In this document: in pieces, positions 1-64,000 of the stretch
How the letters are laid out: each line of letters starts with the position of its first letter
Position numbering within the stretch: the stretch's first letter is position 1
Sequence record: ON075799
DNA length: 64,000 bases
Source: Escherichia phage vB_EcoM_TH18
Direction: 5' to 3' (one strand)
Position numbers and translations under genes: made by a program
Notes under the pieces: model-generated
The model's input: only the letters and a program-made list of their open reading frames with translations
The model's database searches: none
Told to the model about the DNA's origin: nothing

Positions 1-575
1 GCAAGTTTTGCAAAAGGTGTAAATCTTGTTAATTTTGATTTATTGGTTGGTGTAGGATCTTTTTCTACTGTAAATCCTTCCGCTATTAGTTCACGAGAGC
101 TTGTTAAAAATTCACTTATTCCTGCTTGTCCTGGGTCAACACTGAAAATTATGGTAACATCATCACCATCAAAATAAGCCTGTTTCTTAATGATAACATC
201 ACGTTCCCCAGCTTTTTTACAGAATCTCCCCTGCGTTTGAGTTGAATATCTACCATCATCAAAAAATTCAGGACAATAATCACCAGACAAATAGTAAAAG
301 CCATCATTGTCTTTACTTACCTTAACAGATGCTGTAAAGTCAGGATATCTGTTTCCAGATGTTCTTTCTGTACCTGCTTTATCATACGGACGAACAGATA
401 CAACACCGAGAGGTAAGCAGGGAACCTCTTTTAAATAAGATCTCTGGAAATAGTTTGCCCCTTCAGGTCTTGCGTTCCAGTTTCCATGCAATAACTGGGC
501 TTTTTCTACCTCTGGAAGACCTTCAAGGAATGCTAGATAATCTGGGTTATTCTCCAGCATGGGAGGATTATCGAA
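1..575 (-). CDS. terminase large subunit-like protein, 3' exon (partial, continues beyond window start)
   Basis: Minus-strand frame open from ~575 to position 1, translating DNPPMLENNPDYLAFLEGLPEVEKAQLLHGNWN...VTIIFSVDPGQAG; follows the putative intron 3' end; in-frame stop just upstream marks exon start. Confidence 0.5.
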
Positions 576-1570
576 TCCTTGTATTCAAGGTTGGACGCAA
601 CGCCAACCCCCGCACCACTACGTGCTGCTGCATGTCACCATGCAGAGTAGACTATATCACCACCCACACATAATGGGTGCTTCGCTTTTCGAACGCCATT
701 AGCTTGCGATCTACTCCCTTGCGGGATAGTCGTTGAACTACATTACCATTCATAGTTGTTTGAGATATAGATGTAAGTTTTTCTATCTTTTATTCTTCTA
801 ACAAGATTAAAACTAACACCCCATTTTTTAGATATCTTATTAATGCTTAGGATACCGTCTCTCAGATCTTCACATATCCCTATAACTTTGGATTCACTAA
901 TTCTGTTGGAAGAAGGAACCATCCTGAAATTAAACTCTTTAGAAATGTCTGGGTAGACTCTCCCAGCTTTGATACTACTAACCACAGTCTGCCCAATACC
1001 AAACATCTCACTGATATCCTTTACTCTAGCACCCTGCTCAAGTAATCTGCATATCTCAAGGGCAGTGTTATCATCAAGAGGCCTGTAACTGTTTACATAA
1101 GACTTCTTAAGCCCTATTTCATGTGCGTGATGTGTGCTTTCCTTTGCAGTTGTCCACTCAAGATTCCACGCTGCGTTATTAAGTTTGTTTCCATCTAAAT
1201 GGTTCACTTGAGTTTTTGTATCAGGGCTATCATTCTCGACAAAAGCAAAAGCAATAACCCTATGGACAAGAACTTGAAACTTTTTACCATCCTCACACAA
1301 CGTTAACATTGCATAGCCAGTTTTCTTATGGACATTAGGATGTAAAAATTTGTGGGAATACAAACTATAAATTCTTCCATCATACGTCGCACAATAATGG
1401 GAATACCCTAAAAATCCTAAATTTTTCATCTCAAACATTCTCCCTACTACAGTTTCGGAAAAGTAATTATAGCTGCTGATTGCCCTTATACAAAGGGTTT
1501 CCCAGCAATTAACGAAGTTATTCGACATGCATTACTGCATGAAGCCACTATTCTTTTAATGGTTGCGGAA
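576..1570 (-). mobile_element. putative group I intron carrying an HNH homing endonuclease ORF (boundaries approximate)
   Basis: Separates two coding segments of one ATPase gene; R-like (revcomp of gatagtcgtt ~725) and S-like (revcomp of agactatatc ~650) elements in correct order at the 3' end. Confidence 0.5.
743..1528 (-). CDS. HNH homing endonuclease (intron-encoded)
   Basis: 261 aa ORF with HNH motif HRVIAFAFVEN...VNHLDGNKLNN; sits inside the intervening sequence; start codon uncertain. Confidence 0.7.
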   Translation of the reverse strand: MSNNFVNCWETLCIRAISSYNYFSETVVGRMFEMKNLGFLGYSHYCATYDGRIYSLYSHKFLHPNVHKKTGYAMLTLCEDGKKFQVLVHRVIAFAFVENDSPDTKTQVNHLDGNKLNNAAWNLEWTTAKESTHHAHEIGLKKSYVNSYRPLDDNTALEICRLLEQGARVKDISEMFGIGQTVVSSIKAGRVYPDISKEFNFRMVPSSNRISESKVIGICEDLRDGILSINKISKKWGVSFNLVRRIKDRKTYIYISNNYEW

Positions 1571-1902
1571 ATGAAGGAAAATGAAAGCGGTTTAGGCTTT
1601 CTTTTCTCATCCTTGCCATCCCAATACTTTTCAATTAATTCTTGCTCTGAGTCACCCCAGATAAATTCTCCGTCACGTCTTATAAACCATCTAATCACCC
1701 CATCTCGTTCAGGTATAGGATATCCCTCATCGTCTAAATACCAAGAAATCAACTCCTTAATCTTATGATCTGGATCAGGGTTACAAGAGATAACCATCCT
1801 GCTCGGATATTTAGAGTTTGAACGTAGACGAGATATCAGATAATCTATCTGTGACCATGTGAATTGTGTTCCCTCATCAAAGCCGATGAAGGTATACTGC
1901 AA
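1486..1902 (-). CDS. terminase large subunit-like protein, central exon (Walker B region); ORF ends likely run into introns
   Basis: Translation FIGFDEGTQF (hhhhDE Walker B-like) ...IWGDSEQELIEKYWDG; no plausible own start; flanked by intron-like sequence. Confidence 0.5.
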   Translation of the reverse strand: MQYTFIGFDEGTQFTWSQIDYLISRLRSNSKYPSRMVISCNPDPDHKIKELISWYLDDEGYPIPERDGVIRWFIRRDGEFIWGDSEQELIEKYWDGKDEKRKPKPLSFSFISATIKRIVASCSNACRITSLIAGKPFV

Positions 1903-1904
1903 CT

Positions 1905-2160
1905 TATTGTCCCCTCAGTTCGCTACACTGAGGCGGTGTGCCAAGACACCCGCCACATGTTTCCATGTGGAACAGACTATATCTTCCATCCTTGGCGTGC
2001 CGTTTGGATCACCAATCGCTTGTGATTCTACTCTCCTACACTCATCGGAGATAGTCGTTACACCCAGATTTTATATTTCCATATTCTGTGGCACGGTATT
2101 TTCCCATAGGGAGTTCCACCGTTATAGGCACGAAGGGCAAGCTATTCACCCTGATGATCT
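1905..2160 (-). mobile_element. putative small group I intron, no ORF (boundaries approximate)
   Basis: ~250 nt non-coding insert between exons; same R-like (gatagtcgtt ~2052) and S-like (agactatatc ~1975) motifs as the other three intervening sequences. Confidence 0.45.
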
Positions 2161-3512
2161 AATTTGTTATTCTCATACTCCATGTGTCTCCACAACACCT
2201 TTGCCCCAGATGGGAAAATTGCTTCCAGAGCTTTCTCCCTGAACTTCGGCTTCCATTCCTTATCGAGTTGCAAATAAATACTTTTTGCTGTATCAAAAAG
2301 CCCACCTGCACCTGTCAATTGAGGTGTTGTCCTACGAAACATTATACATGCTGTCTGCGGGTCATCGACATAAGCAAGCGGCATCAATTGTAGGAGATAT
2401 GATTTTCCACTATTCCCAGTGACAACCACACAATCTTCTAGTCTGGTAACAAAGAAACCTGTTTGTGTTACAAAGCAGTATTTAAACCCATCCGTAGGTA
2501 TAAACTCTTTAAACTCAGCTTTTCTGTCTTTATTAGCCAGTGACCTTAATCCTTTTCCTCTAGCCATAATATTAACAGTATAACTGTCCTTTCCACTTCT
2601 TGTATCATGGTTTATGGTGGTATTATAACCAAGAGAAGATCCTACAAACTGAACAAAATCAGCGTTCATCTTATGGACAGTAAAATATCTACCTGTAAAG
2701 CTGTTATGTGTTTTACCGCCATATGGCTTACAAAAAGAACCATCCCAATGAAAAATCTCATCAAGTATTATCTCCAGTTGTTCATTTGAACACTGATAGT
2801 ATTTCTCTGTAAATTTTTTATCAGGATATTTAGGCCATACAATAACCTCGTACTGTTCCCCAGTGGTATATCTTTCACTGGGTTTTGATCCTCTATCTTC
2901 ATATCTTAATCCAAACTTTTTACAAAGTTCGATTAAGCGGTCATATTTACGCTTTTTAGCAAAGCGCATCTGTGTATAATTATCTTTCCCTTCTTTAACA
3001 ACTCTCCCATCAGCCATGACAGCAACCTGAAGCCGTAATTCCCCTTCTGTCATGTCTATCCCAGGACCATCATAGTTAAATGTAGTTATGAACTTACCTG
3101 TCCAACCTTTTTTAACAGAGTTGTTATGTCTTTCTGCCACTTCAGAAAAAGAAAGTGTTCTTGGCTGTGATTTATAGTCTGGTTTATAAATCACAGTATG
3201 TTCGTCAGATAGCTCTTGACAAATGCCATTACCTTCTATTCTTGTAAGTTTTTCGCAAGGGAGTTTAACAAACTCTAAAGGGGGGATAAATTTAGCCTCC
3301 CCAGTGGCTTTGTCATATTGCAGAATGTCCTGCCCTGACCATTCTGATATCTTAATCCAGCCAGATGGTGTCAACACCTCGTGGTCTTTAGACAAACACC
3401 CGGCGGCCCCACCAATTATTAGAATTTGGGCTTTACTCTCCAAAATCATTTTTTGCTTAGGACTGGCAGGTCCAAATACTTTACTCAAAAGACCTCCATA
3501 TTTTCTATTCAT
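2142..3512 (-). CDS. terminase large subunit-like protein, 5' exon, with in-frame intein
   Basis: N-terminus ...ILIIGGAAG then intein then SGKSYLLQLM: extein junction reconstitutes a GGAAGSGKS P-loop (Walker A). Confidence 0.6.
   Translation of the reverse strand: MNRKYGGLLSKVFGPASPKQKMILESKAQILIIGGAAGCLSKDHEVLTPSGWIKISEWSGQDILQYDKATGEAKFIPPLEFVKLPCEKLTRIEGNGICQELSDEHTVIYKPDYKSQPRTLSFSEVAERHNNSVKKGWTGKFITTFNYDGPGIDMTEGELRLQVAVMADGRVVKEGKDNYTQMRFAKKRKYDRLIELCKKFGLRYEDRGSKPSERYTTGEQYEVIVWPKYPDKKFTEKYYQCSNEQLEIILDEIFHWDGSFCKPYGGKTHNSFTGRYFTVHKMNADFVQFVGSSLGYNTTINHDTRSGKDSYTVNIMARGKGLRSLANKDRKAEFKEFIPTDGFKYCFVTQTGFFVTRLEDCVVVTGNSGKSYLLQLMPLAYVDDPQTACIMFRRTTPQLTGAGGLFDTAKSIYLQLDKEWKPKFREKALEAIFPSGAKVLWRHMEYENNKLDHQGE
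2412..3398 (-). mobile_element. putative intein with LAGLIDADG-type endonuclease domain (residues ~39-367)
   Basis: Begins CLSKDHEVLTP (block A-like), contains LQVAVMADGR and LEIILDEIFHWDGSF, ends ...VVVTGN before Ser+1; interrupts the P-loop. Confidence 0.6.
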
Positions 3513-3583
3513 ACCATAGAGGGTAGTTTACCACGAATAACGATAAAAATAAAGCCCTTATCATTAAATAAGGGCATTGTCAA

Positions 3584-3877
3584 CTATTTATCTGAAGTAA
3601 ATATTGTCTTTACATACTGTTGTAGCGTTCTTAATTTCATACGATCTTCAGCAGCCTTAATGTTGTTTTTCTTGATCACCTCTATAGCATCCGCATTACT
3701 AAGACCACCTGGCAATTTTTCAGGTTCTTTCGGTGGTATCATAGCTTCAGCGGGTGGTCTTGCTAAGATATCGCTTATTATGATCTCTTTTGCAACAGGA
3801 ACAACTCTCTCAGGCGGTGAAGTGCACCCTGTTAACATCAATAATAGAAAAGGAACCATGATGACACACTTTTTCAT
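3584..3877 (-). CDS. o-spanin-like outer-membrane lipoprotein
   Basis: Signal peptide with lipobox LTGC, proline-rich mature part; overlaps the upstream i-spanin-like gene by 4 nt. Confidence 0.55.
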   Translation of the reverse strand: MKKCVIMVPFLLLMLTGCTSPPERVVPVAKEIIISDILARPPAEAMIPPKEPEKLPGGLSNADAIEVIKKNNIKAAEDRMKLRTLQQYVKTIFTSDK

Positions 3878-4275
3878 TTCACCCCCAGACTATCGTTATA
3901 AATATCAACAAACTGGTTATCTAGGCAAACCTGTTTTCCTGCTTGTGTTTTGCTATAACTTTTAACCTTTTTATCAAGGTCTTCTTTCAGTTGGTTATTA
4001 ATTTCTCTCTCTTTCACCAACATGGTTGACAACTCATCGATCTTATCCTGCTGTTGTTTTTTAAAAGCGTTGTTGTGATCTCTAACTTGCTGGTTAATCC
4101 TCTCCCATTTAAGGTCAGTATCGCTGACACCTGCGTTGTAGGATGATGTTAACTGGTCATTATACCAATGCTTTATCTCCACAACACCCCAAACGAGCAT
4201 CACACAACACAAAACGACACCTATCTGTTTTATGTTCTTAGAAAAGAAAGTTAACAGCGTTTTAAACCATATCAT
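3874..4275 (-). CDS. i-spanin-like protein (N-terminal TM helix plus coiled coil)
   Basis: 133 aa; hydrophobic N-terminus (IGVVLCCVMLVWGVV) followed by charged heptad-rich region. Confidence 0.55.
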   Translation of the reverse strand: MIWFKTLLTFFSKNIKQIGVVLCCVMLVWGVVEIKHWYNDQLTSSYNAGVSDTDLKWERINQQVRDHNNAFKKQQQDKIDELSTMLVKEREINNQLKEDLDKKVKSYSKTQAGKQVCLDNQFVDIYNDSLGVK

Positions 4276-5609
4276 GATATATCACCATCACACTCAATAA
4301 TATTTTCAATCTTCAACGTTGTTTTTCTGTTTTCAGAAATACACAGACTATTAAAATTGCTAATATCGTACTGGATCTTAGATGTATCGCTTACAGAAAC
4401 CTCTAACAGAACTGCTCCAGGCTGATATATTGTAAACCCATAACTATCTCCCTCCCCGTTCTCACACAGAATTTTGTACTCTCCTCTTGCCTCCGCTTCA
4501 TCAACATAAAGTCTGAGAGTTGGAAAATTATTTGCTATATCTTCTTTGTGAAGCCCAACATGATGTTTATCTTTTGTTGGCATCATGAGATAGAAAACTT
4601 CCGCAGGACAAACTCCATATAGTTTTGTAAAATATTTCCTACCTGTTGCTTTTCTTAATCTTTGGAAAATACTGAACATATTAACTTTAGATACATCATT
4701 AAACGGCAACGGTTGCACAGGGGTAACATTTTTGTCTACCTGCTGGCAACAAGATTCTAATCTGTCTAGGAACTCAACCAAAGAATCAAGTGAAAACTGT
4801 TTTGTCTCATCAAAGATATCTGACAGTTTCATTCCGTACATCCCGCTAAGATGTGACTTTGCCGATTCCCAACTTTCTATCTGAAGGCTGGCAATAGCCA
4901 TAGCCAGTTTCATTGTCTCTTTTTTCGAAATTGTATAGCCACGAGATTTGTATTTTTCAGATCTCAAAAGTGATATAATCGGGTATTCAGTCTTATGATT
5001 TACAACTAAGACTCTTTGAGCAATATGTTTTAAGAAATTGCTATCAAATTCCCACACACCATCCTTGAAGTTAAAAGCGCCCATGTTGATTGTAAAATCA
5101 ACTTTGCTAAAGATATCTTCTGTTGTTTTGAACACATCCACAGCAACACACTGTAATACAGGATCCTGCCCAAAGTACAGCGTTACGCTCTTATCTGTCA
5201 CACCAACTCTGGTAAGATTTGGGAGATCATCTTCTTCAAGATGAAAATTTTCACATCTGGACAAAGGGTCTGTGAAACATAAATGCGTATCCTGCCCATT
5301 ATCAAGGTTATAAAAATACCTAAAAGTTCTTTTTTGATTTTCCCATCCGTTTGTCTGTGCGGTTAAATCATACTTTCCACTTAAAAGATTTTTATCCATC
5401 ATGTACGCAATGAATATCTCAAGATTTTCCCAAGATGGGAAATACAAATCAAGATCGTTGACTTTACTATTAGAGAACAAAGAGGTTATTGCCCCGCCAG
5501 CTATCTTAACATCCAGCTTCGACAATAAATCATAAACACCTTTTGGTATAAAAGAGCACAAAATGTCGTACTCTCTTTGAAAATCTTCTTTTTTGAAAAC
5601 ATGCAACAT
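4272..5609 (-). CDS. Pol-beta-superfamily nucleotidyltransferase-fold protein, function unknown
   Basis: Start refined to MLHVFKK (ATG at 5609); motif IAGGAITSLFSNSKVNDLDLYF fits the hG[GS]-x9-13-DhD nucleotidyltransferase signature; long C-terminal domain unassigned. Confidence 0.55.
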   Translation of the reverse strand: MLHVFKKEDFQREYDILCSFIPKGVYDLLSKLDVKIAGGAITSLFSNSKVNDLDLYFPSWENLEIFIAYMMDKNLLSGKYDLTAQTNGWENQKRTFRYFYNLDNGQDTHLCFTDPLSRCENFHLEEDDLPNLTRVGVTDKSVTLYFGQDPVLQCVAVDVFKTTEDIFSKVDFTINMGAFNFKDGVWEFDSNFLKHIAQRVLVVNHKTEYPIISLLRSEKYKSRGYTISKKETMKLAMAIASLQIESWESAKSHLSGMYGMKLSDIFDETKQFSLDSLVEFLDRLESCCQQVDKNVTPVQPLPFNDVSKVNMFSIFQRLRKATGRKYFTKLYGVCPAEVFYLMMPTKDKHHVGLHKEDIANNFPTLRLYVDEAEARGEYKILCENGEGDSYGFTIYQPGAVLLEVSVSDTSKIQYDISNFNSLCISENRKTTLKIENIIECDGDIS

Positions 5610-5660
5610 CTTAGCTATCCTTAAGTACAAAACAAGATGCGTAGAGACTAGCACATAAAG

Positions 5661-5682
5661 AAAAACCCCGCAAGAGGCGGGG
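5661..5682 (-). terminator. rho-independent terminator downstream of the tRNA cluster
   Basis: Hairpin ccccgc-aagag-gcgggg with A-run on plus strand (U-run on minus-strand transcript). Confidence 0.55.
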
Positions 5683-5814
5683 TTAGGCATAGGAGAGGAG
5701 ATTGATTGGATTATTATTATAGTTATTTGAGAAAAGTGGCGAAGGAACCTTTACATGTCGAGAGTGTCTTACCGTTTACTCAGCCACGACCCTCCTTAGT
5801 GTCCACTTTAATTC

Positions 5815-5893
5815 TGGTTGCGAGTATTGGAATCGAACCTGCAATCTTCAGGGTATGAACCTAACATGGTAAATCCATTTCCACCAATCTGCA
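5815..5893 (-). tRNA. degenerate tRNA-like element (anticodon-loop CAU; weak acceptor and T stems)
   Basis: Canonical T-loop GGTTCGATTCC, D stem and anticodon arm TTAGG-TTCATAC-CCTGA present, but T stem and acceptor have several mismatches. Confidence 0.3.
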
Positions 5894-5899
5894 ATAATT

Positions 5900-5975
5900 T
5901 GGTGTGACGGACAGGATTCGAACCTGTGACCACCTAGTCTTCAGCAAGGCACTCTACCAACTGAGTTACCGTCAC
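5900..5975 (-). tRNA. tRNA-Phe (anticodon GAA)
   Basis: Manual cloverleaf: acceptor GTGACGG/CCGTCAC, D arm ACTC/GAGT, anticodon loop CTGAAGA, T loop TTCGAAT, encoded CCA. Confidence 0.8.
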
Positions 5976-5980
5976 ATAAT

Positions 5981-6057
5981 TGGTGGGCGATGAGGGACTC
6001 GAACCCCCAAAATTCAGGTTCTAAGCCTGACATGTATACCAATTCCATCAATCGCCC
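5981..6057 (-). tRNA. tRNA with anticodon UAG (Leu-reading) but short variable arm
   Basis: Acceptor GGGCGAT/ATCGCCC, anticodon arm TCAGG-CTTAGAA-CCTGA, T arm GGGGG-TTCGAGT-CCCTC, CCA encoded; D stem has one mismatch. Confidence 0.55.
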
Positions 6058-6071
6058 ATCTATATTAACAG

Positions 6072-6263
6072 TTATGGTTTTCCACGATACACAGAAATAG
6101 TTTTCCCATTAGCATTGATAACATAAGCGGTCTGATCCTCAGACAAAAACACTTTTTGATCAATGCCGGAAATAGCTATAGACTTTTGATGAGCACAATA
6201 CCCAACAATTTTCCCACAAAAAATTTGTTCATCATTTGGAGAGACGACTTTAACTGTTAACAT
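6072..6263 (-). CDS. small hypothetical protein (63 aa) inside the tRNA cluster
   Basis: Start refined to MLTVKVV with RBS agagga 6 nt upstream; the longer ORF-track start would overlap tRNA-Pro. Confidence 0.45.
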   Translation of the reverse strand: MLTVKVVSPNDEQIFCGKIVGYCAHQKSIAISGIDQKVFLSEDQTAYVINANGKTISVYRGKP

Positions 6264-6305
6264 GGTATCCTCTGTACATTTCTGCTTTGATATGTTTATG
6301 TTTGT

Positions 6306-6383
6306 TGGTCTGTCCGGTTGGATTTGAACCAACGACCTGGTCATCCCAAGTGACCCGCGCTACCCAAGCTGCGCTACGGACAG
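6306..6383 (-). tRNA. tRNA-Pro (anticodon UGG)
   Basis: Perfect cloverleaf: acceptor CTGTCCG/CGGACAG, D arm GCGC/GCGC, anticodon arm GGTCA-CTTGGGA-TGACC, T loop TTCAAAT, CCA encoded. Confidence 0.85.
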
Positions 6384-6467
6384 AGAAATGTAGATTTTAA
6401 TTGTCCCAGAATCTACTAACTGGTATCGCTGGCTAGGTGATATCTGTGACTTGATTAAGTCAAGAAT

Positions 6468-6559
6468 TGGCGGTTCCTGAAGGATTCGAACCTTCGGTGG
6501 GGAGATTCATTCCCAACGGCTTAACAGGCCGTCACCATCGACCACTCGGTCAAAGAACC
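6468..6559 (-). tRNA. type II (long variable arm) tRNA with anticodon GUU; identity uncertain
   Basis: 92 nt; acceptor GGTTCTT/AGGAACC (one G-U), anticodon arm ACGGC-CTGTTAA-GCCGT, ~20 nt variable arm, T arm GAAGG-TTCGAAT-CCTTC, CCA encoded. Confidence 0.55.
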
Positions 6560-6568
6560 TGAATATTT

Positions 6569-6645
6569 TGGTGGATCTGGTTGGGGTCGAACCAACAATC
6601 TCTCGATTAAAAGTCGAGTGACTTAAACCATTTGGCTACAAATCC
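6569..6645 (-). tRNA. tRNA-Lys (anticodon UUU), weak D arm
   Basis: Acceptor GGATTTG/CAGATCC, anticodon arm CTCGA-CTTTTAA-TCGAG, T arm GTTGG-TTCGACC-CCAAC, CCA encoded; D stem poorly paired. Confidence 0.55.
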
Positions 6646-6663
6646 GTTAAATTATCTTTAAAA

Positions 6664-6691
6664 TAGCTAATTACTCGCACATAATTAGCTA
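6664..6691 (-). terminator. hairpin plus U-run (terminator-like) within tRNA cluster
   Basis: Inverted repeat tagctaatt...aattagcta followed on the minus strand by TTTTAAAGA. Confidence 0.3.
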
Positions 6692-6878
6692 TACGCAACA
6701 ACTCTCCAAGGAGAGCACACTAATGATCGATTACGATTATATGACTAAATTTAGACCATCATAAGTGTTTGGCTTACGCCAGTAAAGAGCGGACTGCTCT
6801 GGGGTATCGGTAAGATGGTTGCAGCCATCTACCGAAAAATCACACCAAGCAACTAAACAAGCTACATTAAAGATAACT

Positions 6879-6967
6879 TGGAGGAGGCTGACAGAATCGA
6901 ACTGTCACCATATCTCTACAGCGGGACTGGGTTCAAACCAGCTTGTGCACCATGCACCCCAGCCTCC
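6879..6967 (-). tRNA. tRNA-Ser (anticodon UGA), type II
   Basis: 89 nt; acceptor GGAGGCT/AGCCTCC, anticodon arm GCTGG-TTTGAAC-CCAGT, long variable arm, T arm GACAG-TTCGATT-CTGTC, CCA encoded. Confidence 0.7.
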
Positions 6968-7038
6968 AAAGATAGCCTCTGCCGAGGATATACACCCAAC
7001 AAAGGAGGCGCTCAGGTCAGAAGAAATCTGAGCCTTAA

Positions 7039-7132
7039 TGGAGGAAGATGCCAGACTTGAACTGGCACACCCATTTCTGGGTTACTATCTCCTTAGCAGG
7101 GAGATCCCTTACCAAATTAGGGTTAATCTTCC
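7039..7132 (-). tRNA. tRNA-Ser (anticodon GCU), type II
   Basis: 94 nt; acceptor GGAAGAT/ATCTTCC, 3-bp D stem, anticodon arm TCTCC-CTGCTAA-GGAGA, T arm GCCAG-TTCAAGT-CTGGC, CCA encoded. Confidence 0.75.
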
Positions 7133-7153
7133 AATACCTTAGTAATTAAAAAC

Positions 7154-7243
7154 TGGTGGAGAAGGAGAGAATCGAACTCTCAAGCCGTTTTACCAGTCAG
7201 CACATTTCCAATGTGCTTTCGTCGCCAATCGATTTGCTTCTCC
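7154..7243 (-). tRNA. tRNA-Ser (anticodon GGA), type II
   Basis: 90 nt; acceptor GGAGAAG/CTTCTCC, anticodon arm GCACA-TTGGAAA-TGTGC, long variable arm, T arm GAGAG-TTCGATT-CTCTC, CCA encoded. Confidence 0.65.
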
Positions 7244-7252
7244 GTTTTAACT

Positions 7253-7328
7253 TGGCAGGGGATGGTTGATTCGAACAACCGATCACGGGGTCAAAGCCCG
7301 TTGCATTAGGCCACTATGCTAATCCCCT
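7253..7328 (-). tRNA. tRNA-Gln (anticodon UUG)
   Basis: Perfect cloverleaf: acceptor AGGGGAT/ATCCCCT, D arm GCAT/ATGC, anticodon arm ACGGG-CTTTGAC-CCCGT, T loop TTCGAAT, CCA encoded. Confidence 0.85.
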
Positions 7329-7333
7329 TTTGC

Positions 7334-7410
7334 ACGAGAGTGAGGAATAGAACCTCTTAGTCACTGGTTTTGGAGGCCAGCCTTCACCCAGTGAAGTTAC
7401 GCTACTCTCA
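7334..7410 (-). tRNA. non-canonical tRNA-like element
   Basis: Good acceptor (TGAGAGT/ACTCTCG) and T-loop-like GGTTCTATTCC, but D and anticodon regions do not fold into standard arms; no encoded CCA. Confidence 0.3.
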
Positions 7411-7417
7411 TTAAAAA

Positions 7418-7975
7418 CTATTTTCGAAAAGGACTTATGAAAAATGCCAACATCACTCTCTCTCTTGAAAAAGCTCTGTCTTCAGGAACCACACTCTTCA
7501 GTTTCCAACCGACATAAATTCGCCAGTAAAATTGTTTTCCAAACAATCTAAAAGACGGGACAAACGCGAATACACCCCACGCATTGTCATTCCACATCAA
7601 CAAATAGCCTTGTTGGTTATCCTCCACATCAGAGCTTACATGGAGGTTTCCTTTCCACTTTGTCACAGATGTGATTTCACGTCCAAGTACGTGATAGGAG
7701 AAATTGTAGGCTTTATTTCTCCACAACCAAGCAACTCGTTGTAGGTAAACACCAAAACTTCCTATTTTACGGACTTCTTCCCATCTCTCTATGTGTCCTC
7801 TATCACCGTCTATAGGATTATCATATGTCTCCATCCACCTGAAAATATAAGGCAGATGCCCTGTCTTCTCATTATAGAACGGAACAACAAAAGGAGCCAG
7901 AATAACACAGAGAACCGACATAACTGGGTCAAGAGGTGCTAACAGGATCCACGATAAATATTTTAAGTATCTCAT
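7418..7975 (-). CDS. hypothetical protein (185 aa, hydrophobic N-terminus)
   Basis: ORF from six-frame track; start overlaps stop of upstream gene (ATGA). Confidence 0.5.
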   Translation of the reverse strand: MRYLKYLSWILLAPLDPVMSVLCVILAPFVVPFYNEKTGHLPYIFRWMETYDNPIDGDRGHIERWEEVRKIGSFGVYLQRVAWLWRNKAYNFSYHVLGREITSVTKWKGNLHVSSDVEDNQQGYLLMWNDNAWGVFAFVPSFRLFGKQFYWRIYVGWKLKSVVPEDRAFSRERVMLAFFISPFRK

Positions 7976-8202
7976 GCAGGATCAAGCCTAGATATAATGT
8001 ACTGGTTTAAATCTGAATATGGGAAGATACTTTCAAAGATAACCTGTTTAAATCTGAAGCCGCACAAACCGAAAAGTACCTTCTGACACTCACCAAAAGA
8101 GCAATCTTTACCAACTTTTATCACAACCGTATCGGCAATCTGCACACTTTCTATCTCTTTAGATTCATGATGCCGTACTATGATTACTTTAGAAACCATC
8201 AT
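7972..8202 (-). CDS. hypothetical protein (76 aa)
   Basis: ORF from six-frame track; translationally coupled to downstream gene. Confidence 0.45.
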   Translation of the reverse strand: MMVSKVIIVRHHESKEIESVQIADTVVIKVGKDCSFGECQKVLFGLCGFRFKQVIFESIFPYSDLNQYIISRLDPA

Positions 8203-8327
8203 ACTCGTCCATATTAAAGCCTTCTACTAAAGATAGTAGATGTCTAGGGTTGGACCGCAAACGCAACCCCATGGAATTTGTTACGGTCTTCAGTTGACCC
8301 AAGCGGATTTCATTGACATCTTTTAAC

Positions 8328-8402
8328 TGGAGCATCCAGAGGGTATCGAACCCTCGACTTCAGCTTGGAAGGCTGTAGTTTTCCCAATTAAACTATGGAT
8401 GC
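8328..8402 (-). tRNA. tRNA-Gly (anticodon UCC)
   Basis: Acceptor GCATCCA/TGGATGC, D arm GTTT/AAAC, anticodon arm (A)CAGC-CTTCCAA-GCTG, T arm GAGGG-TTCGATA-CCCTC, CCA encoded. Confidence 0.75.
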
Positions 8403-8407
8403 ATATT

Positions 8408-8483
8408 TGGTGGGAGTGGTAGGCTCTGCCCCTACGTCCTCTCGATTATCGGTCGAGCGATCTACTAACTGATCTACACTCCC
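8408..8483 (-). tRNA. tRNA-like cloverleaf with Ile-type anticodon GAU but non-canonical D and T loops and C at position 33
   Basis: All four stems perfectly paired, CCA encoded, but D loop AGTTAGTA lacks GG, T loop is GGCAGAG (no TTC), anticodon loop is CCGATAA. Confidence 0.5.
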
Positions 8484-8546
8484 AAACTGTACTGGCCCAA
8501 CAACCACGATTGGAGGGTATCGTCACACATCAAAGCCAGTACAGTT
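8484..8546. other. long perfect hairpin (13-bp stem, ~37-nt loop) between two tRNA genes
   Basis: aaactgtactggc (8484-8496) and gccagtacagttt (8534-8546) are exact reverse complements. Confidence 0.6.
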
Positions 8547-8551
8547 TTAGT

Positions 8552-8641
8552 TGGTGTGCCGTGATAGAGTCGAACTACCCGAGTCCCTTTCGAGACAGGA
8601 GATTTACAGTCTCCCCCGCTACCCCTACGGTCTAACGACAC
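8552..8641 (-). tRNA. tRNA-Tyr (anticodon GUA), type II
   Basis: 90 nt; acceptor GTGTCGT/ACGGCAC (one G-U), anticodon arm GGAGA-CTGTAAA-TCTCC, long variable arm, T loop TTCGACT, CCA encoded. Confidence 0.7.
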
Positions 8642-8642
8642 A

Positions 8643-8990
8643 TTAACCTTGTTTGAATTGAACAATATCCGTCGAGAACGGTTTAGCTGCCTTAATAGGT
8701 GCTTTTTCTGAGTTATCTTTTTCGAGTAACTCTTCGTTTTCCTCATCAAAGTAATCAGAAAGCATCTGCTCACCTTTCTCAATAACATAACGAGCTATAT
8801 TTTCTCTGATATTGTCTTTTGTATTCACATTCTTCATCAAATCCCTAAGAACCTGATGAGCTTCAGGAATCATTGCAATCAGATTCGTTTTTAAATCTAG
8901 GATATTTTTCTCTAACTGAATTGCATTAGATTCCTCTTTCAGAGGACGACCTTTTCCTCTTCTACGTTTTGTAAGCTGCTTAGTAGCCAT
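8643..8990 (-). CDS. hypothetical protein (116 aa, basic N-terminus)
   Basis: Start refined to MATKQLTKRRRGKG; the longer ORF-track N-terminus overlaps the tRNA cluster; sigma70-like promoter just upstream. Confidence 0.5.
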   Translation of the reverse strand: MATKQLTKRRRGKGRPLKEESNAIQLEKNILDLKTNLIAMIPEAHQVLRDLMKNVNTKDNIRENIARYVIEKGEQMLSDYFDEENEELLEKDNSEKAPIKAAKPFSTDIVQFKQG

Positions 8991-9009
8991 TTTAAAACCC
9001 CACTTAATG

Positions 9010-9039
9010 ATATTATCAAATAAAAACATATCTGTCAAG
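9010..9039 (-). promoter_or_regulatory. sigma70-like promoter (TTGACA, 18-nt spacer, TAATAT)
   Basis: Minus strand reads TTGACA...TAATAT shortly upstream of the ATG at 8990. Confidence 0.5.
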
Positions 9040-9075
9040 TGGTATTTTAACATATTTACCAAGAAATTGAAAGTT

Positions 9076-9152
9076 TGGAGCACGGTGTCGGACTTGAACC
9101 GACATATATCTGTTTTGCAGACAGATCCGTAACCAAATTCCAGCAACCGTGC
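9076..9152 (-). tRNA. tRNA-Cys (anticodon GCA)
   Basis: Acceptor GCACGGT/ACCGTGC, anticodon arm TCTGT-CTGCAAA-ACAGA, T arm GTCGG-TTCAAGT-CCGAC, CCA encoded; D stem weak. Confidence 0.65.
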
Positions 9153-9228
9153 AATAAGTACCCCAGGTAGAGAACCTATAGAGTGGGTCTTACGAGCCGC
9201 GCTGACGATTCTCAAGTTGGGGTTAATC

Positions 9229-9305
9229 TGGTCGAGGAGACAGGATTCGAACCTGTGACCTACGGCTTAGAAGGCCGCTGCTCTATCCAACTGAGCTACA
9301 CCCCG
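9229..9305 (-). tRNA. tRNA-Arg (anticodon UCU)
   Basis: D arm GCTC-AGTTGGATA-GAGC, anticodon arm GCGGC-CTTCTAA-GCCGT, T arm ACAGG-TTCGAAT-CCTGT, CCA encoded; acceptor has one mismatch. Confidence 0.7.
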
Positions 9306-9505
9306 AAAATAAGAATGCTTTATAGTGTATGGTTACTCAACCTCACTCCAACTTCCACAGTTGGTGCTCTACGAGCATGACTACGTTTGAAATCAACGTT
9401 GCGCACCGATAGCTTTCTCACGCATTGTATGCCTCATTCCCAACAAATGCTGATCAGACATTTATATCGAATAATATAAGCTAATACACTATAAAACAAA
9501 CTTGT

Positions 9506-9602
9506 GGCTGGGTGATGGAATCGAACCACCTATGTATTCAACGGCTTCCCCGTCTATTTTCAGGATTATAAATCCTCGCCCTTGCCAAAGGGCTTACCCA
9601 GC
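9506..9602 (-). tRNA. over-long (97 nt) tRNA-like element, anticodon arm ambiguous
   Basis: Perfect acceptor (GCTGGGT/ACCCAGC), D arm GCCC-TTTGGCAA-GGGC, T arm GGTGG-TTCGATT-CCATC; central region has only a 4-bp stem with loop TTTATAA and ~30 extra nt; no encoded CCA. Confidence 0.35.
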
Positions 9603-9604
9603 AT

Positions 9605-9679
9605 TGGTGCTCGCAGCAGGTTTCGAACCTGCAACCCCCTGCTTACAAGGCAGGTGCTCTACCGTTGAGCTATACGAGC
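9605..9679 (-). tRNA. tRNA-Thr (anticodon UGU)
   Basis: Acceptor GCTCGTA/TGCGAGC, D arm GCTC/GAGC, anticodon arm CCTGC-CTTGTAA-GCAGG, T arm GCAGG-TTCGAAA-CCTGC, CCA encoded. Confidence 0.85.
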
Positions 9680-10044
9680 AATAAGACATTGCTTCCGATT
9701 AACAGCCTTGAGGCTTTACAGACCATATCTTGTGAGCCATAACCTGTGCCAAGGATTTCAGATGATAAACGAAATTTTATCTTTCAAGAGTCAACTTTCA
9801 AGTTTCATCTTTTACATTTAACCATTGACCTTTATTGTATGAACTTTTACTTAGTGGAAACAACAAGGCATCTTCGTGTGCCTCGCTGCATCTATGTCCT
9901 GTATTATCCTCATACATATACGATACATGGTGGGGGATATTTAACCTCCAACCCCCAGGAGGCAAGATGATGTAAACTTCGTTAATCAAAAGCAATGTTT
10001 TAAATTTCAAAACAAAGGAACGATAATGATATTATCAGAGCCTT

Positions 10045-10692
10045 TTAGAGAGAGTGCTCAATCTCAATTTCTGTCTTAGCGTTTGACTCAGACAACGCAA
10101 AATCAACGTTAGACAAGAAATCTTCAATCTCTTCTTCAAGAGAACGAATCTTAGAAGCCAGTTCAAGAGGATCCACAACCGATGGTGTGTTCATCATTCG
10201 AATAGGAGCTTCCACAGTCTTAATCTGCTCTGCATCTGGCGCTTTATCACGTTGGATATATGGCGCTCTTGCATTTTCAAGTTTATCTTCCAGAGATTTT
10301 TCTTCTTTTGCCAGAAGAAGCTGTGCAGAAGCACGCTGTGCACAAAGTTTGTTTAACAACTCTTGTTTAAAGCAAATCGTCCGTTTGCGTTCGATTGCCT
10401 CAGCAACTGTCATAGACACATTACCAATTTTGACAATTGTCTCAGCATTAGACTTAACAATTTTTGCTTTCAGTTCATCACGCACTGCCAAGAGGTCTTG
10501 CAGACTTTGATAGTCGTTGATCGCAGATTTCTTAAAATCATCAACAGAGCCGATATAACCCGGAATCTTACAATTATTCTCAGTTCCTTTTGCAATCTTA
10601 ATACAATCAAGATTGTAGATACGCTTATTGATCTTATCTTCAATTTTAGAGATAGAAGCAAGTGCACGAGTTACGGAAATCTTAGTAGACAT
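10045..10692 (-). CDS. hypothetical protein (215 aa, charged coiled-coil-like)
   Basis: ORF from six-frame track; charged, heptad-like composition. Confidence 0.55.
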   Translation of the reverse strand: MSTKISVTRALASISKIEDKINKRIYNLDCIKIAKGTENNCKIPGYIGSVDDFKKSAINDYQSLQDLLAVRDELKAKIVKSNAETIVKIGNVSMTVAEAIERKRTICFKQELLNKLCAQRASAQLLLAKEEKSLEDKLENARAPYIQRDKAPDAEQIKTVEAPIRMMNTPSVVDPLELASKIRSLEEEIEDFLSNVDFALSESNAKTEIEIEHSL

Positions 10693-10765
10693 GCGATCTC
10701 TCCTATGTAAATCAGCTTTGATAAAGTAACTATCCAGAAAAACAAAAACTATGTCAAGAAAAATT

Positions 10766-10957
10766 TTAATCTTTTACAGCATCTTTTATAGAATCACAAA
10801 GATCTTGAACAACATCAGATGTCGGTGACAAAATCATCTCGTCGGCTGCTGCTATAGCATCTGATGCTAAATCAACAAACGGAGTTGTTACCGCAGAAGT
10901 CACTTCAACAGCCGTTATTGTTACTTCGCTTGCAATCTTAAGCAAAGATCCTATCAT
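10766..10957 (-). CDS. hypothetical small acidic protein (63 aa)
   Basis: ORF from six-frame track in an otherwise gene-free gap. Confidence 0.4.
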   Translation of the reverse strand: MIGSLLKIASEVTITAVEVTSAVTTPFVDLASDAIAAADEMILSPTSDVVQDLCDSIKDAVKD

Positions 10958-11033
10958 AATCTCAACCCTCCTGAATATCCGTGATTCCCTTTATTTAACG
11001 ACGCTGGCTCACGGTGGCACTCTCGTCAATAAA

Positions 11034-11357
11034 CTATTTTTTAGTTTTCTTACCGTTTTCTACAGAAATGCTTGTTTTCTGTTTCGCTTCTCGTTCGCGC
11101 TTTGTTTTCCCAGTGCGAATACGATATGAAGCAGAAATAACTTCACCACCAATGACACGAGACACAGATTCGTAATACATTTCAGTATTACCGTCTTCAT
11201 CTTTGCGTTTTTTCAGAACTGCTACAGTTTGCGTTTTACCACCAAGGCGCACATCGTGCGGTGCAGAATGTGTCTGCGTGGATTTTGATCCAAACTGAAA
11301 AGGTTGCTTTATCGCCTCGATAGCTGACACCTTTTTAGCAGACTGTTTCTTAGCCAT
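11034..11357 (-). CDS. hypothetical basic protein (107 aa)
   Basis: Start refined to MAKKQSAKK with strong RBS ggagga upstream; lysine/arginine-rich. Confidence 0.55.
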   Translation of the reverse strand: MAKKQSAKKVSAIEAIKQPFQFGSKSTQTHSAPHDVRLGGKTQTVAVLKKRKDEDGNTEMYYESVSRVIGGEVISASYRIRTGKTKREREAKQKTSISVENGKKTKK

Positions 11358-11408
11358 TAAGTTTTCTCCTCCGAAAACAATAAACATAGTTTATTTCGTG
11401 TGCCACAT

Positions 11409-11485
11409 TTGGTGGCCCCTGCTGGACTTGAACCAGCGACCAAGCGATTATGAGTCACCTGCTCTATCCAACTGAGCTAAGGGGC
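11409..11485 (-). tRNA. tRNA-Met (anticodon CAU; initiator/elongator/Ile2 not distinguished)
   Basis: Acceptor GGCCCCT/AGGGGCC, D arm GCTC-AGTTGGATA-GAGC, anticodon loop CTCATAA, T arm GCTGG-TTCAAGT-CCAGC, CCA encoded. Confidence 0.8.
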
Positions 11486-11818
11486 CGAATCTCTTAATAT
11501 GAGATGATATTATCCTGTATGATCTACATTGTCAAGAGATATTTTAAAATTTTATACATCCCAGTTTTCTTCTTGATAACAACCTTCCCCGAATCCAACT
11601 TCTTTTTCAAAATCAATACCTTTTTTCATACATTCCTCACATTAACAGATATTGTTTTCAAACTCAAAACGTAAAATACGAACTCTGTCAATACACTGCT
11701 GTAATCTACAAAGCAACAACTCAACTTGTTTATGCGTCTCTTCAGTATACGTTTTGGTCATCTTGCTTTTCTCCGTGATCTTTTCATTGCAGCTTCTGCA
11801 CGTCTTTGTTTACGATTT

Positions 11819-12067
11819 TTAGATGGTTGTTCTAAGGATCCTGATAACGTACTTTGTTGTGCTAATCCCTTCGATGGGGTAGAAATAATATAATCCCCCT
11901 TCTTCACCGAACGATGCAATATATTTCCAGGATTCAATTCCAAAACCAGTTGTAGAAAAAGCGACATCATCCGCTTCTTCAAGCGCATCATCATGTGTTT
12001 TATGGAAAGACTCATGTTCTACGTACTCCCCGTTATCAGACTTAAGAACCATTTTTAATTTAAACAT
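11819..12067 (-). CDS. hypothetical acidic protein (82 aa)
   Basis: ORF from six-frame track with ggtga RBS-like sequence upstream; preferred over the overlapping frame 11758..12015. Confidence 0.45.
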   Translation of the reverse strand: MFKLKMVLKSDNGEYVEHESFHKTHDDALEEADDVAFSTTGFGIESWKYIASFGEEGGLYYFYPIEGISTTKYVIRILRTTI

Positions 12068-12135
12068 AACAAATCACCACTAATTTTATTTTTATCTTGT
12101 TATTAGATCTTATCAGTGGTGTTTATTTTTGTCAA

Positions 12136-12342
12136 TTAAACTATTCCAAAAGCCTTGACACCACGCTCGTATTCTGCTACTGCAAGCTCATGAGGAGAAA
12201 GGTCACATGAGGCATCCTTGCAAAGACCGACTTCGATGTAATGTTCTTCTAGTCCATCAAGGATATCTGGCTCCCACGCTTTTTTCATGTCTGGATGGAC
12301 TGATGCACGATTTCTATCGTACTTCGCTACGAGATTTCTCAA
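12136..12342 (-). CDS. hypothetical protein (68 aa)
   Basis: ORF from six-frame track, downstream of the nadV terminator. Confidence 0.45.
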   Translation of the reverse strand: MRNLVAKYDRNRASVHPDMKKAWEPDILDGLEEHYIEVGLCKDASCDLSPHELAVAEYERGVKAFGIV

Positions 12343-12354
12343 AACATTCTCCTC

Positions 12355-12382
12355 AAAATAAAAACCCCTCCATGTGGAGGGG
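12355..12382 (-). terminator. rho-independent terminator after nadV
   Basis: Hairpin cccctcca/tggagggg preceded on the plus strand by an A-run (U-run on the minus transcript). Confidence 0.55.
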
Positions 12383-12395
12383 AATGATTATGGTG

Positions 12396-14111
12396 TTAAA
12401 GCTGTGATAAGGCTCTTTGGCGAATTTCTTCAAGATCCTCATCCACAAGCAGCTTACCATTAACAAAAACTGTTCTAAGCTCGTTATCATGGTCAGATAC
12501 TTGGTTAATACCAAGATTATCTACCAGCTTCAACTCGCCATCATCACCACGAATAACTTTAACAAAACCTTTCGCAGATTTCTTCCCAAGATCAGTCTTA
12601 GGCTCTTTTACGACCATTACTTGTCTGCCATCAATCACAGCACCAGTAGCTTTTACAGCCATCCCAAGAGAATCACGGGTTGTATATTGCGTTGTATAAG
12701 ACCCTACACCAAACACAATGTTACTGGAAGCAAACCCTCGTTCTTCAAGGCGCTCAAAGATCTCTTTAGCACGGGAGATTGTGATAGAGTCTCCGTAGAT
12801 TAAACCAACATGGCTATCAAGAACTTTGTAACCCAAAGAGTTTACACTACCACCAAAGATTTCCCACAAGCATTGTACAGCACCCTTAACTTCCTCTTTT
12901 GTCAGATAATTTGTAAATTCATCACCTGTCAAAGATTTCCAATCTACGAGGTTGCCTTCCGAATCTCGCATCCATGAAGTGTCTCTGGACATCTCGTATA
13001 AAGTGACATATTTGCCATTTTTAAACAGCACAGCATCCATGTCACAGCACTGCCCCGTTGCCCATTCTTCCTGAGAGCACACGCGATAACCAGCAATGAT
13101 GTGCTCTGGGATCCCACTGTCAGGTCGGAAGACCAGCTTGCCATCACGAGACATAATCTCATCTTTCAGGATTTTTGCTGCCTGTGTAATGATTGCCCAA
13201 AAATCATAGCTGTCAGCGACGTATGAAGCATAACCTGATGGGAAAATCTCTGTCACATAACGCTTTAAGAACTCAACTTCAGCACGAAAACGTGCTTCAT
13301 CAAGCGGCATATCAGGATTTTCCTGCTGGATACGCTCAACAATAAAACCAATGTTCGTTGTCGCTACGCTATGCTCAGATGCGGGAATAGACCCAGCAAC
13401 AAAGCGACCTTTCATGTTGTAATAGCGATTTGCGTAAACAATCGCTGGAATTGTATCTGTGCCCATTGAGCTAATCAGTTGCCCAAATTCGCTCTGTGCT
13501 GCGTCATGTGTTCCAGCTTCACCACGGTATGCAAAACAATGGTTCTGGAAAGGAACATGATCGTTGTTATCACATGTTTTCTTTGCCCACAGTTCTGATA
13601 GTTTACGGTATTGCCAGAAAGTCGTTGCCGTGGTAATTGTCTTCCAAGTCTCCGATGAGATCACGCTCTCAAGGAAGTTCGGCAGCCAGTAAAAATCAGG
13701 ATGCGTGTTCTGAATCGTGAACATGGGAACCTGAACAGGAACAAGAGTTCCTTCAGGCAAAGCCCTAATTTCAATTGGGAGATAACCAAGGTCATGCAAT
13801 TTCTCAAAACCCCAAGTTTCAACAGCATCCTTCCCAATGCTCAAATCACAAATCTCTTTGTAATCCTGAATCGCCTTTTCTTTCGGTAAAGCGAAGAAAT
13901 TATTATTAAACATGTCGATCAGGAACCACTTGATAAATCCCTGAAGACCTGCAAACATCACACGATGGTCATCATCTGCAAAGTGTACAAAGTGTTTCAC
14001 ATTGCGTGGGGTCATGTTGTCTTGAACAAACTGTGAACGTCTATCGTACATCGAGATGTGACTTGGTTTATAAAAATCTGCGAACAGCAATGGACTTTCT
14101 TTGTGAAGCAT
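12396..14111 (-). CDS. nadV: nicotinamide phosphoribosyltransferase (NAMPT/NadV family)
   Basis: 571 aa; overall resemblance to the NAMPT family by eye (not searched); adjacent to a PRPP synthetase gene. Confidence 0.7.
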   Translation of the reverse strand: MLHKESPLLFADFYKPSHISMYDRRSQFVQDNMTPRNVKHFVHFADDDHRVMFAGLQGFIKWFLIDMFNNNFFALPKEKAIQDYKEICDLSIGKDAVETWGFEKLHDLGYLPIEIRALPEGTLVPVQVPMFTIQNTHPDFYWLPNFLESVISSETWKTITTATTFWQYRKLSELWAKKTCDNNDHVPFQNHCFAYRGEAGTHDAAQSEFGQLISSMGTDTIPAIVYANRYYNMKGRFVAGSIPASEHSVATTNIGFIVERIQQENPDMPLDEARFRAEVEFLKRYVTEIFPSGYASYVADSYDFWAIITQAAKILKDEIMSRDGKLVFRPDSGIPEHIIAGYRVCSQEEWATGQCCDMDAVLFKNGKYVTLYEMSRDTSWMRDSEGNLVDWKSLTGDEFTNYLTKEEVKGAVQCLWEIFGGSVNSLGYKVLDSHVGLIYGDSITISRAKEIFERLEERGFASSNIVFGVGSYTTQYTTRDSLGMAVKATGAVIDGRQVMVVKEPKTDLGKKSAKGFVKVIRGDDGELKLVDNLGINQVSDHDNELRTVFVNGKLLVDEDLEEIRQRALSQL

Positions 14112-14174
14112 GATCTCAACCCTCCAACCTAAAAGCGTATTTTTTCACTAAAACGTATCTTTGTCAAGATGTAA

Positions 14175-14984
14175 TTAAAAATTTTCTGTCCAGTCGTAGT
14201 ACGCATAGATTTCGTCAACGCCACCGTTGAGAATAAATTCTTTCCCACGAGAGAAAATCCCATGCGTGACATACAAGATAACACGTTTAGCACCAGCAGC
14301 TTTCAAGGCTTGAGCTAAGTTTGTAAACGTAAACCCACCATCGCAGATATCATCAACAATCAGGCACATCTTCCCATCGACATCACCAAACACTGTTGTG
14401 CCTGTGATTGCCCCTGTTCCCACATCACGGATTTTACCAGCTTCAACCACAGATAGTTCCAAGGCATCAGCTACCTTCTGGGTCTTCTTGCGTGCACCTG
14501 CATCTGGAGCAACCAACACAAGCGATTCGTCCGTAAGCAGATCAAAATCAAACTTCATGTTCAAGAACAATTCAGTCTGAGAACGAATTTTCACGTTATC
14601 AAGCAGTGCTGCGGATACGTCACTGTGTGGGTCATCGACGATGACTTTGTGGAAACCCAGCGAGTTAATCATTGTGGCAAAGACTTTCACCGACAGAGCT
14701 TCACCAGGGTTCATAACTCGGTCTTGTCGAGCATACGGGATGTACGGCAGGTGTAAAACCTTTTCCACACCAACATCCAAATTGCCAAGACGATTGACTG
14801 CATCAACAAGCAACGCAAGACACATCACATCTTGGGAGTGCTTAATGCGAGCGAAGATATCCACAAAACCAATCGAACCCTTAGGGATATAGTGCATATC
14901 GATCTTCACCTGCTCCTCACCACCACTGAAGGTAAAATGGTCAACTGGAACATGCAACTTGTTCAAACTCAAACGAATATTCAT
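14175..14984 (-). CDS. prs: ribose-phosphate pyrophosphokinase (PRPP synthetase)-like
   Basis: Motifs PYIPYARQDR, VAPDAGARKK and PRPP-binding LIVDDICDGGFT match the Prs family pattern. Confidence 0.7.
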   Translation of the reverse strand: MNIRLSLNKLHVPVDHFTFSGGEEQVKIDMHYIPKGSIGFVDIFARIKHSQDVMCLALLVDAVNRLGNLDVGVEKVLHLPYIPYARQDRVMNPGEALSVKVFATMINSLGFHKVIVDDPHSDVSAALLDNVKIRSQTELFLNMKFDFDLLTDESLVLVAPDAGARKKTQKVADALELSVVEAGKIRDVGTGAITGTTVFGDVDGKMCLIVDDICDGGFTFTNLAQALKAAGAKRVILYVTHGIFSRGKEFILNGGVDEIYAYYDWTENF

Positions 14985-15382
14985 GATTTATCTCCTCTAG
15001 CACGATTGACGATAATATAATTTCTTGGTTTCACGTTACCATCAGAATCCTGAAATCCTGATCTGACACGCCTGACATAACCAAAGCTCTCCATCCGAGA
15101 CAGAAATTCAGACACTTTGGTTCGTGAGTTTTCGTTCCACCCCAACAGACCACACAAGGATTGCTGTGACGGAAAGAATACCAGTTCCCCACCCAAGGGG
15201 TTCCGACTCTTGAAATACTCGTATCTCCACAACAAGCGTATCAGTCTTTGCAGATCGCTTGGTGATAACCGTTCATCAAAAACCCACTCTGTCGGCACAG
15301 CGATGTACGACCCAGCTTTCGGATTTACATGGAAACCCCCAACATTCGATTTCAAGGCAAACTCCGGTGTGTAATTCAACAC
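14981..15382 (-). CDS. hypothetical protein (133 aa)
   Basis: ORF from six-frame track; first minus-strand gene beside the AT-rich strand-switch region. Confidence 0.5.
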   Translation of the reverse strand: MLNYTPEFALKSNVGGFHVNPKAGSYIAVPTEWVFDERLSPSDLQRLIRLLWRYEYFKSRNPLGGELVFFPSQQSLCGLLGWNENSRTKVSEFLSRMESFGYVRRVRSGFQDSDGNVKPRNYIIVNRARGDKS

Positions 15383-15452
15383 CGAGAATGCTACTCATAA
15401 CACCACACAATGTCAACCCCTCCCATATGTCCCCATTTCAGGGACATTATGA

Positions 15453-15540
15453 TCTAATATAATATATATTATATAATATAATTTAATATAATACTACGTA
15501 TTATATATATTATAATATATATATATAATTTATATAAAAT
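15453..15540. repeat. AT-only low-complexity repeat tract (TA/ATA-type)
   Basis: ~90 nt of taatataatatatattatataatataatttaatataat... between divergent gene blocks. Confidence 0.8.
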
Positions 15541-15640
15541 ACACTAAGTCTTGAAGAATGTCAAGACTTGATTTTAAATATTTTTGTTGATATGATTCGA
15601 TTGAGTCGAATCGTATGGTTCGATGATTTCGAATCATAGA
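15541..15640. promoter_or_regulatory. cluster of palindromes at the divergent intergenic region
   Basis: agtcttga-agaatg-tcaagact, gattcga-ttgag-tcgaatc and atgattTCGAAtcat dyads next to the AT tract. Confidence 0.5.
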
Positions 15641-15976
15641 GTTCATGTTGTTTTGCCTGAAATCGTGAGTCGATGAGACTCTTCAGGCAATACGTGAGTG
15701 TGTAAGATGCTCACTGCGCTGATAGCTTGTGATCATCTAACCCTCATGAGCCATTCTGAGATAAACCCACATCAACAAACCCCACAGGTTTGTCTCTGTG
15801 TGTTAATCTCAATCATGGATTCGGGTTGTCACAAGTCACTATGTGACTCTGTGTGGGGATTTCGAATGTGTACCGGAGCATGGCGCACAGGACTGGTTCA
15901 TCTGTCCGTCTCAACTGGGGCGCGGCGGGGGTTAAGGTTTAGTTTTACGTTTTGTGTGGGTGTGGAGGAGAGTTTT

Positions 15977-16255
15977 ATGGCCTACGATGAAAATTCTATC
16001 CGGGTGCTGTCACCTGATGATATCAAACAACGATTTGACTGGGTACGCATCGGGGATTTGGTTCACGAATATAACTTACCTGTGGATTGGGTCAGACGTG
16101 GCTTTGAAGCGTGCTGGAGGTTAAACATCGAGCCTGATTATTTTATCAACAAGTACATCCTCAAGCAGGATGTTGAACCTGTACCTGATTTCGAGGTTGT
16201 TTTTAAAGAGATTGTTATGGAGTCTCGATTCAAGGATCAGGTATGCTCCAGGTAG
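15977..16255 (+). CDS. hypothetical protein (92 aa)
   Basis: Start refined to MAYDEN with RBS ggaggag 6 nt upstream. Confidence 0.55.
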   Translation: MAYDENSIRVLSPDDIKQRFDWVRIGDLVHEYNLPVDWVRRGFEACWRLNIEPDYFINKYILKQDVEPVPDFEVVFKEIVMESRFKDQVCSR

Positions 16256-16373
16256 TCTCAAAAACGCACCTGTGAATCAGATTTGCAAATGTAGTCCACA
16301 GATAGGTAAAAACATCAACGCAAATCGATTCTCCGCTGGATCTACAGAGTAAATTTTCAATTTTCGGAGAAAA

Positions 16374-16748
16374 ATGATGAAACGTACCATGACAGACAAA
16401 GAGCGCGAAATTGCCCTCCAGTTAGCAAGAGAAAAAAGAGAGCAACAAAAGCGAGAATGGGCTGCGCTGGCAGAAGCGGGAAAAATACGCCAACATTTCG
16501 CTGACGCTAATCACTGGGCAAGGCTCCGTAGTCAATACGGGATTACATCTCCGTACAAATTAGCTCCGGCAGAAAGTGATCATGGCATGAAAATTCTTAG
16601 ACGAACGATCAGACTGACCGGAGGATTCGAGTGGTTCAATGAGTCTTTCGGTATGGACATCAAGCAGTTTGTCAGAATGAACCCTACGTGGTCTGCATAC
16701 GCTATTCAGGGGGTAATCCTTGAAGAGTGGGATGATTATCAGAATTGA
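16374..16748 (+). CDS. hypothetical protein (124 aa)
   Basis: ORF from six-frame track with ggaga RBS. Confidence 0.55.
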   Translation: MMKRTMTDKEREIALQLAREKREQQKREWAALAEAGKIRQHFADANHWARLRSQYGITSPYKLAPAESDHGMKILRRTIRLTGGFEWFNESFGMDIKQFVRMNPTWSAYAIQGVILEEWDDYQN

Positions 16749-16841
16749 TTTTTGTTGTGTTTCTGGTAATCAACTGGTATGTTTATTACAGGGAGTGATA
16801 ACCACTCCCGTGTTACTTGTTTTATACAGGAGTATTAATAT

Positions 16842-17465
16842 ATGTCTTGGCCTTTTTTGATTTATCTTATTGATGTTCTTAGCACAGACGGGAAGTATGA
16901 AGGTTGGGGATTCTTGTTGTTTCTGTGTGTTATTGTATACATGCTGATGCGTATTCTTCCAAAGATCCTCGAAGAACCTAAGCTGGATATCTATCCAGGA
17001 CAAAACCTTGTTTTAGCACAAGACTGGTCACGATTTAAAGCCGGAGATGTTCTTGTTGTGAAGGATACTGCGGGTGGTGATGTTCTTCTTCGCCACGGGG
17101 AGGAATCACTTGGTTCTTGGGTGAGTAAGAGCATTTTACGAAAAGTGTGTAAACTTGATGAAAAACAAGGATATATCCCACAGCAAGATGCGATGGAAAC
17201 ACCGCGAAAGTTAACTGTGATTGCTATGGTTGTCTGTGTGATGGGTATTCTATACGCCAACTTCATGCCGCAGAAAGAGACTTCTTACAAGATGCTTGCT
17301 GCGTATGTTGGTCAAAACATTGTAGAATCTCCAAGGACTCAACAACTTGCGGATAGCACAATCAAGTATCTGGATGCCCAAATCAAGAAGTACACTCAAG
17401 AATTAGGTGATACTTCAGGAGTGGCGAGTAAGGATTCTAAGCCTGGTGAGAAGGTGAAAGAGTGA
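16842..17465 (+). CDS. hypothetical membrane protein (207 aa, 2-3 predicted TM segments)
   Basis: Hydrophobic stretches FLLFLCVIVYMLM and LTVIAMVVCVMGILYANF; aggag RBS. Confidence 0.55.
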   Translation: MSWPFLIYLIDVLSTDGKYEGWGFLLFLCVIVYMLMRILPKILEEPKLDIYPGQNLVLAQDWSRFKAGDVLVVKDTAGGDVLLRHGEESLGSWVSKSILRKVCKLDEKQGYIPQQDAMETPRKLTVIAMVVCVMGILYANFMPQKETSYKMLAAYVGQNIVESPRTQQLADSTIKYLDAQIKKYTQELGDTSGVASKDSKPGEKVKE

Positions 17466-17827
17466 TGGGAAAGTCATTTGAAACAAAACGAATAGCGTTG
17501 GACTTTGATGATACTTTCACGCTAGAGCCTGAGAGATGGTCACAATTTGTTGCTCTATTTGCAGCAAAGGATTCAGGTTGGTGTGTTAAATTTGTTACTT
17601 ATCGCTTCGATTCAGATGATAACTCTGATATCCAGTTTTGGGCTGAAAAACTAGGTATCGGAATAATTTATTGCAATGGTGTCCAGAAAGCACAAGTTTG
17701 TGCGGAACTTGGCTGGATCCCAGATGTGTGGATAGACGATTTTCCTGTTCTCATCCCTGTGAAACAACAACTACAGGGTATGCTTTTAGGGATAGAAAAT
17801 AACGAAGAAAAACATAATGTTAAGTAG
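17462..17827 (+). CDS. hypothetical protein (121 aa)
   Basis: ORF from six-frame track; start overlaps upstream stop (translational coupling). Confidence 0.5.
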   Translation: MMGKSFETKRIALDFDDTFTLEPERWSQFVALFAAKDSGWCVKFVTYRFDSDDNSDIQFWAEKLGIGIIYCNGVQKAQVCAELGWIPDVWIDDFPVLIPVKQQLQGMLLGIENNEEKHNVK

Positions 17828-18064
17828 TTTAAGGGGGAGTGTTGAGAAGCATTGCGTATTACAAATTCAAATGTTGGGAGAAACTCTATGATTTGAGCTA
17901 CCTTATTTTTGGGAATCTCCCTGTCACTGAAGACATTAAACACAAAATGTATCTTTCATACATGAAATACCGTCTCCACGAAAGAAAGAGTGGTTGATGA
18001 GAATGTTATAATGCCCTGTAGAGAGTGTCTACAGGGCTTTAATGCTTAATCACAGGACTTACCA

Positions 18065-18895
18065 ATGACAAGTATTTTACACACGACAGGTATTTTACCA
18101 CACTATCAGAAGGAATATTCTTTCCCTGATTTATCTGGGGATATGTTGCAAATATACGACAAAGTGCAAGGCGAAGTGTCGGAGCTACAATTTAGTTCAG
18201 ACCCTGATGATGAGCAAGAGTTTGATAAACAGATTTGTCGTGTAGAAAACGAGCTTATAGAGCTACAATCATTAGCCAAATCAACAGATATCGAAGACTT
18301 AAGGCGACACGTTGAGAATCTTGAAAATTTAGTGTTCGGGCTTTCGCAAGCTATTATAAACATTGGTGAAATTGCTAAAATTGCCTCTGACAAGTTGCCA
18401 GACAACACAGAAGATATTGAAGAAGCGTTGCAGAATATCTGCTATGAAGGAAGTTCTGCTCTCGGTTGTGAATGTAATCTAGGAAATGCTCTTGAAGAGC
18501 GTGGGTGGAACCTGTTCCAAAAAACTTTTGTTTATCGTGTTATTGGTGGTGAGTTTCCTCGGCTCATACAACTTAATGCCCTTTTTGGAAACAGCCAGGG
18601 TGATAATATTGCATTAGGTATTGATGGCTGGTTCTGTTTAAGAGGTAAAGAATTAGCATTTTGTTGTGGCGATGATGTGTTAATTCTCAATGCTTATAAA
18701 CCAGGTGTTGAAATAACAACAAAATTAAATGGTAAGTCCACTAAATTTCACACCAGAGAGTTGGAAGATATTTTCATGGACATATTTGATCCTACAGAAG
18801 ACGAAATTCTTATGTATGAAATGACCAGTGGAAAAAGATATGATATTTTGTCGTGGAGAAATATTTTTGGCAAGAAGAGAAAGCCTGTAGCGTGA
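18065..18895 (+). CDS. hypothetical acidic protein (276 aa)
   Basis: Long ORF from six-frame track on the plus strand. Confidence 0.55.
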   Translation: MTSILHTTGILPHYQKEYSFPDLSGDMLQIYDKVQGEVSELQFSSDPDDEQEFDKQICRVENELIELQSLAKSTDIEDLRRHVENLENLVFGLSQAIINIGEIAKIASDKLPDNTEDIEEALQNICYEGSSALGCECNLGNALEERGWNLFQKTFVYRVIGGEFPRLIQLNALFGNSQGDNIALGIDGWFCLRGKELAFCCGDDVLILNAYKPGVEITTKLNGKSTKFHTRELEDIFMDIFDPTEDEILMYEMTSGKRYDILSWRNIFGKKRKPVA

Positions 18896-19158
18896 TATTT
18901 TATCACTGATATTTGTTTTCCCTGTGATATTTTTGTCACAGGGAAAGTTTCAATAGTGGATATTTTCTTGATACTTTAAATTCCTACCAGAAATTTAAAT
19001 TCTGTAAATTTAGAAAACTATTACTTATAGGCGTTTCGACACAATTTTGTTATGAAAGCCTTGTTTTTATATAAAAACCTGTTTTAGCATGGGTGGTAGG
19101 ATCACACTCCATACTACCTTTATTCCTACAGATGAGCATCTCCATGTTCGAAAACTCG

Positions 19159-19370
19159 GTTCTCGATCGAAAATTCATTTTCCAGATCGTATTTGCTCCT
19201 TACGGAGAAAATTTTTTAGGGCTACAAGTTTCAGTTCTCGATCGGTTTTTCGATTTCAAAATCGTATTTGTTTTTTCTTGCGAAATTTTTCGCACGCTCA
19301 GTTCTCGATCGAGTTTTCAAAATCGAAATCGTATTTGCTCTATAGTGCGAAAAAATTTTTATGGGTATCA
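19159..19370. repeat. three tandem ~67-75 bp repeats with internal dyads
   Basis: Units begin gttctcgatcg at ~19159, 19234, 19301 and share ...atcgtatttg...gcgaaa; internal palindrome tgcgaaatttttcgca. Confidence 0.75.
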
Positions 19371-19742
19371 TAATTCTATCACACACTTAAACGCAAAGCA
19401 ACATAAAAATTTTTGTTGAATGATAATCATTCTCATTTGCAGAATGACAGGTAGGATCAGTGTCTTATCCTCCCCCGTTGACCATCGTCGCCGTAGTTTG
19501 AAGTTTATAGCCGTTCTCGGCTTATCTCTTTGTTAGAGATAGATTACCATAATTGATAAAGAAAGCAAGCGTTAATTGTAATCTTTACGTTTCTTTACAA
19601 ATTTATTTTAGACAAACTACCGGCGATCGACCTTCCAACCAGCGCCCTGGTATGTTAGCCCCGCCTTTACGCCGTGGGGATGGCGTTGCCTCTTCTGTAT
19701 GTTAGGCATTATAAGCCCAATCCCTGGGCTTGTCAAACATTT

Positions 19743-20006
19743 TTATTTATTTTCTTGCCAGGTTAGGACACCTAACCAGAAATGGCAATCACCTTTCGCC
19801 CATTGTGGTATATTGCTTTCTTTCCCACCTTCCCGCGCCCAGGAATAACCGCCCGTGTAACTTTGTAATTGATAACTATCCTCGACCTTATAATCTGACA
19901 GGTTGAGAACTGTTTCTACCTTTAAGCCTGTTGCGCTCGCTACCTGGTGGATAGTTCCCCCTTGCCAGCCTAACGCGTGCATAAGGTGCATTGTGGTAGT
20001 GGTCAT
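19743..20006 (-). CDS. hypothetical protein (87 aa)
   Basis: ORF from six-frame track with gagga RBS upstream on the minus strand; isolated between plus-strand blocks. Confidence 0.45.
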   Translation of the reverse strand: MTTTTMHLMHALGWQGGTIHQVASATGLKVETVLNLSDYKVEDSYQLQSYTGGYSWAREGGKESNIPQWAKGDCHFWLGVLTWQENK

Positions 20007-20102
20007 TTTTTCTATTCCTCTGTTAGTTGGTTGTCAGAATTGTATCTATAACCAACCAGGTTAGCAAGATAAATAAAAGAGAAAAATTTTTTAAAAATAC
20101 TA

Positions 20103-20131
20103 TTGACAGCTAGATAGTATAGGTCTACTAT
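20103..20131 (+). promoter_or_regulatory. sigma70-like promoter (TTGACA, 17-nt spacer, TACTAT)
   Basis: Consensus -35 and near-consensus -10 about 55 nt upstream of the ATG at 20186. Confidence 0.55.
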
Positions 20132-20185
20132 GTGCACATCAAGGCGATACACCGCCACCAACCAACCTAAAAGGGGTAAATCAAT

Positions 20186-20809
20186 ATGAAAACCATTGTT
20201 AACGCTGAGAATGTATCTTTCGATAAGTTGAACGACGCACAAAAAGAAAAAGCCATTGATCTTATTCGTGAGCGTGAAAGAGAAAGCGCCGATAATTTCT
20301 TTGCGGATAGTGTCATTGAAGACTATAAGAATGACATTTTACCAGAGTACGGGATCGATGACGCGGTTATCTATTGGTCAGGATTCTGGTCGCAAGGCGA
20401 CGGCGCATCTATCAGCACTGATCGCGTGGATATTGAAAAATTTTTAAGAAAAGTTAAATCTTTAACAAAATTTAGAGGTATCCGCAAACTATTTGATCTT
20501 GGTGAATATAGTCAGTTATACGCAAGCATTGAGCGGGATAATTACAGCCGCTACCATCATGAAAATACTGTTTCCGGTTACGTTGAAACTATGTATTGTG
20601 GTGATTTAACGGCAAAACAGGAAGATCTAGCCAATCAGCTTGAAAACTTGTTAACTGAAACGATCCGCGATCTGTCTTGTAAACTTTACAGAGATTTAGA
20701 ATCAGCCTATGATGACCAGTTTACAGATGAAGCCATCACCGAATCAATTGAAGCCAATGATTATCGTTTTGATATTGATGAAGATGGAGAAGTTTACGCT
20801 ATCGCTTAA
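20186..20809 (+). CDS. hypothetical acidic protein (207 aa)
   Basis: ORF with RBS aaaggggtaaatcaat-ATG and own promoter. Confidence 0.6.
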   Translation: MKTIVNAENVSFDKLNDAQKEKAIDLIRERERESADNFFADSVIEDYKNDILPEYGIDDAVIYWSGFWSQGDGASISTDRVDIEKFLRKVKSLTKFRGIRKLFDLGEYSQLYASIERDNYSRYHHENTVSGYVETMYCGDLTAKQEDLANQLENLLTETIRDLSCKLYRDLESAYDDQFTDEAITESIEANDYRFDIDEDGEVYAIA

Positions 20810-20896
20810 AAGTACTTGCATTCAGTTTTAAAATAGTATTATACTACTAAAACAGGACGGGGAACTGCTCCCCGTCACATTCAGGAGATCATCAAA

Positions 20897-21109
20897 ATGG
20901 CTAATATTCGCACCTTGTTAAAAAATGCAAAGCAAGTTTTATTTTCCGATCACGATTATTTCAATAAAGACATTACAGGCGTAAAGAATATCAAAGACGT
21001 AAAAAATGTCATGGGTATCTATTGCAATATGAAGCGAGTAGGCACATTTGGCAATAAAGTATTATATCAGGCAGGTGACTATAATTTTACTTTGACAATT
21101 ATTTCATAA
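20897..21109 (+). CDS. hypothetical protein (70 aa)
   Basis: ORF with RBS caggaga; GC hairpin in 5' UTR. Confidence 0.5.
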   Translation: MANIRTLLKNAKQVLFSDHDYFNKDITGVKNIKDVKNVMGIYCNMKRVGTFGNKVLYQAGDYNFTLTIIS

Positions 21110-21174
21110 AACCACTTGCAAAGTTATATAGCTCTGTTATACTACCAACATTGACAAACGAGAGGTAAATAAAA

Positions 21175-21531
21175 ATGGCAATCCAGGCAATCATGTTAGA
21201 ACTTACAGATTTCCGTAATACTGTAAAAAATTTATCTAAGAAACAGGTTGACAATATCATCAACGGATACCGTAGCAAGATTAAAGATCTTCCGCTTAAA
21301 CGCGATCAACATGCGGCTAATATGATGTTTAATGCTATGATTAAAAAGATGATCCAATGTGATCTTTCTCTGGCTTATGAATACGCTGGCGATCTCTTTG
21401 CAACGTATAACAAGCCCGTGCTAGGTATGAGCACCACGGAAGAATTACACGCCTTAAATCTGCGGCAAGATGCTTGGGATAATATGCACCGCGTTATGGT
21501 GTGGGTAGAAAGCGGTAAAATTTATCAATAA
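21175..21531 (+). CDS. hypothetical protein (118 aa)
   Basis: ORF with RBS gagaggtaaat. Confidence 0.55.
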   Translation: MAIQAIMLELTDFRNTVKNLSKKQVDNIINGYRSKIKDLPLKRDQHAANMMFNAMIKKMIQCDLSLAYEYAGDLFATYNKPVLGMSTTEELHALNLRQDAWDNMHRVMVWVESGKIYQ

Positions 21532-21586
21532 AAGTAGTTGACTTTTAGTTATGCCGTGATAGAATACACGGCATAGATAAGAGAAA
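21531..21586 (+). promoter_or_regulatory. promoter with dyad operator-like element, copy 1 of a 56-nt direct repeat
   Basis: TTGACT-17-TAGAAT with inverted repeat atgccgtg...cacggcat bracketing the -10; near-identical copy at 25765-25820. Confidence 0.6.
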
Positions 21587-21607
21587 CTACTTATCAGAGT
21601 TTAAAAG

Positions 21608-21826
21608 ATGAAAAATATTACGGGTAAAACCGAACTATTAAAGGCGCTTTCTGTTGGTGAGTCAGCTTTATGGGTATGTGAAAAAGATCGCCTACCATCG
21701 CGAGAGATGGCCTTATTTAAGGCTTTATCTCTGAAGCTGAAAATTAAATTATCCCAAAAATTAGCGGTTGTTGCCGCACCGAGGGAAACCGCTTTCAGTG
21801 TTGTAATGGTTAAACGGTTGGAGTAG
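21608..21826 (+). CDS. hypothetical protein (72 aa)
   Basis: ORF downstream of the repeat promoter; RBS weak. Confidence 0.45.
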   Translation: MKNITGKTELLKALSVGESALWVCEKDRLPSREMALFKALSLKLKIKLSQKLAVVAAPRETAFSVVMVKRLE

Positions 21827-21912
21827 AAAAAAATTAAAAATTATCTTGACAAGCAAAACAGCAAAAATTAAACTTACACACAGTTAAACAAACAATATTG
21901 ACGAGGTAAATC

Positions 21913-22284
21913 ATGAAACAGTTAACCGCTTCCCAAAAAACAATGATCCGTGAGTATGTTTTAAATTCTCTTTCTTTTGATCTTGAATCTGATCTCAAAC
22001 AAGATCAGATTCAAGAATTAAAAAACCGCTTTGAATCTGAATACTGGTACGATAGCAACAAGAAACGCTATCAAAATGATAAAGTACAAGGCCTTAAAAA
22101 CTGGCTACAAGGCTTGCCAAGCGGTGTTGATATTGATTTCACTTATTACGATATTGAGCAACGCCTTAAGGATTTTGGAATCATCACCGACACGACCAGA
22201 GAAAGCACCATTGAAAAATATGTTTCTGAGTGGTGGGATCTAGTAGCGCCGTTTTATGTGGGTCTGATCGTAAACTTAAAATAA
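21913..22284 (+). CDS. hypothetical protein (123 aa)
   Basis: ORF with RBS gaggtaaatc and upstream TTGACA-17-TAAACT. Confidence 0.55.
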   Translation: MKQLTASQKTMIREYVLNSLSFDLESDLKQDQIQELKNRFESEYWYDSNKKRYQNDKVQGLKNWLQGLPSGVDIDFTYYDIEQRLKDFGIITDTTRESTIEKYVSEWWDLVAPFYVGLIVNLK

Positions 22285-22361
22285 TTCTTGAAAACTGTTT
22301 TAAATTGGCTTAAATTAAAGGGGTGAATTTAATCACCCCCAACATGAAAGAGGTTAATCAA

Positions 22362-22673
22362 ATGAATACTTATTTTTCTACTCGTTCACTTGCACGCATT
22401 GCAGCGAAAGAAACAGGCGGTAAAGTTTTAGACAATGGCAAAGATTCACCGATCGGTAAACGTTGGCAGGTTATCCCCGGTTATGTTGTCGAAGCCTCCC
22501 AGGATACAGCAAAACAACGCGCGGAGATGGAAAATAAACCAGTAGTTACCTTATCCATCGGCAAGCGTAGCAATGTAGCGAATAAAGCCCGTAAGGCGCT
22601 TTATTACGCCATCAATTACGCAAGAAATAATAAAACTGTACCAGTTTATCATAAGCGTTCATTTAAGAAATAA
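22362..22673 (+). CDS. hypothetical basic protein (103 aa)
   Basis: Start refined to MNTYF (RBS agaggttaatcaa); ORF-track start is a GTG inside the 5' UTR hairpin. Confidence 0.5.
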   Translation: MNTYFSTRSLARIAAKETGGKVLDNGKDSPIGKRWQVIPGYVVEASQDTAKQRAEMENKPVVTLSIGKRSNVANKARKALYYAINYARNNKTVPVYHKRSFKK

Positions 22674-22743
22674 TTTTTAATTAGATAAAAAAGCGCCCTA
22701 GGAAATGGGCGCTAAACAAAAACACTTAAAGAGGTAAATTATT

Positions 22744-23094
22744 ATGACTAATATTGCAGAAGCTTTTCAAAAAGCTATCGAAAATAAAAACGCTGAGTTG
22801 TCTTTAACTTCTCTGGATTTTACGGATGTGTACGGTAACACTTATTTTGTTTATGAGCTTGCTTTTACTTGTCCTGAGTTAAAAACATGGGAAACGTTGC
22901 ATAAATCTCGCGAGCTGCAATATGGTTATGGCGATCATGTTCTTCATGTTGCAATGAAAGACCTTTCAACTATCGCCGAGGTAAAATCTGAGGCCGCATA
23001 TATTACCCGTTGGGCGCATGACAACGGCTTAAAAATTAGTGTCAACAAGCGCACCAATTGCCGGAAAAAAGATTTAAAACAGTTTATCGCTTGA
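22744..23094 (+). CDS. hypothetical protein (116 aa)
   Basis: ORF with RBS agaggtaaatt; GC hairpin in 5' UTR. Confidence 0.55.
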
Positions 23095-23119
23095 TCCTGT
23101 TAATCATCTTGGTGGTTGT

Positions 23120-23470
23120 ATGATTCAGTTTTATATAATCATCGCGGCGCTTGCAATTTACTTAGGATTGCACAAAAAAGTATTCAGGTTAATTCTCTGG
23201 TTTTATTACGAGTACAGGATCAGAATGGTTTTCCATTATATTGAATACTCTTTCCACGGTGAGAGATACCACACAAGGAGATCCGGCCCATTAAATGATC
23301 TTGAGGGAAACGGTTTAATCTGTGAGGTTAAAAAGCGTGGCGGGAAAATTCTTTACCACAAAGAGGGCACTTTTGATTATATTGATGAGGTGATTAATTT
23401 TAGGCAACAAGCCGTAAAAGATCACGCAAGCAAAATAATCAACGGCAGCTATAAACGCAAAGCGGGGTAA
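23120..23470 (+). CDS. hypothetical protein with N-terminal TM helix (116 aa)
   Basis: N-terminus MIQFYIIIAALAIYLGL hydrophobic. Confidence 0.5.
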   Translation: MIQFYIIIAALAIYLGLHKKVFRLILWFYYEYRIRMVFHYIEYSFHGERYHTRRSGPLNDLEGNGLICEVKKRGGKILYHKEGTFDYIDEVINFRQQAVKDHASKIINGSYKRKAG

Positions 23471-23471
23471 T

Positions 23472-23654
23472 ATGCGGAATTTTGAAAAAATTGTTAAAGC
23501 TAATCGCCTGGAATACGGGGAAACAGACGAAAAACGGGAACGGGTAGGCAAACGCCACAAGCCTAAAAAGGTTCCTAAATTGTGGTGCCCTGATAAATAC
23601 GACCACAAATTAAAACAACGCATCGCTGAAAAACAGCGATTAAATGCAAGATAA
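23472..23654 (+). CDS. hypothetical basic protein (60 aa)
   Basis: ORF immediately followed by a rho-independent terminator. Confidence 0.45.
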   Translation: MRNFEKIVKANRLEYGETDEKRERVGKRHKPKKVPKLWCPDKYDHKLKQRIAEKQRLNAR

Positions 23655-23660
23655 CAGACA

Positions 23661-23686
23661 AGGCCGGAACTATCCGGCCTTTTTAG
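23661..23686 (+). terminator. rho-independent terminator
   Basis: aggccgga-actat-ccggcct followed by TTTT. Confidence 0.7.
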
Positions 23687-23873
23687 CACCTAGTAGCGCC
23701 TGTAACGATTAAAAAGGCCAACGGTGGCATGATGCACCACAAAATAAAATAGCTCGTTAGAGAGTGTTTTAGAGGCCTTAAAATCGATCCGAAAAATATC
23801 TATAAAAATGCTTGCAATGCTTTCCCGCTATCGTTATAGTGTTCCCAACAAGCAAGCAAACGAGGTAACGGCA

Positions 23874-24011
23874 ATGATTGAGATTCTTAAAAATCCTATT
23901 TTGTGTGGTATGGTTGTTTCTGTGTCACTTCCGATCGTGCTGTTAGTCGTTAGCGAAATAGATGATTTTATTTTCAATAAAAGACTTGCCAACAAGTCAA
24001 AAACAAATTAA
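23874..24011 (+). CDS. small membrane peptide (45 aa)
   Basis: Start refined to MIEIL with RBS gaggtaacggca; hydrophobic core LCGMVVSVSLPIVLLVV. Confidence 0.4.
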   Translation: MIEILKNPILCGMVVSVSLPIVLLVVSEIDDFIFNKRLANKSKTN

Positions 24012-24048
24012 TATAGTACCAACATACTAACTAGCGAGGTGATTTAAT

Positions 24049-24267
24049 ATGTTTGGTTTTATTGTTCTATCTTGTTCTCTTTCTGTTACTGCTGCAAAGG
24101 TAGAATGTAACTACACTGTAAAAGAGACTTTTAATGATGAAAAGTCTTGCAATGTATACGAAAATAATTATAAACTAGGAGACGGGGAGCAGTTCGGGAT
24201 CTGTGATGAATTAAAGGACGGTATCAAGAAAGGCGATAAGCGCCCGATCTTGGTCCTGAAAAAATAA
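24049..24267 (+). CDS. small secreted or lipo-protein (72 aa)
   Basis: N-terminal hydrophobic segment MFGFIVLSCSLSVTAA; RBS gaggtga. Confidence 0.5.
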   Translation: MFGFIVLSCSLSVTAAKVECNYTVKETFNDEKSCNVYENNYKLGDGEQFGICDELKDGIKKGDKRPILVLKK

Positions 24268-24308
24268 TTTTTCTAATCATGTTGATCAATTTTTAAGAGG
24301 TGAATAAA

Positions 24309-24596
24309 ATGTTTGAAGTTTTCGCGGGTATGTGTTTTTATACAGCTTTGGCAATTCGTCAGTGTGATGATTATATCGTTGAATCATACGATGATCAGCT
24401 GACTTGCGAAATAGTCGCTAATGACTACGGCAAAAAAGATCGCTGGATTAATCCGGCTTGCATACCATCCCCAGAGGTAGAAGCCATGCCGGAAGGGGAA
24501 GAGGTATCAGATCCAGTTGTGGCGGTATCCTCCTTTTTCGTTGACAACCTGGACGCCCAAGAATTGATCGACATGTATGTAAAAAATCAAAAATAA
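24309..24596 (+). CDS. hypothetical acidic protein (95 aa)
   Basis: Start refined to MFEVF (RBS aagagg 8 nt upstream); ORF-track GTG start lies in the RBS. Confidence 0.5.
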   Translation: MFEVFAGMCFYTALAIRQCDDYIVESYDDQLTCEIVANDYGKKDRWINPACIPSPEVEAMPEGEEVSDPVVAVSSFFVDNLDAQELIDMYVKNQK

Positions 24597-24602
24597 CGCT
24601 TG

Positions 24603-24640
24603 ACGTTGATTTGTGCCGCTTTATAATAGGCGGCATAGGC
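24603..24640 (+). promoter_or_regulatory. sigma70-like promoter (TTGACG-17-TATAAT) with dyad around the -10
   Basis: Inverted repeat tgccgc...gcggca flanks TATAAT; shares CGGCATA motif with other promoters of this block. Confidence 0.5.
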
Positions 24641-24686
24641 AAGCGAAAGCGGATATAAATCTTAAACAAGTTAAGAGAGGTAAATC

Positions 24687-25007
24687 ATGGAACAAGCGAA
24701 TAAATTTTTCTTTCTGGCTGGGATCGTGGATAATGTGAAATGTGATTTCAAGCGTGAAAATGATAAGACGTTACTCACTTTCTGCGATATGCTTGATCAT
24801 GAGAATGCCGACACGTTACGAATCGAGATCCGCACGATAACCAATATCGACAATTTAAGCCGTTTAATTTATAAATCTCATTCTATAGCCTACAACCTGG
24901 AAACATCAACAAGCTGCCTCCAACAAGGAGAGAGCTTGCCCATTCTAAATAGTGCCGATGTATTTGGCGCGGTTGTTGCAATTGTAAATGATGTTTTTTC
25001 TCGTTGA
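24687..25007 (+). CDS. hypothetical protein (106 aa)
   Basis: ORF with RBS agagaggtaaatc. Confidence 0.55.
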   Translation: MEQANKFFFLAGIVDNVKCDFKRENDKTLLTFCDMLDHENADTLRIEIRTITNIDNLSRLIYKSHSIAYNLETSTSCLQQGESLPILNSADVFGAVVAIVNDVFSR

Positions 25008-25223
25008 TTGGTGTTAATATTATGTTAGAGAATATTGTGTTCTTGTGTGGTGTCGTTCTTGCTGTTGTGGTTGGCCTCCTGGCGACGATGGCGAATATTG
25101 TGATCTCAAACAACCTGGCAGGGTAAAAATTTTTAAAAATAGTATTGACATACTTGCGGCATATGGTATTATTTACCACATGAAGGGGCAAGATTGACTT
25201 GCCTCACTAACGAAAGGTAAATA

Positions 25224-25493
25224 ATGATGAACATTTCTAAAACTACTTTTAACTTTGCTAAAAAGCGCGGTATTGAGCTTGAGCTGATCGAAGCGGATGA
25301 TCGCTTGGTCCTGGCTTTTTATGAGGCTAAAAATGAATGTGAATGGATGTTCTCTTATAATGTTAATCATGATTGCCTAACATGGCGCGGCAATATCTAT
25401 CTTTCAAACGAAGTAAAAGAGGAGTTACCCGCCACGATCACGACTGAGAAAAAACTACGTGAGGTTATTGATTTCATCTCTAAAAATATCTAA
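25224..25493 (+). CDS. hypothetical protein (89 aa)
   Basis: ORF with RBS aaaggtaaat and TTGACA-17-TATTAT promoter upstream. Confidence 0.55.
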   Translation: MMNISKTTFNFAKKRGIELELIEADDRLVLAFYEAKNECEWMFSYNVNHDCLTWRGNIYLSNEVKEELPATITTEKKLREVIDFISKNI

Positions 25494-25540
25494 GATTACA
25501 TGAAAAGGGGCGAAAGCCCCTACCGAAGAAGGTAATAAAA

Positions 25541-25765
25541 ATGGATAAAGTAACAAAGATTGAGCATGAGGTAATTGACTTGGCACGGGCCAACAAGCCA
25601 TTTGATAAGATTTATTCTAAGGAGAATAAAGAGATCTTGAAAGACCTAACGCAAGGTCAAAAAGATGGCTTGCGCCGCTTATATCGTGAGGCGTATGACT
25701 ATTTTCGTTGGTGGGAAATAGAAGAGGCTAACGCGAAAATAGAAGGCCTAGAAAATTTAGTATAA
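25541..25765 (+). CDS. hypothetical protein (74 aa)
   Basis: ORF with RBS gaaggtaat; GC hairpin ggggcgaaagcccc in 5' UTR. Confidence 0.5.
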   Translation: MDKVTKIEHEVIDLARANKPFDKIYSKENKEILKDLTQGQKDGLRRLYREAYDYFRWWEIEEANAKIEGLENLV

Positions 25766-25820
25766 AAGTAGTTGACTTTTAGTTATGCCGTGATAGAATG
25801 CACGGCATAGATAAGAGAGA
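25765..25820 (+). promoter_or_regulatory. promoter with dyad operator-like element, copy 2 of the 56-nt direct repeat
   Basis: Differs from the 21531-21586 copy by a single base (tagaatG vs tagaatA). Confidence 0.6.
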
Positions 25821-25860
25821 CGGCACAAGCCATTGATTAAACTTAAAGAGGTAAATTATT

Positions 25861-26262
25861 ATGAATACTTACAAAACTGTTTTTAATTTCGACAATTTCA
25901 AAGCTATCTGCGACGACCAGATCGGCAAGTGCCGTAAAGAAAAAGGATTCTATAAATCTTATAAGTTGATTGCGGTTGTTGATGAAGAGATCACCGAAGT
26001 GGCAACGCTCAACCTGTACCACACTAACGCTACTAATTACGCTTGCTTATGGATGCACTGGGCCAATATTAAAGGTTGGGATCATGGCTATGTTGGCGGG
26101 AAAGCAAGCGGATACGGTTACAACAGGGAGGAGGCCGCGATCCATGTCGCAGCTAATAAACTCGGTATCACTGGCAACTGGTTTAACGGTGAACAATTGT
26201 TAGATGCAATGGCACGTAATTTTGATATGAAAGGCGCGAAGGTTATCTGCTGCAACGCGTGA
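25861..26262 (+). CDS. hypothetical protein (133 aa)
   Basis: ORF with RBS agaggtaaatt downstream of repeat promoter copy 2. Confidence 0.55.
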   Translation: MNTYKTVFNFDNFKAICDDQIGKCRKEKGFYKSYKLIAVVDEEITEVATLNLYHTNATNYACLWMHWANIKGWDHGYVGGKASGYGYNREEAAIHVAANKLGITGNWFNGEQLLDAMARNFDMKGAKVICCNA

Positions 26263-26309
26263 TCACTCAATAGCGGGGAATATTCCCCGCTTATAGATAG
26301 GGCATAATC

Positions 26310-26768
26310 ATGATTTACGATCTTAAATATTACGACGAATTGAGTATTGCAGCACAATTAACCGCCCGTGTCAATATTATAGCAGACCTGGAAAATCACC
26401 ATAGAAAGCGCATAGTCCAGACTATAGCCAGTTTTAAAAATGATCCTCATAAAGTGATTAATGACACGAAGCACATTCAACGCCTCATAAACGGCGCAAA
26501 GACGCTTTATAGTGTACGTCATTACGGGGATGATTACCTTATAAAGTTTATTCGTGATAATCGTTTGATCTTTACCCCTGGTGGTAGCTATATAACCTAT
26601 AGCGACGGCTTTATGATGATTATTGGAGGTAAGGAATACACCCCCACGGCCTCACAACAAAAAGCATTGAGAGAGCTTTATATAGCCATTAATGAGCGTG
26701 GTCAATCATATCATGATTGGTTATATAGAATGCACCACAAAATAAAAATTTTTATGATTCCCGCTTGA
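26310..26768 (+). CDS. hypothetical protein (152 aa)
   Basis: ORF from six-frame track; GC hairpin agcgggga...tccccgct upstream. Confidence 0.5.
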   Translation: MIYDLKYYDELSIAAQLTARVNIIADLENHHRKRIVQTIASFKNDPHKVINDTKHIQRLINGAKTLYSVRHYGDDYLIKFIRDNRLIFTPGGSYITYSDGFMMIIGGKEYTPTASQQKALRELYIAINERGQSYHDWLYRMHHKIKIFMIPA

Positions 26769-26846
26769 CACCTACATAAAAACGCCTTATTATCTATCTC
26801 ATAAGGCGGGGAGCGGTTCCCCGCCACACTTAAGAGGTAAATAATC

Positions 26847-27236
26847 ATGCGTAACCTGGTTCATGTTTCCAACGTTGAAAAATTCCAATCTTTACAGGCT
26901 ATCGTAAACGATACAGCGCCTTTTATCGTTAAAGGCTTGATTGCCAGAATGCAACAGAAAAAACCTGAAATCTGGGCTAATTATTGCCTTGATAATGATG
27001 ATCAGGCTGCCGCTTTCATGGTTGGCGAACTGCTGGGAAGTGTAGGGAACATGCTACCGGAAAACATCGCAGAAGAGATCACCTACCGTTATAATATGGC
27101 GATAACTTATCAGGAAGTCGCACAATTTAACCTGATGGATGACGACGAACAACAGGATCAGGAAATTTTCTGGGAGTATGCCGACCGCCAAGCCGTTTTT
27201 GATGAGCGGTTAGAGATGTACTATAACGAATGGTAA
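26847..27236 (+). CDS. hypothetical acidic protein (129 aa)
   Basis: ORF with RBS agaggtaaat; promoter TTGACA-17-TTATTA with dyad cgccttat/ataaggcg. Confidence 0.55.
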   Translation: MRNLVHVSNVEKFQSLQAIVNDTAPFIVKGLIARMQQKKPEIWANYCLDNDDQAAAFMVGELLGSVGNMLPENIAEEITYRYNMAITYQEVAQFNLMDDDEQQDQEIFWEYADRQAVFDERLEMYYNEW

Positions 27237-27332
27237 TAAACAGGCCGCTAATATGCGGCCTTTAATTTTTCTATTGACAATATCGCACTAACCTTTAAAA
27301 TGTTCTTTGTTAAGTATCTTTAAAGGTGTAAC

Positions 27333-27512
27333 ATGTTCCAATCAATCATTGATATTCTATCAGTCGCTAATAACGTGATGAACGTAATTACAATGATTAA
27401 ACTTGTTGCGTGGTTTGTTTCCGGGGATTATCGCTATATTAAATGGCGCAAGCCAACCATAAAAGACGTAGTGAAGATCTCATTTGAAGCAATGACAGAA
27501 TATTATCTATAA
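27333..27512 (+). CDS. hypothetical small protein (59 aa), not in ORF track (<60 aa)
   Basis: ATG at 27333 with RBS aaaggtg; translation MFQSIIDILSVANN... Confidence 0.4.
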   Translation: MFQSIIDILSVANNVMNVITMIKLVAWFVSGDYRYIKWRKPTIKDVVKISFEAMTEYYL

Positions 27513-27868
27513 CGATTATTTTTTGTTGACATCCAAAAGATTTTTCAATACCATTGATCACATAAGGGCGGCAATGATGCTGCCCACAACTGAAAGAGAA
27601 ATCACCATGGCGCTTAAAAAACTAACAAGTAATACACGTTGGGATGAAATCGGCGGGGAAGTATACATTTTTACCCGTAAACCAGGTGACCAAAAATGAT
27701 CAAAGGCTTTTACTTGCCACCCTGCAACCATAGACCTGATAAAAAGGGAAGGTTTACGCGAAGCAGTAGCAAGAAGTTTACTGATCCCTTATAAAAAATA
27801 GTTTGAAATTAATTTCACTATTGATAAAATATTATATAAAACTTTAACCTAAAAAGGGGTAAATTAAT

Positions 27869-28069
27869 ATGAAACGTTTTACTTATGGTGTGGTTGATGG
27901 TTATGTATCTAACCGTTTTTACAATACCGAGCGTGGTGCTAAAAATGCGGCTACCCGTGAACATGGCAATAGTGTAAATTTACAAGTTGGCTATATTAGC
28001 AAAATTAGCGGTATGTTTATTCCGGTTGCTCAACGCGGCATGTATTGCATAAACTGGATGCCAATGTAA
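27869..28069 (+). CDS. hypothetical protein (66 aa)
   Basis: ORF with RBS aaaggggtaaat. Confidence 0.5.
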   Translation: MKRFTYGVVDGYVSNRFYNTERGAKNAATREHGNSVNLQVGYISKISGMFIPVAQRGMYCINWMPM

Positions 28070-28084
28070 AAAGGAGTAATAAAA

Positions 28085-28276
28085 ATGGATGTATCACAAG
28101 TTAGAAAGGTATTAGCAGCGTTACGCTATCACAATCATAGCAAGGTGAAGAATGATCCTGATTATGTTGATTCAAGTCTGGAGGAAGACACCTTGCAAGC
28201 TATAAGCCATATGCAGGAATTGCTTAAGCGTATGACAGAGAAGAACAGATCTGACTATATAGGTGACGAGATCTAA
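28085..28276 (+). CDS. hypothetical protein (63 aa)
   Basis: ORF with RBS aaaggagtaat. Confidence 0.5.
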   Translation: MDVSQVRKVLAALRYHNHSKVKNDPDYVDSSLEEDTLQAISHMQELLKRMTEKNRSDYIGDEI

Positions 28277-28372
28277 TCTTTACAATCTCGCCTATTGACA
28301 CCGGATCACGCTTACATTATTATCTATCTTGTAGGGCAAGCAATACCGCAAGCCCACAAAGAGGACAATAAA

Positions 28373-28741
28373 ATGAGCAAATCAGCAATTAAAGCACTTG
28401 AAAAAGCGCAAAAAGTGATCGCTACTTCCACCACTGGCGCAAGTATTAATCTGATCGCTTACTTGGAAGATGAAACTATCCGTAAAAATTGGCGTAATAC
28501 TGATTTGCTGGCTTGCTTATTGATTAATAGTGTTGCTAATGCTTTCCAGTGTGAAACAGCCGAGAGCCTGGAAGAAAACTTGTTTGACAATATGGATCAA
28601 GCCATTGAAACCTATATCCAATCAAATCTGGATAGCTGGAACAGTAAAACATGGCCCGACAGCTTACGCGATACAACTGACCAACTGATCCGCCTTGCGG
28701 TGATGGTTGAACGCGATAACGTTTACAGCCGCACAAAGTAA
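28373..28741 (+). CDS. hypothetical protein (122 aa)
   Basis: Start refined to MSKSAIK with RBS aagagga; promoter TTGACA-17-TATTAT upstream. Confidence 0.55.
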   Translation: MSKSAIKALEKAQKVIATSTTGASINLIAYLEDETIRKNWRNTDLLACLLINSVANAFQCETAESLEENLFDNMDQAIETYIQSNLDSWNSKTWPDSLRDTTDQLIRLAVMVERDNVYSRTK

Positions 28742-28750
28742 GATAGTACA

Positions 28751-28779
28751 AAGGGCGCTTAATGCGCCCTTTCTTTTTG
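28751..28779 (+). terminator. strong rho-independent terminator closing the plus-strand block
   Basis: aagggcgc-ttaa-tgcgccctt followed by TTCTTTTT. Confidence 0.75.
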
Positions 28780-29165
28780 CCCTAACAAACATGATAAGTT
28801 TTATCTATCAAAACACCACACAGAAAGAAAGTGAATAAAACGCGGTATCGAGCTAAACGAGGGTGGGCAATACAACGGCAAGGCTAAACAATTAAGGCTG
28901 TTATAACGCGATTTAGGCCGCTTAAAATCGATCCCCACCACAAACAACACCCACAAAATGACCAAAACGACACAACATGACTTAAATGATAACCATTCCC
29001 AACAACATAAGCATTTTTATGCAATTTGAGTGAATATCTATTTAAATGATAATGACTCTCAACAACAAACTAACACGACCGAAGCGATTCAATCGCCTAC
29101 CACAAAATTAATCACTTGTAAAGAGTAATTTGAAAAAAGCTGCGTAGGTGGCGCGACCGTAGGGA

Positions 29166-29440
29166 GCGACACAATAACGCAGTAGTAGCCCCTCACCCCT
29201 CCTTCCAGTCGCCCCCGGTATCGGGGCAGCGTTATTGTGTCGCTAAGCGACAACGCGTTAACAATTTTGCAAGATTTTATTAATACTTTAACTGTTATAA
29301 TTTTATTGCAAAATTGTTAACCTACTGCGTTATTGTGTCACGTAGTGATTAGTTACATATGTAACTAACAGCTATCACTGCAAAATTGTGTCACGTAGTG
29401 ATTAGCTGAGAATCAGCTAACCCGTAAAACGGGCTAAATT
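29166..29440. repeat. cluster of inverted and direct repeats flanking an AT-rich core (candidate origin or regulatory hub)
   Basis: gcgacacaataacgcagtag at 29166-29185 with reverse-complement copies at 29229-29243 and 29321-29340; 16-bp dyad 29257-29272/29306-29321; direct repeat attgtgtcacgtagtgattag at 29332 and 29385; palindromes gttacatatgtaac and agctgagaatcagct. Confidence 0.7.
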
Positions 29441-30604
29441 GTGTCCGGTACGGATGAGATAATCTCTCATTAATCCCCGATTATTACGCAGTAAATCACC
29501 ATGAATCACCTGTTTTTAACCCTGTTATTGTGTTCTTGCCCAGGGATAACCGCTTACTATGCGGTTAAATGCTGTATAGTCGCTACGCGATTAAGCGCGA
29601 TGCGCTTAACCTGCAAAGCAGGCTTCTAAGTGCCTGAAATGCCAGATCAATTTGGTCACTGCGTGATCATGATTGCGACAATAATTTGCTTATGATTTGC
29701 TATTTATTTGTTTGTAGTTGGTTATAGTTGTTATGGTTTGTTTGTTAATAGTTGCTATAATTTTGCTTTATTTGATTTTATTTGTTAAACACCCTTTTAT
29801 CATTCCTCTTACATTTTCGCAATATTTATTTTTGTTATCGTTTTCCCTCATTTCATTTCGTTATTGAAAACAAGAATTATTATCAATGCGCCTTAACAGG
29901 CTGACAGGTCTGTTAGTGGGCTAGCTCTCTGTGTGGTTATGTGTCGGCTGTTATTGTTAGCTTGCTTATTGTTGTGTGGTGTATGTACCAGTTAACTAGT
30001 ACATTGTGTGGTGCGCATAACGTGTATTATGTTAAATCGCTAAGCCCACAAATCAGGTGACTTGTCAATAACAATAAGTGCTGTGTGCGGTAGGTCTGAC
30101 CTATCAGTGTGCCCCTTTGTTGTGTGGTGCTTCCAATGGCTGGTCTGCCTGCTGTCTGTGCTGCGTCAGGAATCGAGGGGACTCGATCGCAATAGCTGTA
30201 AGATATTTTGTAAAGATTCGTAGTTTTTCTTGACACCCACAATCGTCTGCCTAACCCTTCAGAGATAAATACTTCAGAGATTTATCTGGGCTTTTTACCC
30301 TTCAGGTATAGAGACGTGTGTTTTATCCCTCACTTCTGAGATAAAGCCGTAGATATTTTCACTCTTCACATCATGTGCAAGTTAATACATGTATGTCTTT
30401 ACAGACGGGGTGGGGTAACAATCAGGAAGTGGTCTGGCAGTGATAACGCACTGGATAAAAGCTCTGTGTGGATTGTCGATGATATTTGTGTGTGTGGGAA
30501 ATGCTGATAGGCAAGAGATAAGACACTTGTCTCCGGCAGGGGTGGGGTGTGGAAAAGAAATGGGCCTGTCCGACCCATTGTGTTACAGAGATGAAACGCC
30601 TATC

Positions 30605-30856
30605 TCACCATTGACCAGGTAAGCCAATATCAAGGCCAAATTCGTGACATTCATCCCAGTCAAGACTTTGATTCCAGTTTGTAACTGTTTGCTCTGTGTG
30701 GTGGGTGTGTGATGCTCTCTGTGACTGCTTGGGCATCTTTTTTGTCTGGGATTTCCCGAAGAGAGGTGTGTTGTCATTAAGTCTTCCGGCAGCCTTTTCA
30801 CCCTTTTTGACTTGTCTCCCACGGGCATTCCACTGCTCCAGTGTCCTGTAACACAT
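30605..30856 (-). CDS. possible small basic protein (83 aa)
   Basis: ORF with aggaga RBS ~9 nt upstream; lies in an otherwise low-complexity non-coding region. Confidence 0.3.
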   Translation of the reverse strand: MCYRTLEQWNARGRQVKKGEKAAGRLNDNTPLFGKSQTKKMPKQSQRASHTHHTEQTVTNWNQSLDWDECHEFGLDIGLPGQW

Positions 30857-31247
30857 AAAATGATTCTCCTGTAATATCTGGTGTGGGAATGATAGTGGAG
30901 AATGTCAGTCGTGTCAAGTAGGTTGCTCAGAGGCGCTATTATAAAAATTTTTTGGTGGCTTTCTGGGGCTTGTTGTGGGACTGTAAACAAGCTGTGGAGC
31001 CAGATGTGACGGGGCTTTCAGCCATGTTGTGTGTTGATAGCAAATAAGGATAAAATAATCAATATAAATGCGGATAAATGTTGTTTTATTGCGGTTGTGT
31101 GACTAGTGTGTCAATTCTTGATAGGCTATGTCTTGTACATATTTTGTACAATTGTGTGGTGTGTGGAGTTTGGGTGGCAATTCCCCAGACGGGGTAGGGT
31201 AGGTTATGGTGGGGAGCAGGGGCATGGTTAGCCCCATATGATCAGGG

Positions 31248-31565
31248 TTATGCGTCTGTTTGTTTGAACTGGTCTTTTGAACGTATTATATAGCTGCATC
31301 CGTATTTTCTTAGCCAGACAAGTTCCCATGGACTATCACTCAGGTTCTTCCTGTTTATCTCTTTTAGCTGGGCAACCGCATCGTCCCATGATGTGACTTC
31401 GAGATAACCGATAAGACAGTCCTCTCCAAAATCTCCGTAATCAAATGTGCATCTGACCTTGGCGATAAACTCTGTTTGTGGGCTTGTTGGTTTTACAAAA
31501 GCCCGGTGAAAGATTTGTTCTGTGCAGTGCTCATTAACCCATCTGATTTGTGTGGTCATAATCAC
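31248..31565 (-). CDS. hypothetical protein (105 aa)
   Basis: ORF from six-frame track; last gene of the minus-strand block. Confidence 0.55.
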   Translation of the reverse strand: MIMTTQIRWVNEHCTEQIFHRAFVKPTSPQTEFIAKVRCTFDYGDFGEDCLIGYLEVTSWDDAVAQLKEINRKNLSDSPWELVWLRKYGCSYIIRSKDQFKQTDA

Positions 31566-31568
31566 CCC

Positions 31569-32192
31569 TCATCGTATAATTTCGCCTCGGAAAACTGTCT
31601 CTTGCTCCTGAAGATGCCTTGTCATGTAGTCTTTGATCCGATCATCAACCCATTTAATACGTTCTGGGTTGGTGTGGCAATTAGCGTTGGTACTTTCCAA
31701 CCAGTAAGCCGCCTGGTCCGTGGCGAATGGAAAATTCAATGGACGACCCGCAGCTACGAATTGTGCTTGCATCTCCCGAAGTAAGTTATCCCTTTCTCGC
31801 CATGACCAGCGCCATTCTGCATAAGCCTTCAGATTGTTTTTCAGGCCTGTCTGTGTTGAAAACTTATACCCTAAATATTTGTCAGGGTCATTAAGCCATT
31901 TCTGGTAAGCCGTGTAAAACTCATACAGTTTTTCACTTGAAACTTTTATCTTTGTTGCCTGTGTGGGTGGCAGAGGCAGATATCTCCAGTGTGTTGGTTC
32001 ACACACAATACGCGTGTCATCGTGGTAAGCATACTGAAACACACCTTGCCCAATATGAGCACCAACAAACATTTCTTTAGTGTCTGAACAGAACACCAGA
32101 ACATCTACAAAATCTTGTGGTAACTTATCGGAACACATTGCCCATGTATCTTGATGATAGGTTTTTAATTCCGCAAAAAATTTATTTTCCAT
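31569..32192 (-). CDS. hypothetical protein (207 aa)
   Basis: Start refined to MENKFF with gagggtg RBS. Confidence 0.55.
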   Translation of the reverse strand: MENKFFAELKTYHQDTWAMCSDKLPQDFVDVLVFCSDTKEMFVGAHIGQGVFQYAYHDDTRIVCEPTHWRYLPLPPTQATKIKVSSEKLYEFYTAYQKWLNDPDKYLGYKFSTQTGLKNNLKAYAEWRWSWRERDNLLREMQAQFVAAGRPLNFPFATDQAAYWLESTNANCHTNPERIKWVDDRIKDYMTRHLQEQETVFRGEIIR

Positions 32193-32194
32193 AC

Positions 32195-32383
32195 CTACAC
32201 CCTCAAAAATAAGGAAAACAGACAGGCAATCCCACCGAATACACTGACGCAACTTAGAAGAATACCCCTGAGCCTTTTCCAACCTTTAACAGAGGCACTT
32301 TCCCAGAGTCCACTGACTGCCAATACGAAATTGGCAATCCCAAGAAAGGCTAGTAGTAAATTTAATAGTATATCCATTATCGG
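32195..32383 (-). CDS. small membrane protein (~62 aa)
   Basis: Two hydrophobic segments; start ambiguous (overlaps upstream gene). Confidence 0.35.
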   Translation of the reverse strand, partial: PIMDILLNLLLAFLGIANFVLAVSGLWESASVKGWKRLRGILLSCVSVFGGIACLFSLFLRV

Positions 32384-32385
32384 CA

Positions 32386-32742
32386 TCACCCAAACCACAT
32401 TACTATCCCCAGTACCACGAAAAGAAACCCAAGTAAACAAAAGGAGGTCATTCTCTCTTTCTTTTTAAACTCTTTTGTTGGGTTGTAATTTTCCTGTTTT
32501 AATACAAGGTTCTCATCATACCAAGTAATCCGTTGCCCGTTCAGGTTATAATACCGCTTATGAAGCTGCACAGCTTTTTTGGCAATATCTCCTGTTGGGT
32601 ATGGGTTTGAGTACATGGCATCGCCATCATCTGAAACTACTGTTTGATTTATCGCATTACCATCGTAGTACACTTCCCAGCAGGATTTAGTTATAACCCC
32701 ATCAACCATGTCTTCTATGTGGTATATATTGTACTTGCTCAT
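32386..32742 (-). CDS. hypothetical protein with C-terminal TM anchor (118 aa)
   Basis: C-terminus FCLLGFLFVVLGIVMWFG hydrophobic. Confidence 0.5.
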   Translation of the reverse strand: MSKYNIYHIEDMVDGVITKSCWEVYYDGNAINQTVVSDDGDAMYSNPYPTGDIAKKAVQLHKRYYNLNGQRITWYDENLVLKQENYNPTKEFKKKERMTSFCLLGFLFVVLGIVMWFG

Positions 32743-33092
32743 ACGTACTCTTTTATCTCCTGGATTGCATCTTTCGATAGCCAGTTATCAACAGGAATAC
32801 TACTGAAATCCTTGTGCCCCTCCCTATGGTCAAGGGGACATATATCCTCTGGCACTTTAAAATGAATGCCTTCGATATCGTAATAGTTTCCGTCTATAAG
32901 GGTATAGACGTGTCCTTGTATCCTGCTATAGCATATTTGTGCTTGTGGAAAAATGTGTTTAAGTACTAATGCCACCTGGTAGCACTTTCCATTCTGACCA
33001 ACCCACACACTATCTACTTGTGGTGGGAAAATATCTCTGATTTTTCTTATCAAAGATGTTATATGGTTCTCTACACAACCTGCCATACTCAT
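32739..33092 (-). CDS. hypothetical protein (117 aa)
   Basis: ORF from six-frame track; coupled overlaps with neighbours. Confidence 0.5.
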   Translation of the reverse strand: MSMAGCVENHITSLIRKIRDIFPPQVDSVWVGQNGKCYQVALVLKHIFPQAQICYSRIQGHVYTLIDGNYYDIEGIHFKVPEDICPLDHREGHKDFSSIPVDNWLSKDAIQEIKEYV

Positions 33093-33385
33093 CGCCTTGT
33101 TTTTAGCAGTGCCTTGAAAAATTTTCTCGCTGCTTTTTCTGCTTGCCCCTTACGAGAAAACTCATTCTCTCTGAATCTCCATTTCCCAGTGTCCTCGTCC
33201 TTCCAGACTTCTGTGTCAAGGAAATCAAGGATAGTCATCTTGTCTATGTACATAGTGCTTGGAATCATTCCAATATCCTCATCTGTAAACCAGTATTTTA
33301 TAACTCCGTTATAGACTTCTCGGAGGTACTCTCTACGATCATTACCAGAAATCATATTTTTCCCTGATAGCTGCTCCCAGTCCAA
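33089..33385 (-). CDS. hypothetical protein (98 aa)
   Basis: ORF from six-frame track. Confidence 0.5.
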   Translation of the reverse strand: MDWEQLSGKNMISGNDRREYLREVYNGVIKYWFTDEDIGMIPSTMYIDKMTILDFLDTEVWKDEDTGKWRFRENEFSRKGQAEKAARKFFKALLKTRR

Positions 33386-33527
33386 TACCGATAGCTAATA
33401 ATACTGCCACAGTGATCAACCAAAAGAGATAAGCATTGCCAAAAATGGTTGTTGGAAACACAACAATGAACAAAACAAGCAGTACGACAGGAACCCCGAT
33501 ACACAAATTCTTCAGCACTTCCTTCAT
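33342..33527 (-). CDS. small membrane protein (61 aa, two TM helices)
   Basis: Sequence almost entirely hydrophobic (VVLLVLFIVVF...LITVAVLLAIGIGLGAAI). Confidence 0.5.
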   Translation of the reverse strand: MKEVLKNLCIGVPVVLLVLFIVVFPTTIFGNAYLFWLITVAVLLAIGIGLGAAIREKYDFW

Positions 33528-33529
33528 AA

Positions 33530-33820
33530 TTACAAACTATCCTCTTTCTTTGGTAAAGGTTTAAAGCATGGCGGTAATTCACCACCTAACGACCAACGTA
33601 GAAGATAATTATATCCTGGAAGTCTCTTGATACCGCCTTCTCCTTTATACACCCACGGAACAAGCGTAGATTCAAATTTTCTCTTGCCTGTCTTTGACTC
33701 ATACAATAGCCACATACCTTTGGTATTGGTTCCTGTATCCGTCCAGTTTATCTGCCACTCTGATGTTCCCACTAATTCGAAATTGTCTGTTTCTTTCTTT
33801 TTCTTAAACCATCCAAACAT
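33530..33820 (-). CDS. hypothetical protein (~96 aa)
   Basis: Start tentatively MFGWFKKKK; ORF from six-frame track. Confidence 0.45.
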   Translation of the reverse strand: MFGWFKKKKETDNFELVGTSEWQINWTDTGTNTKGMWLLYESKTGKRKFESTLVPWVYKGEGGIKRLPGYNYLLRWSLGGELPPCFKPLPKKEDSL

Positions 33821-33977
33821 TACTCTATCCTTACTGATACATATCGCCATGTTCTTTTGTAATATTCTACAGTTTCCTTCAGTTTGTCAAGAGGTACTTT
33901 GGTTTTCAACACCCACCAGTTTCCCAAGTATTCGGCAGAACATGCACTCATCCTGCCACATATGGTATACGTTGCCA

Positions 33978-34178
33978 CTACATCCTCCACGTTAGTTTCT
34001 GAGCGATCTCTAACAAGGCATCTATCTTGTGCATATACTCTTTCCTTTTCTCACTACCAGGAGGGAATTGGTCTCTCGTTTGCATCAAGGTTTTTATCTC
34101 TTCAGACAGATGATTAAGGATTTCAACGCGCTCACGTTTTCGACCTAGTTGCTCAATTTCTTTATCACGACAATTCAT
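33978..34178 (-). CDS. hypothetical protein (66 aa)
   Basis: ORF from six-frame track; divergent from the plus-strand gene at 34258. Confidence 0.45.
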   Translation of the reverse strand: MNCRDKEIEQLGRKRERVEILNHLSEEIKTLMQTRDQFPPGSEKRKEYMHKIDALLEIAQKLTWRM

Positions 34179-34194
34179 AATACACCCTACAGTG

Positions 34195-34223
34195 TTGTCA
34201 AACTATGAGAGTATGATAATATA
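34195..34223 (+). promoter_or_regulatory. sigma70-like promoter (TTGTCA, ~16-nt spacer, TAATAT)
   Basis: Upstream of the lone plus-strand gene starting at 34258. Confidence 0.45.
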
Positions 34224-34257
34224 TGGTGCAACAACTTACAATAGCAGGAGACGATTT

Positions 34258-34539
34258 ATGACTGTAAAAATCCCTAAAGGTGGCAGACCAGATAGAAATG
34301 CATGTGACATGCGTGTAAGGGTAGGGAGAATGTGTCTAATTTATGGAATAACTTATCCACCAATGGTGCGACTTAATGGTAAAATATGTAAGGTCATCGA
34401 CATACCAAAAGATAACACAACACGCTTCTTGTGCAAGGTCAAAGATGAAGAGAAGGTTTTTAACATCCCACACAAAAACCTAACAGTTTTGGATCTTAAT
34501 GACAACATTGTTATCTCTAAATACCGTTGTATAAGCTAA
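34258..34539 (+). CDS. hypothetical protein (93 aa), lone plus-strand gene within the minus-strand block
   Basis: Start refined to MTVKIPKGG with RBS aggag; own promoter and terminator. Confidence 0.5.
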   Translation: MTVKIPKGGRPDRNACDMRVRVGRMCLIYGITYPPMVRLNGKICKVIDIPKDNTTRFLCKVKDEEKVFNIPHKNLTVLDLNDNIVISKYRCIS

Positions 34540-34542
34540 CAT

Positions 34543-34566
34543 AAAAGCCCCGCATGGGGCTTTTAT
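34543..34566. terminator. bidirectional rho-independent terminator
   Basis: aaaagccccg-cat-ggggctttt with A-run and T-run on either side, between convergent genes. Confidence 0.7.
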
Positions 34567-34568
34567 GT

Positions 34569-35309
34569 TTATTCAAAATCATCAACACCACTATCGGTAA
34601 GGTTTTCTCTGCTTGAAGGTTTTGTCGAAAGAACTTGCTCAAGCAGAGAGGAAAATTTCTGCAAATTACTTACAGAAGAAGTACCTGCTGCCATGGCAAG
34701 CATATCCACTTCTTTTTCGGTAGGTTGAGCCCAGTCTAGAAACATCTCTTTCATGTACAACGTTGATGACCCTATTGGTGTGGCGAGGTCAACCCTATCA
34801 GCATAGATCCAGAAAAGAACCTCTTTCTCTATACATACACACAAAGCAGCACCCAACGAGTATCCTGTAACGATGGATGGATATCTTGCAACGAGGATCT
34901 CGACATTCAGGTCATCCCAGTGAAATACAACACCCAAATACTTCATACCCACAATGTCTTCCACTGCGGGTTTTAGCTCCTCATGGGAAGAAAGGGAGTC
35001 ATAGTTAATATTCTTTATGAATTTAAGAACGTCTTGGCGGTTGTAGGCACAATCGTTATCACCTTGCTTCCAATAACCCCAAAATGAAGTCGATAAATTC
35101 AACCAAAAACTTGCAGTTGTCCCTAATGTCTCAGCCAGTTTTTCAGCCACATCTTCTGATACTTCTTCCATGTTATAAAGGATGGTTCTCAACTTATTTA
35201 CCGGTATACCAGATTTGTCGGCAAGATCATCCACACACCAACCTAATGGATCTAGATATTCGTGGATAATAACCTCACCTGGTGATACTGGTGCTCTTTC
35301 TTTTAACAT
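34569..35309 (-). CDS. HTH (XRE/HigA-like) DNA-binding domain fused to an unknown C-terminal domain
   Basis: Start refined to MLKERAP; N-terminus PGEVIIHEYLDPLGWCVDDLADKSGIPVNKLRTIL resembles HigA/XRE HTH; ~180 aa C-terminal part unassigned. Confidence 0.55.
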   Translation of the reverse strand: MLKERAPVSPGEVIIHEYLDPLGWCVDDLADKSGIPVNKLRTILYNMEEVSEDVAEKLAETLGTTASFWLNLSTSFWGYWKQGDNDCAYNRQDVLKFIKNINYDSLSSHEELKPAVEDIVGMKYLGVVFHWDDLNVEILVARYPSIVTGYSLGAALCVCIEKEVLFWIYADRVDLATPIGSSTLYMKEMFLDWAQPTEKEVDMLAMAAGTSSVSNLQKFSSLLEQVLSTKPSSRENLTDSGVDDFE

Positions 35310-35365
35310 TCTTGCTCCTCTATCTATATCAGAAAACCCTGCAAAGCAGCAGGGTTCTGTCACTC

Positions 35366-35569
35366 TTAACACTTAGGTGAGCATTTATCGCACGAACATG
35401 AAATTCCGTGGAAACACAATCCTGTCCCGTCTTTCTTGACCCCTGTTCCACCACACTGGGGACAACTATCGTGTAAACATTTTGTTTTTGTTGTCTCCTC
35501 TTTATCTTTATTAAAGAGGTTTTTCATAATCATTTTCTGTTGTTCAATCGTAAACATTTGCGTCCCCAA
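35366..35569 (-). CDS. small Cys-rich (zinc-binding-like) protein (67 aa)
   Basis: CPQCGG...CFHGISCSCDKCSPKC cysteine pattern. Confidence 0.5.
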   Translation of the reverse strand: MGTQMFTIEQQKMIMKNLFNKDKEETTKTKCLHDSCPQCGGTGVKKDGTGLCFHGISCSCDKCSPKC

Positions 35570-35850
35570 AATCTTTCAAGTGCTTCTGCCTCTTCCATGT
35601 TCGGGAAGATACCGTAGAAACAGAACTTACCTTTAGAGAAGTACGGAATAAATACCCGCCCATCACTGGTTTCAAACATCTTATCAAAATTTGGTAGCTT
35701 CAGGTGTGATTTTATAGCCTCTTTAATACTTTTATCCCATTGATGCTGCCATTTACAGGCTTTTAGGTATTCACTAATATTGTAAGAACCTACTCTCCTC
35801 AAAATACTGGTGAGAAACTTTTTGTTTTTACGAATAATCTTCTTTTTCAC
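35530..35850 (-). CDS. hypothetical protein (106 aa), paralog of the next gene
   Basis: N-terminus MKKKIIRKNKKFLTSIL similar to MKKKLARRNKLFLSKSL of 35828..36133. Confidence 0.5.
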   Translation of the reverse strand: MKKKIIRKNKKFLTSILRRVGSYNISEYLKACKWQHQWDKSIKEAIKSHLKLPNFDKMFETSDGRVFIPYFSKGKFCFYGIFPNMEEAEALERFWGRKCLRLNNRK

Positions 35851-36133
35851 TCAAAAGCCTCATTTCTTCAAACTGCTCTGGTGTCAATAAACTTGTTCCT
35901 ACACGACTGCCATTACCACACATAAGAGGTACGGCAATCATATGGCTATCCTTTTCTGCATTACCTAAATCAAGGTACTCCCCATAACGTTTGATAAGTC
36001 GAATGCTCATTTTTGAATTAGCTAAAGCCCTTGTGTTATAGAGATAATCCTCAAGGTACAAATGTAGATCGTTTGCCACCTTTAAAGATTTTGATAAGAA
36101 TAATTTATTACGCCGTGCCAGTTTTTTCTTCAT
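35828..36133 (-). CDS. hypothetical protein (101 aa), paralog of the previous gene
   Basis: Shared N-terminal basic motif with 35530..35850. Confidence 0.5.
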   Translation of the reverse strand: MKKKLARRNKLFLSKSLKVANDLHLYLEDYLYNTRALANSKMSIRLIKRYGEYLDLGNAEKDSHMIAVPLMCGNGSRVGTSLLTPEQFEEMRLLSEKEDYS

Positions 36134-36326
36134 ACACCCCTCGCTTGTGCCTGTACATTGCCAGAGGCCATACAGAACTCACTATAAAGCATTTCCATGC
36201 CCAACCCCATGCAGTTTTTGGTGCATAGACCTGTTCAAGTGTTTTACTATTCTCCATCTCTGCGGTATGCACAAACCATACCGCAATATACAATGTAACT
36301 GTAATGTAGATAAAGCTATTAATCAT
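36108..36326 (-). CDS. small membrane protein (72 aa)
   Basis: Two hydrophobic segments (FIYITVTLYIAVWFV; CFIVSSVWPLAM). Confidence 0.45.
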   Translation of the reverse strand: MINSFIYITVTLYIAVWFVHTAEMENSKTLEQVYAPKTAWGWAWKCFIVSSVWPLAMYRHKRGVYEEKTGTA

Positions 36327-37380
36327 TCATCTTATCCCAACACATTTGTTGCGCTGTCATCAAGACGTCAGCAGCAAAATCAAGGTCTGTTGACTTCGGT
36401 AAATGCGTGCTCTTGTACAGAGTGTTACGAATATAATCATCCTTCTCTTCTGCCCAAGCCAAGAGCTTCTCCAAAGACCATGCACCATTCCTGATTGCAA
36501 GAAGCTCCTGAGCATCAGGTCTTTTTACTAAGACTTTACCTTCTGCTAGGATCTCCTCAGCCATACGCATCAATCTTACCAAATGGAGAGCATGTTTGCA
36601 ATCGTACCCGTACTTTTCTTCTAAGTCATGCCGAACCAGATTTCTGTTTTTAACCCATGCCCAGTAGTTCTTATGTTTTTCCTTTGCTTGTTTATGCTCC
36701 TCTGCCAGATATTTAACAATTAAAATTGGCTTACGTCTCTTATCCTCGTCAGAGAACTGCTCGTAAGGAACTTTACGAATAGAACCATCAGAGTTAAACA
36801 AGCCAGCATTGTCGTGTGTTCCGATCACGCCATAGATATTATCACCCATGGGTAAAAAGACACACAACTTGTTAAGATCATCCAACATTTTCTGGAAGTC
36901 TTTGTGTTTTGTAAGATTATCATCCATCCACGAGTGTGTCAAGCGCATGAACTCTTTTTGTGTTGGTTGCTCTTTAGGTTGCGGGTTATTAATCCATTTA
37001 TTATGGCCTTTGATACGCTTAAGTTGCGCCATCGCATACCCAGAAAAAGTAAAAGCAACTTTGCTGGATAGGAGTTTTGGCGCTTGCTCGCGTAGGTACT
37101 CGTAAACATCTGAAGTTTGCAGAATGTCACCTCTATCAACAAACATAAGCTCGATGATGTTTGGGTTCATATCAACGAACAACTTCATGTAGTTTGTTAG
37201 CTCATACAGCTTACCATCCTCTTCATCAATAAGGGTCATTTCTCTGTCAACGAAAAATGGGGTAAGAATGCTTTTAGGCTCTGCACAATAAATTCCGCGA
37301 ATATCCACATCGGATGTTGGTAAGTTAGTTCCATATGCAATGCTGCCGGAGTAACAGCGCATTAGTTCTAGTTTCTTCAT
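36319..37380 (-). CDS. Pol-beta-superfamily nucleotidyltransferase, function unknown
   Basis: N-terminal signature YSGSIAYGTNLPTSDVDIRGIY (GS-x9-13-DhD) typical of minimal and cGAS/DncV-like nucleotidyltransferases; 353 aa. Confidence 0.6.
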   Translation of the reverse strand: MKKLELMRCYSGSIAYGTNLPTSDVDIRGIYCAEPKSILTPFFVDREMTLIDEEDGKLYELTNYMKLFVDMNPNIIELMFVDRGDILQTSDVYEYLREQAPKLLSSKVAFTFSGYAMAQLKRIKGHNKWINNPQPKEQPTQKEFMRLTHSWMDDNLTKHKDFQKMLDDLNKLCVFLPMGDNIYGVIGTHDNAGLFNSDGSIRKVPYEQFSDEDKRRKPILIVKYLAEEHKQAKEKHKNYWAWVKNRNLVRHDLEEKYGYDCKHALHLVRLMRMAEEILAEGKVLVKRPDAQELLAIRNGAWSLEKLLAWAEEKDDYIRNTLYKSTHLPKSTDLDFAADVLMTAQQMCWDKMND

Positions 37381-37739
37381 TCTCGTACCTTTGTGCTTTT
37401 TCTTACATTATCCCAAAAATCAAGGATATTTTGGTATCGGATCTTGTCTTCCATATATTCAGCCTCATCACGAAGATCGCATACATGGTCTATTAAGGCA
37501 CACACTTCATTATAGTGTTCTGTATCACTTGTGATGTGCTTAATCATACAAGATCCTGCTTTCCACTTTGAAAGTGAGTATCTCAGATTATCATCTTTCT
37601 CTGTGGGGGACGCGTCAACTAATATTTTTGCCTTATTGCCTTTTATCTTTTGTACCACCCCTCTGCGCAATTCATTATTACCCCAATAGATAAATACTGT
37701 ATCGCCAACAAACAGTTTTGTTCCGCTTGCGTCTCTCAT
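37377..37739 (-). CDS. hypothetical protein (120 aa)
   Basis: ORF from six-frame track; coupled to the nucleotidyltransferase gene (overlapping stop/start). Confidence 0.5.
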   Translation of the reverse strand: MRDASGTKLFVGDTVFIYWGNNELRRGVVQKIKGNKAKILVDASPTEKDDNLRYSLSKWKAGSCMIKHITSDTEHYNEVCALIDHVCDLRDEAEYMEDKIRYQNILDFWDNVRKSTKVRE

Positions 37740-37740
37740 T

Positions 37741-38085
37741 TTAAGACCCTAGTAAGAAGAAATAATAAATGGTTATTGCTGCAAAGTAAGTAATCCCGCT
37801 CAATAACCCAAACCAACATTGCTTGGCAGTATAAACTTTCTCTGACAAAAGATTATTCCCTGCTACAATATGCCTACACAACCAAACTCCCATCAAGAAT
37901 CCACCTATTAAGCCACCCGTCGGAGGTGTTAACATGGTGATCATTGCAAGACCTTCAAGCAAAGAGAATATTAAAAAACATGGGAATGCTTTTCTTTTAC
38001 ATTTAAAACCTTTTCCATCGACACAAACTTTGGCTAGGCTTGCTATGCAAAAGACCGTCCAAAGCACATACAATGTATAAACCAT
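37741..38085 (-). CDS. membrane protein (114 aa, 3-4 TM helices)
   Basis: Highly hydrophobic throughout. Confidence 0.5.
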   Translation of the reverse strand: MVYTLYVLWTVFCIASLAKVCVDGKGFKCKRKAFPCFLIFSLLEGLAMITMLTPPTGGLIGGFLMGVWLCRHIVAGNNLLSEKVYTAKQCWFGLLSGITYFAAITIYYFFLLGS

Positions 38086-38149
38086 AATCCACTTAACCTT
38101 CGAATGTTAACCTCTCCTATTCTATCAGAGAGGTTTCAAAAATGATCTA

Positions 38150-38647
38150 CTACTCACCTTTTAGCTTAAAACTTTTCAACGTTTTGATAAAGTCTTTCTC
38201 TGCTGGTGTGTAAGTGTGAACTAAACCTGTTTCTTCACAGGTGTAGGTATCATTAACCTCCATTGCATGTTGAGGGATAAATGTACCTTCAGGAACAGGC
38301 TTATATTCTGGGTTGTAGATAAACTCCGGCAGCACAACAGCCACAGCAGTCATTGCTCCATTCAAGGCTTCCTCTTCTTCACGCCACCAAGCATATGGAT
38401 AAGTTTTGAGAGGCATAAGTTGAGCAAGAAAATCTTGGAGTACTGACTGATAACCACCATTTAAAATAATGATGGTCTTATCTTTTTCTCTCCAACATTT
38501 CAACCAGTGGTGTGCGGTTAACTCCTCTGGCGCTCCTGCTGGTTGGTCATACCATGTCATGAGTTCCGCAATAGCATGTGCCGATTGGATACCTGCATGG
38601 ATACCGGAGATATACTGATTAACAACACAATACATTCTTGTTTTCAT
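38150..38647 (-). CDS. hypothetical protein (165 aa)
   Basis: ORF from six-frame track. Confidence 0.5.
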   Translation of the reverse strand: MKTRMYCVVNQYISGIHAGIQSAHAIAELMTWYDQPAGAPEELTAHHWLKCWREKDKTIIILNGGYQSVLQDFLAQLMPLKTYPYAWWREEEEALNGAMTAVAVVLPEFIYNPEYKPVPEGTFIPQHAMEVNDTYTCEETGLVHTYTPAEKDFIKTLKSFKLKGE

Positions 38648-38862
38648 TTTTCTTTCTTCCTAAAGATTATTCTATCTTCACTAAAAATTTCCTGTAACCC
38701 AGCAGCTATCAGTGCAAATATTGCTACCCACCATACAACTAACAGGAGTACCCCAACAAGCAAATCTCTACCTGTGATCTGTTGCTCAACCCTGTAGGTA
38801 ATAATAAAGAAAGCTACGGATACTAAAGCACCAACAAAGAAGTAGATAAACACTTCAGTCAT
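38644..38862 (-). CDS. small membrane protein (~73 aa)
   Basis: Start refined to MTEVFIYFF (ggaga RBS) to remove the frame overlap with the upstream gene. Confidence 0.45.
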   Translation of the reverse strand: MTEVFIYFFVGALVSVAFFIITYRVEQQITGRDLLVGVLLLVVWWVAIFALIAAGLQEIFSEDRIIFRKKEK

Positions 38863-39173
38863 TATCTCTTTTCTCCAAGTACCTTTTTTACCATAAGGGC
38901 CACAACGTAAATTCCCACAAGACAAATCCAGAATGTGAAAATAATAGGTAAAAGCATTACCGCAAGCGTTATAAACAGTGGTCCTGCAACAGTGACGAAT
39001 GCTGTTCCAAGCAACAACAAAAATACTACATATCTAACCGTTTCATCCACCTTCTTAAGATACACACCTAAACACACAGAAGACAATAGGAATGATAGAA
39101 TGGACAGCAACAGATACCAATTATCAATGAAAATGACAATTGGACTAGCAACATTTTCTAACCACCACATCAT
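38862..39173 (-). CDS. membrane protein (103 aa, 3 TM helices)
   Basis: Hydrophobic throughout. Confidence 0.5.
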   Translation of the reverse strand: MMWWLENVASPIVIFIDNWYLLLSILSFLLSSVCLGVYLKKVDETVRYVVFLLLLGTAFVTVAGPLFITLAVMLLPIIFTFWICLVGIYVVALMVKKVLGEKR

Positions 39174-39187
39174 ATATTCATACCTCT

Positions 39188-40432
39188 TTAGAATAACATA
39201 TCCCTGCTAATTGCTTTACGAATAGCATCAATACGGGCTACTCGCACAGCTTCACCAATCTCTTTACCCTTCTTACCTTTTTCCAGAAGAGGGTTTGTGA
39301 TAGCTTTAGAATCAACTTTTGTCATAGCGTCATAGGCTTCCAACAAAATATGACCTTGAAGGTAAGGTTTATGCCTAAAATCACCACCTCTTCCTTTAGC
39401 ATCACAATAACATGCATCTGCAAGTGTGTAAACCTTCATTTTCTGATCAGCTTGTCCAGCAGCTTCAAATATTTTCATGATGCTTTTTGGTTTCAAACCG
39501 TTGTTACCATCTGTGGGAGAGATGGCGTGCACTTTTGTGTGATTTTCTGCAACATATTTTGCCGTGTCACGATAGATATTATAAATCTTTAACCTTTCGC
39601 ACAAAGATTGGATAACATCCGCACCAGCTTTTTCATGACCATGCAAATTACCATTGTTCTTGTAAGTTACAGCTTTGCCAAAATCATGGCAAAGCACAGC
39701 AAACTTGGTCAGTGGATCAGCTTCTAATTCATCGGCAACCCGTAACGCTAGAATTGTATGAGTGTAAGCATCCCCTTCTGGGTGGTGTTCTTTAGGTTGT
39801 TGTACACGACGCAGGGCTTCCAGTTCAGGAAGCTCGCCAATACGTCCCATATTGACAGCAAAAGATCTGAAATAATCACTCTTTAAGGCTTTCAACATTT
39901 CATTCCATTTACGCTCGGCGCTTATTTCTGCCAAAGAGTGTCGGTTGTCATAAGCCAGTTTAAAAGTCTCTGGGTGGATATGCCATTCTTCCCCAAGCTG
40001 GGCTTTAAATCTAAACAGGCGTAGAATACGTAACGGGTCTTCAATAAATGCCTGTGATGTATGACGTAATGTTTTAAGTCCTAAATCAACCTGGCCACCA
40101 AAAGGATCAATAATCTCACCACTGTCAACATCCATCGCCATGGAGTTGATGGTTAGATCTCTACGTGCCAAATCCTCTTCCAGAGTTACATCTGGGCTAA
40201 AGCATACCTCAAATCCTTTATGGCCTTCGCCTGTTTTTCTTTCTGTGCGTGCAAGAGCGTACTCTTCTTTTGTTTCTGGGTGAAGATAAACTGGAAAAGA
40301 TGCGCCAACTTGTGTGAACCCTCTTTTCAACATCTCTTCATGCGTAGCTCCAACAACAACATAATCACGGTCTGATAATTCACGACCCAATAATTTATCT
40401 CTAACCGCCCCACCTACCAAATATACCTTCAT
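39188..40432 (-). CDS. cca: tRNA nucleotidyltransferase (CCA-adding enzyme) with HD domain
   Basis: Start MKVYLVGGAVRDKLLG...DRDYVVVG (class II head) and HD-domain region; ATGA overlap with upstream stop. Confidence 0.85.
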   Translation of the reverse strand: MKVYLVGGAVRDKLLGRELSDRDYVVVGATHEEMLKRGFTQVGASFPVYLHPETKEEYALARTERKTGEGHKGFEVCFSPDVTLEEDLARRDLTINSMAMDVDSGEIIDPFGGQVDLGLKTLRHTSQAFIEDPLRILRLFRFKAQLGEEWHIHPETFKLAYDNRHSLAEISAERKWNEMLKALKSDYFRSFAVNMGRIGELPELEALRRVQQPKEHHPEGDAYTHTILALRVADELEADPLTKFAVLCHDFGKAVTYKNNGNLHGHEKAGADVIQSLCERLKIYNIYRDTAKYVAENHTKVHAISPTDGNNGLKPKSIMKIFEAAGQADQKMKVYTLADACYCDAKGRGGDFRHKPYLQGHILLEAYDAMTKVDSKAITNPLLEKGKKGKEIGEAVRVARIDAIRKAISRDMLF

Positions 40433-40701
40433 TTCTTCACCCACATGTTCATATAATTAACAATATCTTTTATGGTTCTCTTGCCGTCCAGTGGATAAAC
40501 CATGTCATCGCTCATCCCACCGTGTTTTAGCATTGCTACCAGCCTAGTATATACCCCTTTTGGTCTTTTGCAAGTTCTTTTCTTCCATTTATGACCGTCT
40601 GGGGAGTACTCCTTATCTTCAAGAGAGATATGAAGTATATCTCCTATAAACTCTTTTGCCTGTGTGCTGTAAAGTGGACGGTAGAATATGTAGAATTTCA
40701 T
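40429..40701 (-). CDS. hypothetical protein (~90 aa)
   Basis: Start tentatively MKFYIFYRPLY; stop overlaps cca start. Confidence 0.45.
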   Translation of the reverse strand: MKFYIFYRPLYSTQAKEFIGDILHISLEDKEYSPDGHKWKKRTCKRPKGVYTRLVAMLKHGGMSDDMVYPLDGKRTIKDIVNYMNMWVKK

Positions 40702-40760
40702 CGCTTGCTCCTTTGTTGTAATAACAATACCAGTGCAAGCCACCTGTGTCAACACATAAA

Positions 40761-40785
40761 GAAAAACCCGCTAAAAAGCGGGTTA
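40761..40785 (-). terminator. rho-independent terminator (hairpin usable in both directions)
   Basis: aacccgc-taaaaa-gcgggtt flanked by A/T runs. Confidence 0.6.
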
Positions 40786-40790
40786 ATCTC

Positions 40791-41072
40791 TTACCATGTT
40801 ACAAATATGTTTATAGATGTGCCTTGTTTTGTTGGTTGATAGCTAATAATATCCACCATGAAACCACCACCACGAAGATCGCCAACAATATGAGGCAGGT
40901 AATCACCCATTTCCTCCGGGAACTGTAGTGACATACCCATTCCAAATAGACCTTTCTTTGCACATTGGCTTATCCCGTTTACTATCTGGTCGTACAGTTC
41001 CACCAGAGATTTTGGGGTATCCTTCTTTGACTTGTTCGCTATCTCTCTCATTTTGCTGGCGACATTTGCCAT
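40791..41072 (-). CDS. hypothetical protein (93 aa)
   Basis: Strong RBS aagaggtaaaga upstream; overlaps the 3' end of the methyltransferase ORF in another frame. Confidence 0.5.
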   Translation of the reverse strand: MANVASKMREIANKSKKDTPKSLVELYDQIVNGISQCAKKGLFGMGMSLQFPEEMGDYLPHIVGDLRGGGFMVDIISYQPTKQGTSINIFVTW

Positions 41073-41583
41073 CTTTACCTCTTAAAAAATAGAAAGGCTT
41101 CAAATTAAGGGTGTTCTTTTTGTCCCACACATACCATGCATACCCGCTTCCATCTGTCTTACCATCCTCTGTAAAAGATGGTCTTTGAGAAAGTACAAGC
41201 AGAGATGTTGGGGGATTATCTTGCCACCACTCCCACCTTTTCATACTTTCAAGAAAACCAAGACGTAGAAGCATGATAACGACATCAGCATCACGTAGAG
41301 CTTTCTCAACAAACTCTTGAGCCAGTGAGTATGGAGGGTTAGAGATTATGATGTCTGTGTGATTATACTCTGTTGTCAGATAATCAACACCTTGGCGTAT
41401 TTCTCCCCAAGCACTTCCGATTGGTAGAAAATTATAAATCCTACCGGAAGCTCTGCACGGCTCCATATATTTCTTTTTCATATCTATGGGGATGACTTCC
41501 AACAGGGCTTCAACAGCCCATACTGGGGTTTCATACGTGTCGTACTCTCTCCGATCACCCTTCCTTTTCAGAGGTGCTACCAT
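40903..41583 (-). CDS. DNA N6-adenine methyltransferase
   Basis: Motif IV DIIISNPPY; the last ~55 residues are low-complexity and overlap the next gene, so the true 3' end is uncertain. Confidence 0.65.
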   Translation of the reverse strand: MVAPLKRKGDRREYDTYETPVWAVEALLEVIPIDMKKKYMEPCRASGRIYNFLPIGSAWGEIRQGVDYLTTEYNHTDIIISNPPYSLAQEFVEKALRDADVVIMLLRLGFLESMKRWEWWQDNPPTSLLVLSQRPSFTEDGKTDGSGYAWYVWDKKNTLNLKPFYFLRGKDGKCRQQNERDSEQVKEGYPKISGGTVRPDSKRDKPMCKERSIWNGYVTTVPGGNG

Positions 41584-42530
41584 CAGTTACCAACCTTTTC
41601 GATAGTTTCTTTCAAAATATCTTCGGAAACACTAAGAATTTGATTCAGTAGAATGTCTCTTTTGTGTGGTATTACTCTGGTCTCATTCTCACCATATTGC
41701 AGGTTGTTTAATTGCGCAAGAATTTCTTTTAGCTCGTCAACGTTAAAACCATCAAAATCACGGTCGTTCAAAGTTGACATATTGAAACTAAAATTCTCGC
41801 CACCAACGGTAATGTTCATAAGCATTTCTTGTACCTCACCCTTAGGAACGGCATCTATGTTTTTGGGTGTGACATTCTTAACCACTGTTGTTTTTGTGGT
41901 TTTTAGGCCAGTTACATACCGCAAACCTTGCTGTTCTCTTCGGATATTCTCTTTATCCAGTAAAGCGGCTTCAGTGCGTACCAAAATATCTTCTTCTGTC
42001 AGCCAAACTTCCCCACCACCTTTAATGGTTTCCATTTCTTCAGGTGTTAGCACATCCTTATAGAAATGATCGAAGACACGATCAAAGTAGTCTTTTTGGA
42101 ACACAGCTTGGCGGTAAATGTTGGATCCGTCCCCGCCTATCCAACCCTGATAGTTATGGAACATAAAAATTGTCAATGGTGAGACAGTTCTGCGCTCACA
42201 TGCCAACCATAATACTGTTCCTGCTGAACACACTTGGCCTTCTGCATGAACAATAACCATGGCCTGACTTTCTCGGATGGCGCTAACGTATGCCATAGCA
42301 ATAGCAACATCCCCACCCAATGTATTTATAATAATGCGTACTGTATCCTCTGGATTGGCTGCACGAATTGTTTGTAATCGCTCTTGGTGGTCTTCCAACC
42401 AATGCATCTCATTAACGTATATGACATGATTATTAGCATGAGCACGATATGTAAAAACGTTAGCAGTCTCTACACGGTTAACATTAAAACCATTATTCAG
42501 TTTTTGCATTACAACCTTCTCCGTTTTCAA
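41583..42530 (-). CDS. ClpP-family (S14) serine protease-like protein
   Basis: TLGGDVAIAMAYVSAI and GQVCSAGTVL resemble the ClpP fold and active-site serine region; 315 aa. Confidence 0.55.
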   Translation of the reverse strand: MKTEKVVMQKLNNGFNVNRVETANVFTYRAHANNHVIYVNEMHWLEDHQERLQTIRAANPEDTVRIIINTLGGDVAIAMAYVSAIRESQAMVIVHAEGQVCSAGTVLWLACERRTVSPLTIFMFHNYQGWIGGDGSNIYRQAVFQKDYFDRVFDHFYKDVLTPEEMETIKGGGEVWLTEEDILVRTEAALLDKENIRREQQGLRYVTGLKTTKTTVVKNVTPKNIDAVPKGEVQEMLMNITVGGENFSFNMSTLNDRDFDGFNVDELKEILAQLNNLQYGENETRVIPHKRDILLNQILSVSEDILKETIEKVGN

Positions 42531-42990
42531 TGAGGATGCCCCTCAAAATATGACTATTACTCAAAAGCCAATCTATGTTTATGCCACACTCCTCATCAAC
42601 AATAACTTTGTCGCTGTACATGGAGCACCGGATAACTCTACGGGCATATTCAGCCGCTATAGCTGCTTGGTGTATAATTGTAAACCTATCGAGATCTTTT
42701 TTAGCAAGATAAATGAACTTAGATTTGCCATTCATACAGATAAGGTGCTCTAGCAACTCAATTCTGTTAGAGAACATCAATTCGGCATCCCTCTTAGCAG
42801 CACTTTCAGAATAAAACATACTAGCCAAGAAGCCTTTATTAACAATTCTCAAAGAATTAGCTACTGTGATCATATATCTATTATAAAGCTCAGTAGCCAT
42901 CTCTTCAAACACGTCAGGCTCTACAACCCCACAATTCTGTAACTTTACCAAGGTATCGTTTGTTAAGACACTGTAGACAGTACTTTTCAT
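42493..42990 (-). CDS. hypothetical protein (165 aa)
   Basis: ORF from six-frame track. Confidence 0.5.
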   Translation of the reverse strand: MKSTVYSVLTNDTLVKLQNCGVVEPDVFEEMATELYNRYMITVANSLRIVNKGFLASMFYSESAAKRDAELMFSNRIELLEHLICMNGKSKFIYLAKKDLDRFTIIHQAAIAAEYARRVIRCSMYSDKVIVDEECGINIDWLLSNSHILRGILIENGEGCNAKTE

Positions 42991-42996
42991 TGTCCC

Positions 42997-43326
42997 CTAC
43001 CTAGCAATTAAATATCGTATCTTTCCGTCATCTTCCTGATACCCGACATCTACAACATAGTATTCTCCAACATCAGGAATCAACAACTTATCCCCAACTT
43101 CATACTCTTTTTGGGTATGATACACCATTGACTCTGTAAAATATTTGTACTTATTTGTATCGTTAATGTTGCATGAAACTTCCATTTCTCCGCTCTTGTT
43201 GAGGATAAGAATATCCTCACCATTCTTTTTTCCAACCACATAACCGCCAGCCAATGTCTTGACCAAGCACAGTGTTTTATTGAGTTTGTCTTGGAACTTT
43301 GGCAAAAGAGTCCTCCATCTTGTCAA
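42997..43326 (-). CDS. hypothetical protein (109 aa)
   Basis: ORF from six-frame track. Confidence 0.5.
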   Translation of the reverse strand: MTRWRTLLPKFQDKLNKTLCLVKTLAGGYVVGKKNGEDILILNKSGEMEVSCNINDTNKYKYFTESMVYHTQKEYEVGDKLLIPDVGEYYVVDVGYQEDDGKIRYLIAR

Positions 43327-43921
43327 GGAAAGTTTTTAGGAGTTTTATTCTTTCTGGTGTGTTAAGATTAAGAGTTTTAATCCCTTTCATTTTGGCAAGG
43401 TTGACAGCAGTGGCTGTACCTCCTTTCGGGTTTCCGTTCTTATCTTCTTTTGCAAAGTAAAGCACAAAGGAAGATGGCTTTGGGTTGTTAATATTCACTC
43501 CCAATACTTGATGCACATTCCTGGAATGTAGAGCAAATGCTGCTCTGTTTCTCAGCAATGCTTGTGGGTTTGGATGCACCTTTTGTACTAACTCATTTCG
43601 GTATTCCATTTGCTCGATATACAGATGGTTAATATATTGTAAGTCATAATCCCAGTTATCGTACAAATCAGCTTCTTTATCACCAAAACCTTTCCATGGT
43701 ATGTAAATTTCTGCGAGTCTGTTACCATACAACATCTTTGTTTTATCGTCAAGGCTATTGAAATATCGCTGCATCCCTCTCTGGAACGCTGCATCGGCTC
43801 CTTCTGCCTTACCGCTCCGCAATGTAAACCCTAACCCAGCCAGTCTAAAAGCAGCGTCTTCCATGACGCTGATAACTTCTGGGGGTGTTTCACGAGAACC
43901 TACCCCAGTATAATAACGCAT
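43277..43921 (-). CDS. Rossmann-fold protein of the DprA/LOG-like (SLOG) type
   Basis: N-terminal YTGVGSRETP...SGKAEGADAAFQRG motif. Confidence 0.5.
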   Translation of the reverse strand: MRYYTGVGSRETPPEVISVMEDAAFRLAGLGFTLRSGKAEGADAAFQRGMQRYFNSLDDKTKMLYGNRLAEIYIPWKGFGDKEADLYDNWDYDLQYINHLYIEQMEYRNELVQKVHPNPQALLRNRAAFALHSRNVHQVLGVNINNPKPSSFVLYFAKEDKNGNPKGGTATAVNLAKMKGIKTLNLNTPERIKLLKTFLDKMEDSFAKVPRQTQ

Positions 43922-43929
43922 AAACCCCC

Positions 43930-44715
43930 TTATGATGCCATTGGTGTGTAAATACCTTTATCTCTGTCTTTCAACAATCCCTTGGCGATCTCCTTGACAA
44001 CACCACCACGGACTACATCCTGTAGTTGATTAAATTGAACAATACCCACACCAGAAATATTATGTCTGTGGAGAAAATCTTCAACCCATTCCAAACCAGA
44101 GACACCACGTATATCTTTTTGACTTTCATCCCCCATGATGACAAGAGTGCAATTATCTGAAATGCGAGTTACAATACTCAGCATTTCTTCTGGAGTGCTT
44201 TGTTGTGCCTCGTCAATCAGCAGGAAGCTGTTTTCATCAAACGATCTTCCTCTAATACTTTCCAACTCTTGCACCTCGATACGTCCATGCAATCCATCTT
44301 TCAATGAATTGTAATACGCCCCATCACCCATTCTTTTACGAATTGTGTCGAGCATATTTCTTACGTAAGGATATAGTTTCTCCAGAGTAGAACCAGGTTT
44401 GAAGCCTGAGGTCTTTCCCGTTTGCACATATGGTCTTGCCACAATGATTTTATCTATCTCATTTTTCCTGAGAAGATCAGCAGCATATGCAGAGGCGAGA
44501 TATGTCTTTCCTGTTCCAAAGATCCCTTTTGCTATAATGATGTTACAGGTCTTAAGTTTTTGGAGGTAATCTTGTTGCTTTCTATTCATGGCAACAAGTG
44601 CTGGGGCGCTGTTTCTATCTTCATCAAACTTAGGATTGTATTTCATCTTTCTTTCAGCGCGTGCTTTCTTCCTTGCGGCAAGTTTCAAAGCACGCGTCTC
44701 TTTACTTCTTCCCAT
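43930..44715 (-). CDS. phoH: PhoH-like ATPase
   Basis: Walker A GIFGTGKTYLA and Walker B LLIDEAQ in PhoH-typical context. Confidence 0.85.
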   Translation of the reverse strand: MGRSKETRALKLAARKKARAERKMKYNPKFDEDRNSAPALVAMNRKQQDYLQKLKTCNIIIAKGIFGTGKTYLASAYAADLLRKNEIDKIIVARPYVQTGKTSGFKPGSTLEKLYPYVRNMLDTIRKRMGDGAYYNSLKDGLHGRIEVQELESIRGRSFDENSFLLIDEAQQSTPEEMLSIVTRISDNCTLVIMGDESQKDIRGVSGLEWVEDFLHRHNISGVGIVQFNQLQDVVRGGVVKEIAKGLLKDRDKGIYTPMAS

Positions 44716-44727
44716 CAGAGGGTCTCC

Positions 44728-45432
44728 TTAAGAGTTCAGAACAGATTTAGCTTTATTATAGTATGCAGTTCTTTCAGACAGATGGTTTGTCCCACCATTC
44801 ACAAGTTTTGTTATTTTTACAATATCATCAGCATCACAAGCTGCATTAATATTCCTAGATTGCCAGTACCAACCAGCACTTAATACAGCATATTCCGGCT
44901 GCTCAAGAAGCTCTGGGTGATTAATCAAATCTATGCCTAGAGCTTTGCCACAATCTCTGTAATTGGCATAACCTGTAATCTGGATAAGGCCTCTTCCTTT
45001 ATACTTTGCCCCATCACCATCTTTTTCCGGTGTATTGCCGAGTTTTTTTGCTAGGCTACCTGTGTCATACTTGTCAAAATAGGAATCATTCCCAAGTTCC
45101 CTAACATATTTAAATTCAGCAGATTCAACCCCTATCTGGGATAGGAAACCAGCTATCCTGTTTGTGGTGTTTATATTTGTCTTTGAGAATAGCTCATTCA
45201 GAGGCTCAAGAAATTTAGAATTTCTGTTGGCTTTCGCACCTGTAGGAAAGATCTTATCTAGTTGCGATTGTGTTAGTAGTGTATTCCCCCCGTTTGTTGA
45301 GTTAGCTTTCTGTATGCATTTTTCCAATGCGGATTTAGTGGCGGGGCCATATATTCCATCAGCCCCTGATTTTCCTACACTAAAACCACCATTTATCAGC
45401 ATACGTTGAATTTCGGCTATCGCAGAGTTCAT
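44728..45432 (-). CDS. endolysin: peptidoglycan-binding domain plus GH19-type lysozyme/chitinase domain
   Basis: N-terminal ...GADGIYGPATKSAL (PG-binding-like) and C-terminal GRGLIQITGYANY (GH19 signature). Confidence 0.8.
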   Translation of the reverse strand: MNSAIAEIQRMLINGGFSVGKSGADGIYGPATKSALEKCIQKANSTNGGNTLLTQSQLDKIFPTGAKANRNSKFLEPLNELFSKTNINTTNRIAGFLSQIGVESAEFKYVRELGNDSYFDKYDTGSLAKKLGNTPEKDGDGAKYKGRGLIQITGYANYRDCGKALGIDLINHPELLEQPEYAVLSAGWYWQSRNINAACDADDIVKITKLVNGGTNHLSERTAYYNKAKSVLNS

Positions 45433-45447
45433 TTTCCCTCTTCTGTG

Positions 45448-45906
45448 TTAGCCCTCTCCAATTGCCTCACTAAAAGCTGTTTGAAAACTGGAAGCAACTC
45501 CAGCAAGTTTAATCGTAATTCTTTCTTGATAAATTGCATACGCTAGCTCATCTGGCGAGAGAGCTTCTTTCAAATGACCAGCCATTACACCCATTACTTT
45601 CTCAAGTGTATCTTCAGATAACATCTTCTTGAGCCGTTTCTGGGCTGTGTTTAACTCTTTCTCAAGAGTTGGATTAGAGTCTTTCTTAGCTTGCGCTTTC
45701 ATCATCTTCATGGAATCAATCATTAACTGAGTGTCCTCAGTCACCTGATTAATCAATCTTGGGAAGATCAATTCTGCGAAAATATAGGCCAACTCTTGAT
45801 GAGTTTTAAGGAGTAAACTATCAATCGCTAGTTTTGGTGCGTACAAGTTTTCTTCATTAATGATATCTGCCATGATATTATCCTCTACGGGTTGCTCGTG
45901 CTGCAT
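45448..45906 (-). CDS. hypothetical protein (152 aa)
   Basis: ORF from six-frame track. Confidence 0.5.
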   Translation of the reverse strand: MQHEQPVEDNIMADIINEENLYAPKLAIDSLLLKTHQELAYIFAELIFPRLINQVTEDTQLMIDSMKMMKAQAKKDSNPTLEKELNTAQKRLKKMLSEDTLEKVMGVMAGHLKEALSPDELAYAIYQERITIKLAGVASSFQTAFSEAIGEG

Positions 45907-46024
45907 TATCAGCCATTACCTGAAACAATTCCTCTTCGGTAATTTTTCTTTTCTTGCGTTTTCCACTGCGCAGCGCCAGCGCAAGCTCTTTTTCATATGC
46001 TTTTCGTAGAGTTTTCTTACTCAT
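45878..46024 (-). CDS. possible small basic protein (48 aa), not in ORF track
   Basis: ATG directly after nrdG stop with RBS aggaga; MSKKTLRKAYEKELALALRSGKRKKRK... Confidence 0.35.
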   Translation of the reverse strand: MSKKTLRKAYEKELALALRSGKRKKRKITEEELFQVMADNAARATRRG

Positions 46025-46498
46025 TTAAATCTCCTCTTTCCACAAACCATCTTTTTTAACCCACATTTTTTGGTTATCAGAACCCCTGAACCTTTTGGTT
46101 GTAGGCTTAGACATATCATACTTACCATCTATAACAATGTCAACAAGATTTTTAATACTTTCAGGTATTTCTTCAAATAAATATCCTGTCCACAGCCAAA
46201 TGTCTTTATCATCTCCGTAAACTGACCGTACCTTTAAAATAATCTTTATAACACCATCAATATTTTGTGGATCAAGTGGTTCCCCACCTAAAATTGAGAG
46301 TCCTTTTATTTGCTTACGTGCCAAATCCTTTATAATTCTATCTAAGTGTTCGTCTGTAAACATTTCACCATAGCTATATGACCAAGCTCTTTGGTTAAAG
46401 CATCCGCGACAACAATGACCACATCCGCTAACCCAGAGGGAGCATCGCACTCCCTCCCCGTTGATCATATCTGTTGGTTCATAACCGCAGAAATTCAT
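46025..46498 (-). CDS. nrdG: anaerobic ribonucleotide reductase activating protein
   Basis: Cys cluster SGCGHCCRGCFN typical of the NrdG glycyl-radical activase; adjacent to nrdD. Confidence 0.85.
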   Translation of the reverse strand: MNFCGYEPTDMINGEGVRCSLWVSGCGHCCRGCFNQRAWSYSYGEMFTDEHLDRIIKDLARKQIKGLSILGGEPLDPQNIDGVIKIILKVRSVYGDDKDIWLWTGYLFEEIPESIKNLVDIVIDGKYDMSKPTTKRFRGSDNQKMWVKKDGLWKEEI

Positions 46499-46875
46499 GT
46501 ATGTTTCACTCTCTCTACAACTTCTTGCATCTTACCCTTGTTATAAGGACGGCTGTTTGGAGCAGACAAATATCCAGACACACGTCTAATCACACTTATT
46601 GTTTCTTCATCATGATTGCCACAAGAAGGGCACTCGAATCCCTTAGCTGTGGCCTTGAACTCACCAGAGAAACCACACTCGTAACATCTATCTACAGGCT
46701 GATTTATACCAAAATAAGGGATGTGTTCATATCCATAATCCACTAAGGCTTCCAACGCTTGCATGTTGTTTCTTAGATTAGGAACTTCCACATAACCTAT
46801 GTTACCACCATTGCTTATCTCAGCAAACCCACATTCATAATCCCATTTGGAGAATGGATCAGACGTTTTCCACAC
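46495..46875 (-). CDS. nrdD: anaerobic ribonucleotide reductase NrdD, 3' exon (glycyl-radical and zinc-ribbon region)
   Basis: CYECGFSGEF...CPSCGNHD zinc ribbon and RRVSGYL glycyl-radical motif. Confidence 0.75.
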   Translation of the reverse strand: MWKTSDPFSKWDYECGFAEISNGGNIGYVEVPNLRNNMQALEALVDYGYEHIPYFGINQPVDRCYECGFSGEFKATAKGFECPSCGNHDEETISVIRRVSGYLSAPNSRPYNKGKMQEVVERVKHT

Positions 46876-46879
46876 TGGT

Positions 46880-47240
46880 TGATGAAACGAGTTTGTCAGA
46901 TAATCTCTTTCGATTAATCCTGGGTATGCTTCTTTAAGTTTTGTGGCAAATTTATAACACAGAGATTCTGCCGATGTACCGCTGCTTTCGCAGTATTTTC
47001 ACGGACTAGACTATATCACGATCTTGTGACCACTCACAAGACCCTCCACATTTCGCCATTCAAGGCTACTCTACTCGCTTCTTCACATCAGGTGAAGCTG
47101 ATGCTATGCTTTCGATAGTCGTTAGAGACAATCTCTTGCCTACGGGGTTAGCTCTGCCCCAACAGGGTTTAGCCTTTCTTACCAGCTTATTGTTTATTCA
47201 GCTATGCCCGTTTAGTGGAGTTATTCGACAACCATCACTG
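46880..47240 (-). mobile_element. putative group I intron in nrdD (no ORF; boundaries approximate)
   Basis: ~360 nt non-coding insert between nrdD segments; R-like gatagtcgtt (~47120) and S-like agactatatc (~47003) elements. Confidence 0.5.
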
Positions 47241-47753
47241 GTTGAAGGCCCAATTGTGTTTAGGCGTGCCATATAGGCTAAATGCTAAACCACTTCGCTC
47301 TTTAAAATCAGCACAAATATCCTTCATATATTTCAAGATATTCATTGCCATCTCTTTACGAACTGGTTCGCCATACAAAATTTCAACTGCTTCATAAAGA
47401 CCCACATAGCCAATACTGATTGATGCGTAGCCATTAAAGAAGAGTTTACTAATCTTTTCATCAGGTCCGAGCCGTGCAATAGCCCCCTCCATAAACATTG
47501 TGGGATTCTGGGATGCTTTTACATCCATCAATCTACCGACTCTAACCATGTGCGCTTTATACGCCATTTCCATGTGCTTTTCAAGCAATTCGGTAAACAG
47601 AGTTTTCTTAGATTTTGCTTCTGCTGCAATCATAGGTAAGTTTAGAGAGACAACACCAAGATTGAATCTACCATCATATTTCTCACCATGTTCTGTTGCA
47701 TAATAAGATAAGAAACTTCTACACATTATGTTCGAAGTGGTTCGCAAGGCCAC
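47235..47753 (-). CDS. nrdD: anaerobic ribonucleotide reductase NrdD, central exon (ORF ends extend into introns)
   Basis: In-frame segment between two intron-like inserts, assigned to nrdD by position; true exon limits likely ~47245-47725. Confidence 0.6.
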   Translation of the reverse strand: MALRTTSNIMCRSFLSYYATEHGEKYDGRFNLGVVSLNLPMIAAEAKSKKTLFTELLEKHMEMAYKAHMVRVGRLMDVKASQNPTMFMEGAIARLGPDEKISKLFFNGYASISIGYVGLYEAVEILYGEPVRKEMAMNILKYMKDICADFKERSGLAFSLYGTPKHNWAFNQ

Positions 47754-47985
47754 TCCCGCACCACTACGTGCTGCTGCATGTCACCATGCAGACCAGACCA
47801 TATCTTCATGCTTAAAGCATGTCTGCCGTTTGGGGTGTCATCAGCTTACACTCTACATCCCTACATTCATCAGGATTGGTCGTTAGGCATTTACGGTTGA
47901 TACCGATTTAGCACGGGATTCCCTCCATAGAGGATTCCCCCGTTTAGGCAGATTTTACATGAGCAGTTATAGTTTACCCATGCTT
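47726..47985 (-). mobile_element. putative group I intron in nrdD (no ORF; boundaries approximate)
   Basis: Non-coding insert with a 38-nt block (47755-47792) identical to one in the terminase intron (609-646); S-like agaccatatc and R-like ggtcgtta elements. Confidence 0.5.
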
Positions 47986-49142
47986 GTAACACGCCCGTCT
48001 GAAGAACCTGTTACCTTTTTATTCAACGGTACAGATATGAAATCTGGATAAATCCTTTCAACACAACACTCCATGGCTAATTGCTTTAAGTCGTAGTTGG
48101 GATCGCCAGGTTTCATGTTTACACCATCTTCCAAGAAGAAGATAACTTTTGGAAAAACAGGTGTGACTTTGTCTTTGCCAAGTCCGTTTTTGTGAACAAG
48201 AAGATAATTCTTTGTAATCATTCTCCCAAAATAGGAAGTATCAAGCCCAAGACTCAAGGTGATAAATGGGCATTGACCGTTAGCACTCATCAAGGTATTT
48301 ACCTGATAAAGCAATGTCTGCATAGCATCGTAAACATCTTTTTCCGTCATCTGCATAGCTACACCTTCTGGGTCTGGCAGCCATTGCTCCTGACAAAATT
48401 TTAGATTTTTATCGTAACTTGCCTTGGCATATTGTTTTAATCCTTCATCAATATGGGTGTATGACTGACCACCATATTGAACCGAAGAAACTGATTGGGA
48501 TATCTGGCTAAGAATGGTACAGGCAACACCTATCGATTTCGGCTTTTCTATTTTTGCATTGCCAATTTTAAAACCGTTCTCCAACATATCCCTATAATTT
48601 ACAAGACTGCAATTAGTTAATGGGCTTATCAAATAATCTAAGTCATGTATATGACCATAACCATTTGTATGCCATTCAGCCAATTCTTTTGGTAGAATTT
48701 GAGTTAGTGAGACGTGCTTGCTAAGGATACCCGCGAGAAGATCACGATGGCTACTAACCACCCCACTTGGTTTATTAGCGTTTTCTTTAGTAAATTCATC
48801 GGCAGTTTGTTCTAAGAATCCCGTAATATCTGCAAACAGTTTTCCTTTACCTTCCCTAACGTTATCACGCGTTTTACGATATTCAATATACGCCCGTGCA
48901 GCGTTCTTGAGGTCAAGATCCATTAGTGAATCTTCCACAATGCGGTGAATATCACAAACAGCCACTTTCTCTTGCGGTGGTTCTGATTTTTCCAGAGTTT
49001 CATAGGCTTGCTCGCCAACTGCACACGCCAGAGGATATGATTTCTCACCATAACCAGCAGCAATTAAAGCGGCTTCTGCCGCTTTAATAACTTTCACACC
49101 ATCATAATCTTCTTCACGCCCATCACGTTTAACAACTTTCAT
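47967..49142 (-). CDS. nrdD: anaerobic ribonucleotide reductase NrdD, 5' exon (N-terminal region)
   Basis: N-terminus MKVVKRDGREEDYDGVKVIKAAEAA (ATP-cone-like); ORF 3' end likely runs a few codons into the intron. Confidence 0.75.
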   Translation of the reverse strand: MKVVKRDGREEDYDGVKVIKAAEAALIAAGYGEKSYPLACAVGEQAYETLEKSEPPQEKVAVCDIHRIVEDSLMDLDLKNAARAYIEYRKTRDNVREGKGKLFADITGFLEQTADEFTKENANKPSGVVSSHRDLLAGILSKHVSLTQILPKELAEWHTNGYGHIHDLDYLISPLTNCSLVNYRDMLENGFKIGNAKIEKPKSIGVACTILSQISQSVSSVQYGGQSYTHIDEGLKQYAKASYDKNLKFCQEQWLPDPEGVAMQMTEKDVYDAMQTLLYQVNTLMSANGQCPFITLSLGLDTSYFGRMITKNYLLVHKNGLGKDKVTPVFPKVIFFLEDGVNMKPGDPNYDLKQLAMECCVERIYPDFISVPLNKKVTGSSDGRVTSMGKL

Positions 49143-49145
49143 TGT

Positions 49146-49415
49146 TTATTCCCCCAGTTCAGTATTAATAAACGCAATAAATTCATCTGCCGTGCCAACA
49201 TATACAGTATCGACACCGCACTCATAAAAAATCCGTGGGACTGTTTTTGGGATAACAGGAGAGCATTTTAAGACCAATTCCTCTTTGGTGAAATCTTCTC
49301 CTAATTTCTTATAGATAAAGTTAAGTCCTTTTTGTTTTGCAAACTCTTTTGCTCTTACACAATGAGGGCAATTATCTTTCCCATAAATTACAAACGTGCA
49401 TTCTTTAAAGTTCAT
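49146..49415 (-). CDS. glutaredoxin/thioredoxin-like redoxin
   Basis: Start refined to MNFKECTFVIYGKDNCPHC (CxxC active site); next to nrdB. Confidence 0.7.
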   Translation of the reverse strand: MNFKECTFVIYGKDNCPHCVRAKEFAKQKGLNFIYKKLGEDFTKEELVLKCSPVIPKTVPRIFYECGVDTVYVGTADEFIAFINTELGE

Positions 49416-49416
49416 C

Positions 49417-50505
49417 TTAAAAATCCCAGATTTCTTCTTCTGCATCATTCACCGTTGTGTTAACACGATAGTCTGTGTTGGACATTTCTTGGTTAGCCGT
49501 CTGCTGCAATGCAGGATTCATCCATACTTGCATTAACGGTAAAGGGTCTTTGGAAGGAGGGTTGAAGTCCCTATCAAATCCAAAATGGTCATAGATAGGA
49601 GCACAATTATAATCAACCCACTCTTTCAGCAATGATTCGTTAAGGCCAATGATTGCCCTACCATCACTGAAGATATAGTGACTCCAACTATACTCTTTAA
49701 ATCTAACTTCGTCAAGAATTTCTTTCAATTCATGTTTGATGGCATTAAAGCTGTTCAACCATACAGGATCTTCTAACAGAATTTCAATAATTGCAAAGTC
49801 GTTTTTTGTATGGAGAATCTCATCAAGCATTATTTTTTGCACAAGCTGTGCAACTTGAACAAAAATCCCCTGTTCCGCTAGAGCAAATGTGCACGCAAAA
49901 CTGGATATGAACTCTATGGCCTCTAGGCCAAGCAGAGCAAACATAGCTCTCAGAATACCTCTACGGATATCTTCTTTATCTATAGAAGCAGGATCCAGTC
50001 TGTATTTAGCACCAAGAACTTCTAGTTCACGCATATATTTGACAATGACACCAGATCTGTTTAAAACTTCTTGGTTGTTTTGTACTTCTTCAATAATTTC
50101 TCGTGCATTTGGCAAACACTGTCTGACAATTTCTGAGTATGTCAAAGCATGAAGCACTTCGATTTCTGCCTGTTTCATCATCAAAGCGTATAATTCACTG
50201 TTTGTGATGAATGGGGCAAATAAACAGATAATTGATTGCGCTGCAACACTATCAGCTTCCCATTGCCACATCAAAGTTTGCACCATAACATCATAGGTTG
50301 ATTTACTGCATGTAGCAAAATCTGAAATTGATTGTACTAAATCAACTTCGTCTTCTGACCAGTCTTGCTCTTTTTGTTTTTTATACAAATCGAAAAGTTT
50401 TGGGTATTTTTTATTAATGGAGTCATACATCCCCATCTGCTGACCAAGAAACAGAGGGTAATCCCCAGTTTTATGTGCTGTGTTTTCTGTATTGAATAAT
50501 GCCAT
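49417..50505 (-). CDS. nrdB: ribonucleotide reductase small subunit (class I beta)
   Basis: 362 aa; assigned by overall resemblance to the R2 family and position directly downstream of nrdA. Confidence 0.85.
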   Translation of the reverse strand: MALFNTENTAHKTGDYPLFLGQQMGMYDSINKKYPKLFDLYKKQKEQDWSEDEVDLVQSISDFATCSKSTYDVMVQTLMWQWEADSVAAQSIICLFAPFITNSELYALMMKQAEIEVLHALTYSEIVRQCLPNAREIIEEVQNNQEVLNRSGVIVKYMRELEVLGAKYRLDPASIDKEDIRRGILRAMFALLGLEAIEFISSFACTFALAEQGIFVQVAQLVQKIMLDEILHTKNDFAIIEILLEDPVWLNSFNAIKHELKEILDEVRFKEYSWSHYIFSDGRAIIGLNESLLKEWVDYNCAPIYDHFGFDRDFNPPSKDPLPLMQVWMNPALQQTANQEMSNTDYRVNTTVNDAEEEIWDF

Positions 50506-50516
50506 TTAAACCTCGA

Positions 50517-50539
50517 TGAAAAAGGGGCTTTCGCCCCTT
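50517..50539 (-). terminator. hairpin plus U-run between nrdA and nrdB (terminator/attenuator-like)
   Basis: aaaggggc-tttc-gcccctt; on the minus strand followed by TTTTTCATCGAGG and the nrdB RBS. Confidence 0.5.
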
Positions 50540-50545
50540 AATAAA

Positions 50546-52861
50546 TTACAATGCACAACTCTCGCAGTACGGATCTTCAACTGAACTGTCTGCAATCAAA
50601 GGATAGTTCTTTTTAGTTTCTTCCTCAGCTTGTCTCTTCGCGTGAAGTTCCGCTGTCAAGGAATCACCAGCACCAACCTTAGAATTTAGATAGTACCACG
50701 TTTTCATACCCACTTTTGTTGCTTTGATAAGATACCCTAGCTGCTCTTTCATAGAAATCTTACCATCTTTTTGTTTGGTGTAATCAAGGTAGAGATCTGC
50801 ACTGATCGTCTGCCCAGTAAATTTCTGGAATAGAGCATAGATATCTATCATGTCATTTGTTGGTGTATCCCAAGCAGATGTGTAGTAATCTTTTAATTCT
50901 TCATAATCAGGGACAATAAAAAGAACCTGACCTTGAGGTGATTTTTTAAAGATCACATGATCACGAACAGGGTATATACCATTTGTTGTGTTTGTTGCCA
51001 AAGACGAACTTTCGTTCGGCATGTAGGCTTCCAGCACACTGTTCCTTATTCCACCAAAATCAATAATCTCCTTGCGTAATGACTCCCAATCCTGTTTGAG
51101 TGTGGGATCCTCCACCACACTATCAATCGCCTTATTATAGGTATCGATCGGTAGCCAGCCAGACGGGTATTTTGTTTTACCAATCCACTCACAAACACCA
51201 CGTTCTTTAGCTAACCGCAGACTTGCCTTATGAAGGCTGTAGCTGTGCAATTCAGCTAAATCATGTACCAACTGTTTGCTCTCAGGAGAACCATAAGGAA
51301 CTCTATGTGTCGCAATATAATGTGCCACGTTTGTGATGCCAACACCAATAGACCTGCGTTTTTTAACTGTACTCTCCATATTTTCATACGGATAGGTCAT
51401 GATATCCATCACGTTGTCAATCATGAGTACGGTATAGTATGCCACATCTTCATATTCTTCTGGTTTAACTCTGCCAGCAACCAACGAGGCCAAGAAGCAC
51501 AAAGCAACTTCACCATCTTCAGCATCATACTTGAAGAGGTTACGCATATCTGAATAACCTTTTGTTGGGAGTGATATCTCACAACACAGATTGCTTGAAT
51601 AAATAATTTCCTTAAATGGGGTGTGTCTATTCATCTCGTCAGTCCAGTAAACATAAAGTCTACCAGTTTCTGTACGCTGGGTAATTATCTCTATTGCCAA
51701 ATCTCTTGCCTTAATCCAAGTTTTTGGAATAGAAGCATCTTTGGCAATCTTATCAACTTCAGAGTCAAACTCCTCCATTGTCATAGTGAACATCCCATCA
51801 TGGAGTTGTGGGGCATCTTTATAAGATACCAGCATCCAATCCAAGTTTTTCGCAACACGATTGACAAAAGATTTGTTAATACCAACGGAATAATCCATTG
51901 TGTTAATTCGCTTAGATGTCACAGTCATAGGGTTACGTAAGCGAATTAATTCATCAATTTGTGGATCAAGAGCTAAGAAAGAAACTGTTGCTGAACCACC
52001 TCTGGACTGTTGCCTATTCTCTTTTACCCCAGCATCAATACCACGATAGTAAGGTAGTTTGCCCATATGCTTGATTGTGTTCCCTCTAACACCATCACCA
52101 ATAGAGCGAGATGCTAGATAATAACCAATACCAGCTTGATTAACAGTCATCGTATATGCAACTTCTCGTGCAACACCGATGGATTTAGCTGTATCGTCTG
52201 CCTTGATTACACAACATGAAGCATATCCTGTTTTTCCGGTACGAAGCCCGTTAAGGTATGGTGTCGGGGCGTTAATCTTAAGATCAGACAAATATGTGTA
52301 CAATTTTGTCACATCTTTAATACGACGAGCCTTGGGCATATTCTTCATAACTGCCATTGCCATCCCCATAAACATCATCTGCGGGGATTCAAAAAGGATG
52401 TCATTAACAGCGTCCTTAATACCGTACTTATCACGGAACTGTTTCAATACAGCATACCCATAAGACAGGTCTTTACTATGGTCGATAACAGCTTCTAATG
52501 CTGTTAGTTCCAAACCTGTGTATTTCATATCTTCCCAATAGCCTGAATCAACCATACGGTGATAGAAATTTGGCAAACTAGGAATTTTTGTGAACCCACC
52601 AAAGGCTTCTTTATAAATCTGCCCGACTAAAACTCTACCAGCCATCCGTGCATGTGCTTCATCTTTACGGCTAATACACGCATCTATAATAGCTTGGTTA
52701 ACTTCTTTTGTTGTGCAACCATCATATAATCTTCTATATGCGTCAAGAGCAATGTGTGACCAGTTGCCGTTGCCATCATCACCAAAAATGGCAGCTTTGT
52801 TAAGACGCTCAGGATCGAACACTACCTCTGACCCATCGCTTTTAATAACTTTAGTAATCAA
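50546..52861 (-). CDS. nrdA: ribonucleotide reductase large subunit (class I alpha)
   Basis: 771 aa; ATP cone VIKSDGSEVVFDPERLNKA and catalytic region NLCCEISLPT. Confidence 0.9.
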   Translation of the reverse strand: MITKVIKSDGSEVVFDPERLNKAAIFGDDGNGNWSHIALDAYRRLYDGCTTKEVNQAIIDACISRKDEAHARMAGRVLVGQIYKEAFGGFTKIPSLPNFYHRMVDSGYWEDMKYTGLELTALEAVIDHSKDLSYGYAVLKQFRDKYGIKDAVNDILFESPQMMFMGMAMAVMKNMPKARRIKDVTKLYTYLSDLKINAPTPYLNGLRTGKTGYASCCVIKADDTAKSIGVAREVAYTMTVNQAGIGYYLASRSIGDGVRGNTIKHMGKLPYYRGIDAGVKENRQQSRGGSATVSFLALDPQIDELIRLRNPMTVTSKRINTMDYSVGINKSFVNRVAKNLDWMLVSYKDAPQLHDGMFTMTMEEFDSEVDKIAKDASIPKTWIKARDLAIEIITQRTETGRLYVYWTDEMNRHTPFKEIIYSSNLCCEISLPTKGYSDMRNLFKYDAEDGEVALCFLASLVAGRVKPEEYEDVAYYTVLMIDNVMDIMTYPYENMESTVKKRRSIGVGITNVAHYIATHRVPYGSPESKQLVHDLAELHSYSLHKASLRLAKERGVCEWIGKTKYPSGWLPIDTYNKAIDSVVEDPTLKQDWESLRKEIIDFGGIRNSVLEAYMPNESSSLATNTTNGIYPVRDHVIFKKSPQGQVLFIVPDYEELKDYYTSAWDTPTNDMIDIYALFQKFTGQTISADLYLDYTKQKDGKISMKEQLGYLIKATKVGMKTWYYLNSKVGAGDSLTAELHAKRQAEEETKKNYPLIADSSVEDPYCESCAL

Positions 52862-53136
52862 ACATTCTCCTTCTCTTCTACATCATATCTAGCCAAAAAT
52901 AAAGCAGCTTCATCATTAAGATCTTCTTTTAAAGAGTCTCTATCATCTGCAAGGATATTAATTACTTTTCCTGTGTATGCGTCATAATAAACATCATCAT
53001 ACATCTTGCTATCATCTGTAAGATCATTAAAATATAACCACCCAGCATAATGATATTTATCATCAAAACCGCGATCTTTCCATTTGGTCTTTTCTCGTGC
53101 CATTAATCCCCCAGACCAAACATATCGCCAAGCCAT
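52858..53136 (-). CDS. hypothetical protein (92 aa)
   Basis: ORF from six-frame track; coupled to nrdA. Confidence 0.5.
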   Translation of the reverse strand: MAWRYVWSGGLMAREKTKWKDRGFDDKYHYAGWLYFNDLTDDSKMYDDVYYDAYTGKVINILADDRDSLKEDLNDEAALFLARYDVEEKENV

Positions 53137-53579
53137 GATTCATCTTTAGAATCAAAGTTAATATCTAAACTCTGCTTTCTTTCTCCACGCTTTGTGTATT
53201 TTCTGACATTGACTTTTTCTGTCACAGGAAGATCATACGGAAGATCAATAACAAATTCCATATCCTTTTCTGAATACATTTCTACATCAAGAATATCTAT
53301 GCCATTATAAATTCCTGCGTATGGATAATCATTCCTCATATCACCTACAAAAATTGTTGTTTTTCTATAGGTTGATGGGTAGTTGGCACAACGAACATTC
53401 TTGTTGTGTAGCATTGTAATATGTTTAGGAAGTCCATCAGCATCACTGACTTGGAATCCAATAGCATACAACGCAGCACGAAGTTGATTTTCTTCTTTAA
53501 TATTAAAACCGGGGATTGTGCGAAGAAAGTCCAGCGTCACAGAAATATGCTGTGTAGGTTTACGTTTTGTTTTTTTCAT
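53103..53579 (-). CDS. hypothetical protein (158 aa)
   Basis: ORF from six-frame track, downstream of a sigma70-like promoter. Confidence 0.5.
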   Translation of the reverse strand: MKKTKRKPTQHISVTLDFLRTIPGFNIKEENQLRAALYAIGFQVSDADGLPKHITMLHNKNVRCANYPSTYRKTTIFVGDMRNDYPYAGIYNGIDILDVEMYSEKDMEFVIDLPYDLPVTEKVNVRKYTKRGERKQSLDINFDSKDESWLGDMFGLGD

Positions 53580-53638
53580 ATATTCTCCACCACATTTGCA
53601 AACTAGGGGACAAATAGCCCCCTATACATCATGCAAAC

Positions 53639-53668
53639 ATAATATGTATTTTTATTAAATTTGTCAAC
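53639..53668 (-). promoter_or_regulatory. sigma70-like promoter (TTGACA, ~18-nt spacer, TATTAT)
   Basis: Consensus hexamers on the minus strand ~50 nt upstream of the ATG at 53579; GC hairpin in the UTR. Confidence 0.55.
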
Positions 53669-55553
53669 CTGCCACAACATTGTTGGGAACTAGTTGGCGG
53701 TATTGTACCCACCCACGTAGATTTCCTGACCACATGTTTCCCTTTCTATCCATATGCGTCACGCCGTCACTTGCCTGTCCATCCCACCACAATGAAGCCT
53801 CATTCTCCAACATAGGTGTTGCAACATGCTCAAAAGGAGAGGCGTGTACCTTATCACCACTTGTTAACTTTTTATAGATATCAAGGGCTTTATCCTTAGT
53901 GTTGTTAAGCACGCGATAAGAGACTTGTGCACAACAAGACACAGAAATAGCAATTGCCTCATCAACACGTAGCATCACAGGTTCGTTGTTTTCGTCTAAA
54001 ACACAATACCCCTGAAATTCTCCAACACCCTCACCAACCTCAACTGTGTAGAGGTGCGCTACATATGGGGTGTGCCACTGCCCAGGTTCTAATGGTTCAG
54101 GTACAGACTCATCCACAGCTTGTTTCATGAGAGATGCTAGTTTATGGATCGTCGGGTCCGCATCTCCATCTTCGCGCAGATGGAAAAAATTATTCCAATC
54201 CGTAGCAGTAACAACAGTTTTCATCCTCTGGAACGGTTCCAGTAAGCGATTTGCCACCTGCTTGTGGTATCCAGCTTGTGAGTATGCTTCGGCAAAACGT
54301 GATGCACTTAAAGCCGCCAATTGCCACCAATCCTCTGGGGAATATCCAGCATCTATTTCAGCATTGTGATTACCATCATCTTGCATACCAGGTTTATTCT
54401 TACCAAATTGAACAGGCATGGCAGGATTTTTTCGTACTTGCTCAATCATCTTAGAGATTGGAATTGCTCTGCTACTCATGGCATTCCTGCTAAACAGTCT
54501 ATGCGTCATAAGTTCACAGTTCCCACTGATAAATACGACACCTTCCCTTCGAACAACCACGTAGGAGGTGTCTACACTTACACAATACACCTTCCCTACA
54601 TAGTCCTCATACTCGAAGATATCTTTATCCTGCCTTAGACTAATGTAGTTCGTAACTTTAAATGAGCATTTATACAGAGAGCCATACTTACGAATATTCA
54701 CAGAGTCACCATTCAGGTGAGCTAACACCTGAATTTGGTTAATCAGTGTTTTGGATGTGGTGTTATACTCCATGTTGTCAATATTGCCGTCTGAGAGTAG
54801 CAATGCTCTCTTAAATAAGCGGTACTGCTCCTTATTTAACCCTCTGATATATTTTGGTAATTTTTTCTCCCCTTCTCCAGTGTAACATGCTTCTGTTAAT
54901 GGGTTTTTATTAAAACTGATAACTATATCGTCCCCATATATAGAGGTGCTATATTCGTATCCACACTCTTCAAGGATACGTGTAACTTCCTGTACCTTCC
55001 GAGACTTTTTAAAGTGGAAGTTTGCCTTATTCCCCTTTTCTGGGGTATGCCCATCAGCAGCAAACCAAACACAAAATTCAATCTCCGCATCAGAAAGGTC
55101 ACACTTTGCATCCATTACCCCAGACTGCTCGATACGTAATGTTCCATAGTCTCCTACAAGTTCCTCAGCAAGAATCGTCTTACTTACAAATTTACCCCCA
55201 GTGGTCCTTTTTTTTTTCGTAAGGACTCGATGCTTGTCTGTAACAAGCATGGGGAACTTCTTCTTGTTCAGAGATACCATCCGATGACGACCTTCGTTCT
55301 CTATGTGTGCGGATGGGGTTACAAAGCTAATAGCTCCTGTTGTATCATCATACTGTGCTACCTTAGCATTGAGTGCAAATACTTCCCTGAAAGATCTGAA
55401 CTCTGGCAATTCCGAGTTAATCTGACTGAGTATCTCTGTCTTCTCGTCAAAGCAGTGAATAATGCGAGGGTATTCCAACTCAAAAGTGGTAATTCTGATA
55501 CCTTGTGGGGAAATACTGTCAGCTACGATATGTACAGAAATCTGATTATTCAT
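53664..55553 (-). CDS. thyX: ThyX-like (flavin-dependent thymidylate synthase family) protein containing an in-frame intein
   Basis: Extein motifs ELMTHRLFSRNAMSSR (RHR-x7-S-x-R spacing), NFFHLR and SPFEH; 312-aa insert with intein and LAGLIDADG features. Confidence 0.55.
   Translation of the reverse strand: MNNQISVHIVADSISPQGIRITTFELEYPRIIHCFDEKTEILSQINSELPEFRSFREVFALNAKVAQYDDTTGAISFVTPSAHIENEGRHRMVSLNKKKFPMLVTDKHRVLTKKKRTTGGKFVSKTILAEELVGDYGTLRIEQSGVMDAKCDLSDAEIEFCVWFAADGHTPEKGNKANFHFKKSRKVQEVTRILEECGYEYSTSIYGDDIVISFNKNPLTEACYTGEGEKKLPKYIRGLNKEQYRLFKRALLLSDGNIDNMEYNTTSKTLINQIQVLAHLNGDSVNIRKYGSLYKCSFKVTNYISLRQDKDIFEYEDYVGKVYCVSVDTSYVVVRREGVVFISGNCELMTHRLFSRNAMSSRAIPISKMIEQVRKNPAMPVQFGKNKPGMQDDGNHNAEIDAGYSPEDWWQLAALSASRFAEAYSQAGYHKQVANRLLEPFQRMKTVVTATDWNNFFHLREDGDADPTIHKLASLMKQAVDESVPEPLEPGQWHTPYVAHLYTVEVGEGVGEFQGYCVLDENNEPVMLRVDEAIAISVSCCAQVSYRVLNNTKDKALDIYKKLTSGDKVHASPFEHVATPMLENEASLWWDGQASDGVTHMDRKGNMWSGNLRGWVQYRQLVPNNVVAG
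54519..55454 (-). mobile_element. putative intein with LAGLIDADG-type endonuclease domain (residues ~34-345)
   Basis: Begins CFDEKTEIL, block-B-like VTDKHRVLT, LAGLIDADG-like FCVWFAADGHT and FKRALLLSDGNID, ends ...VVFISGN before Cys+1. Confidence 0.6.
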
Positions 55554-55873
55554 TATAAAGCCCCTTCCAGTTTCTTTAGAAAGTCATCTTTAAAACTATC
55601 TACCAGTTTCATATATTCTTCTGCAATCATATCCTCAATAATCCCACGGCGTTCAGAATATTTTTTATCGAAGGAGATCATTTCTTCGATTTCTTCTGCG
55701 GTGAAGATTTTTAAGTGCATATCGTTAATAATTTTAGTAACAAATTCCTCTGTGATACCCAGATCTTCAATTGTGATCCCTGTTCCTTCAAGGCCAAGGA
55801 TAGGGATGATTTTACCTGCACGAGCAATCATTTCAGTCTTAAGGTATTCAAAAGATTCTTTTTTCAACATCAT
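55553..55873 (-). CDS. hypothetical acidic protein (106 aa)
   Basis: ORF from six-frame track; stop overlaps the next start (TAATG). Confidence 0.5.
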   Translation of the reverse strand: MMLKKESFEYLKTEMIARAGKIIPILGLEGTGITIEDLGITEEFVTKIINDMHLKIFTAEEIEEMISFDKKYSERRGIIEDMIAEEYMKLVDSFKDDFLKKLEGAL

Positions 55874-56067
55874 CTTCCTCTCTTTTTTATCTTGAACTTT
55901 GTTTGTGGATCCATGCCAGCTTTAAAAACAAGATATCTTGTAAGAATATCGTTACACATATCGCTGGTAGCTTTAAAAGATATTAAGAAGTCTCCACTCT
56001 CTGTGAAAACTTCTACCCAATCTCCATATTTTACTACAAAATCACCTTTTGTGCATCGTCTAATCAT
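55870..56067 (-). CDS. hypothetical protein (65 aa)
   Basis: ORF from six-frame track. Confidence 0.45.
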   Translation of the reverse strand: MIRRCTKGDFVVKYGDWVEVFTESGDFLISFKATSDMCNDILTRYLVFKAGMDPQTKFKIKKRGR

Positions 56068-56669
56068 GCTATATCTAAAACAAAATCACGTATTGTATAC
56101 CAATCATCTGTTTCAAGGTCTAGGGATGTCTTTAATTCTTCAGACTGATCGTAAGGTGTTTTAAATTTAATTTTAATAACCTCTGGACCAAACTGATTAA
56201 GGAACTCATTCCTATCATCAATAATAACATCAACATCTACCCCAGCTTTATGCTTTGTTGCATAGAAAGCATGACCGGAACCAGGCTCTAGGCTGAAAAA
56301 CTCTTCTGTTTCTCTTTTTAGAAAGCGCACTTTAGATGAAAAATGACCTTTCATGCAATAAGAGACAAAATGATTAAAATGACCAGCTTTAGCCCATGCA
56401 GCCACGGCTTCCACTGCACCGGGGAGAGGTTTCAACTTATCGTAAAGATAAGGATCCTCCCAAAATTCATAAGGACTAAGCTGATGCACCTTCGCAGGTG
56501 GGAAATACTTAGAAACATTGTAATACAGCATACCTTGTGGATTAGGTGGTGGTAATGATAAATCCATTTTAACACCATAAACCTTTTCCAACCACTCAAT
56601 CCAAGGTGTTCCAGAGTCAACAAATGTCAAATCCACATCAATTCCGATCTTAAGCCTGTTCATCCTCAC
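56064..56669 (-). CDS. HAD-family phosphatase (5'-nucleotidase/deoxyribonucleotidase-like)
   Basis: N-terminal motif IGIDVDLTF (DxDxT HAD motif I). Confidence 0.55.
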   Translation of the reverse strand: MRMNRLKIGIDVDLTFVDSGTPWIEWLEKVYGVKMDLSLPPPNPQGMLYYNVSKYFPPAKVHQLSPYEFWEDPYLYDKLKPLPGAVEAVAAWAKAGHFNHFVSYCMKGHFSSKVRFLKRETEEFFSLEPGSGHAFYATKHKAGVDVDVIIDDRNEFLNQFGPEVIKIKFKTPYDQSEELKTSLDLETDDWYTIRDFVLDIA

Positions 56670-57274
56670 TTCACCTCACCAAGACCAGTTACTGAAAAAA
56701 CGAACCACTTATGGATTGATTTGGCACACTCTTCCATCTTACCATCAATATTCTCGAAATCTCTTTCGTACCCTCGGATCCCGTCTAAACAGAGCCAATT
56801 ACGACTATCATTGCCCCAGTCGCAACCTTCTCTGTGAATACGTGCCAAGAAGAATTTACCGCCAGTTTCATAGGCATAGTTGGAAAGCTCAAGAATCTCT
56901 TCTTTAAAACCACCATCTGAAAAAACAACCAACCACGCTTCTTGATAATTTTTCTTTAAGTTCTCTACAGCAGCTTTGCCAAATGCATTCTCACCGAAAA
57001 TTGGTTTAATCACATTCTCTGAACAATGGATCATCCATTCTCGTGGTGAAACATGCTTTCCATCAATTTGCAGGTAAGGGCACGGTTTTTCTTTGTATCT
57101 ACGGTCATAAAGACTGTTCCATAAATCTTTTGAAACTCCAGAAGACCTAACAGCAACTTCAAAAAGCAATTTCTTCACTTCTTCGTGAAAAACACCAGAA
57201 ATATTCTCACACAAATAAGAGCAAATAGCGTCTTTTCCAGCACCAGGTGGTGCATTTAAAACAAGAATATGCAT
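56666..57274 (-). CDS. P-loop kinase (deoxynucleoside monophosphate kinase-like)
   Basis: N-terminal Walker A ILVLNAPPGAGKD; size and context fit a phage dNMP kinase. Confidence 0.55.
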   Translation of the reverse strand: MHILVLNAPPGAGKDAICSYLCENISGVFHEEVKKLLFEVAVRSSGVSKDLWNSLYDRRYKEKPCPYLQIDGKHVSPREWMIHCSENVIKPIFGENAFGKAAVENLKKNYQEAWLVVFSDGGFKEEILELSNYAYETGGKFFLARIHREGCDWGNDSRNWLCLDGIRGYERDFENIDGKMEECAKSIHKWFVFSVTGLGEVK

Positions 57275-57288
57275 TCAATCTCCAACAA

Positions 57289-58263
57289 TCAGATGATATT
57301 GACAAGAGTATTAGCCATCTCTTCTTTGGTGCGGATATTACGTCTATCACGCATAACAGATCCGCAACATTCGCAACGGTAAGCCTGGAATTTTGATAAA
57401 TATGTTGTCCCTACCTTACCATCCATAACTGACAAATTATCAGAATTGCATCTTACGCAACGAAGCCCCACATTATCATCCGGCTCATTAAAAAGCGTAA
57501 CGTTAGGATGTTTTTTCATAAAAGGTCTTACTTTAAGGTAAATACCTTCCAGTGTTGGAATATCACCAATATTATAGTACTCCATTTCCTCAAACGCCTT
57601 AACATCTCCGTGGCAGCATCGTTTCCACAAAGAGATCCCTTCGTGGTGTCTTTTACGAGCTTCCAGTTGAAAGTAGTTACACGCAGCTTCTAAGGAGTTA
57701 GAAGGTAATGAAAAAGCATTCTTTAACTCAGCAAGAGTATCAATAACAATATATGGCGAGGGGGGGTTCATACCATGAAAAGCAAATCTTTGGTTTGCCC
57801 AACCCTTATCAAATTTAGCATTATGTGCAATAAAAATATCACACTCATCCAGAATATGCCACAAATCTTCCACAAGCTCTCTGTCATTATGGATATCTGT
57901 TTTAAATGTTTCGTAGTCAGGTAATTTACGACTTAATATTGCGGGGTTGTCTAACCACTTTCCTGCCCATGTTAACATATATGGTTCGCTCTCTACGTGG
58001 GACGGAGAGATGTTTTCTTTAACTCTTCTAAAAACCCAAGCCAATGTTGGTGCTACTTCCACATCACCAAGAAAAATCTTTGCCCCTGGTTTTTTAGTTA
58101 GGACTTCGACAATCTGTTTTGATGCCCCAGCATTCTGAGCGTGAGCTTTAAGAACTAACCTGATATGGGACTCTTTGCTTTCTTTTCCCAGATACCGACG
58201 AGCTATTTCTCTGTTGCTCAAGCCTTTAGATTTTAACTCTAGAATTTCTTCTGCACTAAGCAT
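57289..58263 (-). CDS. DEDD-family 3'-5' exonuclease with N-terminal HTH-like and C-terminal zinc-ribbon segments
   Basis: Exo motifs IFLGDVEV (DxE) and IAHNAKFD (H-x4-D); C-terminal CVRCN...CECCGS. Confidence 0.65.
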   Translation of the reverse strand: MLSAEEILELKSKGLSNREIARRYLGKESKESHIRLVLKAHAQNAGASKQIVEVLTKKPGAKIFLGDVEVAPTLAWVFRRVKENISPSHVESEPYMLTWAGKWLDNPAILSRKLPDYETFKTDIHNDRELVEDLWHILDECDIFIAHNAKFDKGWANQRFAFHGMNPPSPYIVIDTLAELKNAFSLPSNSLEAACNYFQLEARKRHHEGISLWKRCCHGDVKAFEEMEYYNIGDIPTLEGIYLKVRPFMKKHPNVTLFNEPDDNVGLRCVRCNSDNLSVMDGKVGTTYLSKFQAYRCECCGSVMRDRRNIRTKEEMANTLVNII

Positions 58264-58475
58264 TACACCTCTCTAACAAACTCGATGATATCGTTAACAG
58301 CAAAATCACGGACATCACCCTTGTCGATATCGTATGCCCTCATTAACCATTGGGGTTTTTTGTGATAAGGGGTCGTTCCAAACCACAATTTTGGGTCTAA
58401 AACATTCCTGTACCCACACTTACCTTTCCAGTTTTTATAATAAAAACGTAGAGGGTTATTCAAATCTTCAGCCAA
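58263..58475 (-). CDS. hypothetical protein (70 aa)
   Basis: ORF from six-frame track. Confidence 0.45.
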   Translation of the reverse strand: MAEDLNNPLRFYYKNWKGKCGYRNVLDPKLWFGTTPYHKKPQWLMRAYDIDKGDVRDFAVNDIIEFVREV

Positions 58476-58755
58476 ACTTCTCCTCCGTCTGCCTCACAAA
58501 TTCCTTCAAATACAAGATGATACTATCCTGCTTCTTAGCAGTTGAAGGAATGTCTAATCCAAGGTCTTGTTTTGCTCTTTCGATAATCTTTTCATTAGAG
58601 CATCTTCTTAAGAATTTTAGCATGTCATCCTTATATGAGGGATGTAATGGGTAACTGCTAAAATCCCTCTCAAGATAATCTGCAAGGTTTCTTAATGCTG
58701 TAGACAAAGATGTTTCTGTGTGAAGTGACACATACTTCATCCAAGCCTTCAACAC
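58468..58755 (-). CDS. hypothetical protein (95 aa)
   Basis: ORF from six-frame track. Confidence 0.45.
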   Translation of the reverse strand: MLKAWMKYVSLHTETSLSTALRNLADYLERDFSSYPLHPSYKDDMLKFLRRCSNEKIIERAKQDLGLDIPSTAKKQDSIILYLKEFVRQTEEKFG

Positions 58756-58979
58756 GTAACCTTCGAAAGTGTTAACACACTGACTAAGGACTCCACGGCA
58801 TTTTCCTTCAAAATGGTCATGATCAAGACAAGGGTTGCGAAGTGGCTCACCTAAAACAGGATCAAGACCATTCTGGTCTAAGATCAGATATTCTCTAAAC
58901 TCAGCTATTTGCTTAGGATTTTTTAACCAGAGACTATCGTTGAGAGGGACGCTTACTGCTTTCTTCCTTGGCTTACGTT

Positions 58980-59609
58980 TTACTTTCTGTTGTTTTTGTC
59001 TTTTTCTTGGGATAATTCCTCCAAGAATTTTTTACCTATTAGGTAAGCATCAGCATAATCGGATTTACCAGCAGCCAATGTAATACCATCTAACCAACCA
59101 GGACAAACACAATCAACAGCTCGTATCATGTGTGATTTTTCCATCTTTACTTTACGAGATGAGTATACCTTTTTCCCAGTCTTTTTGTCAAGTCTTTCTT
59201 TAACTATTTCTCTATCTTTTTCTGGGAGTAAGTTTCTGGCAAAAGACTTTAGAGAAGTTGGTGGTATTTTATGTATATTATCAAGCCACTCAGGTGATTT
59301 ATCACATAAGGCATAGACAATGCAATGGAACAAACCTGCCAAATCACGCGTCGCATTCCCTACAGATCCGAAACTCAAATCCTCCATCACATACTTATCT
59401 ATCTTGTACTTATCAACTAATTCCAAGATCTTTTGAACTATGTGTCTGATTTGTTCGTAGACTGTATCGTAATAAACGACATCTTTATTTTTCTTAGACC
59501 TGCTGGAGTTAGATCCTGTTCTAATCATCTCTCTATATATGGGAACACCATGCTCCCATATAACAACAGCGCAGTGGGAGATTGACTGGTCAACCGACAT
59601 CAGTCGCAT
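58980..59609 (-). CDS. RuvC-like Holliday junction resolvase
   Basis: N-terminal MSVDQSISHCAVVIWE, central VMEDLSFG...NATRDLAGL and C-terminal DYADAYLIG resemble RuvC catalytic motifs. Confidence 0.6.
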   Translation of the reverse strand: MRLMSVDQSISHCAVVIWEHGVPIYREMIRTGSNSSRSKKNKDVVYYDTVYEQIRHIVQKILELVDKYKIDKYVMEDLSFGSVGNATRDLAGLFHCIVYALCDKSPEWLDNIHKIPPTSLKSFARNLLPEKDREIVKERLDKKTGKKVYSSRKVKMEKSHMIRAVDCVCPGWLDGITLAAGKSDYADAYLIGKKFLEELSQEKDKNNRK

Positions 59610-59919
59610 CTAAACCCCCGCCAAAATCTTCAACAGCCTGATCTTTAAATAAAACTAAACCACATTCTAAATCACCATGCAACACACTTGTCAGAAGAAC
59701 TAGTCTTTCTCCTTCTACCAACTCACAATCTTCTAAAATCTGTGCAGCAAACATTTTATCCTTGTTTATAAAATCATCCTTAAAAAGGATATGATCACCA
59801 TTCTCATCTTCTACTAATTTCCACTGCCCTGTACCAACCAAGAACTTCGGTTTCAAAGACGATACAGAAAGTGCTTGGGAGTCCCTCATCACAGCTTCTA
59901 TAATCATCACATCTATCAT
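59590..59919 (-). CDS. hypothetical protein (109 aa)
   Basis: ORF from six-frame track. Confidence 0.5.
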   Translation of the reverse strand: MIDVMIIEAVMRDSQALSVSSLKPKFLVGTGQWKLVEDENGDHILFKDDFINKDKMFAAQILEDCELVEGERLVLLTSVLHGDLECGLVLFKDQAVEDFGGGLDATDVG

Positions 59920-61049
59920 AGTACCCCTACCCTTTTCAATTCTGTTGCTAGTGTTGTTTTATCATTGGGGTGTCTTTTCATGTAAACCATCTGGAAAATT
60001 ACAGATGCCCATTGACCAGCACTCATCTTTTTAAGGCTTCCATCCCAAGATGTAAATTCAACCCCGTTTGGAAACCATGCCTTATACTGGTCAACAATTG
60101 CTTCCCACATCTCTTTTTCTGTTCCAAGATGCCCGATCAAATTGAAAGCCGCAGTATCCCCAAATCTTCCGTTTATATCAAAGCACTGGTATGGCTTAAT
60201 ATTGTCAGAAATATCACCACAAAGCATCTGATAACCGAAGAACTTTTTGCCCCAGCCTTTAATCTTACTACCTTCCATCCATATTTCACCCATTGAGTCA
60301 TCAATCAGCATTGGGGTTGGATGTTTCCACTGCTTCTCCCCGTTATCGCGCATCGTATCAAATAGCAGACCTGGTGTTCCTTTCTGATCCTTATCGAAGG
60401 ATGCTATCAAGAAATTAAACTTACCTGTCTTCTTATAATTTTCCCACCCTGTGTACATTAGTACGGATAAGTAATCATCTGCTTCAACACCATTGATGAC
60501 TTTTGCATTGTACTTCTTCTTAACGTAATCTCGCGTTTCCTGTAAAAGCAACGGCCTGAGTAGATCTTCCCTATTACCTTTATATCTTTCTGGGGCAGGA
60601 AGCATAAGACGGAAATTATTCTCGCCACCAAGAACACCAACACCTTGCTTGCTGCTAATTTCAAGATGATCAAAAATAGCATTAATCTTCATTTTTAGGA
60701 GATGCAAGCAATTCTCAACAGGCTCTGGTGTTTGGATATCCTCAACAAGGAAGTCTTCCCTCGTCCATGGTGTAAATGATTTTCCTGCGGCCTTCGCTTT
60801 CATTTCCATATTAGCATTTTGGTCTTTTAGCCAACCGCCTACAACTTTTTTTGTTGATCCCCAAAACTCTGTGCGATTACGAAACTCTTTAGATTTCCCA
60901 GATTTAATATGCGTCGCTCGGATGGTTCTTTTTTCAGAGCCAGCAGCCGATACGTAACATGTTTGATCTAAATCCAAGACAATTACACAATCATTTGTGA
61001 TTTTATCTTTCCAGTTTTTATCGTATGGATACCCCACAACACCTCTCAA
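59916..61049 (-). CDS. 5'-3' exonuclease / flap endonuclease (FEN family)
   Basis: N-terminal VIVLDLDQT and the hallmark GVEADDYLSVL motif. Confidence 0.7.
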   Translation of the reverse strand: MRGVVGYPYDKNWKDKITNDCVIVLDLDQTCYVSAAGSEKRTIRATHIKSGKSKEFRNRTEFWGSTKKVVGGWLKDQNANMEMKAKAAGKSFTPWTREDFLVEDIQTPEPVENCLHLLKMKINAIFDHLEISSKQGVGVLGGENNFRLMLPAPERYKGNREDLLRPLLLQETRDYVKKKYNAKVINGVEADDYLSVLMYTGWENYKKTGKFNFLIASFDKDQKGTPGLLFDTMRDNGEKQWKHPTPMLIDDSMGEIWMEGSKIKGWGKKFFGYQMLCGDISDNIKPYQCFDINGRFGDTAAFNLIGHLGTEKEMWEAIVDQYKAWFPNGVEFTSWDGSLKKMSAGQWASVIFQMVYMKRHPNDKTTLATELKRVGVL

Positions 61050-61483
61050 GTATTACCTAAATAATCTTTCAAATAGCTAACGTCAAGTTCCCATTCCTGA
61101 CGCTTACTTCTCTCACGATACAAAGCAAATGCATCTTCAACATATTTTTCGGCTACATGTTGGGGGATGTTGTTGACTTTCATGAAATGCTTCAAAGCTA
61201 TATGCCCTCTACCTCGTAAACTAGCCAAACCGATATGTTTAACTTCGTGACACGATGGACATAGTGCAATAAGACCTTTCAGGGTGATCTTACCATCTTC
61301 AAAATCCCACACCTCGTGGCATTCAACAGGGTGTTTATGCCCTTTCCCTCCGCAGATTTCACATTTGTAACCTGCCTCTACATAACATTTCTTTCTTACC
61401 TTGTCCCATTCTGATTTTGATAAGTAAGAACGTAGATTGTTGAACCATGCCGTTTTAGGTACTAGCTCAATAGTTAATTTCAT
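61046..61483 (-). CDS. zinc-binding HNH-like protein (145 aa)
   Basis: CEICGGKGHKHPVECHEVWDF and CPSCHEVKH motifs. Confidence 0.45.
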   Translation of the reverse strand: MKLTIELVPKTAWFNNLRSYLSKSEWDKVRKKCYVEAGYKCEICGGKGHKHPVECHEVWDFEDGKITLKGLIALCPSCHEVKHIGLASLRGRGHIALKHFMKVNNIPQHVAEKYVEDAFALYRERSKRQEWELDVSYLKDYLGNT

Positions 61484-61661
61484 TCTTATTTCTCCCGAAG
61501 TACATATGCAAAATTCTCATCCAACTAGGCATTGGTAAAAGAGCCAGTAGAGAACATATCATTAATGCCTTCAAATCATAATCTTGGCAAACAAGCCATC
61601 CAATGCTTACCAAACATAAAGACAGGATAAAACTTAACAACATTATTAACATATTTTTCAT
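61467..61661 (-). CDS. small membrane protein (64 aa)
   Basis: Hydrophobic segments LIMLLSFILSLCLVSIGWL. Confidence 0.45.
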   Translation of the reverse strand: MKNMLIMLLSFILSLCLVSIGWLVCQDYDLKALMICSLLALLPMPSWMRILHMYFGRNKNEINY

Positions 61662-61681
61662 AACAATCTATGTTCTATGTT

Positions 61682-61879
61682 TTAATGAAAGGTTCTTTTT
61701 GATGGGCAGCTTCCAGCACCTTCTTTAACCACTGCTTCTGTTCTATGCCCGTCGCTATAGATACAGACTTTGGAATCACCATCACGATATTCTGCCTCAA
61801 GGCTCAAGGTGTTTGTGGTAGAAATTGCTAGAGGACTAAACAGAAGTGATGAGAAGAGGATAATGTTTTTAGCTTTCAT
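61682..61879 (-). CDS. small secreted protein (~65 aa)
   Basis: Start refined to MKAKNIILFSSLLFSPLAIS (signal-peptide-like). Confidence 0.45.
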   Translation of the reverse strand: MKAKNIILFSSLLFSPLAISTTNTLSLEAEYRDGDSKVCIYSDGHRTEAVVKEGAGSCPSKRTFH

Positions 61880-61892
61880 TTTTACCACCTTT

Positions 61893-61920
61893 GAAAAAGC
61901 CCGATGAAAGCTCATCGGGC
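61893..61920 (-). terminator. rho-independent terminator after the SPFH gene
   Basis: gcccgatga-aagc-tcatcgggc preceded on the plus strand by gaaaaa (U-run on the minus transcript). Confidence 0.65.
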
Positions 61921-61933
61921 ATACGGTATATTA

Positions 61934-62824
61934 TTACTTACCTGTAGGTAATGTTACAAACGGGGCTTGTGCTCCACTAGTCATATACACAGGTGTTACA
62001 CCATTCCATTTATTAATTGCTTCAAGCTGCATAATCTCTGGATTTTTACGCAGGGCAGCACCACGTAATTCAATAGACTCTGCATCACCTTTGGCAATCA
62101 GAATTTTGGCATCTGCCTCGCCTTGTGCCTGTAGACGTTTAGACTCAGCCTCACCACGAGCAGCCTCGATACGTTTCTGAGCTTCAGCTTTCACTTGCTG
62201 AATTTCGTTTTCACGAAGCAGTGCTTTTTGGGTTGCTTCGATCTTAGCATTGATGGAAGCCGTCACCTGTGGTGGATACACCAGATCGTCTGTATAAGAC
62301 AGCTTCACAAGCACAATACCAACAGGATCAAGTTTTTGTTTCAGATGCTTGGTTACACGCTCAAGCAGTTGTGTTTTTCCATCTCCAGCTAGTGTACCGA
62401 TATCCATTGAACCAGCTTCCTTGATCAAGGCATCAGAGATATTCTGGCGAATATTTACCTCTGTAATTTCTTGCACACCTTTACGGTACGTCTGGAAAAT
62501 AGTTGTTACTTTAGAACGATCAACATAATATTCAACACCAATTTTCGCAGAAACTGTCATAGAGTCTTTTGTCTGGAAATTGAATGGTTGATCATAGTTA
62601 TGCAACTGGTTAAAAGTCGGGAACTGATAAATCTCTTCGTTCCAAGTCAGCCAGTATTTACCTACCCCAACTTCTTGTTGTTGGACACCTTTTTCATCGC
62701 CGTACAGGTCAACTTTAACGCCAACGTAACCTGCTGGAACGGTTGCACGCTCACAACCTGTCAGACCAATTGCAGAGACTGCAAGAATACCTGCAAAAAT
62801 AACTCGTTTAATAGATTTAAACAT
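61934..62824 (-). CDS. SPFH/band-7 (stomatin/prohibitin/HflC-like) domain lipoprotein
   Basis: Signal peptide with lipobox LTGC, SPFH-like core, C-terminal coiled coil QKALLRENEIQQVKAEAQKRIEAARGEAESKRLQAQGEADAK. Confidence 0.7.
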   Translation of the reverse strand: MFKSIKRVIFAGILAVSAIGLTGCERATVPAGYVGVKVDLYGDEKGVQQQEVGVGKYWLTWNEEIYQFPTFNQLHNYDQPFNFQTKDSMTVSAKIGVEYYVDRSKVTTIFQTYRKGVQEITEVNIRQNISDALIKEAGSMDIGTLAGDGKTQLLERVTKHLKQKLDPVGIVLVKLSYTDDLVYPPQVTASINAKIEATQKALLRENEIQQVKAEAQKRIEAARGEAESKRLQAQGEADAKILIAKGDAESIELRGAALRKNPEIMQLEAINKWNGVTPVYMTSGAQAPFVTLPTGK

Positions 62825-62837
62825 TAAAACAATCTCC

Positions 62838-63050
62838 TTACTTTTTACGTTTCCCAGTCTTCTTCTTAGAAGACTTGCCTAAGAATACCTTACGCCCCCA
62901 GACAAAAATAATCATCGGAGACACAAGCAACATTGCAAATCCACACACTACCATCAGTGTGTCTTTTGCAGACAGCATTGTTGGCACTACAAATCCAATA
63001 ATGACACAGATAAAAACAAGAATACCAACGCAATTTAAATACGTCTTCAC
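62838..63050 (-). CDS. small membrane protein with basic C-tail (70 aa)
   Basis: Two TM-like segments then KSSKKKTGKRKK. Confidence 0.5.
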   Translation of the reverse strand: MKTYLNCVGILVFICVIIGFVVPTMLSAKDTLMVVCGFAMLLVSPMIIFVWGRKVFLGKSSKKKTGKRKK

Positions 63051-63052
63051 AA

Positions 63053-63370
63053 TTATCCCTCACTACCAAACAAAATATCCACCTCAGCCATTTGTTCGAT
63101 CTTCTCTTCAAGATCTTTACGTTTCTTTCCTGCTTGGTATTGTCGATCAAACAGAGCATTGATCATGGCATTAATAAATTTAGGATCGTAGCCGTGACTT
63201 TCTTTTTCTACTGAAACGATATCTTTAAGCATGTCACCTGCGTCTTTTTGCATGATGCGAGCTTCAACACCTTCCAAGATAACTTTTTTCAGTCGATCGC
63301 ACTCGACAGGATCAGAAGGTAAAGTATTTTTCAGTTCAATTTTTGTTTTAGGCATACGTGGCATTTTCAT
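63053..63370 (-). CDS. hypothetical protein (105 aa)
   Basis: ORF from six-frame track. Confidence 0.5.
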   Translation of the reverse strand: MKMPRMPKTKIELKNTLPSDPVECDRLKKVILEGVEARIMQKDAGDMLKDIVSVEKESHGYDPKFINAMINALFDRQYQAGKKRKDLEEKIEQMAEVDILFGSEG

Positions 63371-63428
63371 CTCCTCTGTCTACGTATAAATTTAATTATA
63401 AAATTTTTATATGGTTTGTCAAGGGGTG

Positions 63429-63635
63429 TTAAAGAAAATCTACACCAACCAAATCACCATCACAACGAGCAATATTATCTGCCACACTGCTAAGTTCATA
63501 GACATAGCAAGTATGAGCATATTTCTTAGCTCCACCCCAACGACGCTTCACAACAAAGCGTACAACACACTTCTGAAACAGTGTTTCTGTACCACCGCGT
63601 TGTTCTATCTTCTTGATAATATCTTCGATATTCAC
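63429..63635 (-). CDS. hypothetical protein (68 aa)
   Basis: ORF from six-frame track; hairpin agcccctcataaggggct downstream. Confidence 0.45.
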   Translation of the reverse strand: MNIEDIIKKIEQRGGTETLFQKCVVRFVVKRRWGGAKKYAHTCYVYELSSVADNIARCDGDLVGVDFL

Positions 63636-63690
63636 TTTTCACCACACTTCCAAAACAAGCCCCTCATAAGGGGCTATTGTTATAGATTGA

Positions 63691-63993
63691 TTATACTTTA
63701 ATAATTGGTTCAACAAAGGTAATTGGTTTCATAATTTTACCATTGCCATCCATAAAAGCAACACGTTCACCGACCTGAGCATGGATTACAGAATTATAAC
63801 GCCCTTTTGAACGGCGTTCAATCTCTTTACATTCAAACTCCAACATCTCAAGTTCTTTATCCTTGTAGTCAGGATATTTAACAAGTAGTTGTGTGATTGT
63901 TGGGAATTTAGAGTCGTTGGAATTAAGAACCTCTTCCATATTGTATCCAAGATTGATATCCAAATTATAGCATAAAGCCACAACTTGTTTCAA
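63691..63993 (-). CDS. hypothetical protein (100 aa)
   Basis: ORF from six-frame track near window end. Confidence 0.45.
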   Translation of the reverse strand: MKQVVALCYNLDINLGYNMEEVLNSNDSKFPTITQLLVKYPDYKDKELEMLEFECKEIERRSKGRYNSVIHAQVGERVAFMDGNGKIMKPITFVEPIIKV

Positions 63994-64000
63994 AATCTCT

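What the first reader, a model, noticed from the sequence alone, without database searches (positions are those of the whole stretch)
20103..28779. Island of about 22 small plus-strand genes, each with its own promoter, UTR hairpin and RBS
Between 20.1 and 28.8 kb nearly every 45-207 aa ORF is preceded by a TTGACA/TATAAT-like promoter, often a G/C-rich hairpin, and a GAGGTAAAT-type RBS. The block ends at a strong terminator. None of the products shows a motif I can assign. This layout resembles host-takeover or counter-defence gene arrays.
Basis: partly seen in the sequence, partly recalled or inferred. Interest (0 to 1): 0.7.

Follow-up and report, generated by a model that had tools for sequence, protein, structure and literature searches.

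The report
Phage early-gene array with promoter–hairpin cassettes
This is the variable early-gene region of an rV5-related E. coli phage: 24 small genes of unknown function driven by about 16 repeated host-type promoter, stem-loop and ribosome-site cassettes, which also appear to be the points where related phages swap these genes.

Summary
The window is an Avunavirus (Vequintavirinae) phage: 100% identical to Escherichia phages 18-1-2, 19-1-2 and 24-2-1, and 93% to Av-05.

**What is there**
- Positions 20186-28741 hold 24 plus-strand genes under purifying selection.
- There are 11 strong and 5 moderate sigma-70 promoters, so 16 promoters for 24 genes, not one per gene. Strong plus-strand matches number 12 against 2.4±1.6 expected.
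- Most promoters have A/T-rich UP tracts. Twelve have a G/C-rich stem-loop.
- The ribosome-site motif RRGGTAAWT is almost confined to the island.
- Three true terminators are present.

**Evidence of function**
- Against Av-05, stems keep pairing in 6 of 7 changed pairs, 4 of them by double substitutions.
- Related arrays in Justusliebigvirus and Phapecoctavirus carry an even more uniform cassette.
- Homology breakpoints fall inside the cassettes, including one clear hybrid cassette.

**What it matches**
This matches the PeSL ("promoter-early stem-loop") regulatory cassettes of T4-like phages, here in another phage group.

**Gene functions**
- Products stay unassigned. One is a T7 gp1.1-family protein, five have strongly hydrophobic membrane- or signal-like segments, and three are very acidic.
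- Two structure models found no informative fold.
- "Early, host-directed accessory genes" is supported. "Counter-defence" is untested.

The parts
20103..20131 (+). Promoter P1: TTGACA-17-TACTAT with A/T-rich UP tract (20079-20102)
   Evidence: UP region 91% A+T; 87% identical to the UP/-35 of the promoter at 25120-25150 (D6)
20186..20809 (+). g01, 207 aa, very acidic (pI 4.4, net charge -22)
   Evidence: PHROG 5162; 298 homologues, none named and no Pfam domain; AlphaFold pLDDT 92.9; no PDB fold match; 30 synonymous and 9 nonsynonymous codon changes against Av-05
20816..20876 (+). Moderate promoter TTGCAT-18-TATACT (20816-20845) plus 5' UTR stem-loop GACGGGGA-ACTGC-TCCCCGTC (20856-20876)
   Evidence: against Av-05 all three changes lie in or next to the loop and pairing is kept
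20897..21109 (+). g02, 70 aa
   Evidence: PHROG 12266; 91% aa identity in Schickermooser and 69% in UAB_1, at a different array position
21116..21143 (+). Moderate promoter TTGCAA-16-TATACT with extended -10 TG
   Evidence: the homology block shared with UAB_1 and Schickermooser ends exactly at this -35 (21121/21122)
21175..21531 (+). g03, 118 aa
   Evidence: PHROG 7352; homologues in UAB_1 (78%) and Schickermooser (64%)
21538..21576 (+). Promoter TTGACT-16-TAGAAT with an inverted repeat straddling the -10 (TATGCCGTG / CACGGCATA, 21549-21576)
   Evidence: dG -16.1, z -5.3; 85% duplicate at 25740-25821 (D1); Schickermooser L004 4502 has the same design with a different, still complementary stem
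21608..21826 (+). g04, 72 aa, basic
   Evidence: PHROG 5988
21846..21874 (+). Promoter TTGACA-17-TAAACT with UP tract, no stem-loop
21913..22284 (+). g05, 123 aa
   Evidence: PHROG 11100
22288..22339 (+). Moderate promoter TTGAAA-17-TAAATT plus stem-loop GGGGTGA-ATTTAA-TCACCCC (22320-22339)
22362..22673 (+). g06, 103 aa, very basic (pI 10.3)
   Evidence: PHROG 8127; its N-terminal 35 aa are shared with three other PHROGs
22692..22713 (+). Intergenic stem-loop AGCGCCC-N8-GGGCGCT without a credible promoter (possible half cassette)
   Evidence: the only change against Av-05 is in the loop
22744..23094 (+). g07, 116 aa
   Evidence: PHROG 6246; its RBS segment is 96% identical to that of g17 (D2)
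23120..23470 (+). g08, 116 aa, N-terminal membrane helix; no promoter of its own
   Evidence: PHROG 7903 covers residues 1-114 of this longer reading; hydropathy
23472..23654 (+). g09, 60 aa, basic, T7 gene 1.1 family; start overlaps the stop of g08 (TAATATG)
   Evidence: Pfam PF08200, 27.9 bits against a cut-off of 21
23660..23681 (+). Intrinsic terminator AAGGCCGG-AACTAT-CCGGCCTT followed by TTT
23812..23840 (+). Moderate promoter TTGCAA-17-TATAGT
23874..24011 (+). g10, 45 aa, membrane helix
   Evidence: PHROG 7482; hydropathy 2.6
23983..24014 (+). Moderate promoter TTGCCA-17-TAATAT with inverted repeat GACTTG-CCAA-CAAGTC over the -35
24049..24267 (+). g11, 72 aa, N-terminal signal- or lipobox-like segment (FIVLSC) and paired cysteines
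   Evidence: PHROG 12257; direct reading of the sequence; weak paralogue of g12
24309..24596 (+). g12, 95 aa, acidic (net -13.5); no promoter of its own
   Evidence: PHROG 8255
24600..24639 (+). Promoter TTGACG-16-TATAAT with an inverted repeat straddling the -10 (24610-24639)
   Evidence: dG -15.0
24687..25007 (+). g13, 106 aa
   Evidence: PHROG 7366
25022..25126 (+). g14, 34 aa, membrane helix; no promoter here, but its homologues in UAB_1 and Schickermooser have their own cassette
   Evidence: PHROG 14631 aligns from residue 7 of the annotated ORF
25145..25205 (+). Promoter TTGACA-16-TATTAT (extended -10, UP tract) plus 5' UTR stem-loop GGGGCAAG-ATTGA-CTTGCCTC (25185-25205)
   Evidence: dG -19.3, z -5.4; two double compensatory changes and one GU to GC change against Av-05
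25227..25493 (+). g15, 88 aa
   Evidence: PHROG 6147; marginal Pfam TPK_B1_binding hit, 23.1 against 22 bits, which I regard as unreliable
25506..25521 (+). Intergenic stem-loop AGGGGC-GAAA-GCCCCT without a promoter
25541..25765 (+). g16, 74 aa
   Evidence: PHROG 24380
25772..25810 (+). Promoter TTGACT-16-TAGAAT with an inverted repeat straddling the -10 (duplicate of 21538)
   Evidence: one compensatory G-C to A-T change and one broken pair against Av-05
25861..26262 (+). g17, 133 aa
   Evidence: PHROG 7028; only 2 clusters found in 5.8 billion proteins
26272..26291 (+). Intergenic stem-loop AGCGGGGA-ATAT-TCCCCGCT without a promoter
   Evidence: the change against Av-05 is in the loop
26310..26768 (+). 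g18, 152 aa, basic
   Evidence: PHROG 8549
26765..26825 (+). Promoter TTGACA-17-TATTAT plus 5' UTR stem-loop GGCGGGGA-GCGGT-TCCCCGCC (26805-26825)
   Evidence: compensatory G-C to A-T change against Av-05; the homology block with UAB_1 starts at the -10 (26788)
26847..27236 (+). g19, 129 aa, acidic (net -14.4)
27242..27261 (+). Intrinsic terminator AGGCCGC-TAATAT-GCGGCCT followed by TTTAATTTTT
   Evidence: changes against Av-05 are confined to the loop
27274..27301 (+). Promoter TTGACA-16-TAAAAT
27333..27512 (+). g20, 59 aa, hydrophobic N-terminal half
   Evidence: no PHROG; third-position bias against Av-05
27526..27585 (+). Promoter TTGACA-17-TACCAT plus 5' UTR stem-loop GGGCGGCA-ATGA-TGCTGCCC (27566-27585), the Stephanstirmvirinae-type cassette
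   Evidence: Av-05 is identical up to the -35 and then diverges
27607..27801 (+). g21, homologue of Schickermooser_00282, interrupted by an in-frame TGA at 27697-27699 (TGG in the homologue); 30 aa as it stands
   Evidence: the whole module 27565-27806 is 90-91% identical to UAB_1 and Schickermooser and absent from Av-05
27803..27830 (+). Promoter TTGAAA-16-TAAAAT (extended -10)
   Evidence: homology with Schickermooser ends inside this -35 (27806)
27869..28069 (+). g22, 66 aa
   Evidence: PHROG 7744
28085..28276 (+). g23, 63 aa; no promoter of its own
   Evidence: PHROG 9599; 95% aa identity to Schickermooser_00290
28295..28357 (+). Hybrid cassette. The promoter half (28271-28337) matches the promoter of Schickermooser gene 00292. 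The UTR half, from TAGGGC (28331 onward), matches the UTR of gene 00293.
   Evidence: the same promoter precedes an unrelated gene (gp256) in UAB_1
28373..28741 (+). g24, 122 aa; absent from Av-05, 90% aa identity to Schickermooser_00293
   Evidence: PHROG 15368
28750..28779 (+). Strong intrinsic terminator AAAGGGCGC-TTAAT-GCGCCCTTT followed by CTTTTTG, closing the array
   Evidence: conserved in UAB_1 and Schickermooser

Best explanation
The island is the hyperplastic early-gene region of an Avunavirus (rV5-related) virulent E. coli phage. It consists of small accessory genes, each or each short group preceded by a repeated regulatory cassette. The cassette has an A/T-rich UP tract, a near-consensus sigma-70 promoter, a G/C-rich stem-loop (over the -10, or starting about 4-7 nt into the transcript) and an extended Shine-Dalgarno (RRGGTAAAT-N3-5-ATG).

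Proposed mechanism:
1. Unmodified host RNA polymerase fires these promoters as soon as the DNA enters, giving about 16 short transcription units of 1-3 genes. This is inferred from the sequence.
2. The stem-loops are selected as structures, which is shown by compensatory change. They most likely attenuate read-through between units and give each mRNA a defined, stable 5' end that leaves the ribosome site free whatever ORF follows. This is inferred, by analogy with PeSL stem-loops that were shown to terminate.
3. Because the same 60-100-nt cassettes recur in front of unrelated ORFs within and between phages, homologous recombination between them deletes, inserts and swaps ORFs without breaking expression. 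Breakpoints and a hybrid cassette are shown; the process itself is inferred.

The products are small early accessory proteins with no assignable function. They include a T7 gp1.1-family protein, five small proteins with strongly hydrophobic segments (four membrane-type, one signal- or lipobox-like) and three strongly acidic proteins. Acting on the host or on competitors is the expected role of such proteins, not something shown here.
For: **Identity and context**
- 100% identical to Avunavirus phages 18-1-2, 19-1-2 and 24-2-1, and 93% to Av-05.

**Promoters**
- 12 strong plus-strand matches against 2.4±1.6 expected. There are none on the plus strand elsewhere left of the island and 2 on the island's minus strand.
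- UP regions are 64-91% A+T.

**Ribosome-site motif**
- 10 of 14 window matches lie in the island.

**Stem-loops**
- 45 of 57 promoter-adjacent segments in four phages fold at -8 kcal/mol or lower, against 41% of controls. 39 of 57 have z < -2.
- Against Av-05, 7 stem pairs changed and 6 kept pairing, 4 of them by double substitutions. Loops change twice as fast as stems (0.116 against 0.055 per nt).

**Real genes**
- Excluding the two cassettes not shared with Av-05, 243 codon changes against Av-05 are synonymous and 124 nonsynonymous, with third-position bias (derived from the per-gene counts).
- Intergenic regions are as conserved as the coding sequence.

**Cassette repeats**
- Direct repeats inside the island are almost only regulatory segments.
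- Related arrays in UAB_1 and Schickermooser have 18 and 23 strong plus-strand promoters, against 4 and 1 on the minus strand. They share the stereotyped CACRTAGGGCGG-type hairpin.

**Shuffling**
- About half the genes have homologues in those arrays, in a different order and at 34-95% identity.
- Only 5 of 178 matching phage records cover at least 80% of the island.
- 11 of 14 homology-block ends lie within a cassette or terminator ±10 nt, which covers 13.9% of the island (P about 9e-8).
- There is a hybrid cassette at 28271-28357, and Av-05 diverges immediately after the -35 at 27526.

**Precedent**
- PeSL cassettes of T4-like phages (PMC2839356, PMC4122927).
- Sigma-70 plus UP promoters concentrated among short hypothetical ORFs in Certrevirus (PMC7344957).
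- 146 of 227 genes are dispensable in the Vequintavirinae phage Bas54 (10.1101/2025.11.20.689424).
Against: - There are no transcript data. Timing, start sites and termination are all inferred.
- Seven or eight genes lack a promoter of their own, and four promoters lack a stem-loop.
- Most stem-loops have no U-tract, so they are not canonical intrinsic terminators.
- Cassettes in this window are less uniform than in Stephanstirmvirinae.
- The breakpoint test is confounded, because homology blocks naturally end between genes, which is where cassettes lie. It also rests on three comparison genomes.
- PeSLs were defined in T4-like phages. Here the resemblance is functional and architectural, not shown to be homologous.
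- No product function was established.
Confidence: 0.72

Rival explanations
1. The island is primarily a counter-defence arsenal. Most of its products would inhibit bacterial immune systems (restriction, CRISPR, abortive infection and so on), expressed immediately on entry.
For: - Early, individually promoted, fast-turnover small genes are where anti-defence genes are typically found (general knowledge; 10.1101/2025.11.20.689424 introduction).
- Three products are strongly acidic, like DNA mimics: g01 -22, g12 -13.5 and g19 -14.4.
- Gene content differs even between phages that are 93% identical.
Against: - No product matches any known anti-defence family in Pfam, PHROGs or NCBIfam.
- The confident g01 model has no DNA-mimic or other solved fold. 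g19 is a generic helical bundle.
- Vequintavirinae and relatives are reported to be exceptionally sensitive to restriction-modification systems (PMC8594841).
- Five products have strongly hydrophobic, membrane- or signal-like segments, which suggests envelope roles such as superinfection exclusion rather than immune inhibition.
Confidence: 0.25
2. The stem-loops or inverted repeats are binding sites for a phage or host regulator, on DNA or RNA, that shuts off early expression. They would be operators or RNA targets, not attenuators or stabilisers.
For: - Three inverted repeats are centred on the -10 hexamer, an ideal place for a repressor.
- In Stephanstirmvirinae the 5' arm and its flank (CACRTAGGGCGG) are conserved in sequence, not only in structure.
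- The PeSL authors also speculated about a protein that recognises GGGG...CCCC (PMC2839356).
Against: - Stems differ completely in sequence between equivalent promoters while staying complementary: TATGCCGTG/CACGGCATA here against ATAGCGCC/GGGCGCTAT in Schickermooser.
- Compensatory changes against Av-05 point to selection on pairing, not on a fixed recognition sequence.
- Stem length and register vary.
- No candidate regulator was identified.
Confidence: 0.15
3. The block is one long operon, or a few, and the promoter-like hexamers are by-products of A/T-rich intergenic sequence.
For: - At a lax threshold (9 of 12) the scan finds 45 sites against 35±6 expected, which is not significant.
- Seven or eight genes do lack promoters.
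Against: - At 10 of 12 or better the excess is about 5-fold and strand-specific (12 against 2), and 11 of 12 sites are intergenic at 22-61 nt from start codons.
- Intergenic regions are 91-100% conserved against Av-05 at most positions.
- The same promoters recur at 85-94% identity in other subfamilies.
- Two internal terminators (23660, 27242) split the block.
Confidence: 0.04

Closest known systems
PeSL (promoter-early stem-loop) regulatory cassettes in hyperplastic regions of T4-like phages (RB49/phi1, PST/T4, nt-1/KVP40; Arbiol et al. 2010, PMC2839356; Comeau et al. 2014, PMC4122927)
   Same: - A/T-rich tract, near-consensus sigma-70 promoter, G-run/C-run stem-loop in variable positions (over the -10, over the -35, upstream of the -35, downstream of the -10), and an SD plus start codon at the 3' end.
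- Clustered in front of small ORFans in the most variable genome region.
- Indels and replacements between close relatives have junctions in the cassettes.
- The crossover here at a TAGGGC motif recalls the GGGC motifs noted at T4 deletion junctions.
   Different: - The host phage belongs to Vequintavirinae, not the T4-like group, and nothing shows that the cassettes are homologous.
- The commonest class here and in Stephanstirmvirinae places the stem-loop about 11-13 nt after the -10, so it is transcribed into the 5' UTR. In phi1/RB49 the commonest positions are between -35 and -10 or over the -10.
- Promoter and terminator activity and mini-circle formation are not tested here.
Putative early promoter cluster of Certrevirus phages (CB7, CR3, CR8, CR9; PMC7344957) and the 33 sigma-70 promoters annotated in rV5 (PMC3606486)
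   Same: Same subfamily. Sigma-70-like promoters with UP elements are concentrated in a region of many short hypothetical ORFs that is taken to be the early region. No phage RNA polymerase is present.
   Different: Those papers describe only the promoter (AAAA-N3-TGTTGAC-N19-TATAAT). They do not describe an associated stem-loop, a shared ribosome-site module or cassette-linked gene shuffling.
T7 class I/II early region, including gene 1.1 (Pfam PF08200)
   Same: Small early genes of mostly unknown or host-directed function are expressed by host polymerase from strong promoters. g09 scores above the gathering threshold for the gp1.1 family. Intercistronic RNA hairpins are present.
   Different: T7 uses three tandem promoters and RNase III processing of one long transcript. 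The stems here are 6-12 bp, too short for classical RNase III sites, and promoters are distributed along the array.
Morons of lambdoid phages, and integron gene cassettes
   Same: Autonomous promoter-gene(-terminator) units are added to a genome. In integrons, the cassettes are exchanged at conserved linker sites.
   Different: Morons are thought to insert by illegitimate recombination, without conserved linkers. Integrons need an integrase and attC sites, and no recombinase is evident here.

Membership tests
PeSL-type regulatory cassette array | A/T-rich tract upstream of the -35 | tested here: met
   Positions -57 to -36 are 64-91% A+T for the 11 strong promoters, against 61% for the window. 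Long A/T runs occur at 20079, 21822, 25120 and 26741.
PeSL-type regulatory cassette array | Near-consensus sigma-70 -35 and -10 hexamers with a 16-18 nt spacer | tested here: met
   Eleven intergenic sites match at least 10 of 12 positions and 5 match 9. The excess over shuffles has z of about 6 and is strand-specific.
PeSL-type regulatory cassette array | Stable G/C-rich stem-loop within or next to the promoter | tested here: met
   Twelve of 16 promoters have one: over the -10 (21549, 24610, 25783), over the -35 (23983), upstream of the -35 (27242) or downstream of the -10 (20856, 22320, 25185, 26805, 27566, 28336, and a weak one at 20143). Fold statistics are and compensatory changes.
PeSL-type regulatory cassette array | Shine-Dalgarno and start codon of the next ORF at the 3' end of the cassette | tested here: met
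   RRGGTAAWT lies 4-6 nt before the ATG at 9 genes, and the segments are repeated at 75-96% identity.
PeSL-type regulatory cassette array | Concentrated in a hyperplastic region in front of ORFs of unknown function | tested here: met
   1.38 strong sites per kb here, against 0-0.12 on the same strand elsewhere in the window. All 24 products are of unknown function. Only 5 of 178 matching records cover most of the island.
PeSL-type regulatory cassette array | Indels and replacements between related phages have junctions in the cassettes | tested here: met
   There is a hybrid cassette at 28271-28357. Av-05 diverges right after the -35 at 27526. Blocks end at the -35 hexamers at 21121 and 27806 and at the -10 at 26788. 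In all, 11 of 14 block ends lie in cassettes. Caveat: only three genomes were compared, and intergenic location confounds the test.
PeSL-type regulatory cassette array | Demonstrated promoter and terminator/attenuator activity | not testable with these tools
   Needs reporter fusions or transcript mapping.
PeSL-type regulatory cassette array | Formation of extrachromosomal mini-circles by recombination between neighbouring cassettes | not testable with these tools
   Needs outward-facing PCR or deep sequencing of phage or infected-cell DNA.
PeSL-type regulatory cassette array | Occurs in a T4-like (Tevenvirinae and relatives) genome, as originally described | tested here: not met
   The genome is Vequintavirinae, genus Avunavirus. 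It is therefore filed as an analogue, or a new member of the kind, not as the same element family.
T7 gene 1.1 protein family (Pfam PF08200), for g09 only | Score above the Pfam gathering threshold | tested here: met
   27.9 bits against 21, E 3.2e-6, residues 1-33 on profile positions 1-31 of 40.
DNA-mimic anti-restriction proteins (Ocr/ArdA type), considered for g01, g12 and g19 | Strong net negative charge | tested here: met
   Net charges are -22, -13.5 and -14.4.
DNA-mimic anti-restriction proteins (Ocr/ArdA type), considered for g01, g12 and g19 | Sequence or fold similarity to a known mimic | tested here: not met
Intrinsic (Rho-independent) terminators | G/C-rich stem followed directly by a U-tract on the transcribed strand | tested here: met
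   Met for 23660-23681, 27242-27261 and 28750-28772. Not met for the other nine stem-loops, which are followed by A/C-rich sequence.

The most novel reading that the evidence does not exclude
The conserved promoter/stem-loop cassettes of Vequintavirinae and Stephanstirmvirinae are not just passive homology patches. They would be an active, integron-like gene-exchange system. On this reading the stem-loop with its conserved CACRTAGGGC junction is recognised by a phage-encoded factor, or forms a DNA structure during replication. That would target recombination, excise ORF-plus-cassette mini-circles and move early genes between co-infecting phages of different subfamilies. This would explain near-identical cassettes (85-94%) in front of unrelated ORFs in three genera.
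Probability: 0.15. Interest if true: 0.7.

Novelty: new member of a known kind. Interest (0 to 1): 0.4.

Why it matters
rV5-, phAPEC8- and phi92-like phages are among the commonest E. coli and Salmonella phages isolated, and they are used in therapy cocktails. Yet a third or more of their genes are unassigned.

- **Where new genes enter.** This array is a modular, cassette-linked early region. That locates where these phages gain and lose genes, and it explains mosaicism between two subfamilies.
- **A working parts list.** The analysis gives about 16 predicted strong early promoters with defined 5' UTRs, useful for transcript mapping or phage engineering.
- **A screening list.** It supplies 24 small early proteins (membrane-type, very acidic, very basic, gp1.1-like) to test for host takeover, superinfection exclusion or anti-defence activity.
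- **A wider principle.** It suggests that PeSL-type shuffling, so far documented only in T4-like phages, is a more general way large virulent phages organise their accessory genes.

Tried and rejected
**Function prediction, which led nowhere**
- Pfam, PHROGs and NCBIfam scans of all 24 products gave only 'unknown function' families, the gp1.1 hit and one marginal TPK_B1 hit that I discount.
- PDB sequence searches of g01, g17 and g18, and a g01 profile, found nothing.
- A homologue search for g17 found only 2 clusters.

**Ideas considered and dropped**
- g07/g17 paralogy through a shared YGY...HVA motif: not significant.
- The first plus-strand gene (15977) as an Srd-like anti-sigma factor, as rV5 gp11 is annotated: no such relationship. 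The rV5 unit 11-26 is not the equivalent region.
- Stem-loops as RNase III sites: the stems are only 6-12 bp.
- Stem-loops as minus-strand terminators: several are preceded by A-runs, but the Stephanstirmvirinae versions are preceded by CACRTAG, so this does not generalise.
- Column-based covariation with RNAalifold on a MAFFT alignment of 33 cassettes: it failed because stems differ in length and register. I used per-sequence folds with shuffles and the gap-free comparison with Av-05 instead.

**Other negatives**
- Rfam, tRNA and tandem-repeat scans find nothing inside the island.
- The exact Stephanstirmvirinae-type cassette pattern occurs in only 5 IMG/VR contigs of 97-153 kb.
- No transcriptome study of this phage group was found.

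Full report
**1. What the window is**

The 8.9-kb query is 100% identical to three partial Avunavirus genomes (Escherichia phages 18-1-2, 19-1-2 and 24-2-1). It is 93% identical over 85% of its length to Escherichia phage Av-05 (Vequintavirinae, Avunavirus). Another 170 or so phage records match only short pieces; these are mainly Phapecoctavirus, Justusliebigvirus and Vequintavirus. In the public records every gene under the island is 'hypothetical protein'. The window is about 39% G+C and mostly coded on the minus strand. The island is part of a plus-strand interruption, visible as a reversal of GC skew between 16 and 30 kb.

**2. Checking the observation**

*Genes.*
- Using the deposited annotation as a guide and correcting three starts, I count 24 plus-strand genes between 20186 and 28741.
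- They are real. Against Av-05, substitutions pile up at third codon positions. Excluding the two cassettes not shared with Av-05, 243 changed codons are synonymous and 124 nonsynonymous (derived from the per-gene counts).

*Promoters.*
- Strong sigma-70 matches (at least 10 of 12, spacer 16-18) number 12 on the plus strand of the island. Markov shuffles give 2.4±1.6, with a maximum of 8 in 500.
- Only 2 lie on the minus strand of the island, and none on the plus strand in the 20 kb to the left.
- Eleven of the 12 are intergenic, 22-61 nt upstream of a start codon, and most follow an A/T-rich UP-like tract.
- Five further gaps hold moderate sites of a cTTGCA-N16-18-TATAsT type.
- Seven genes have no promoter and one has only a doubtful one. 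'Each with its own promoter' therefore becomes about 16 units of 1-3 genes.

RRGGTAAWT occurs 14 times in the 64 kb, and 10 of those are in the island on the plus strand, 9 directly before a start codon.

*Terminators.* Three stem-loops with U-tracts are genuine terminators: 23660, 27242 and the closing one at 28750.

**3. The stem-loops are selected structures**

- Twelve of the 16 promoters have a G/C-rich stem-loop. Three straddle the -10 hexamer (21549, 24610, 25783), one covers the -35 (23983) and one lies just upstream (27242). The rest begin 4-13 nt after the -10 (20856, 22320, 25185, 26805, 27566, 28336, and a weak one at 20143).
- Assuming initiation about 7 nt after the -10, which is a textbook value and not measured here, most of the downstream class start at about +4 to +7 of the mRNA.
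- Across the window, Av-05, UAB_1 and Schickermooser, 45 of 57 promoter-adjacent 56-nt segments fold at -8 kcal/mol or lower, against 41% of random segments from the same regions. The means are -13.5 and -7.8 kcal/mol. 39 of 57 have z < -2 against dinucleotide shuffles.
- The gap-free comparison with Av-05 is the cleanest test. In 12 shared hairpins (200 stem nucleotides), 7 pairs changed and 6 still pair. Four of these changed through substitutions on both sides (25189/25201, 25190/25200, 25787/25806, 26806/26824). Only one pair is broken. Loops change at twice the stem rate.
- Equivalent promoters in different phages carry entirely different but complementary stems. An example is TATGCCGTG/CACGGCATA at 21549, against ATAGCGCC/GGGCGCTAT at Schickermooser L004 4502.
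- Intergenic regions as a whole are as conserved as the genes, mostly 91-100%.

**4. The same design, more uniform, in related arrays**

- The small-gene arrays of Salmonella phage UAB_1 (Justusliebigvirus) and Escherichia phage Schickermooser (Phapecoctavirus) share about half of the island's gene families. The order is shuffled and identity ranges from 34 to 95%.
- They have 18 and 23 strong plus-strand promoters in 14-16 kb, against 4 and 1 on the other strand.
- Almost all of these promoters share one stereotyped cassette: AAAAAnnnTTGACA-N16/17-TAnnnT-nTAyCACrTAG-GGCGG(c/g)AAT(a/g)GT(g/t)CCGCC-acaacagAAGAGAGAnnnATCATG.
- Window cassettes at 25145, 26765, 27526 and 28295 are of this type.
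- The exact pattern is rare in IMG/VR: 5 contigs, all 97-153 kb. The sequence family is therefore lineage-restricted.

**5. Cassettes are where genomes differ**

- Direct repeats inside the island are almost exclusively regulatory pieces. They include an 82-nt promoter cassette in three copies, UP/-35 segments, -10/UTR segments and ribosome-site segments up to 96% identical, all in front of unrelated ORFs.
- Av-05 lacks two cassettes, g21 and g24.
- At 27526 the window and Av-05 are identical through TTGACAT and diverge from the next base. The same gene, g22, is therefore served by different promoters and UTRs in two phages that are 93% identical.
- The g21 module (27565-27806) is 90-91% identical to UAB_1 and Schickermooser. 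Its borders are the first base of the stem-loop and the middle of the next -35.
- The cassette at 28271-28357 is a hybrid. Its promoter half equals the promoter of Schickermooser gene 00292. From the shared TAGGGC onward it equals the UTR of gene 00293, the g24 homologue. Genes 00291 and 00292 are missing. In UAB_1 the same promoter drives an unrelated gene.
- Overall, 11 of 14 homology-block ends lie in a cassette or terminator ±10 nt, which makes up 13.9% of the island (P about 9e-8). The caveat is that blocks tend to end between genes anyway.

**6. What is it like**

These properties match the definition of PeSLs, 'promoter-early stem-loops'. PeSLs were described in the hyperplastic regions of T4-like phages. 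There the promoters were shown to be very strong and the stem-loops to terminate. Recombination between PeSLs was shown to delete, insert and circularise ORFans (PMC2839356, PMC4122927).

Those authors stated that there was no evidence yet for such plasticity outside T4-like phages. Within Vequintavirinae, a sigma-70 plus UP promoter concentrated among short hypothetical ORFs has been noted for Certrevirus (PMC7344957), and 33 sigma-70 promoters are annotated in rV5 (PMC3606486). Neither paper mentions the stem-loop, the ribosome-site module or cassette-linked shuffling, and my literature searches found no such report.

I therefore file the island as a new member of a known kind. It meets six of the defining sequence-level features. 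Two features need experiments. The taxonomic one (a T4-like genome) is not met, so I claim analogy rather than homology.

**7. The products**

- All 24 fall in PHROG families of unknown function, or none in the case of g20.
- The only family assignment is g09 to the T7 gene 1.1 family, which is itself of unknown function.
- g08, g10, g14 and g20 have strongly hydrophobic segments. g11 has a signal- or lipobox-like N-terminus and is a weak tandem paralogue of g12.
- g01, g12 and g19 are very acidic. g06 and g09 are very basic.
- g01 has about 300 homologues without any annotation. It gives a confident α/β model with invariant GFWSQGDGA and Y-H-ENT motifs, but no solved fold matches.
- g19 is a helical bundle with only generic matches.
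- Nothing supports 'counter-defence' specifically either. The group's reported sensitivity to restriction-modification systems argues against effective anti-restriction, at least in K-12 (PMC8594841).
- In the related phage Bas54, 146 of 227 genes are dispensable in the laboratory (10.1101/2025.11.20.689424). That fits an accessory role, although the island's homologues were not singled out in that study.

**8. Mechanism and confidence**

- Shown here: the strand-specific promoter excess, the shared ribosome-site module, structural selection on the stems, repetition of cassettes before unrelated ORFs, and junctions and a hybrid within cassettes.
- Inferred: immediate-early transcription by host RNA polymerase (about 0.85).
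- Inferred: the stem-loops act as attenuators or insulators and define the 5' end (about 0.6, with a regulator-binding role as the main alternative).
- Inferred: homologous recombination between cassettes is the cause of the gene shuffling (about 0.7).
- Overall confidence in the combined statement is 0.72.

**9. Verdict**

The finding is a correct description of a real feature, somewhat overstated. Its interpretation is half right. An early-gene array behind host-type promoters is ordinary for a large virulent phage. The added value is that the array is built from PeSL-like cassettes, shared across two subfamilies, with direct sequence evidence for structural selection and cassette-mediated exchange. 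Interest is moderate, at 0.4.

Noticed in passing
window 18896-19742, read on the minus strand: An 850-nt non-coding gap lies just upstream of the island.
- It has a perfect TTGACA-17-TATAAT promoter at 19736-19708, with the inverted repeat AGCCCAgggatTGGGCT in its spacer.
- A conserved G/C-rich stretch of about 100 nt follows, then a second promoter-like site near 19397-19369.
- Three repeats of about 70 nt follow (AAATACGAT-N18-20-TCGATCGAGAAC, 19340-19150).
- About 550 nt of the gap is conserved at 68-80% in 239 phage records of many genera (Escherichia, Klebsiella, Salmonella, Cronobacter, Pectobacterium, Erwinia, Shewanella), mostly unannotated. Synteny is kept in Seunavirus and Mydovirus.
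- Rfam finds nothing, the fold z-score is only -1.05, and there is one compensatory pair among 5 sequences.
- It could be a replication origin or a small-RNA locus; this is unresolved.
   Followed up: partly
window 28780-30600: A 1.8-kb non-coding stretch lies between the converging island and the minus-strand genes.
- It carries repeats spaced 53 nt apart (GC...ATTGTGTCACGTAGTGATTAG at 29327, 29380 and 29433).
- It has perfect 16-18-nt inverted repeats (29165-29185 with 29229-29244 and 29322-29339) and further repeats at 30254-30348.
- In Salmonella phage UAB_1 the homologous array lies about 1.1 kb from the right direct terminal repeat. This may therefore be the genome-end, packaging or origin region, and may correspond to the 'non-coding' box drawn for rV5 (PMC3606486).
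   Followed up: partly
window 27607-27801: g21 carries an in-frame TGA (27697-27699) where its 90%-identical homologue in phage Schickermooser has TGG (Trp). The downstream 33 codons remain in frame and conserved. This is either a recent nonsense mutation or a read-through site. The deposited annotation starts the gene at an ATG (27577) that lies inside the 5' UTR stem-loop.
   Followed up: partly
window 47774-48014, minus strand: A group I catalytic intron (Rfam RF00028, 79.8 bits, full-length match) lies inside the minus-strand gene block.
   Followed up: no
window 5815-11486, minus strand: A cluster of 16 tRNA genes (ARAGORN). Rfam adds one more tRNA-like match at 8411-8483.
   Followed up: no
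window 24049-24596: g11 and g12 are weak tandem paralogues (E 1e-4 over the first 41 residues). They share a hydrophobic N-terminus and the pattern C-x-Y-x-V-x-E-x-[FY]-[ND]-D-x3-C. g11 has a lipobox-like FIVLSC. They may be exported proteins, for example for receptor masking or superinfection exclusion as with T5 Llp. That comparison is from memory and untested.
   Followed up: partly
window 15977-18895: A separate plus-strand block of six genes (92-276 aa) lies to the left. It has no strong sigma-70 promoter on its strand and no cassette-type ribosome site, so it is organised differently from the island. Its first gene has homologues only in Avunavirus and in about 38-kb Vibrio and about 135-kb Shewanella phages.
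   Followed up: partly
window about 41-64 kb compared with Av-05 KM190144 41.7-62 kb: In Av-05 the region from 41.7 kb onward is annotated as plus-strand tail and baseplate genes. The window keeps a minus-strand GC skew to its end. Gene order or orientation therefore seems to differ between the source genome and Av-05 beyond the shared early region.
   Followed up: no

Follow-up and report, generated by a model that had tools for sequence, protein, structure and literature searches.

The short G/C-rich hairpins that precede small genes of Escherichia phage vB_EcoM_TH18 are, judging from their sequence and from that of their counterparts in related phages, best described as members of a family of cassettes in Vequintavirinae and Stephanstirmvirinae that resembles the PeSL cassettes of T4-type phages and in which a putative promoter, a predicted 5' stem-loop and a ribosome-binding site follow one another. 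The stretch analyzed (64,000 nt of sequence record ON075799, hereafter the window) derives from an Avunavirus (Vequintavirinae) myophage. Escherichia phages 18-1-2, 19-1-2 and 24-2-1 match it at 100% identity, and phage Av-05 does so at 93%. The following gene blocks are referred to below:

1-15650, minus strand: gene block with 16 tRNAs and NAD/PRPP metabolism genes
about 15700-28800, plus strand: block of about 30 small hypothetical genes
from about 31240, minus strand: second minus-strand block, with nrdAB, nrdD and others

Conservation of the plus-strand block of small hypothetical genes is patchy. The relatives compared here were Av-05, an IMG/VR contig (L004; 74% protein identity), phage Paula (Justusliebigvirus), PVP-SE1 and GAP31 (both Seunavirus) and the early region of rV5. 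Ten further loci, which carry homologs of the gene starting at 25227 on viral contigs of about 50 kb, have another promoter motif and lack such hairpins, and were set aside as uninformative. We note that Tandem Repeats Finder gave no repeats in two gene-poor stretches, and that two probable mis-annotated start codons were encountered.

Hairpins ahead of the small genes

A census of perfect stems (6 bp or longer, with four or more G-C pairs and loops of 3-8 nt) returned 11 hairpins from the intergenic part, 1708 nt in all, of the plus-strand block from 20810 to 28294, against 0.21 ± 0.45 in dinucleotide shuffles, and 2 from the 6852 nt of coding DNA in the same block, where 0.93 were expected. 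The G/C hairpins are non-random and lie far above chance. Those cited in the first-pass annotation of this DNA are all present, at coordinates that prove to be off by up to 10 nt (the true positions being 20856-20876, 22320-22339, 25506-25521, 26805-26825 and 50522-50539). Its count of at least seven genes agrees with the eight hairpins devoid of a U-run that are listed below; its placement of them just upstream of the ribosome-binding site holds as well, the eight ending 6-16 nt before the Shine-Dalgarno sequence and 18-30 nt before the ATG, as does its remark that most lack a U-run, there being 0-3 T in the next 8 nt of each.

20816-20899, plus strand: cassette with -35 TTGCAT (20816-20821), an 18-nt spacer and -10 TATACT (20840-20845), then 10 nt
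20856-20876, plus strand: hairpin GACGGGGA-actgc-TCCCCGTC of this cassette; Shine-Dalgarno AGGAG at 20883-20887, ATG at 20897
22288-22364, plus strand: ambiguous cassette, TTGAAA-17-TAAATT; Shine-Dalgarno AGAGG at 22349, ATG at 22362
22320-22339, plus strand: hairpin GGGGTGA-atttaa-TCACCCC of this cassette, the -10 ending just 3 nt upstream
22692-22746, plus strand: element without a promoter, with hairpin AGCGCCC-taggaaat-GGGCGCT at 22692-22713 and ATG at 22744
25145-25229, plus strand: cassette with TTGACA-16-TATTAT (25145-25172), 12 nt and hairpin; Shine-Dalgarno AAGGT at 25214, ATG at 25227
25185-25205, plus strand: hairpin GGGGCAAG-attga-CTTGCCTC of this cassette, with one G.U
25468-25543, plus strand: the cassette flagged in the first-pass annotation, with a weak promoter TTGATT-17-TAAGAT (25468-25496), then 9 nt; Shine-Dalgarno AAGGT at 25529, ATG at 25541
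25506-25521, plus strand: hairpin AGGGGC-GAAA-GCCCCT of this cassette, with a GNRA tetraloop
26272-26312, plus strand: element without a promoter, with hairpin AGCGGGGA-atat-TCCCCGCT at 26272-26291 and ATG at 26310
26765-26849, plus strand: cassette with TTGACA-17-TATTAT (26765-26793), then 11 nt; Shine-Dalgarno AGAGG at 26833, ATG at 26847
26805-26825, plus strand: hairpin GGCGGGGA-gcggt-TCCCCGCC of this cassette
27526-27609, plus strand: cassette with TTGACA-17-TACCAT (27526-27554), 11 nt, hairpin, Shine-Dalgarno and ATG at 27607
27566-27585, plus strand: hairpin GGGCGGCA-atga-TGCTGCCC of this cassette, with one G.U

As proposed here, a full cassette would run from an AT-rich stretch through sigma70-type -35 and -10 hexamers, 9-13 nt, the hairpin and a further 6-16 nt to a Shine-Dalgarno sequence and the ATG. 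The hairpins have a G-run/C-run stem of 6-10 bp and a predicted stability of about -9 to -18 kcal/mol. As sequence evidence for the promoters of the window, those at 25145, 26765 and 27526 match the consensus at 10-11 of 12 positions and those at 20816 and 25468 at 8 of 12; the 25468 promoter overlaps the end of the upstream gene, and its -35 reads TTGACT in Av-05. The transcript of the 22288 promoter would probably start within the 22320 stem. Promoter-free copies (22692 and 26272 in the window, 5533 in Paula and 7401 in PVP-SE1) are found 7-18 nt past a stop codon, hairpin 22692 standing 18 nt from the stop and 30 nt from its ATG, and hairpin 26272 standing 9 nt past the stop and 18 nt ahead of the ATG.

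The same architecture is found in Av-05, L004, Paula, PVP-SE1, GAP31 and rV5. The hairpins form a family of sequence and structure with the core CGGGRA-N3-5-TYCCCG, which the window has in common with rV5, PVP-SE1, GAP31 and phi92-like phages. The recurring member is GGCGGGAAAtggTTTCCCGCC in Paula; Seunavirus has GCCGGGGA-nnn-TCCCCGGC and rV5 has GGCGGGAAtgtTTCCCGCC. Among 33 family members from four genomes, the distance from the end of the hairpin to the ATG is 21.4 ± 2.2 nt and falls between 18 and 24 nt in 32, and none has at least five T within the 8 nt 3' of the hairpin (mean 1.6 T). The distance between the hairpin and the upstream stop codon is bimodal, measuring about 7-18 nt or, with a promoter intercalated, 33-48 nt. 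A sigma70 consensus match of at least 10 of 12 positions lies upstream of 15 of the 33 on the sense strand and of none on the antisense strand, compared with 1.4% of random positions in the same blocks (binomial P of about 1e-19 for the association of promoter and hairpin); 9-13 nt separate the -10 from the hairpin, and the 20 nt upstream of the -35 average 77% AT (n=17), as opposed to 55-62% for the whole loci. Applied to the whole window, a cassette detector returned complete cassettes from the plus-strand small-gene block and from nowhere else. The core hairpin pattern alone was rejected as a diagnostic, being common in unrelated, GC-richer IMG/VR contigs: 81 cases were found there, 22 of them terminator-like and 1 cassette-like. 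No Rfam family covers the hairpins of the small-gene block. Sigma70-like early promoters are known to cluster in the small-ORF region of Vequintavirinae, and the rV5 and Certrevirus genome papers list them without attached hairpins (PMC3606486, PMC7344957). A literature search for transcription start site or Term-seq data on Vequintavirinae and Stephanstirmvirinae found none.

Hairpins of other kinds occur in the window as well. Nearly all intergenic hairpins of the minus-strand blocks have a T-rich tract on their 3' side and the look of ordinary terminators, and GNRA hairpins at 628, 1953 and 47774, considered as extra members, belong to group I introns. The remainder comprise a second class of inverted repeats that overlaps promoter elements, terminator-like hairpins of the small-gene block and a hairpin between nrdA and nrdB:

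21550-21575, plus strand: second-class inverted repeat TATGCCGTG/CACGGCATA, with the -10 hexamer TAGAAT of TTGACT-16-TAGAAT as its loop
24614-24635, plus strand: similar second-class element, TGCCGCTT-tataat-AGGCGGCA
25784-25809, plus strand: second-class copy near-identical to that at 21550
18013-18037, plus strand: terminator-like hairpin (weak) with a T-rich tract 3'
23660-23681, plus strand: terminator-like hairpin with a T-rich tract 3'
27242-27269, plus strand: terminator-like hairpin AGGCCGC-taatat-GCGGCCT, followed by TTAATTTTT
28750-28772, plus strand: terminator-like hairpin with a T-rich tract 3'
50522-50539, minus strand: nrdA-nrdB hairpin AAGGGGC-GAAA-GCCCCTT; TTTCAT comes next (making U5 in all), with the nrdB ATG 16 nt on from the hairpin

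The second class sits 15-18 nt past the upstream stop codon and is also found in PVP-SE1 (2025, 2442, 3526), in one case within the promoter spacer. Compensatory changes are seen in this class too, the 25784 copy showing one from G-C to A-T in Av-05. Compared with Av-05, the 27242 hairpin has three substitutions in its loop and none in its stem. The nrdA-nrdB hairpin shares its stem and GAAA loop, in the sense orientation, with the hairpin at 25506, and the same stem had already been pointed out in the first-pass annotation; GGGGC-GAAA-GCCCC is indeed there when the minus strand, the sense strand for nrdA and nrdB, is read, and the equation of the two elements fails in that a U-tract follows and places the nrdA-nrdB hairpin in a different class. 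Its orthologs in rV5, ECP2303, SSE121 and KP12 keep the stem and carry a UUCG loop, and the tract of 4-5 U on its 3' side is conserved in five lineages; the predicted loop has switched between two classic ultra-stable tetraloop classes. The conserved U-tract, together with the ultra-stable tetraloop, points to a terminator- or attenuator-like element, which would act as a small terminator/attenuator or as a 3'-end stabilizer and would form a class apart from the promoter-proximal hairpins.

Selection on pairing and the strand concerned

Pairing was accounted for ortholog by ortholog and in one orthologous alignment, in place of an alignment of paralogs; a MAFFT alignment of 30 paralogous hairpins had been rejected on the ground that differing stem lengths lost register. 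Comparison of the window with Av-05 gives, in the stems, four compensatory pairs, one disruption and two cases in which a Watson-Crick pair has changed to G.U on the sense strand; changes to A.C are absent. Loops differ at 15.5% of positions and flanks at 5.8%, the corresponding figures between PVP-SE1 and GAP31 being 34% and 8.5%. Individual hairpins illustrate the pattern. In Av-05 the closing A-T of the 20856 hairpin has become G.T, a wobble on the sense strand, and its loop differs; the 25185 hairpin reads GGGGAGAG/CTCTCCCC there, that is, two compensatory pairs and a change from G.U to G-C; the 22320 hairpin is unchanged and the spacer upstream of it varies; the 25506 stem is invariant between flanks that have changed on both sides; and changes at 22692 are confined to the loop. 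The orthologs of the 26272 hairpin in L004 and Paula read GGCGGGGA...TCCCCGCC, the outer A-T having been replaced by G-C in a compensatory manner. The orthologous alignment, that of the hairpin family of the gene at 26847, holds 10 distinct sequences in three divergence tiers; 98.7% of its cells are paired, and two pairs covary, one as C-G (4), G-C (4) and A-U (1) and the other as G-C (7) and A-U (3). The covariation score of this family, 0.25, compares with 0.087 in shuffles (0/500), and slid controls showed no compensation. Over the cassettes as a whole, loops vary freely in length and sequence (tgg, gcggt, atag, cgc, acat, gaaa, atat).

Several features distinguish the two strands. The base of the stem is often extended by a G.U and then a G-C pair, an extension that is possible in the sense RNA only. 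When folded with 4-nt flanks, the sense strand is the more stable in 26 of 35 cases and the antisense strand in 8 (p=0.0065, for members that are not fully independent). GNRA and UUCG loops read correctly on the sense strand only. Taken with the compensatory and G.U changes, the stability bias toward the sense strand argues for RNA of the coding strand, as opposed to a double-stranded DNA operator or an antisense terminator, and the comparisons favor the view that the hairpins are conserved stem-loops selected as coding-strand RNA structure.

Possible roles of the cassette hairpins

We lean, with little better than even confidence, toward the view that the cassette hairpins are 5'-terminal stem-loops which would shield early mRNAs from RppH and RNase E and which lie in PeSL-like cassettes at exchange junctions. 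Promoter activity, the transcription start site and the stabilizing effect are inferred. Host RNA polymerase would be expected to start about 7 nt past the -10, ahead of the hairpin, and it is this usual 7-nt rule, applied to consensus promoters, that puts the hairpin at the 5' end. With the start assumed at that distance, predicted folds of the 5' untranslated region leave 0-5 unpaired 5' nucleotides (median 3) and a Shine-Dalgarno sequence that is mostly open. A base-paired 5' end of this kind would be a poor substrate for RppH and for 5'-end-dependent RNase E. Some 20 nt before the ATG is roughly where the 5' edge of an initiating ribosome lies, so that a hairpin ending at about this distance would leave little naked leader; a ribosome bound directly behind it would thus expose little single-stranded RNA and the message would be stabilized. 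The requirement of RppH and 5'-sensing RNase E for single-stranded 5' termini is the accepted explanation of stabilization by 5' stem-loops (PMC3997798; Emory 1992, Bouvet and Belasco 1992 and Arnold 1998, as cited there). The small genes served by the cassettes are probably early. In read-through transcripts and at promoter-free copies the hairpin would stand between cistrons, where it may block 3' exonucleases and guard the 5' end left by upstream cleavage. A 5'-terminal role cannot account for all of the copies, given the promoter-free hairpins 22692 and 26272 and hairpin 22320, whose -10 is only 3 nt off. The promoter of the flagged hairpin 25506 agrees with the consensus at no more than 8 of 12 positions, and leaders of 4-5 nt may give partial protection against RppH and RNase E.

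The published view of PeSL stem-loops is that of transcriptional insulators or attenuators, which would curb read-through from upstream and leave each gene driven mainly by its own promoter. Applied to the present hairpins, it is unlikely. The stem-loops of RB49/phi1 were so interpreted, and one of them cut lacZ expression as strongly as rrnB T1 (PMC2839356), an effect which indicates that such GC hairpins can attenuate transcription or expression in some contexts. The second class (21550, 24614 and 25784, and 2025, 2442 and 3526 in PVP-SE1) overlaps the -10 or the spacer and therefore cannot belong to the promoter's own transcript, and the location of promoter-free copies 7-18 nt behind a stop codon would also suit an insulator. 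A U-tract, however, follows none of the 33 family hairpins, yet is present at the true terminators of block ends; most of the hairpins lie downstream of the expected start of their own promoter, where an efficient terminator would also silence the gene it serves; and their spacing is constant with respect to the downstream ATG (standard deviation 2.2 nt) but not to the upstream stop codon (7-60 nt).

It is improbable, in our estimation, that the hairpins are binding sites for a phage-encoded or host protein, for example a translational repressor or early shut-off factor that recognizes the CGGGRA...TYCCCG hairpin as RNA or, at around +5 to +25, the palindrome as DNA. The family has sequence in common, besides structure, across Vequintavirinae and Stephanstirmvirinae, and the fixed position adjoining the ribosome-binding site is one from which a bound protein could block initiation; such sharing of sequence besides structure could reflect recognition by a protein or just a recent spread of cassettes by recombination. 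The loops are nonetheless free in sequence and length, stem positions covary (GGCGGGG, GACGGGG, GCCGGGG), some members have unrelated stems (GGGGCAAG, GGGGTGA, AGCGCCC), and the G.U pairs speak against a double-stranded DNA operator. A lambda-type nut/boxB antitermination hairpin was rejected as a candidate, loop length and sequence varying among members and between orthologs.

Selection on pairing itself, as seen in the compensatory substitutions and fast-changing loops, speaks against the idea that these are DNA-level recombination linkers or selfish repeats devoid of RNA function that persist through homologous recombination. The repeats do occur within genomes (21517-21587 resembles 25752-25821, and GGCGGGAAAtggTTTCCCGCC is present several times in Paula), a module 92.6% identical to Paula starts exactly at a hairpin, a second junction falls at a promoter/hairpin boundary, and the same role was proposed for PeSLs (PMC2839356, PMC4122927). 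Spacing from the ATG and an open Shine-Dalgarno sequence indicate, in addition to the selection on pairing, a role in expression, and intergenic junctions are to be expected in any event since only such recombinants would be viable; we regard linkers without RNA function as distinctly improbable.

Very small indeed is the likelihood that the hairpins are terminators of the antisense strand which stop convergent or spurious antisense transcription across the early block. A-rich runs that precede some of the hairpins on the sense strand do make T-runs on the other (the A5 run upstream of hairpin 22692 gives TTTTTAT, and 25506 and 22320 give TTTCAT and TTTAATTT, respectively), and the GenBank annotation of Paula places seven "terminators" at cassette hairpins on the strand opposite the genes. 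The A-run is inconsistent, however, with 1-6 A per 8 nt; the sense strand is favored by 26 to 8 through wobble pairs and extensions of the stem base, with changes going to G.U and not to A.C; and the geometry is locked to the sense promoter and ATG, the GNRA and UUCG loops being meaningful on the sense strand only.

The first-pass annotation had taken the hairpins for processing or stability elements rather than terminators. Its preference for stability over termination appears largely right, the class as such having no U-tract, whereas processing finds no support: hairpins 9-13 nt downstream of a sigma70-type -10 would mark the 5' end of a primary transcript and not an internal processing site, and RNase III requires longer stems than the 6-10 bp present here. 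The T7 early region has RNase III processing sites, and a stem of roughly two helical turns is the normal requirement for a substrate of this enzyme. That the hairpins are sites for RNase III or for another double-strand-specific processing enzyme in the style of the T7 early region is hardly credible, the intercistronic position and the T7 analogy being the only points in its favor against stems of 6-10 bp where about 20 bp or more are required and the absence of the internal-loop features typical of T7 sites.

Returning to 5'-terminal stabilization, a more far-reaching version would make the hairpin a self-marking 5' module by which the phage exempts its own transcripts while host mRNA decay is sped up, and the cassette a portable linker that places hairpin-RBS-gene modules behind resident promoters, even between Vequintavirinae and Stephanstirmvirinae; we offer this as a speculation with a small chance of being correct in full. 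T4 Srd is reported to stimulate RNase E on host mRNA (Qi 2015, as cited in PMC4980113). A homolog of rV5 gp11, annotated as Srd-like, is encoded on another scaffold of phage 24-2-1 (38% identity, 97% coverage), and the Srd-like gene was not found within the window. A phage that activates RNase E would gain from 5'-protected messages, and the link to Srd is circumstantial.

Possible module exchange and relation to known systems

Two junctions of similarity that coincide with a cassette were seen. Window positions 27565-27806, absent from Av-05, share 92.6% identity with Paula, where the background is about 77%; the left junction of this segment is the first base of the hairpin (window 27565, Paula 5881), behind a resident promoter that is Av-05-like. 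At 28271-28337 it is the promoter that is shared with Paula, and similarity stops at the hairpin (window 28337, Paula 7817). These two junctions suggest that the repeated cassettes may serve as exchange junctions for single-gene modules.

PeSL cassettes have been described in the T4-type phages RB49/phi1, PST and nt-1 (Arbiol et al. 2010, PMC2839356; Comeau et al. 2014, PMC4122927). They share with the cassettes reported here an intergenic extent of about 70-100 bp, a stretch rich in AT, an early promoter sequence of the sigma70 consensus, a Shine-Dalgarno sequence and start codon at the 3' end, and a stable stem-loop made of a G-run followed by a C-run, for which G-T pairs were noted too; they lie likewise among small ORFan genes and are repeated within a genome. 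PeSLs also occur at the junctions of indels or replacements, to which the two junctions above may be comparable. The placement of the second class, a repeat over the -10 or in the spacer, is that of the commonest PeSL subclasses (PMC2839356). The lineage is different, the present cassettes belonging to Vequintavirinae and Stephanstirmvirinae and not to T4-type phages; the comparison made here is one of architecture. PeSL stem-loops, moreover, mostly overlap the -35 and -10 boxes or sit between them, or else come "just before" the start, and were read as terminators, whereas the cassette hairpins here are found past the expected start, extending to about +25 and thus inside the predicted transcript of their own promoter. 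In PeSLs the stem-loop lies upstream of the transcription start, the UP region being a further site, and from there it could terminate only those transcripts that arrive from upstream; of the present hairpins, the second class (21550, 24614 and 25784) alone has this arrangement.

Other known hairpins offer partial parallels. C(UUCG)G and GNRA tetraloop hairpins reportedly occur in intergenic regions of phage T4, a finding credited to Tuerk et al. in 1988. The 25506 and nrdA-nrdB hairpins resemble these in their G-C stems of 5-7 bp and GAAA loop, as do the nrdA-nrdB orthologs in their C(UUCG)G; most cassette loops, in contrast, are of 3-5 nt and not of a tetraloop class, and the nrdA-nrdB element adds a conserved U-tract. 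Intrinsic terminators are also G/C-rich intergenic hairpins, and those at 23660, 27242, 28750 and 50522 fit that description fully, unlike the eight hairpins without a U-tract, most of which stand just past a promoter and just ahead of a ribosome-binding site.

The transcripts of T7 class III carry a 5' stem-loop that is a comparable mRNA stabilizer. In the 5' untranslated regions of ompA and papA, whose stabilizing action is documented (Emory, Bouvet and Belasco 1992, as cited in PMC3997798), a stable hairpin stands a few nucleotides from the 5' end, as is predicted here, with the ribosome-binding site close behind; structure is conserved over sequence, and protection from RppH and from 5'-end-dependent RNase E would be expected in both. 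What differs is that the phage hairpin is a serial, standardized module used at many genes of a genome and across phage subfamilies, and that its stabilizing effect is inferred. With 5'-hairpin stabilization and promoter/stem-loop cassettes both already known, we regard the finding of T4-type-like promoter-hairpin-RBS cassettes as an incremental one that would be new for the rV5-like and phi92-like group.

If the proposed reading is true, rV5-like and phi92-like coliphages, which are common in therapy collections, express their early ORFans from a standard cassette of three parts with a 5' RNA hairpin in the middle. Such a cassette would provide a rule by which start codons and promoters of these ORFans could be re-annotated, as well as natural, compact combinations of promoter, stabilizer and ribosome-binding site for use in E. 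coli. It would also make testable how lytic phages spare their own early mRNAs during the destruction of host mRNA, and whether PeSL-type cassette shuffling extends beyond T4-type phages.

A group I intron in nrdD and possible ones around the terminase gene

The Rfam group I intron model (RF00028) matches the window at 47774-48014 (-) with 79.8 bits, and nrdD, encoding the anaerobic ribonucleotide reductase, is split by a group I intron at this site. The flanking reading frames cover consecutive parts of the Pfam NRDD profile:

47967-49142 (-), nrdD ORF, profile positions 1-263
47235-47753 (-), nrdD ORF, profile positions 263-415

Two further Intron_gpI matches, both under the Rfam threshold, lie within the region of the terminase large subunit:

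628-819 (-), Intron_gpI match, 31.6 bits
743-1528 (-), HNH endonuclease ORF, between the two matches
1486-1902 (-), terminase ORF with a Terminase_6N match
1953-2203 (-), Intron_gpI match, 33.9 bits

At its 3' end the nrdD intron has almost the same sequence as the 3' hairpins and flanks of both matches (atatRgtct...CTGCATGgtgaCATGCAG cagcacgtagtg), so the terminase gene may be split by two related introns.

A module shared with phage Paula and a proposed revision of a gene start

The single-gene module at 27565-27806 (+) is 92.6% identical to phage Paula, a Justusliebigvirus of another subfamily, and is missing from the close relative Av-05. A TGG to TGA change in the window copy cuts the Paula_0074 homologue from 64 aa to 30 aa; the CDS at 27577-27699 in a GenBank record identical to the window begins within the hairpin and is probably mis-called. 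A strong promoter, TTGACA-17-TATTAT, has its -35 hexamer at the annotated TTG start (28295) of the gene at 28295-28741 (+); this gene is absent in Av-05, and alignment with Paula suggests that the true start is the ATG at 28373, after a degenerate hairpin.

Gene-poor stretches and an additional tRNA

The main run of small genes is flanked by two gene-poor stretches, 18896-20185 and 28800-31240, which are candidates for an origin of replication or non-coding RNAs. Tandem Repeats Finder returned no repeats in either; 18896-20185 holds direct repeats (cagttctcgatcg...aaatcgtatttg), each about 70 nt long, that have diverged from one another. Elsewhere, the Rfam tRNA model identifies a tRNA at 8411-8483 (-; 53.4 bits) that is not in the ARAGORN list.

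Inverted repeats over promoters, and terminators

Three plus-strand inverted repeats have a promoter -10 hexamer as their loop:

21550-21575 and 25784-25809 (+), two copies of TATGCCGTG-aTAGAATr-CACGGCATA
24614-24635 (+), TGCCGCTT-TATAAT-AGGCGGCA

A compensatory change is found in Av-05, and similar elements also occur in the Seunavirus relatives PVP-SE1 and GAP31. These repeats cannot be part of their own promoter's transcript; their candidate targets are read-through RNA and promoter DNA. Hairpins of the promoter-hairpin-Shine-Dalgarno cassettes are labelled 'terminator', antisense to the genes, in the GenBank record of Paula (LR865361; for example locus positions 2372-2395, 2629-2656, 4942-4965 and 5528-5553), and these labels are probably artefacts of a terminator predictor applied to palindromic hairpins. 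Canonical terminators are present in the window:

5664-5684 (-), AACCCCGC...GCGGGGTT
40765-40784 (-), AACCCGCT...AGCGGGTT

Both are followed by an identical 12-mer, tttctttatgtg, perhaps a common signal downstream of the terminators, for instance an element of middle or late promoters.
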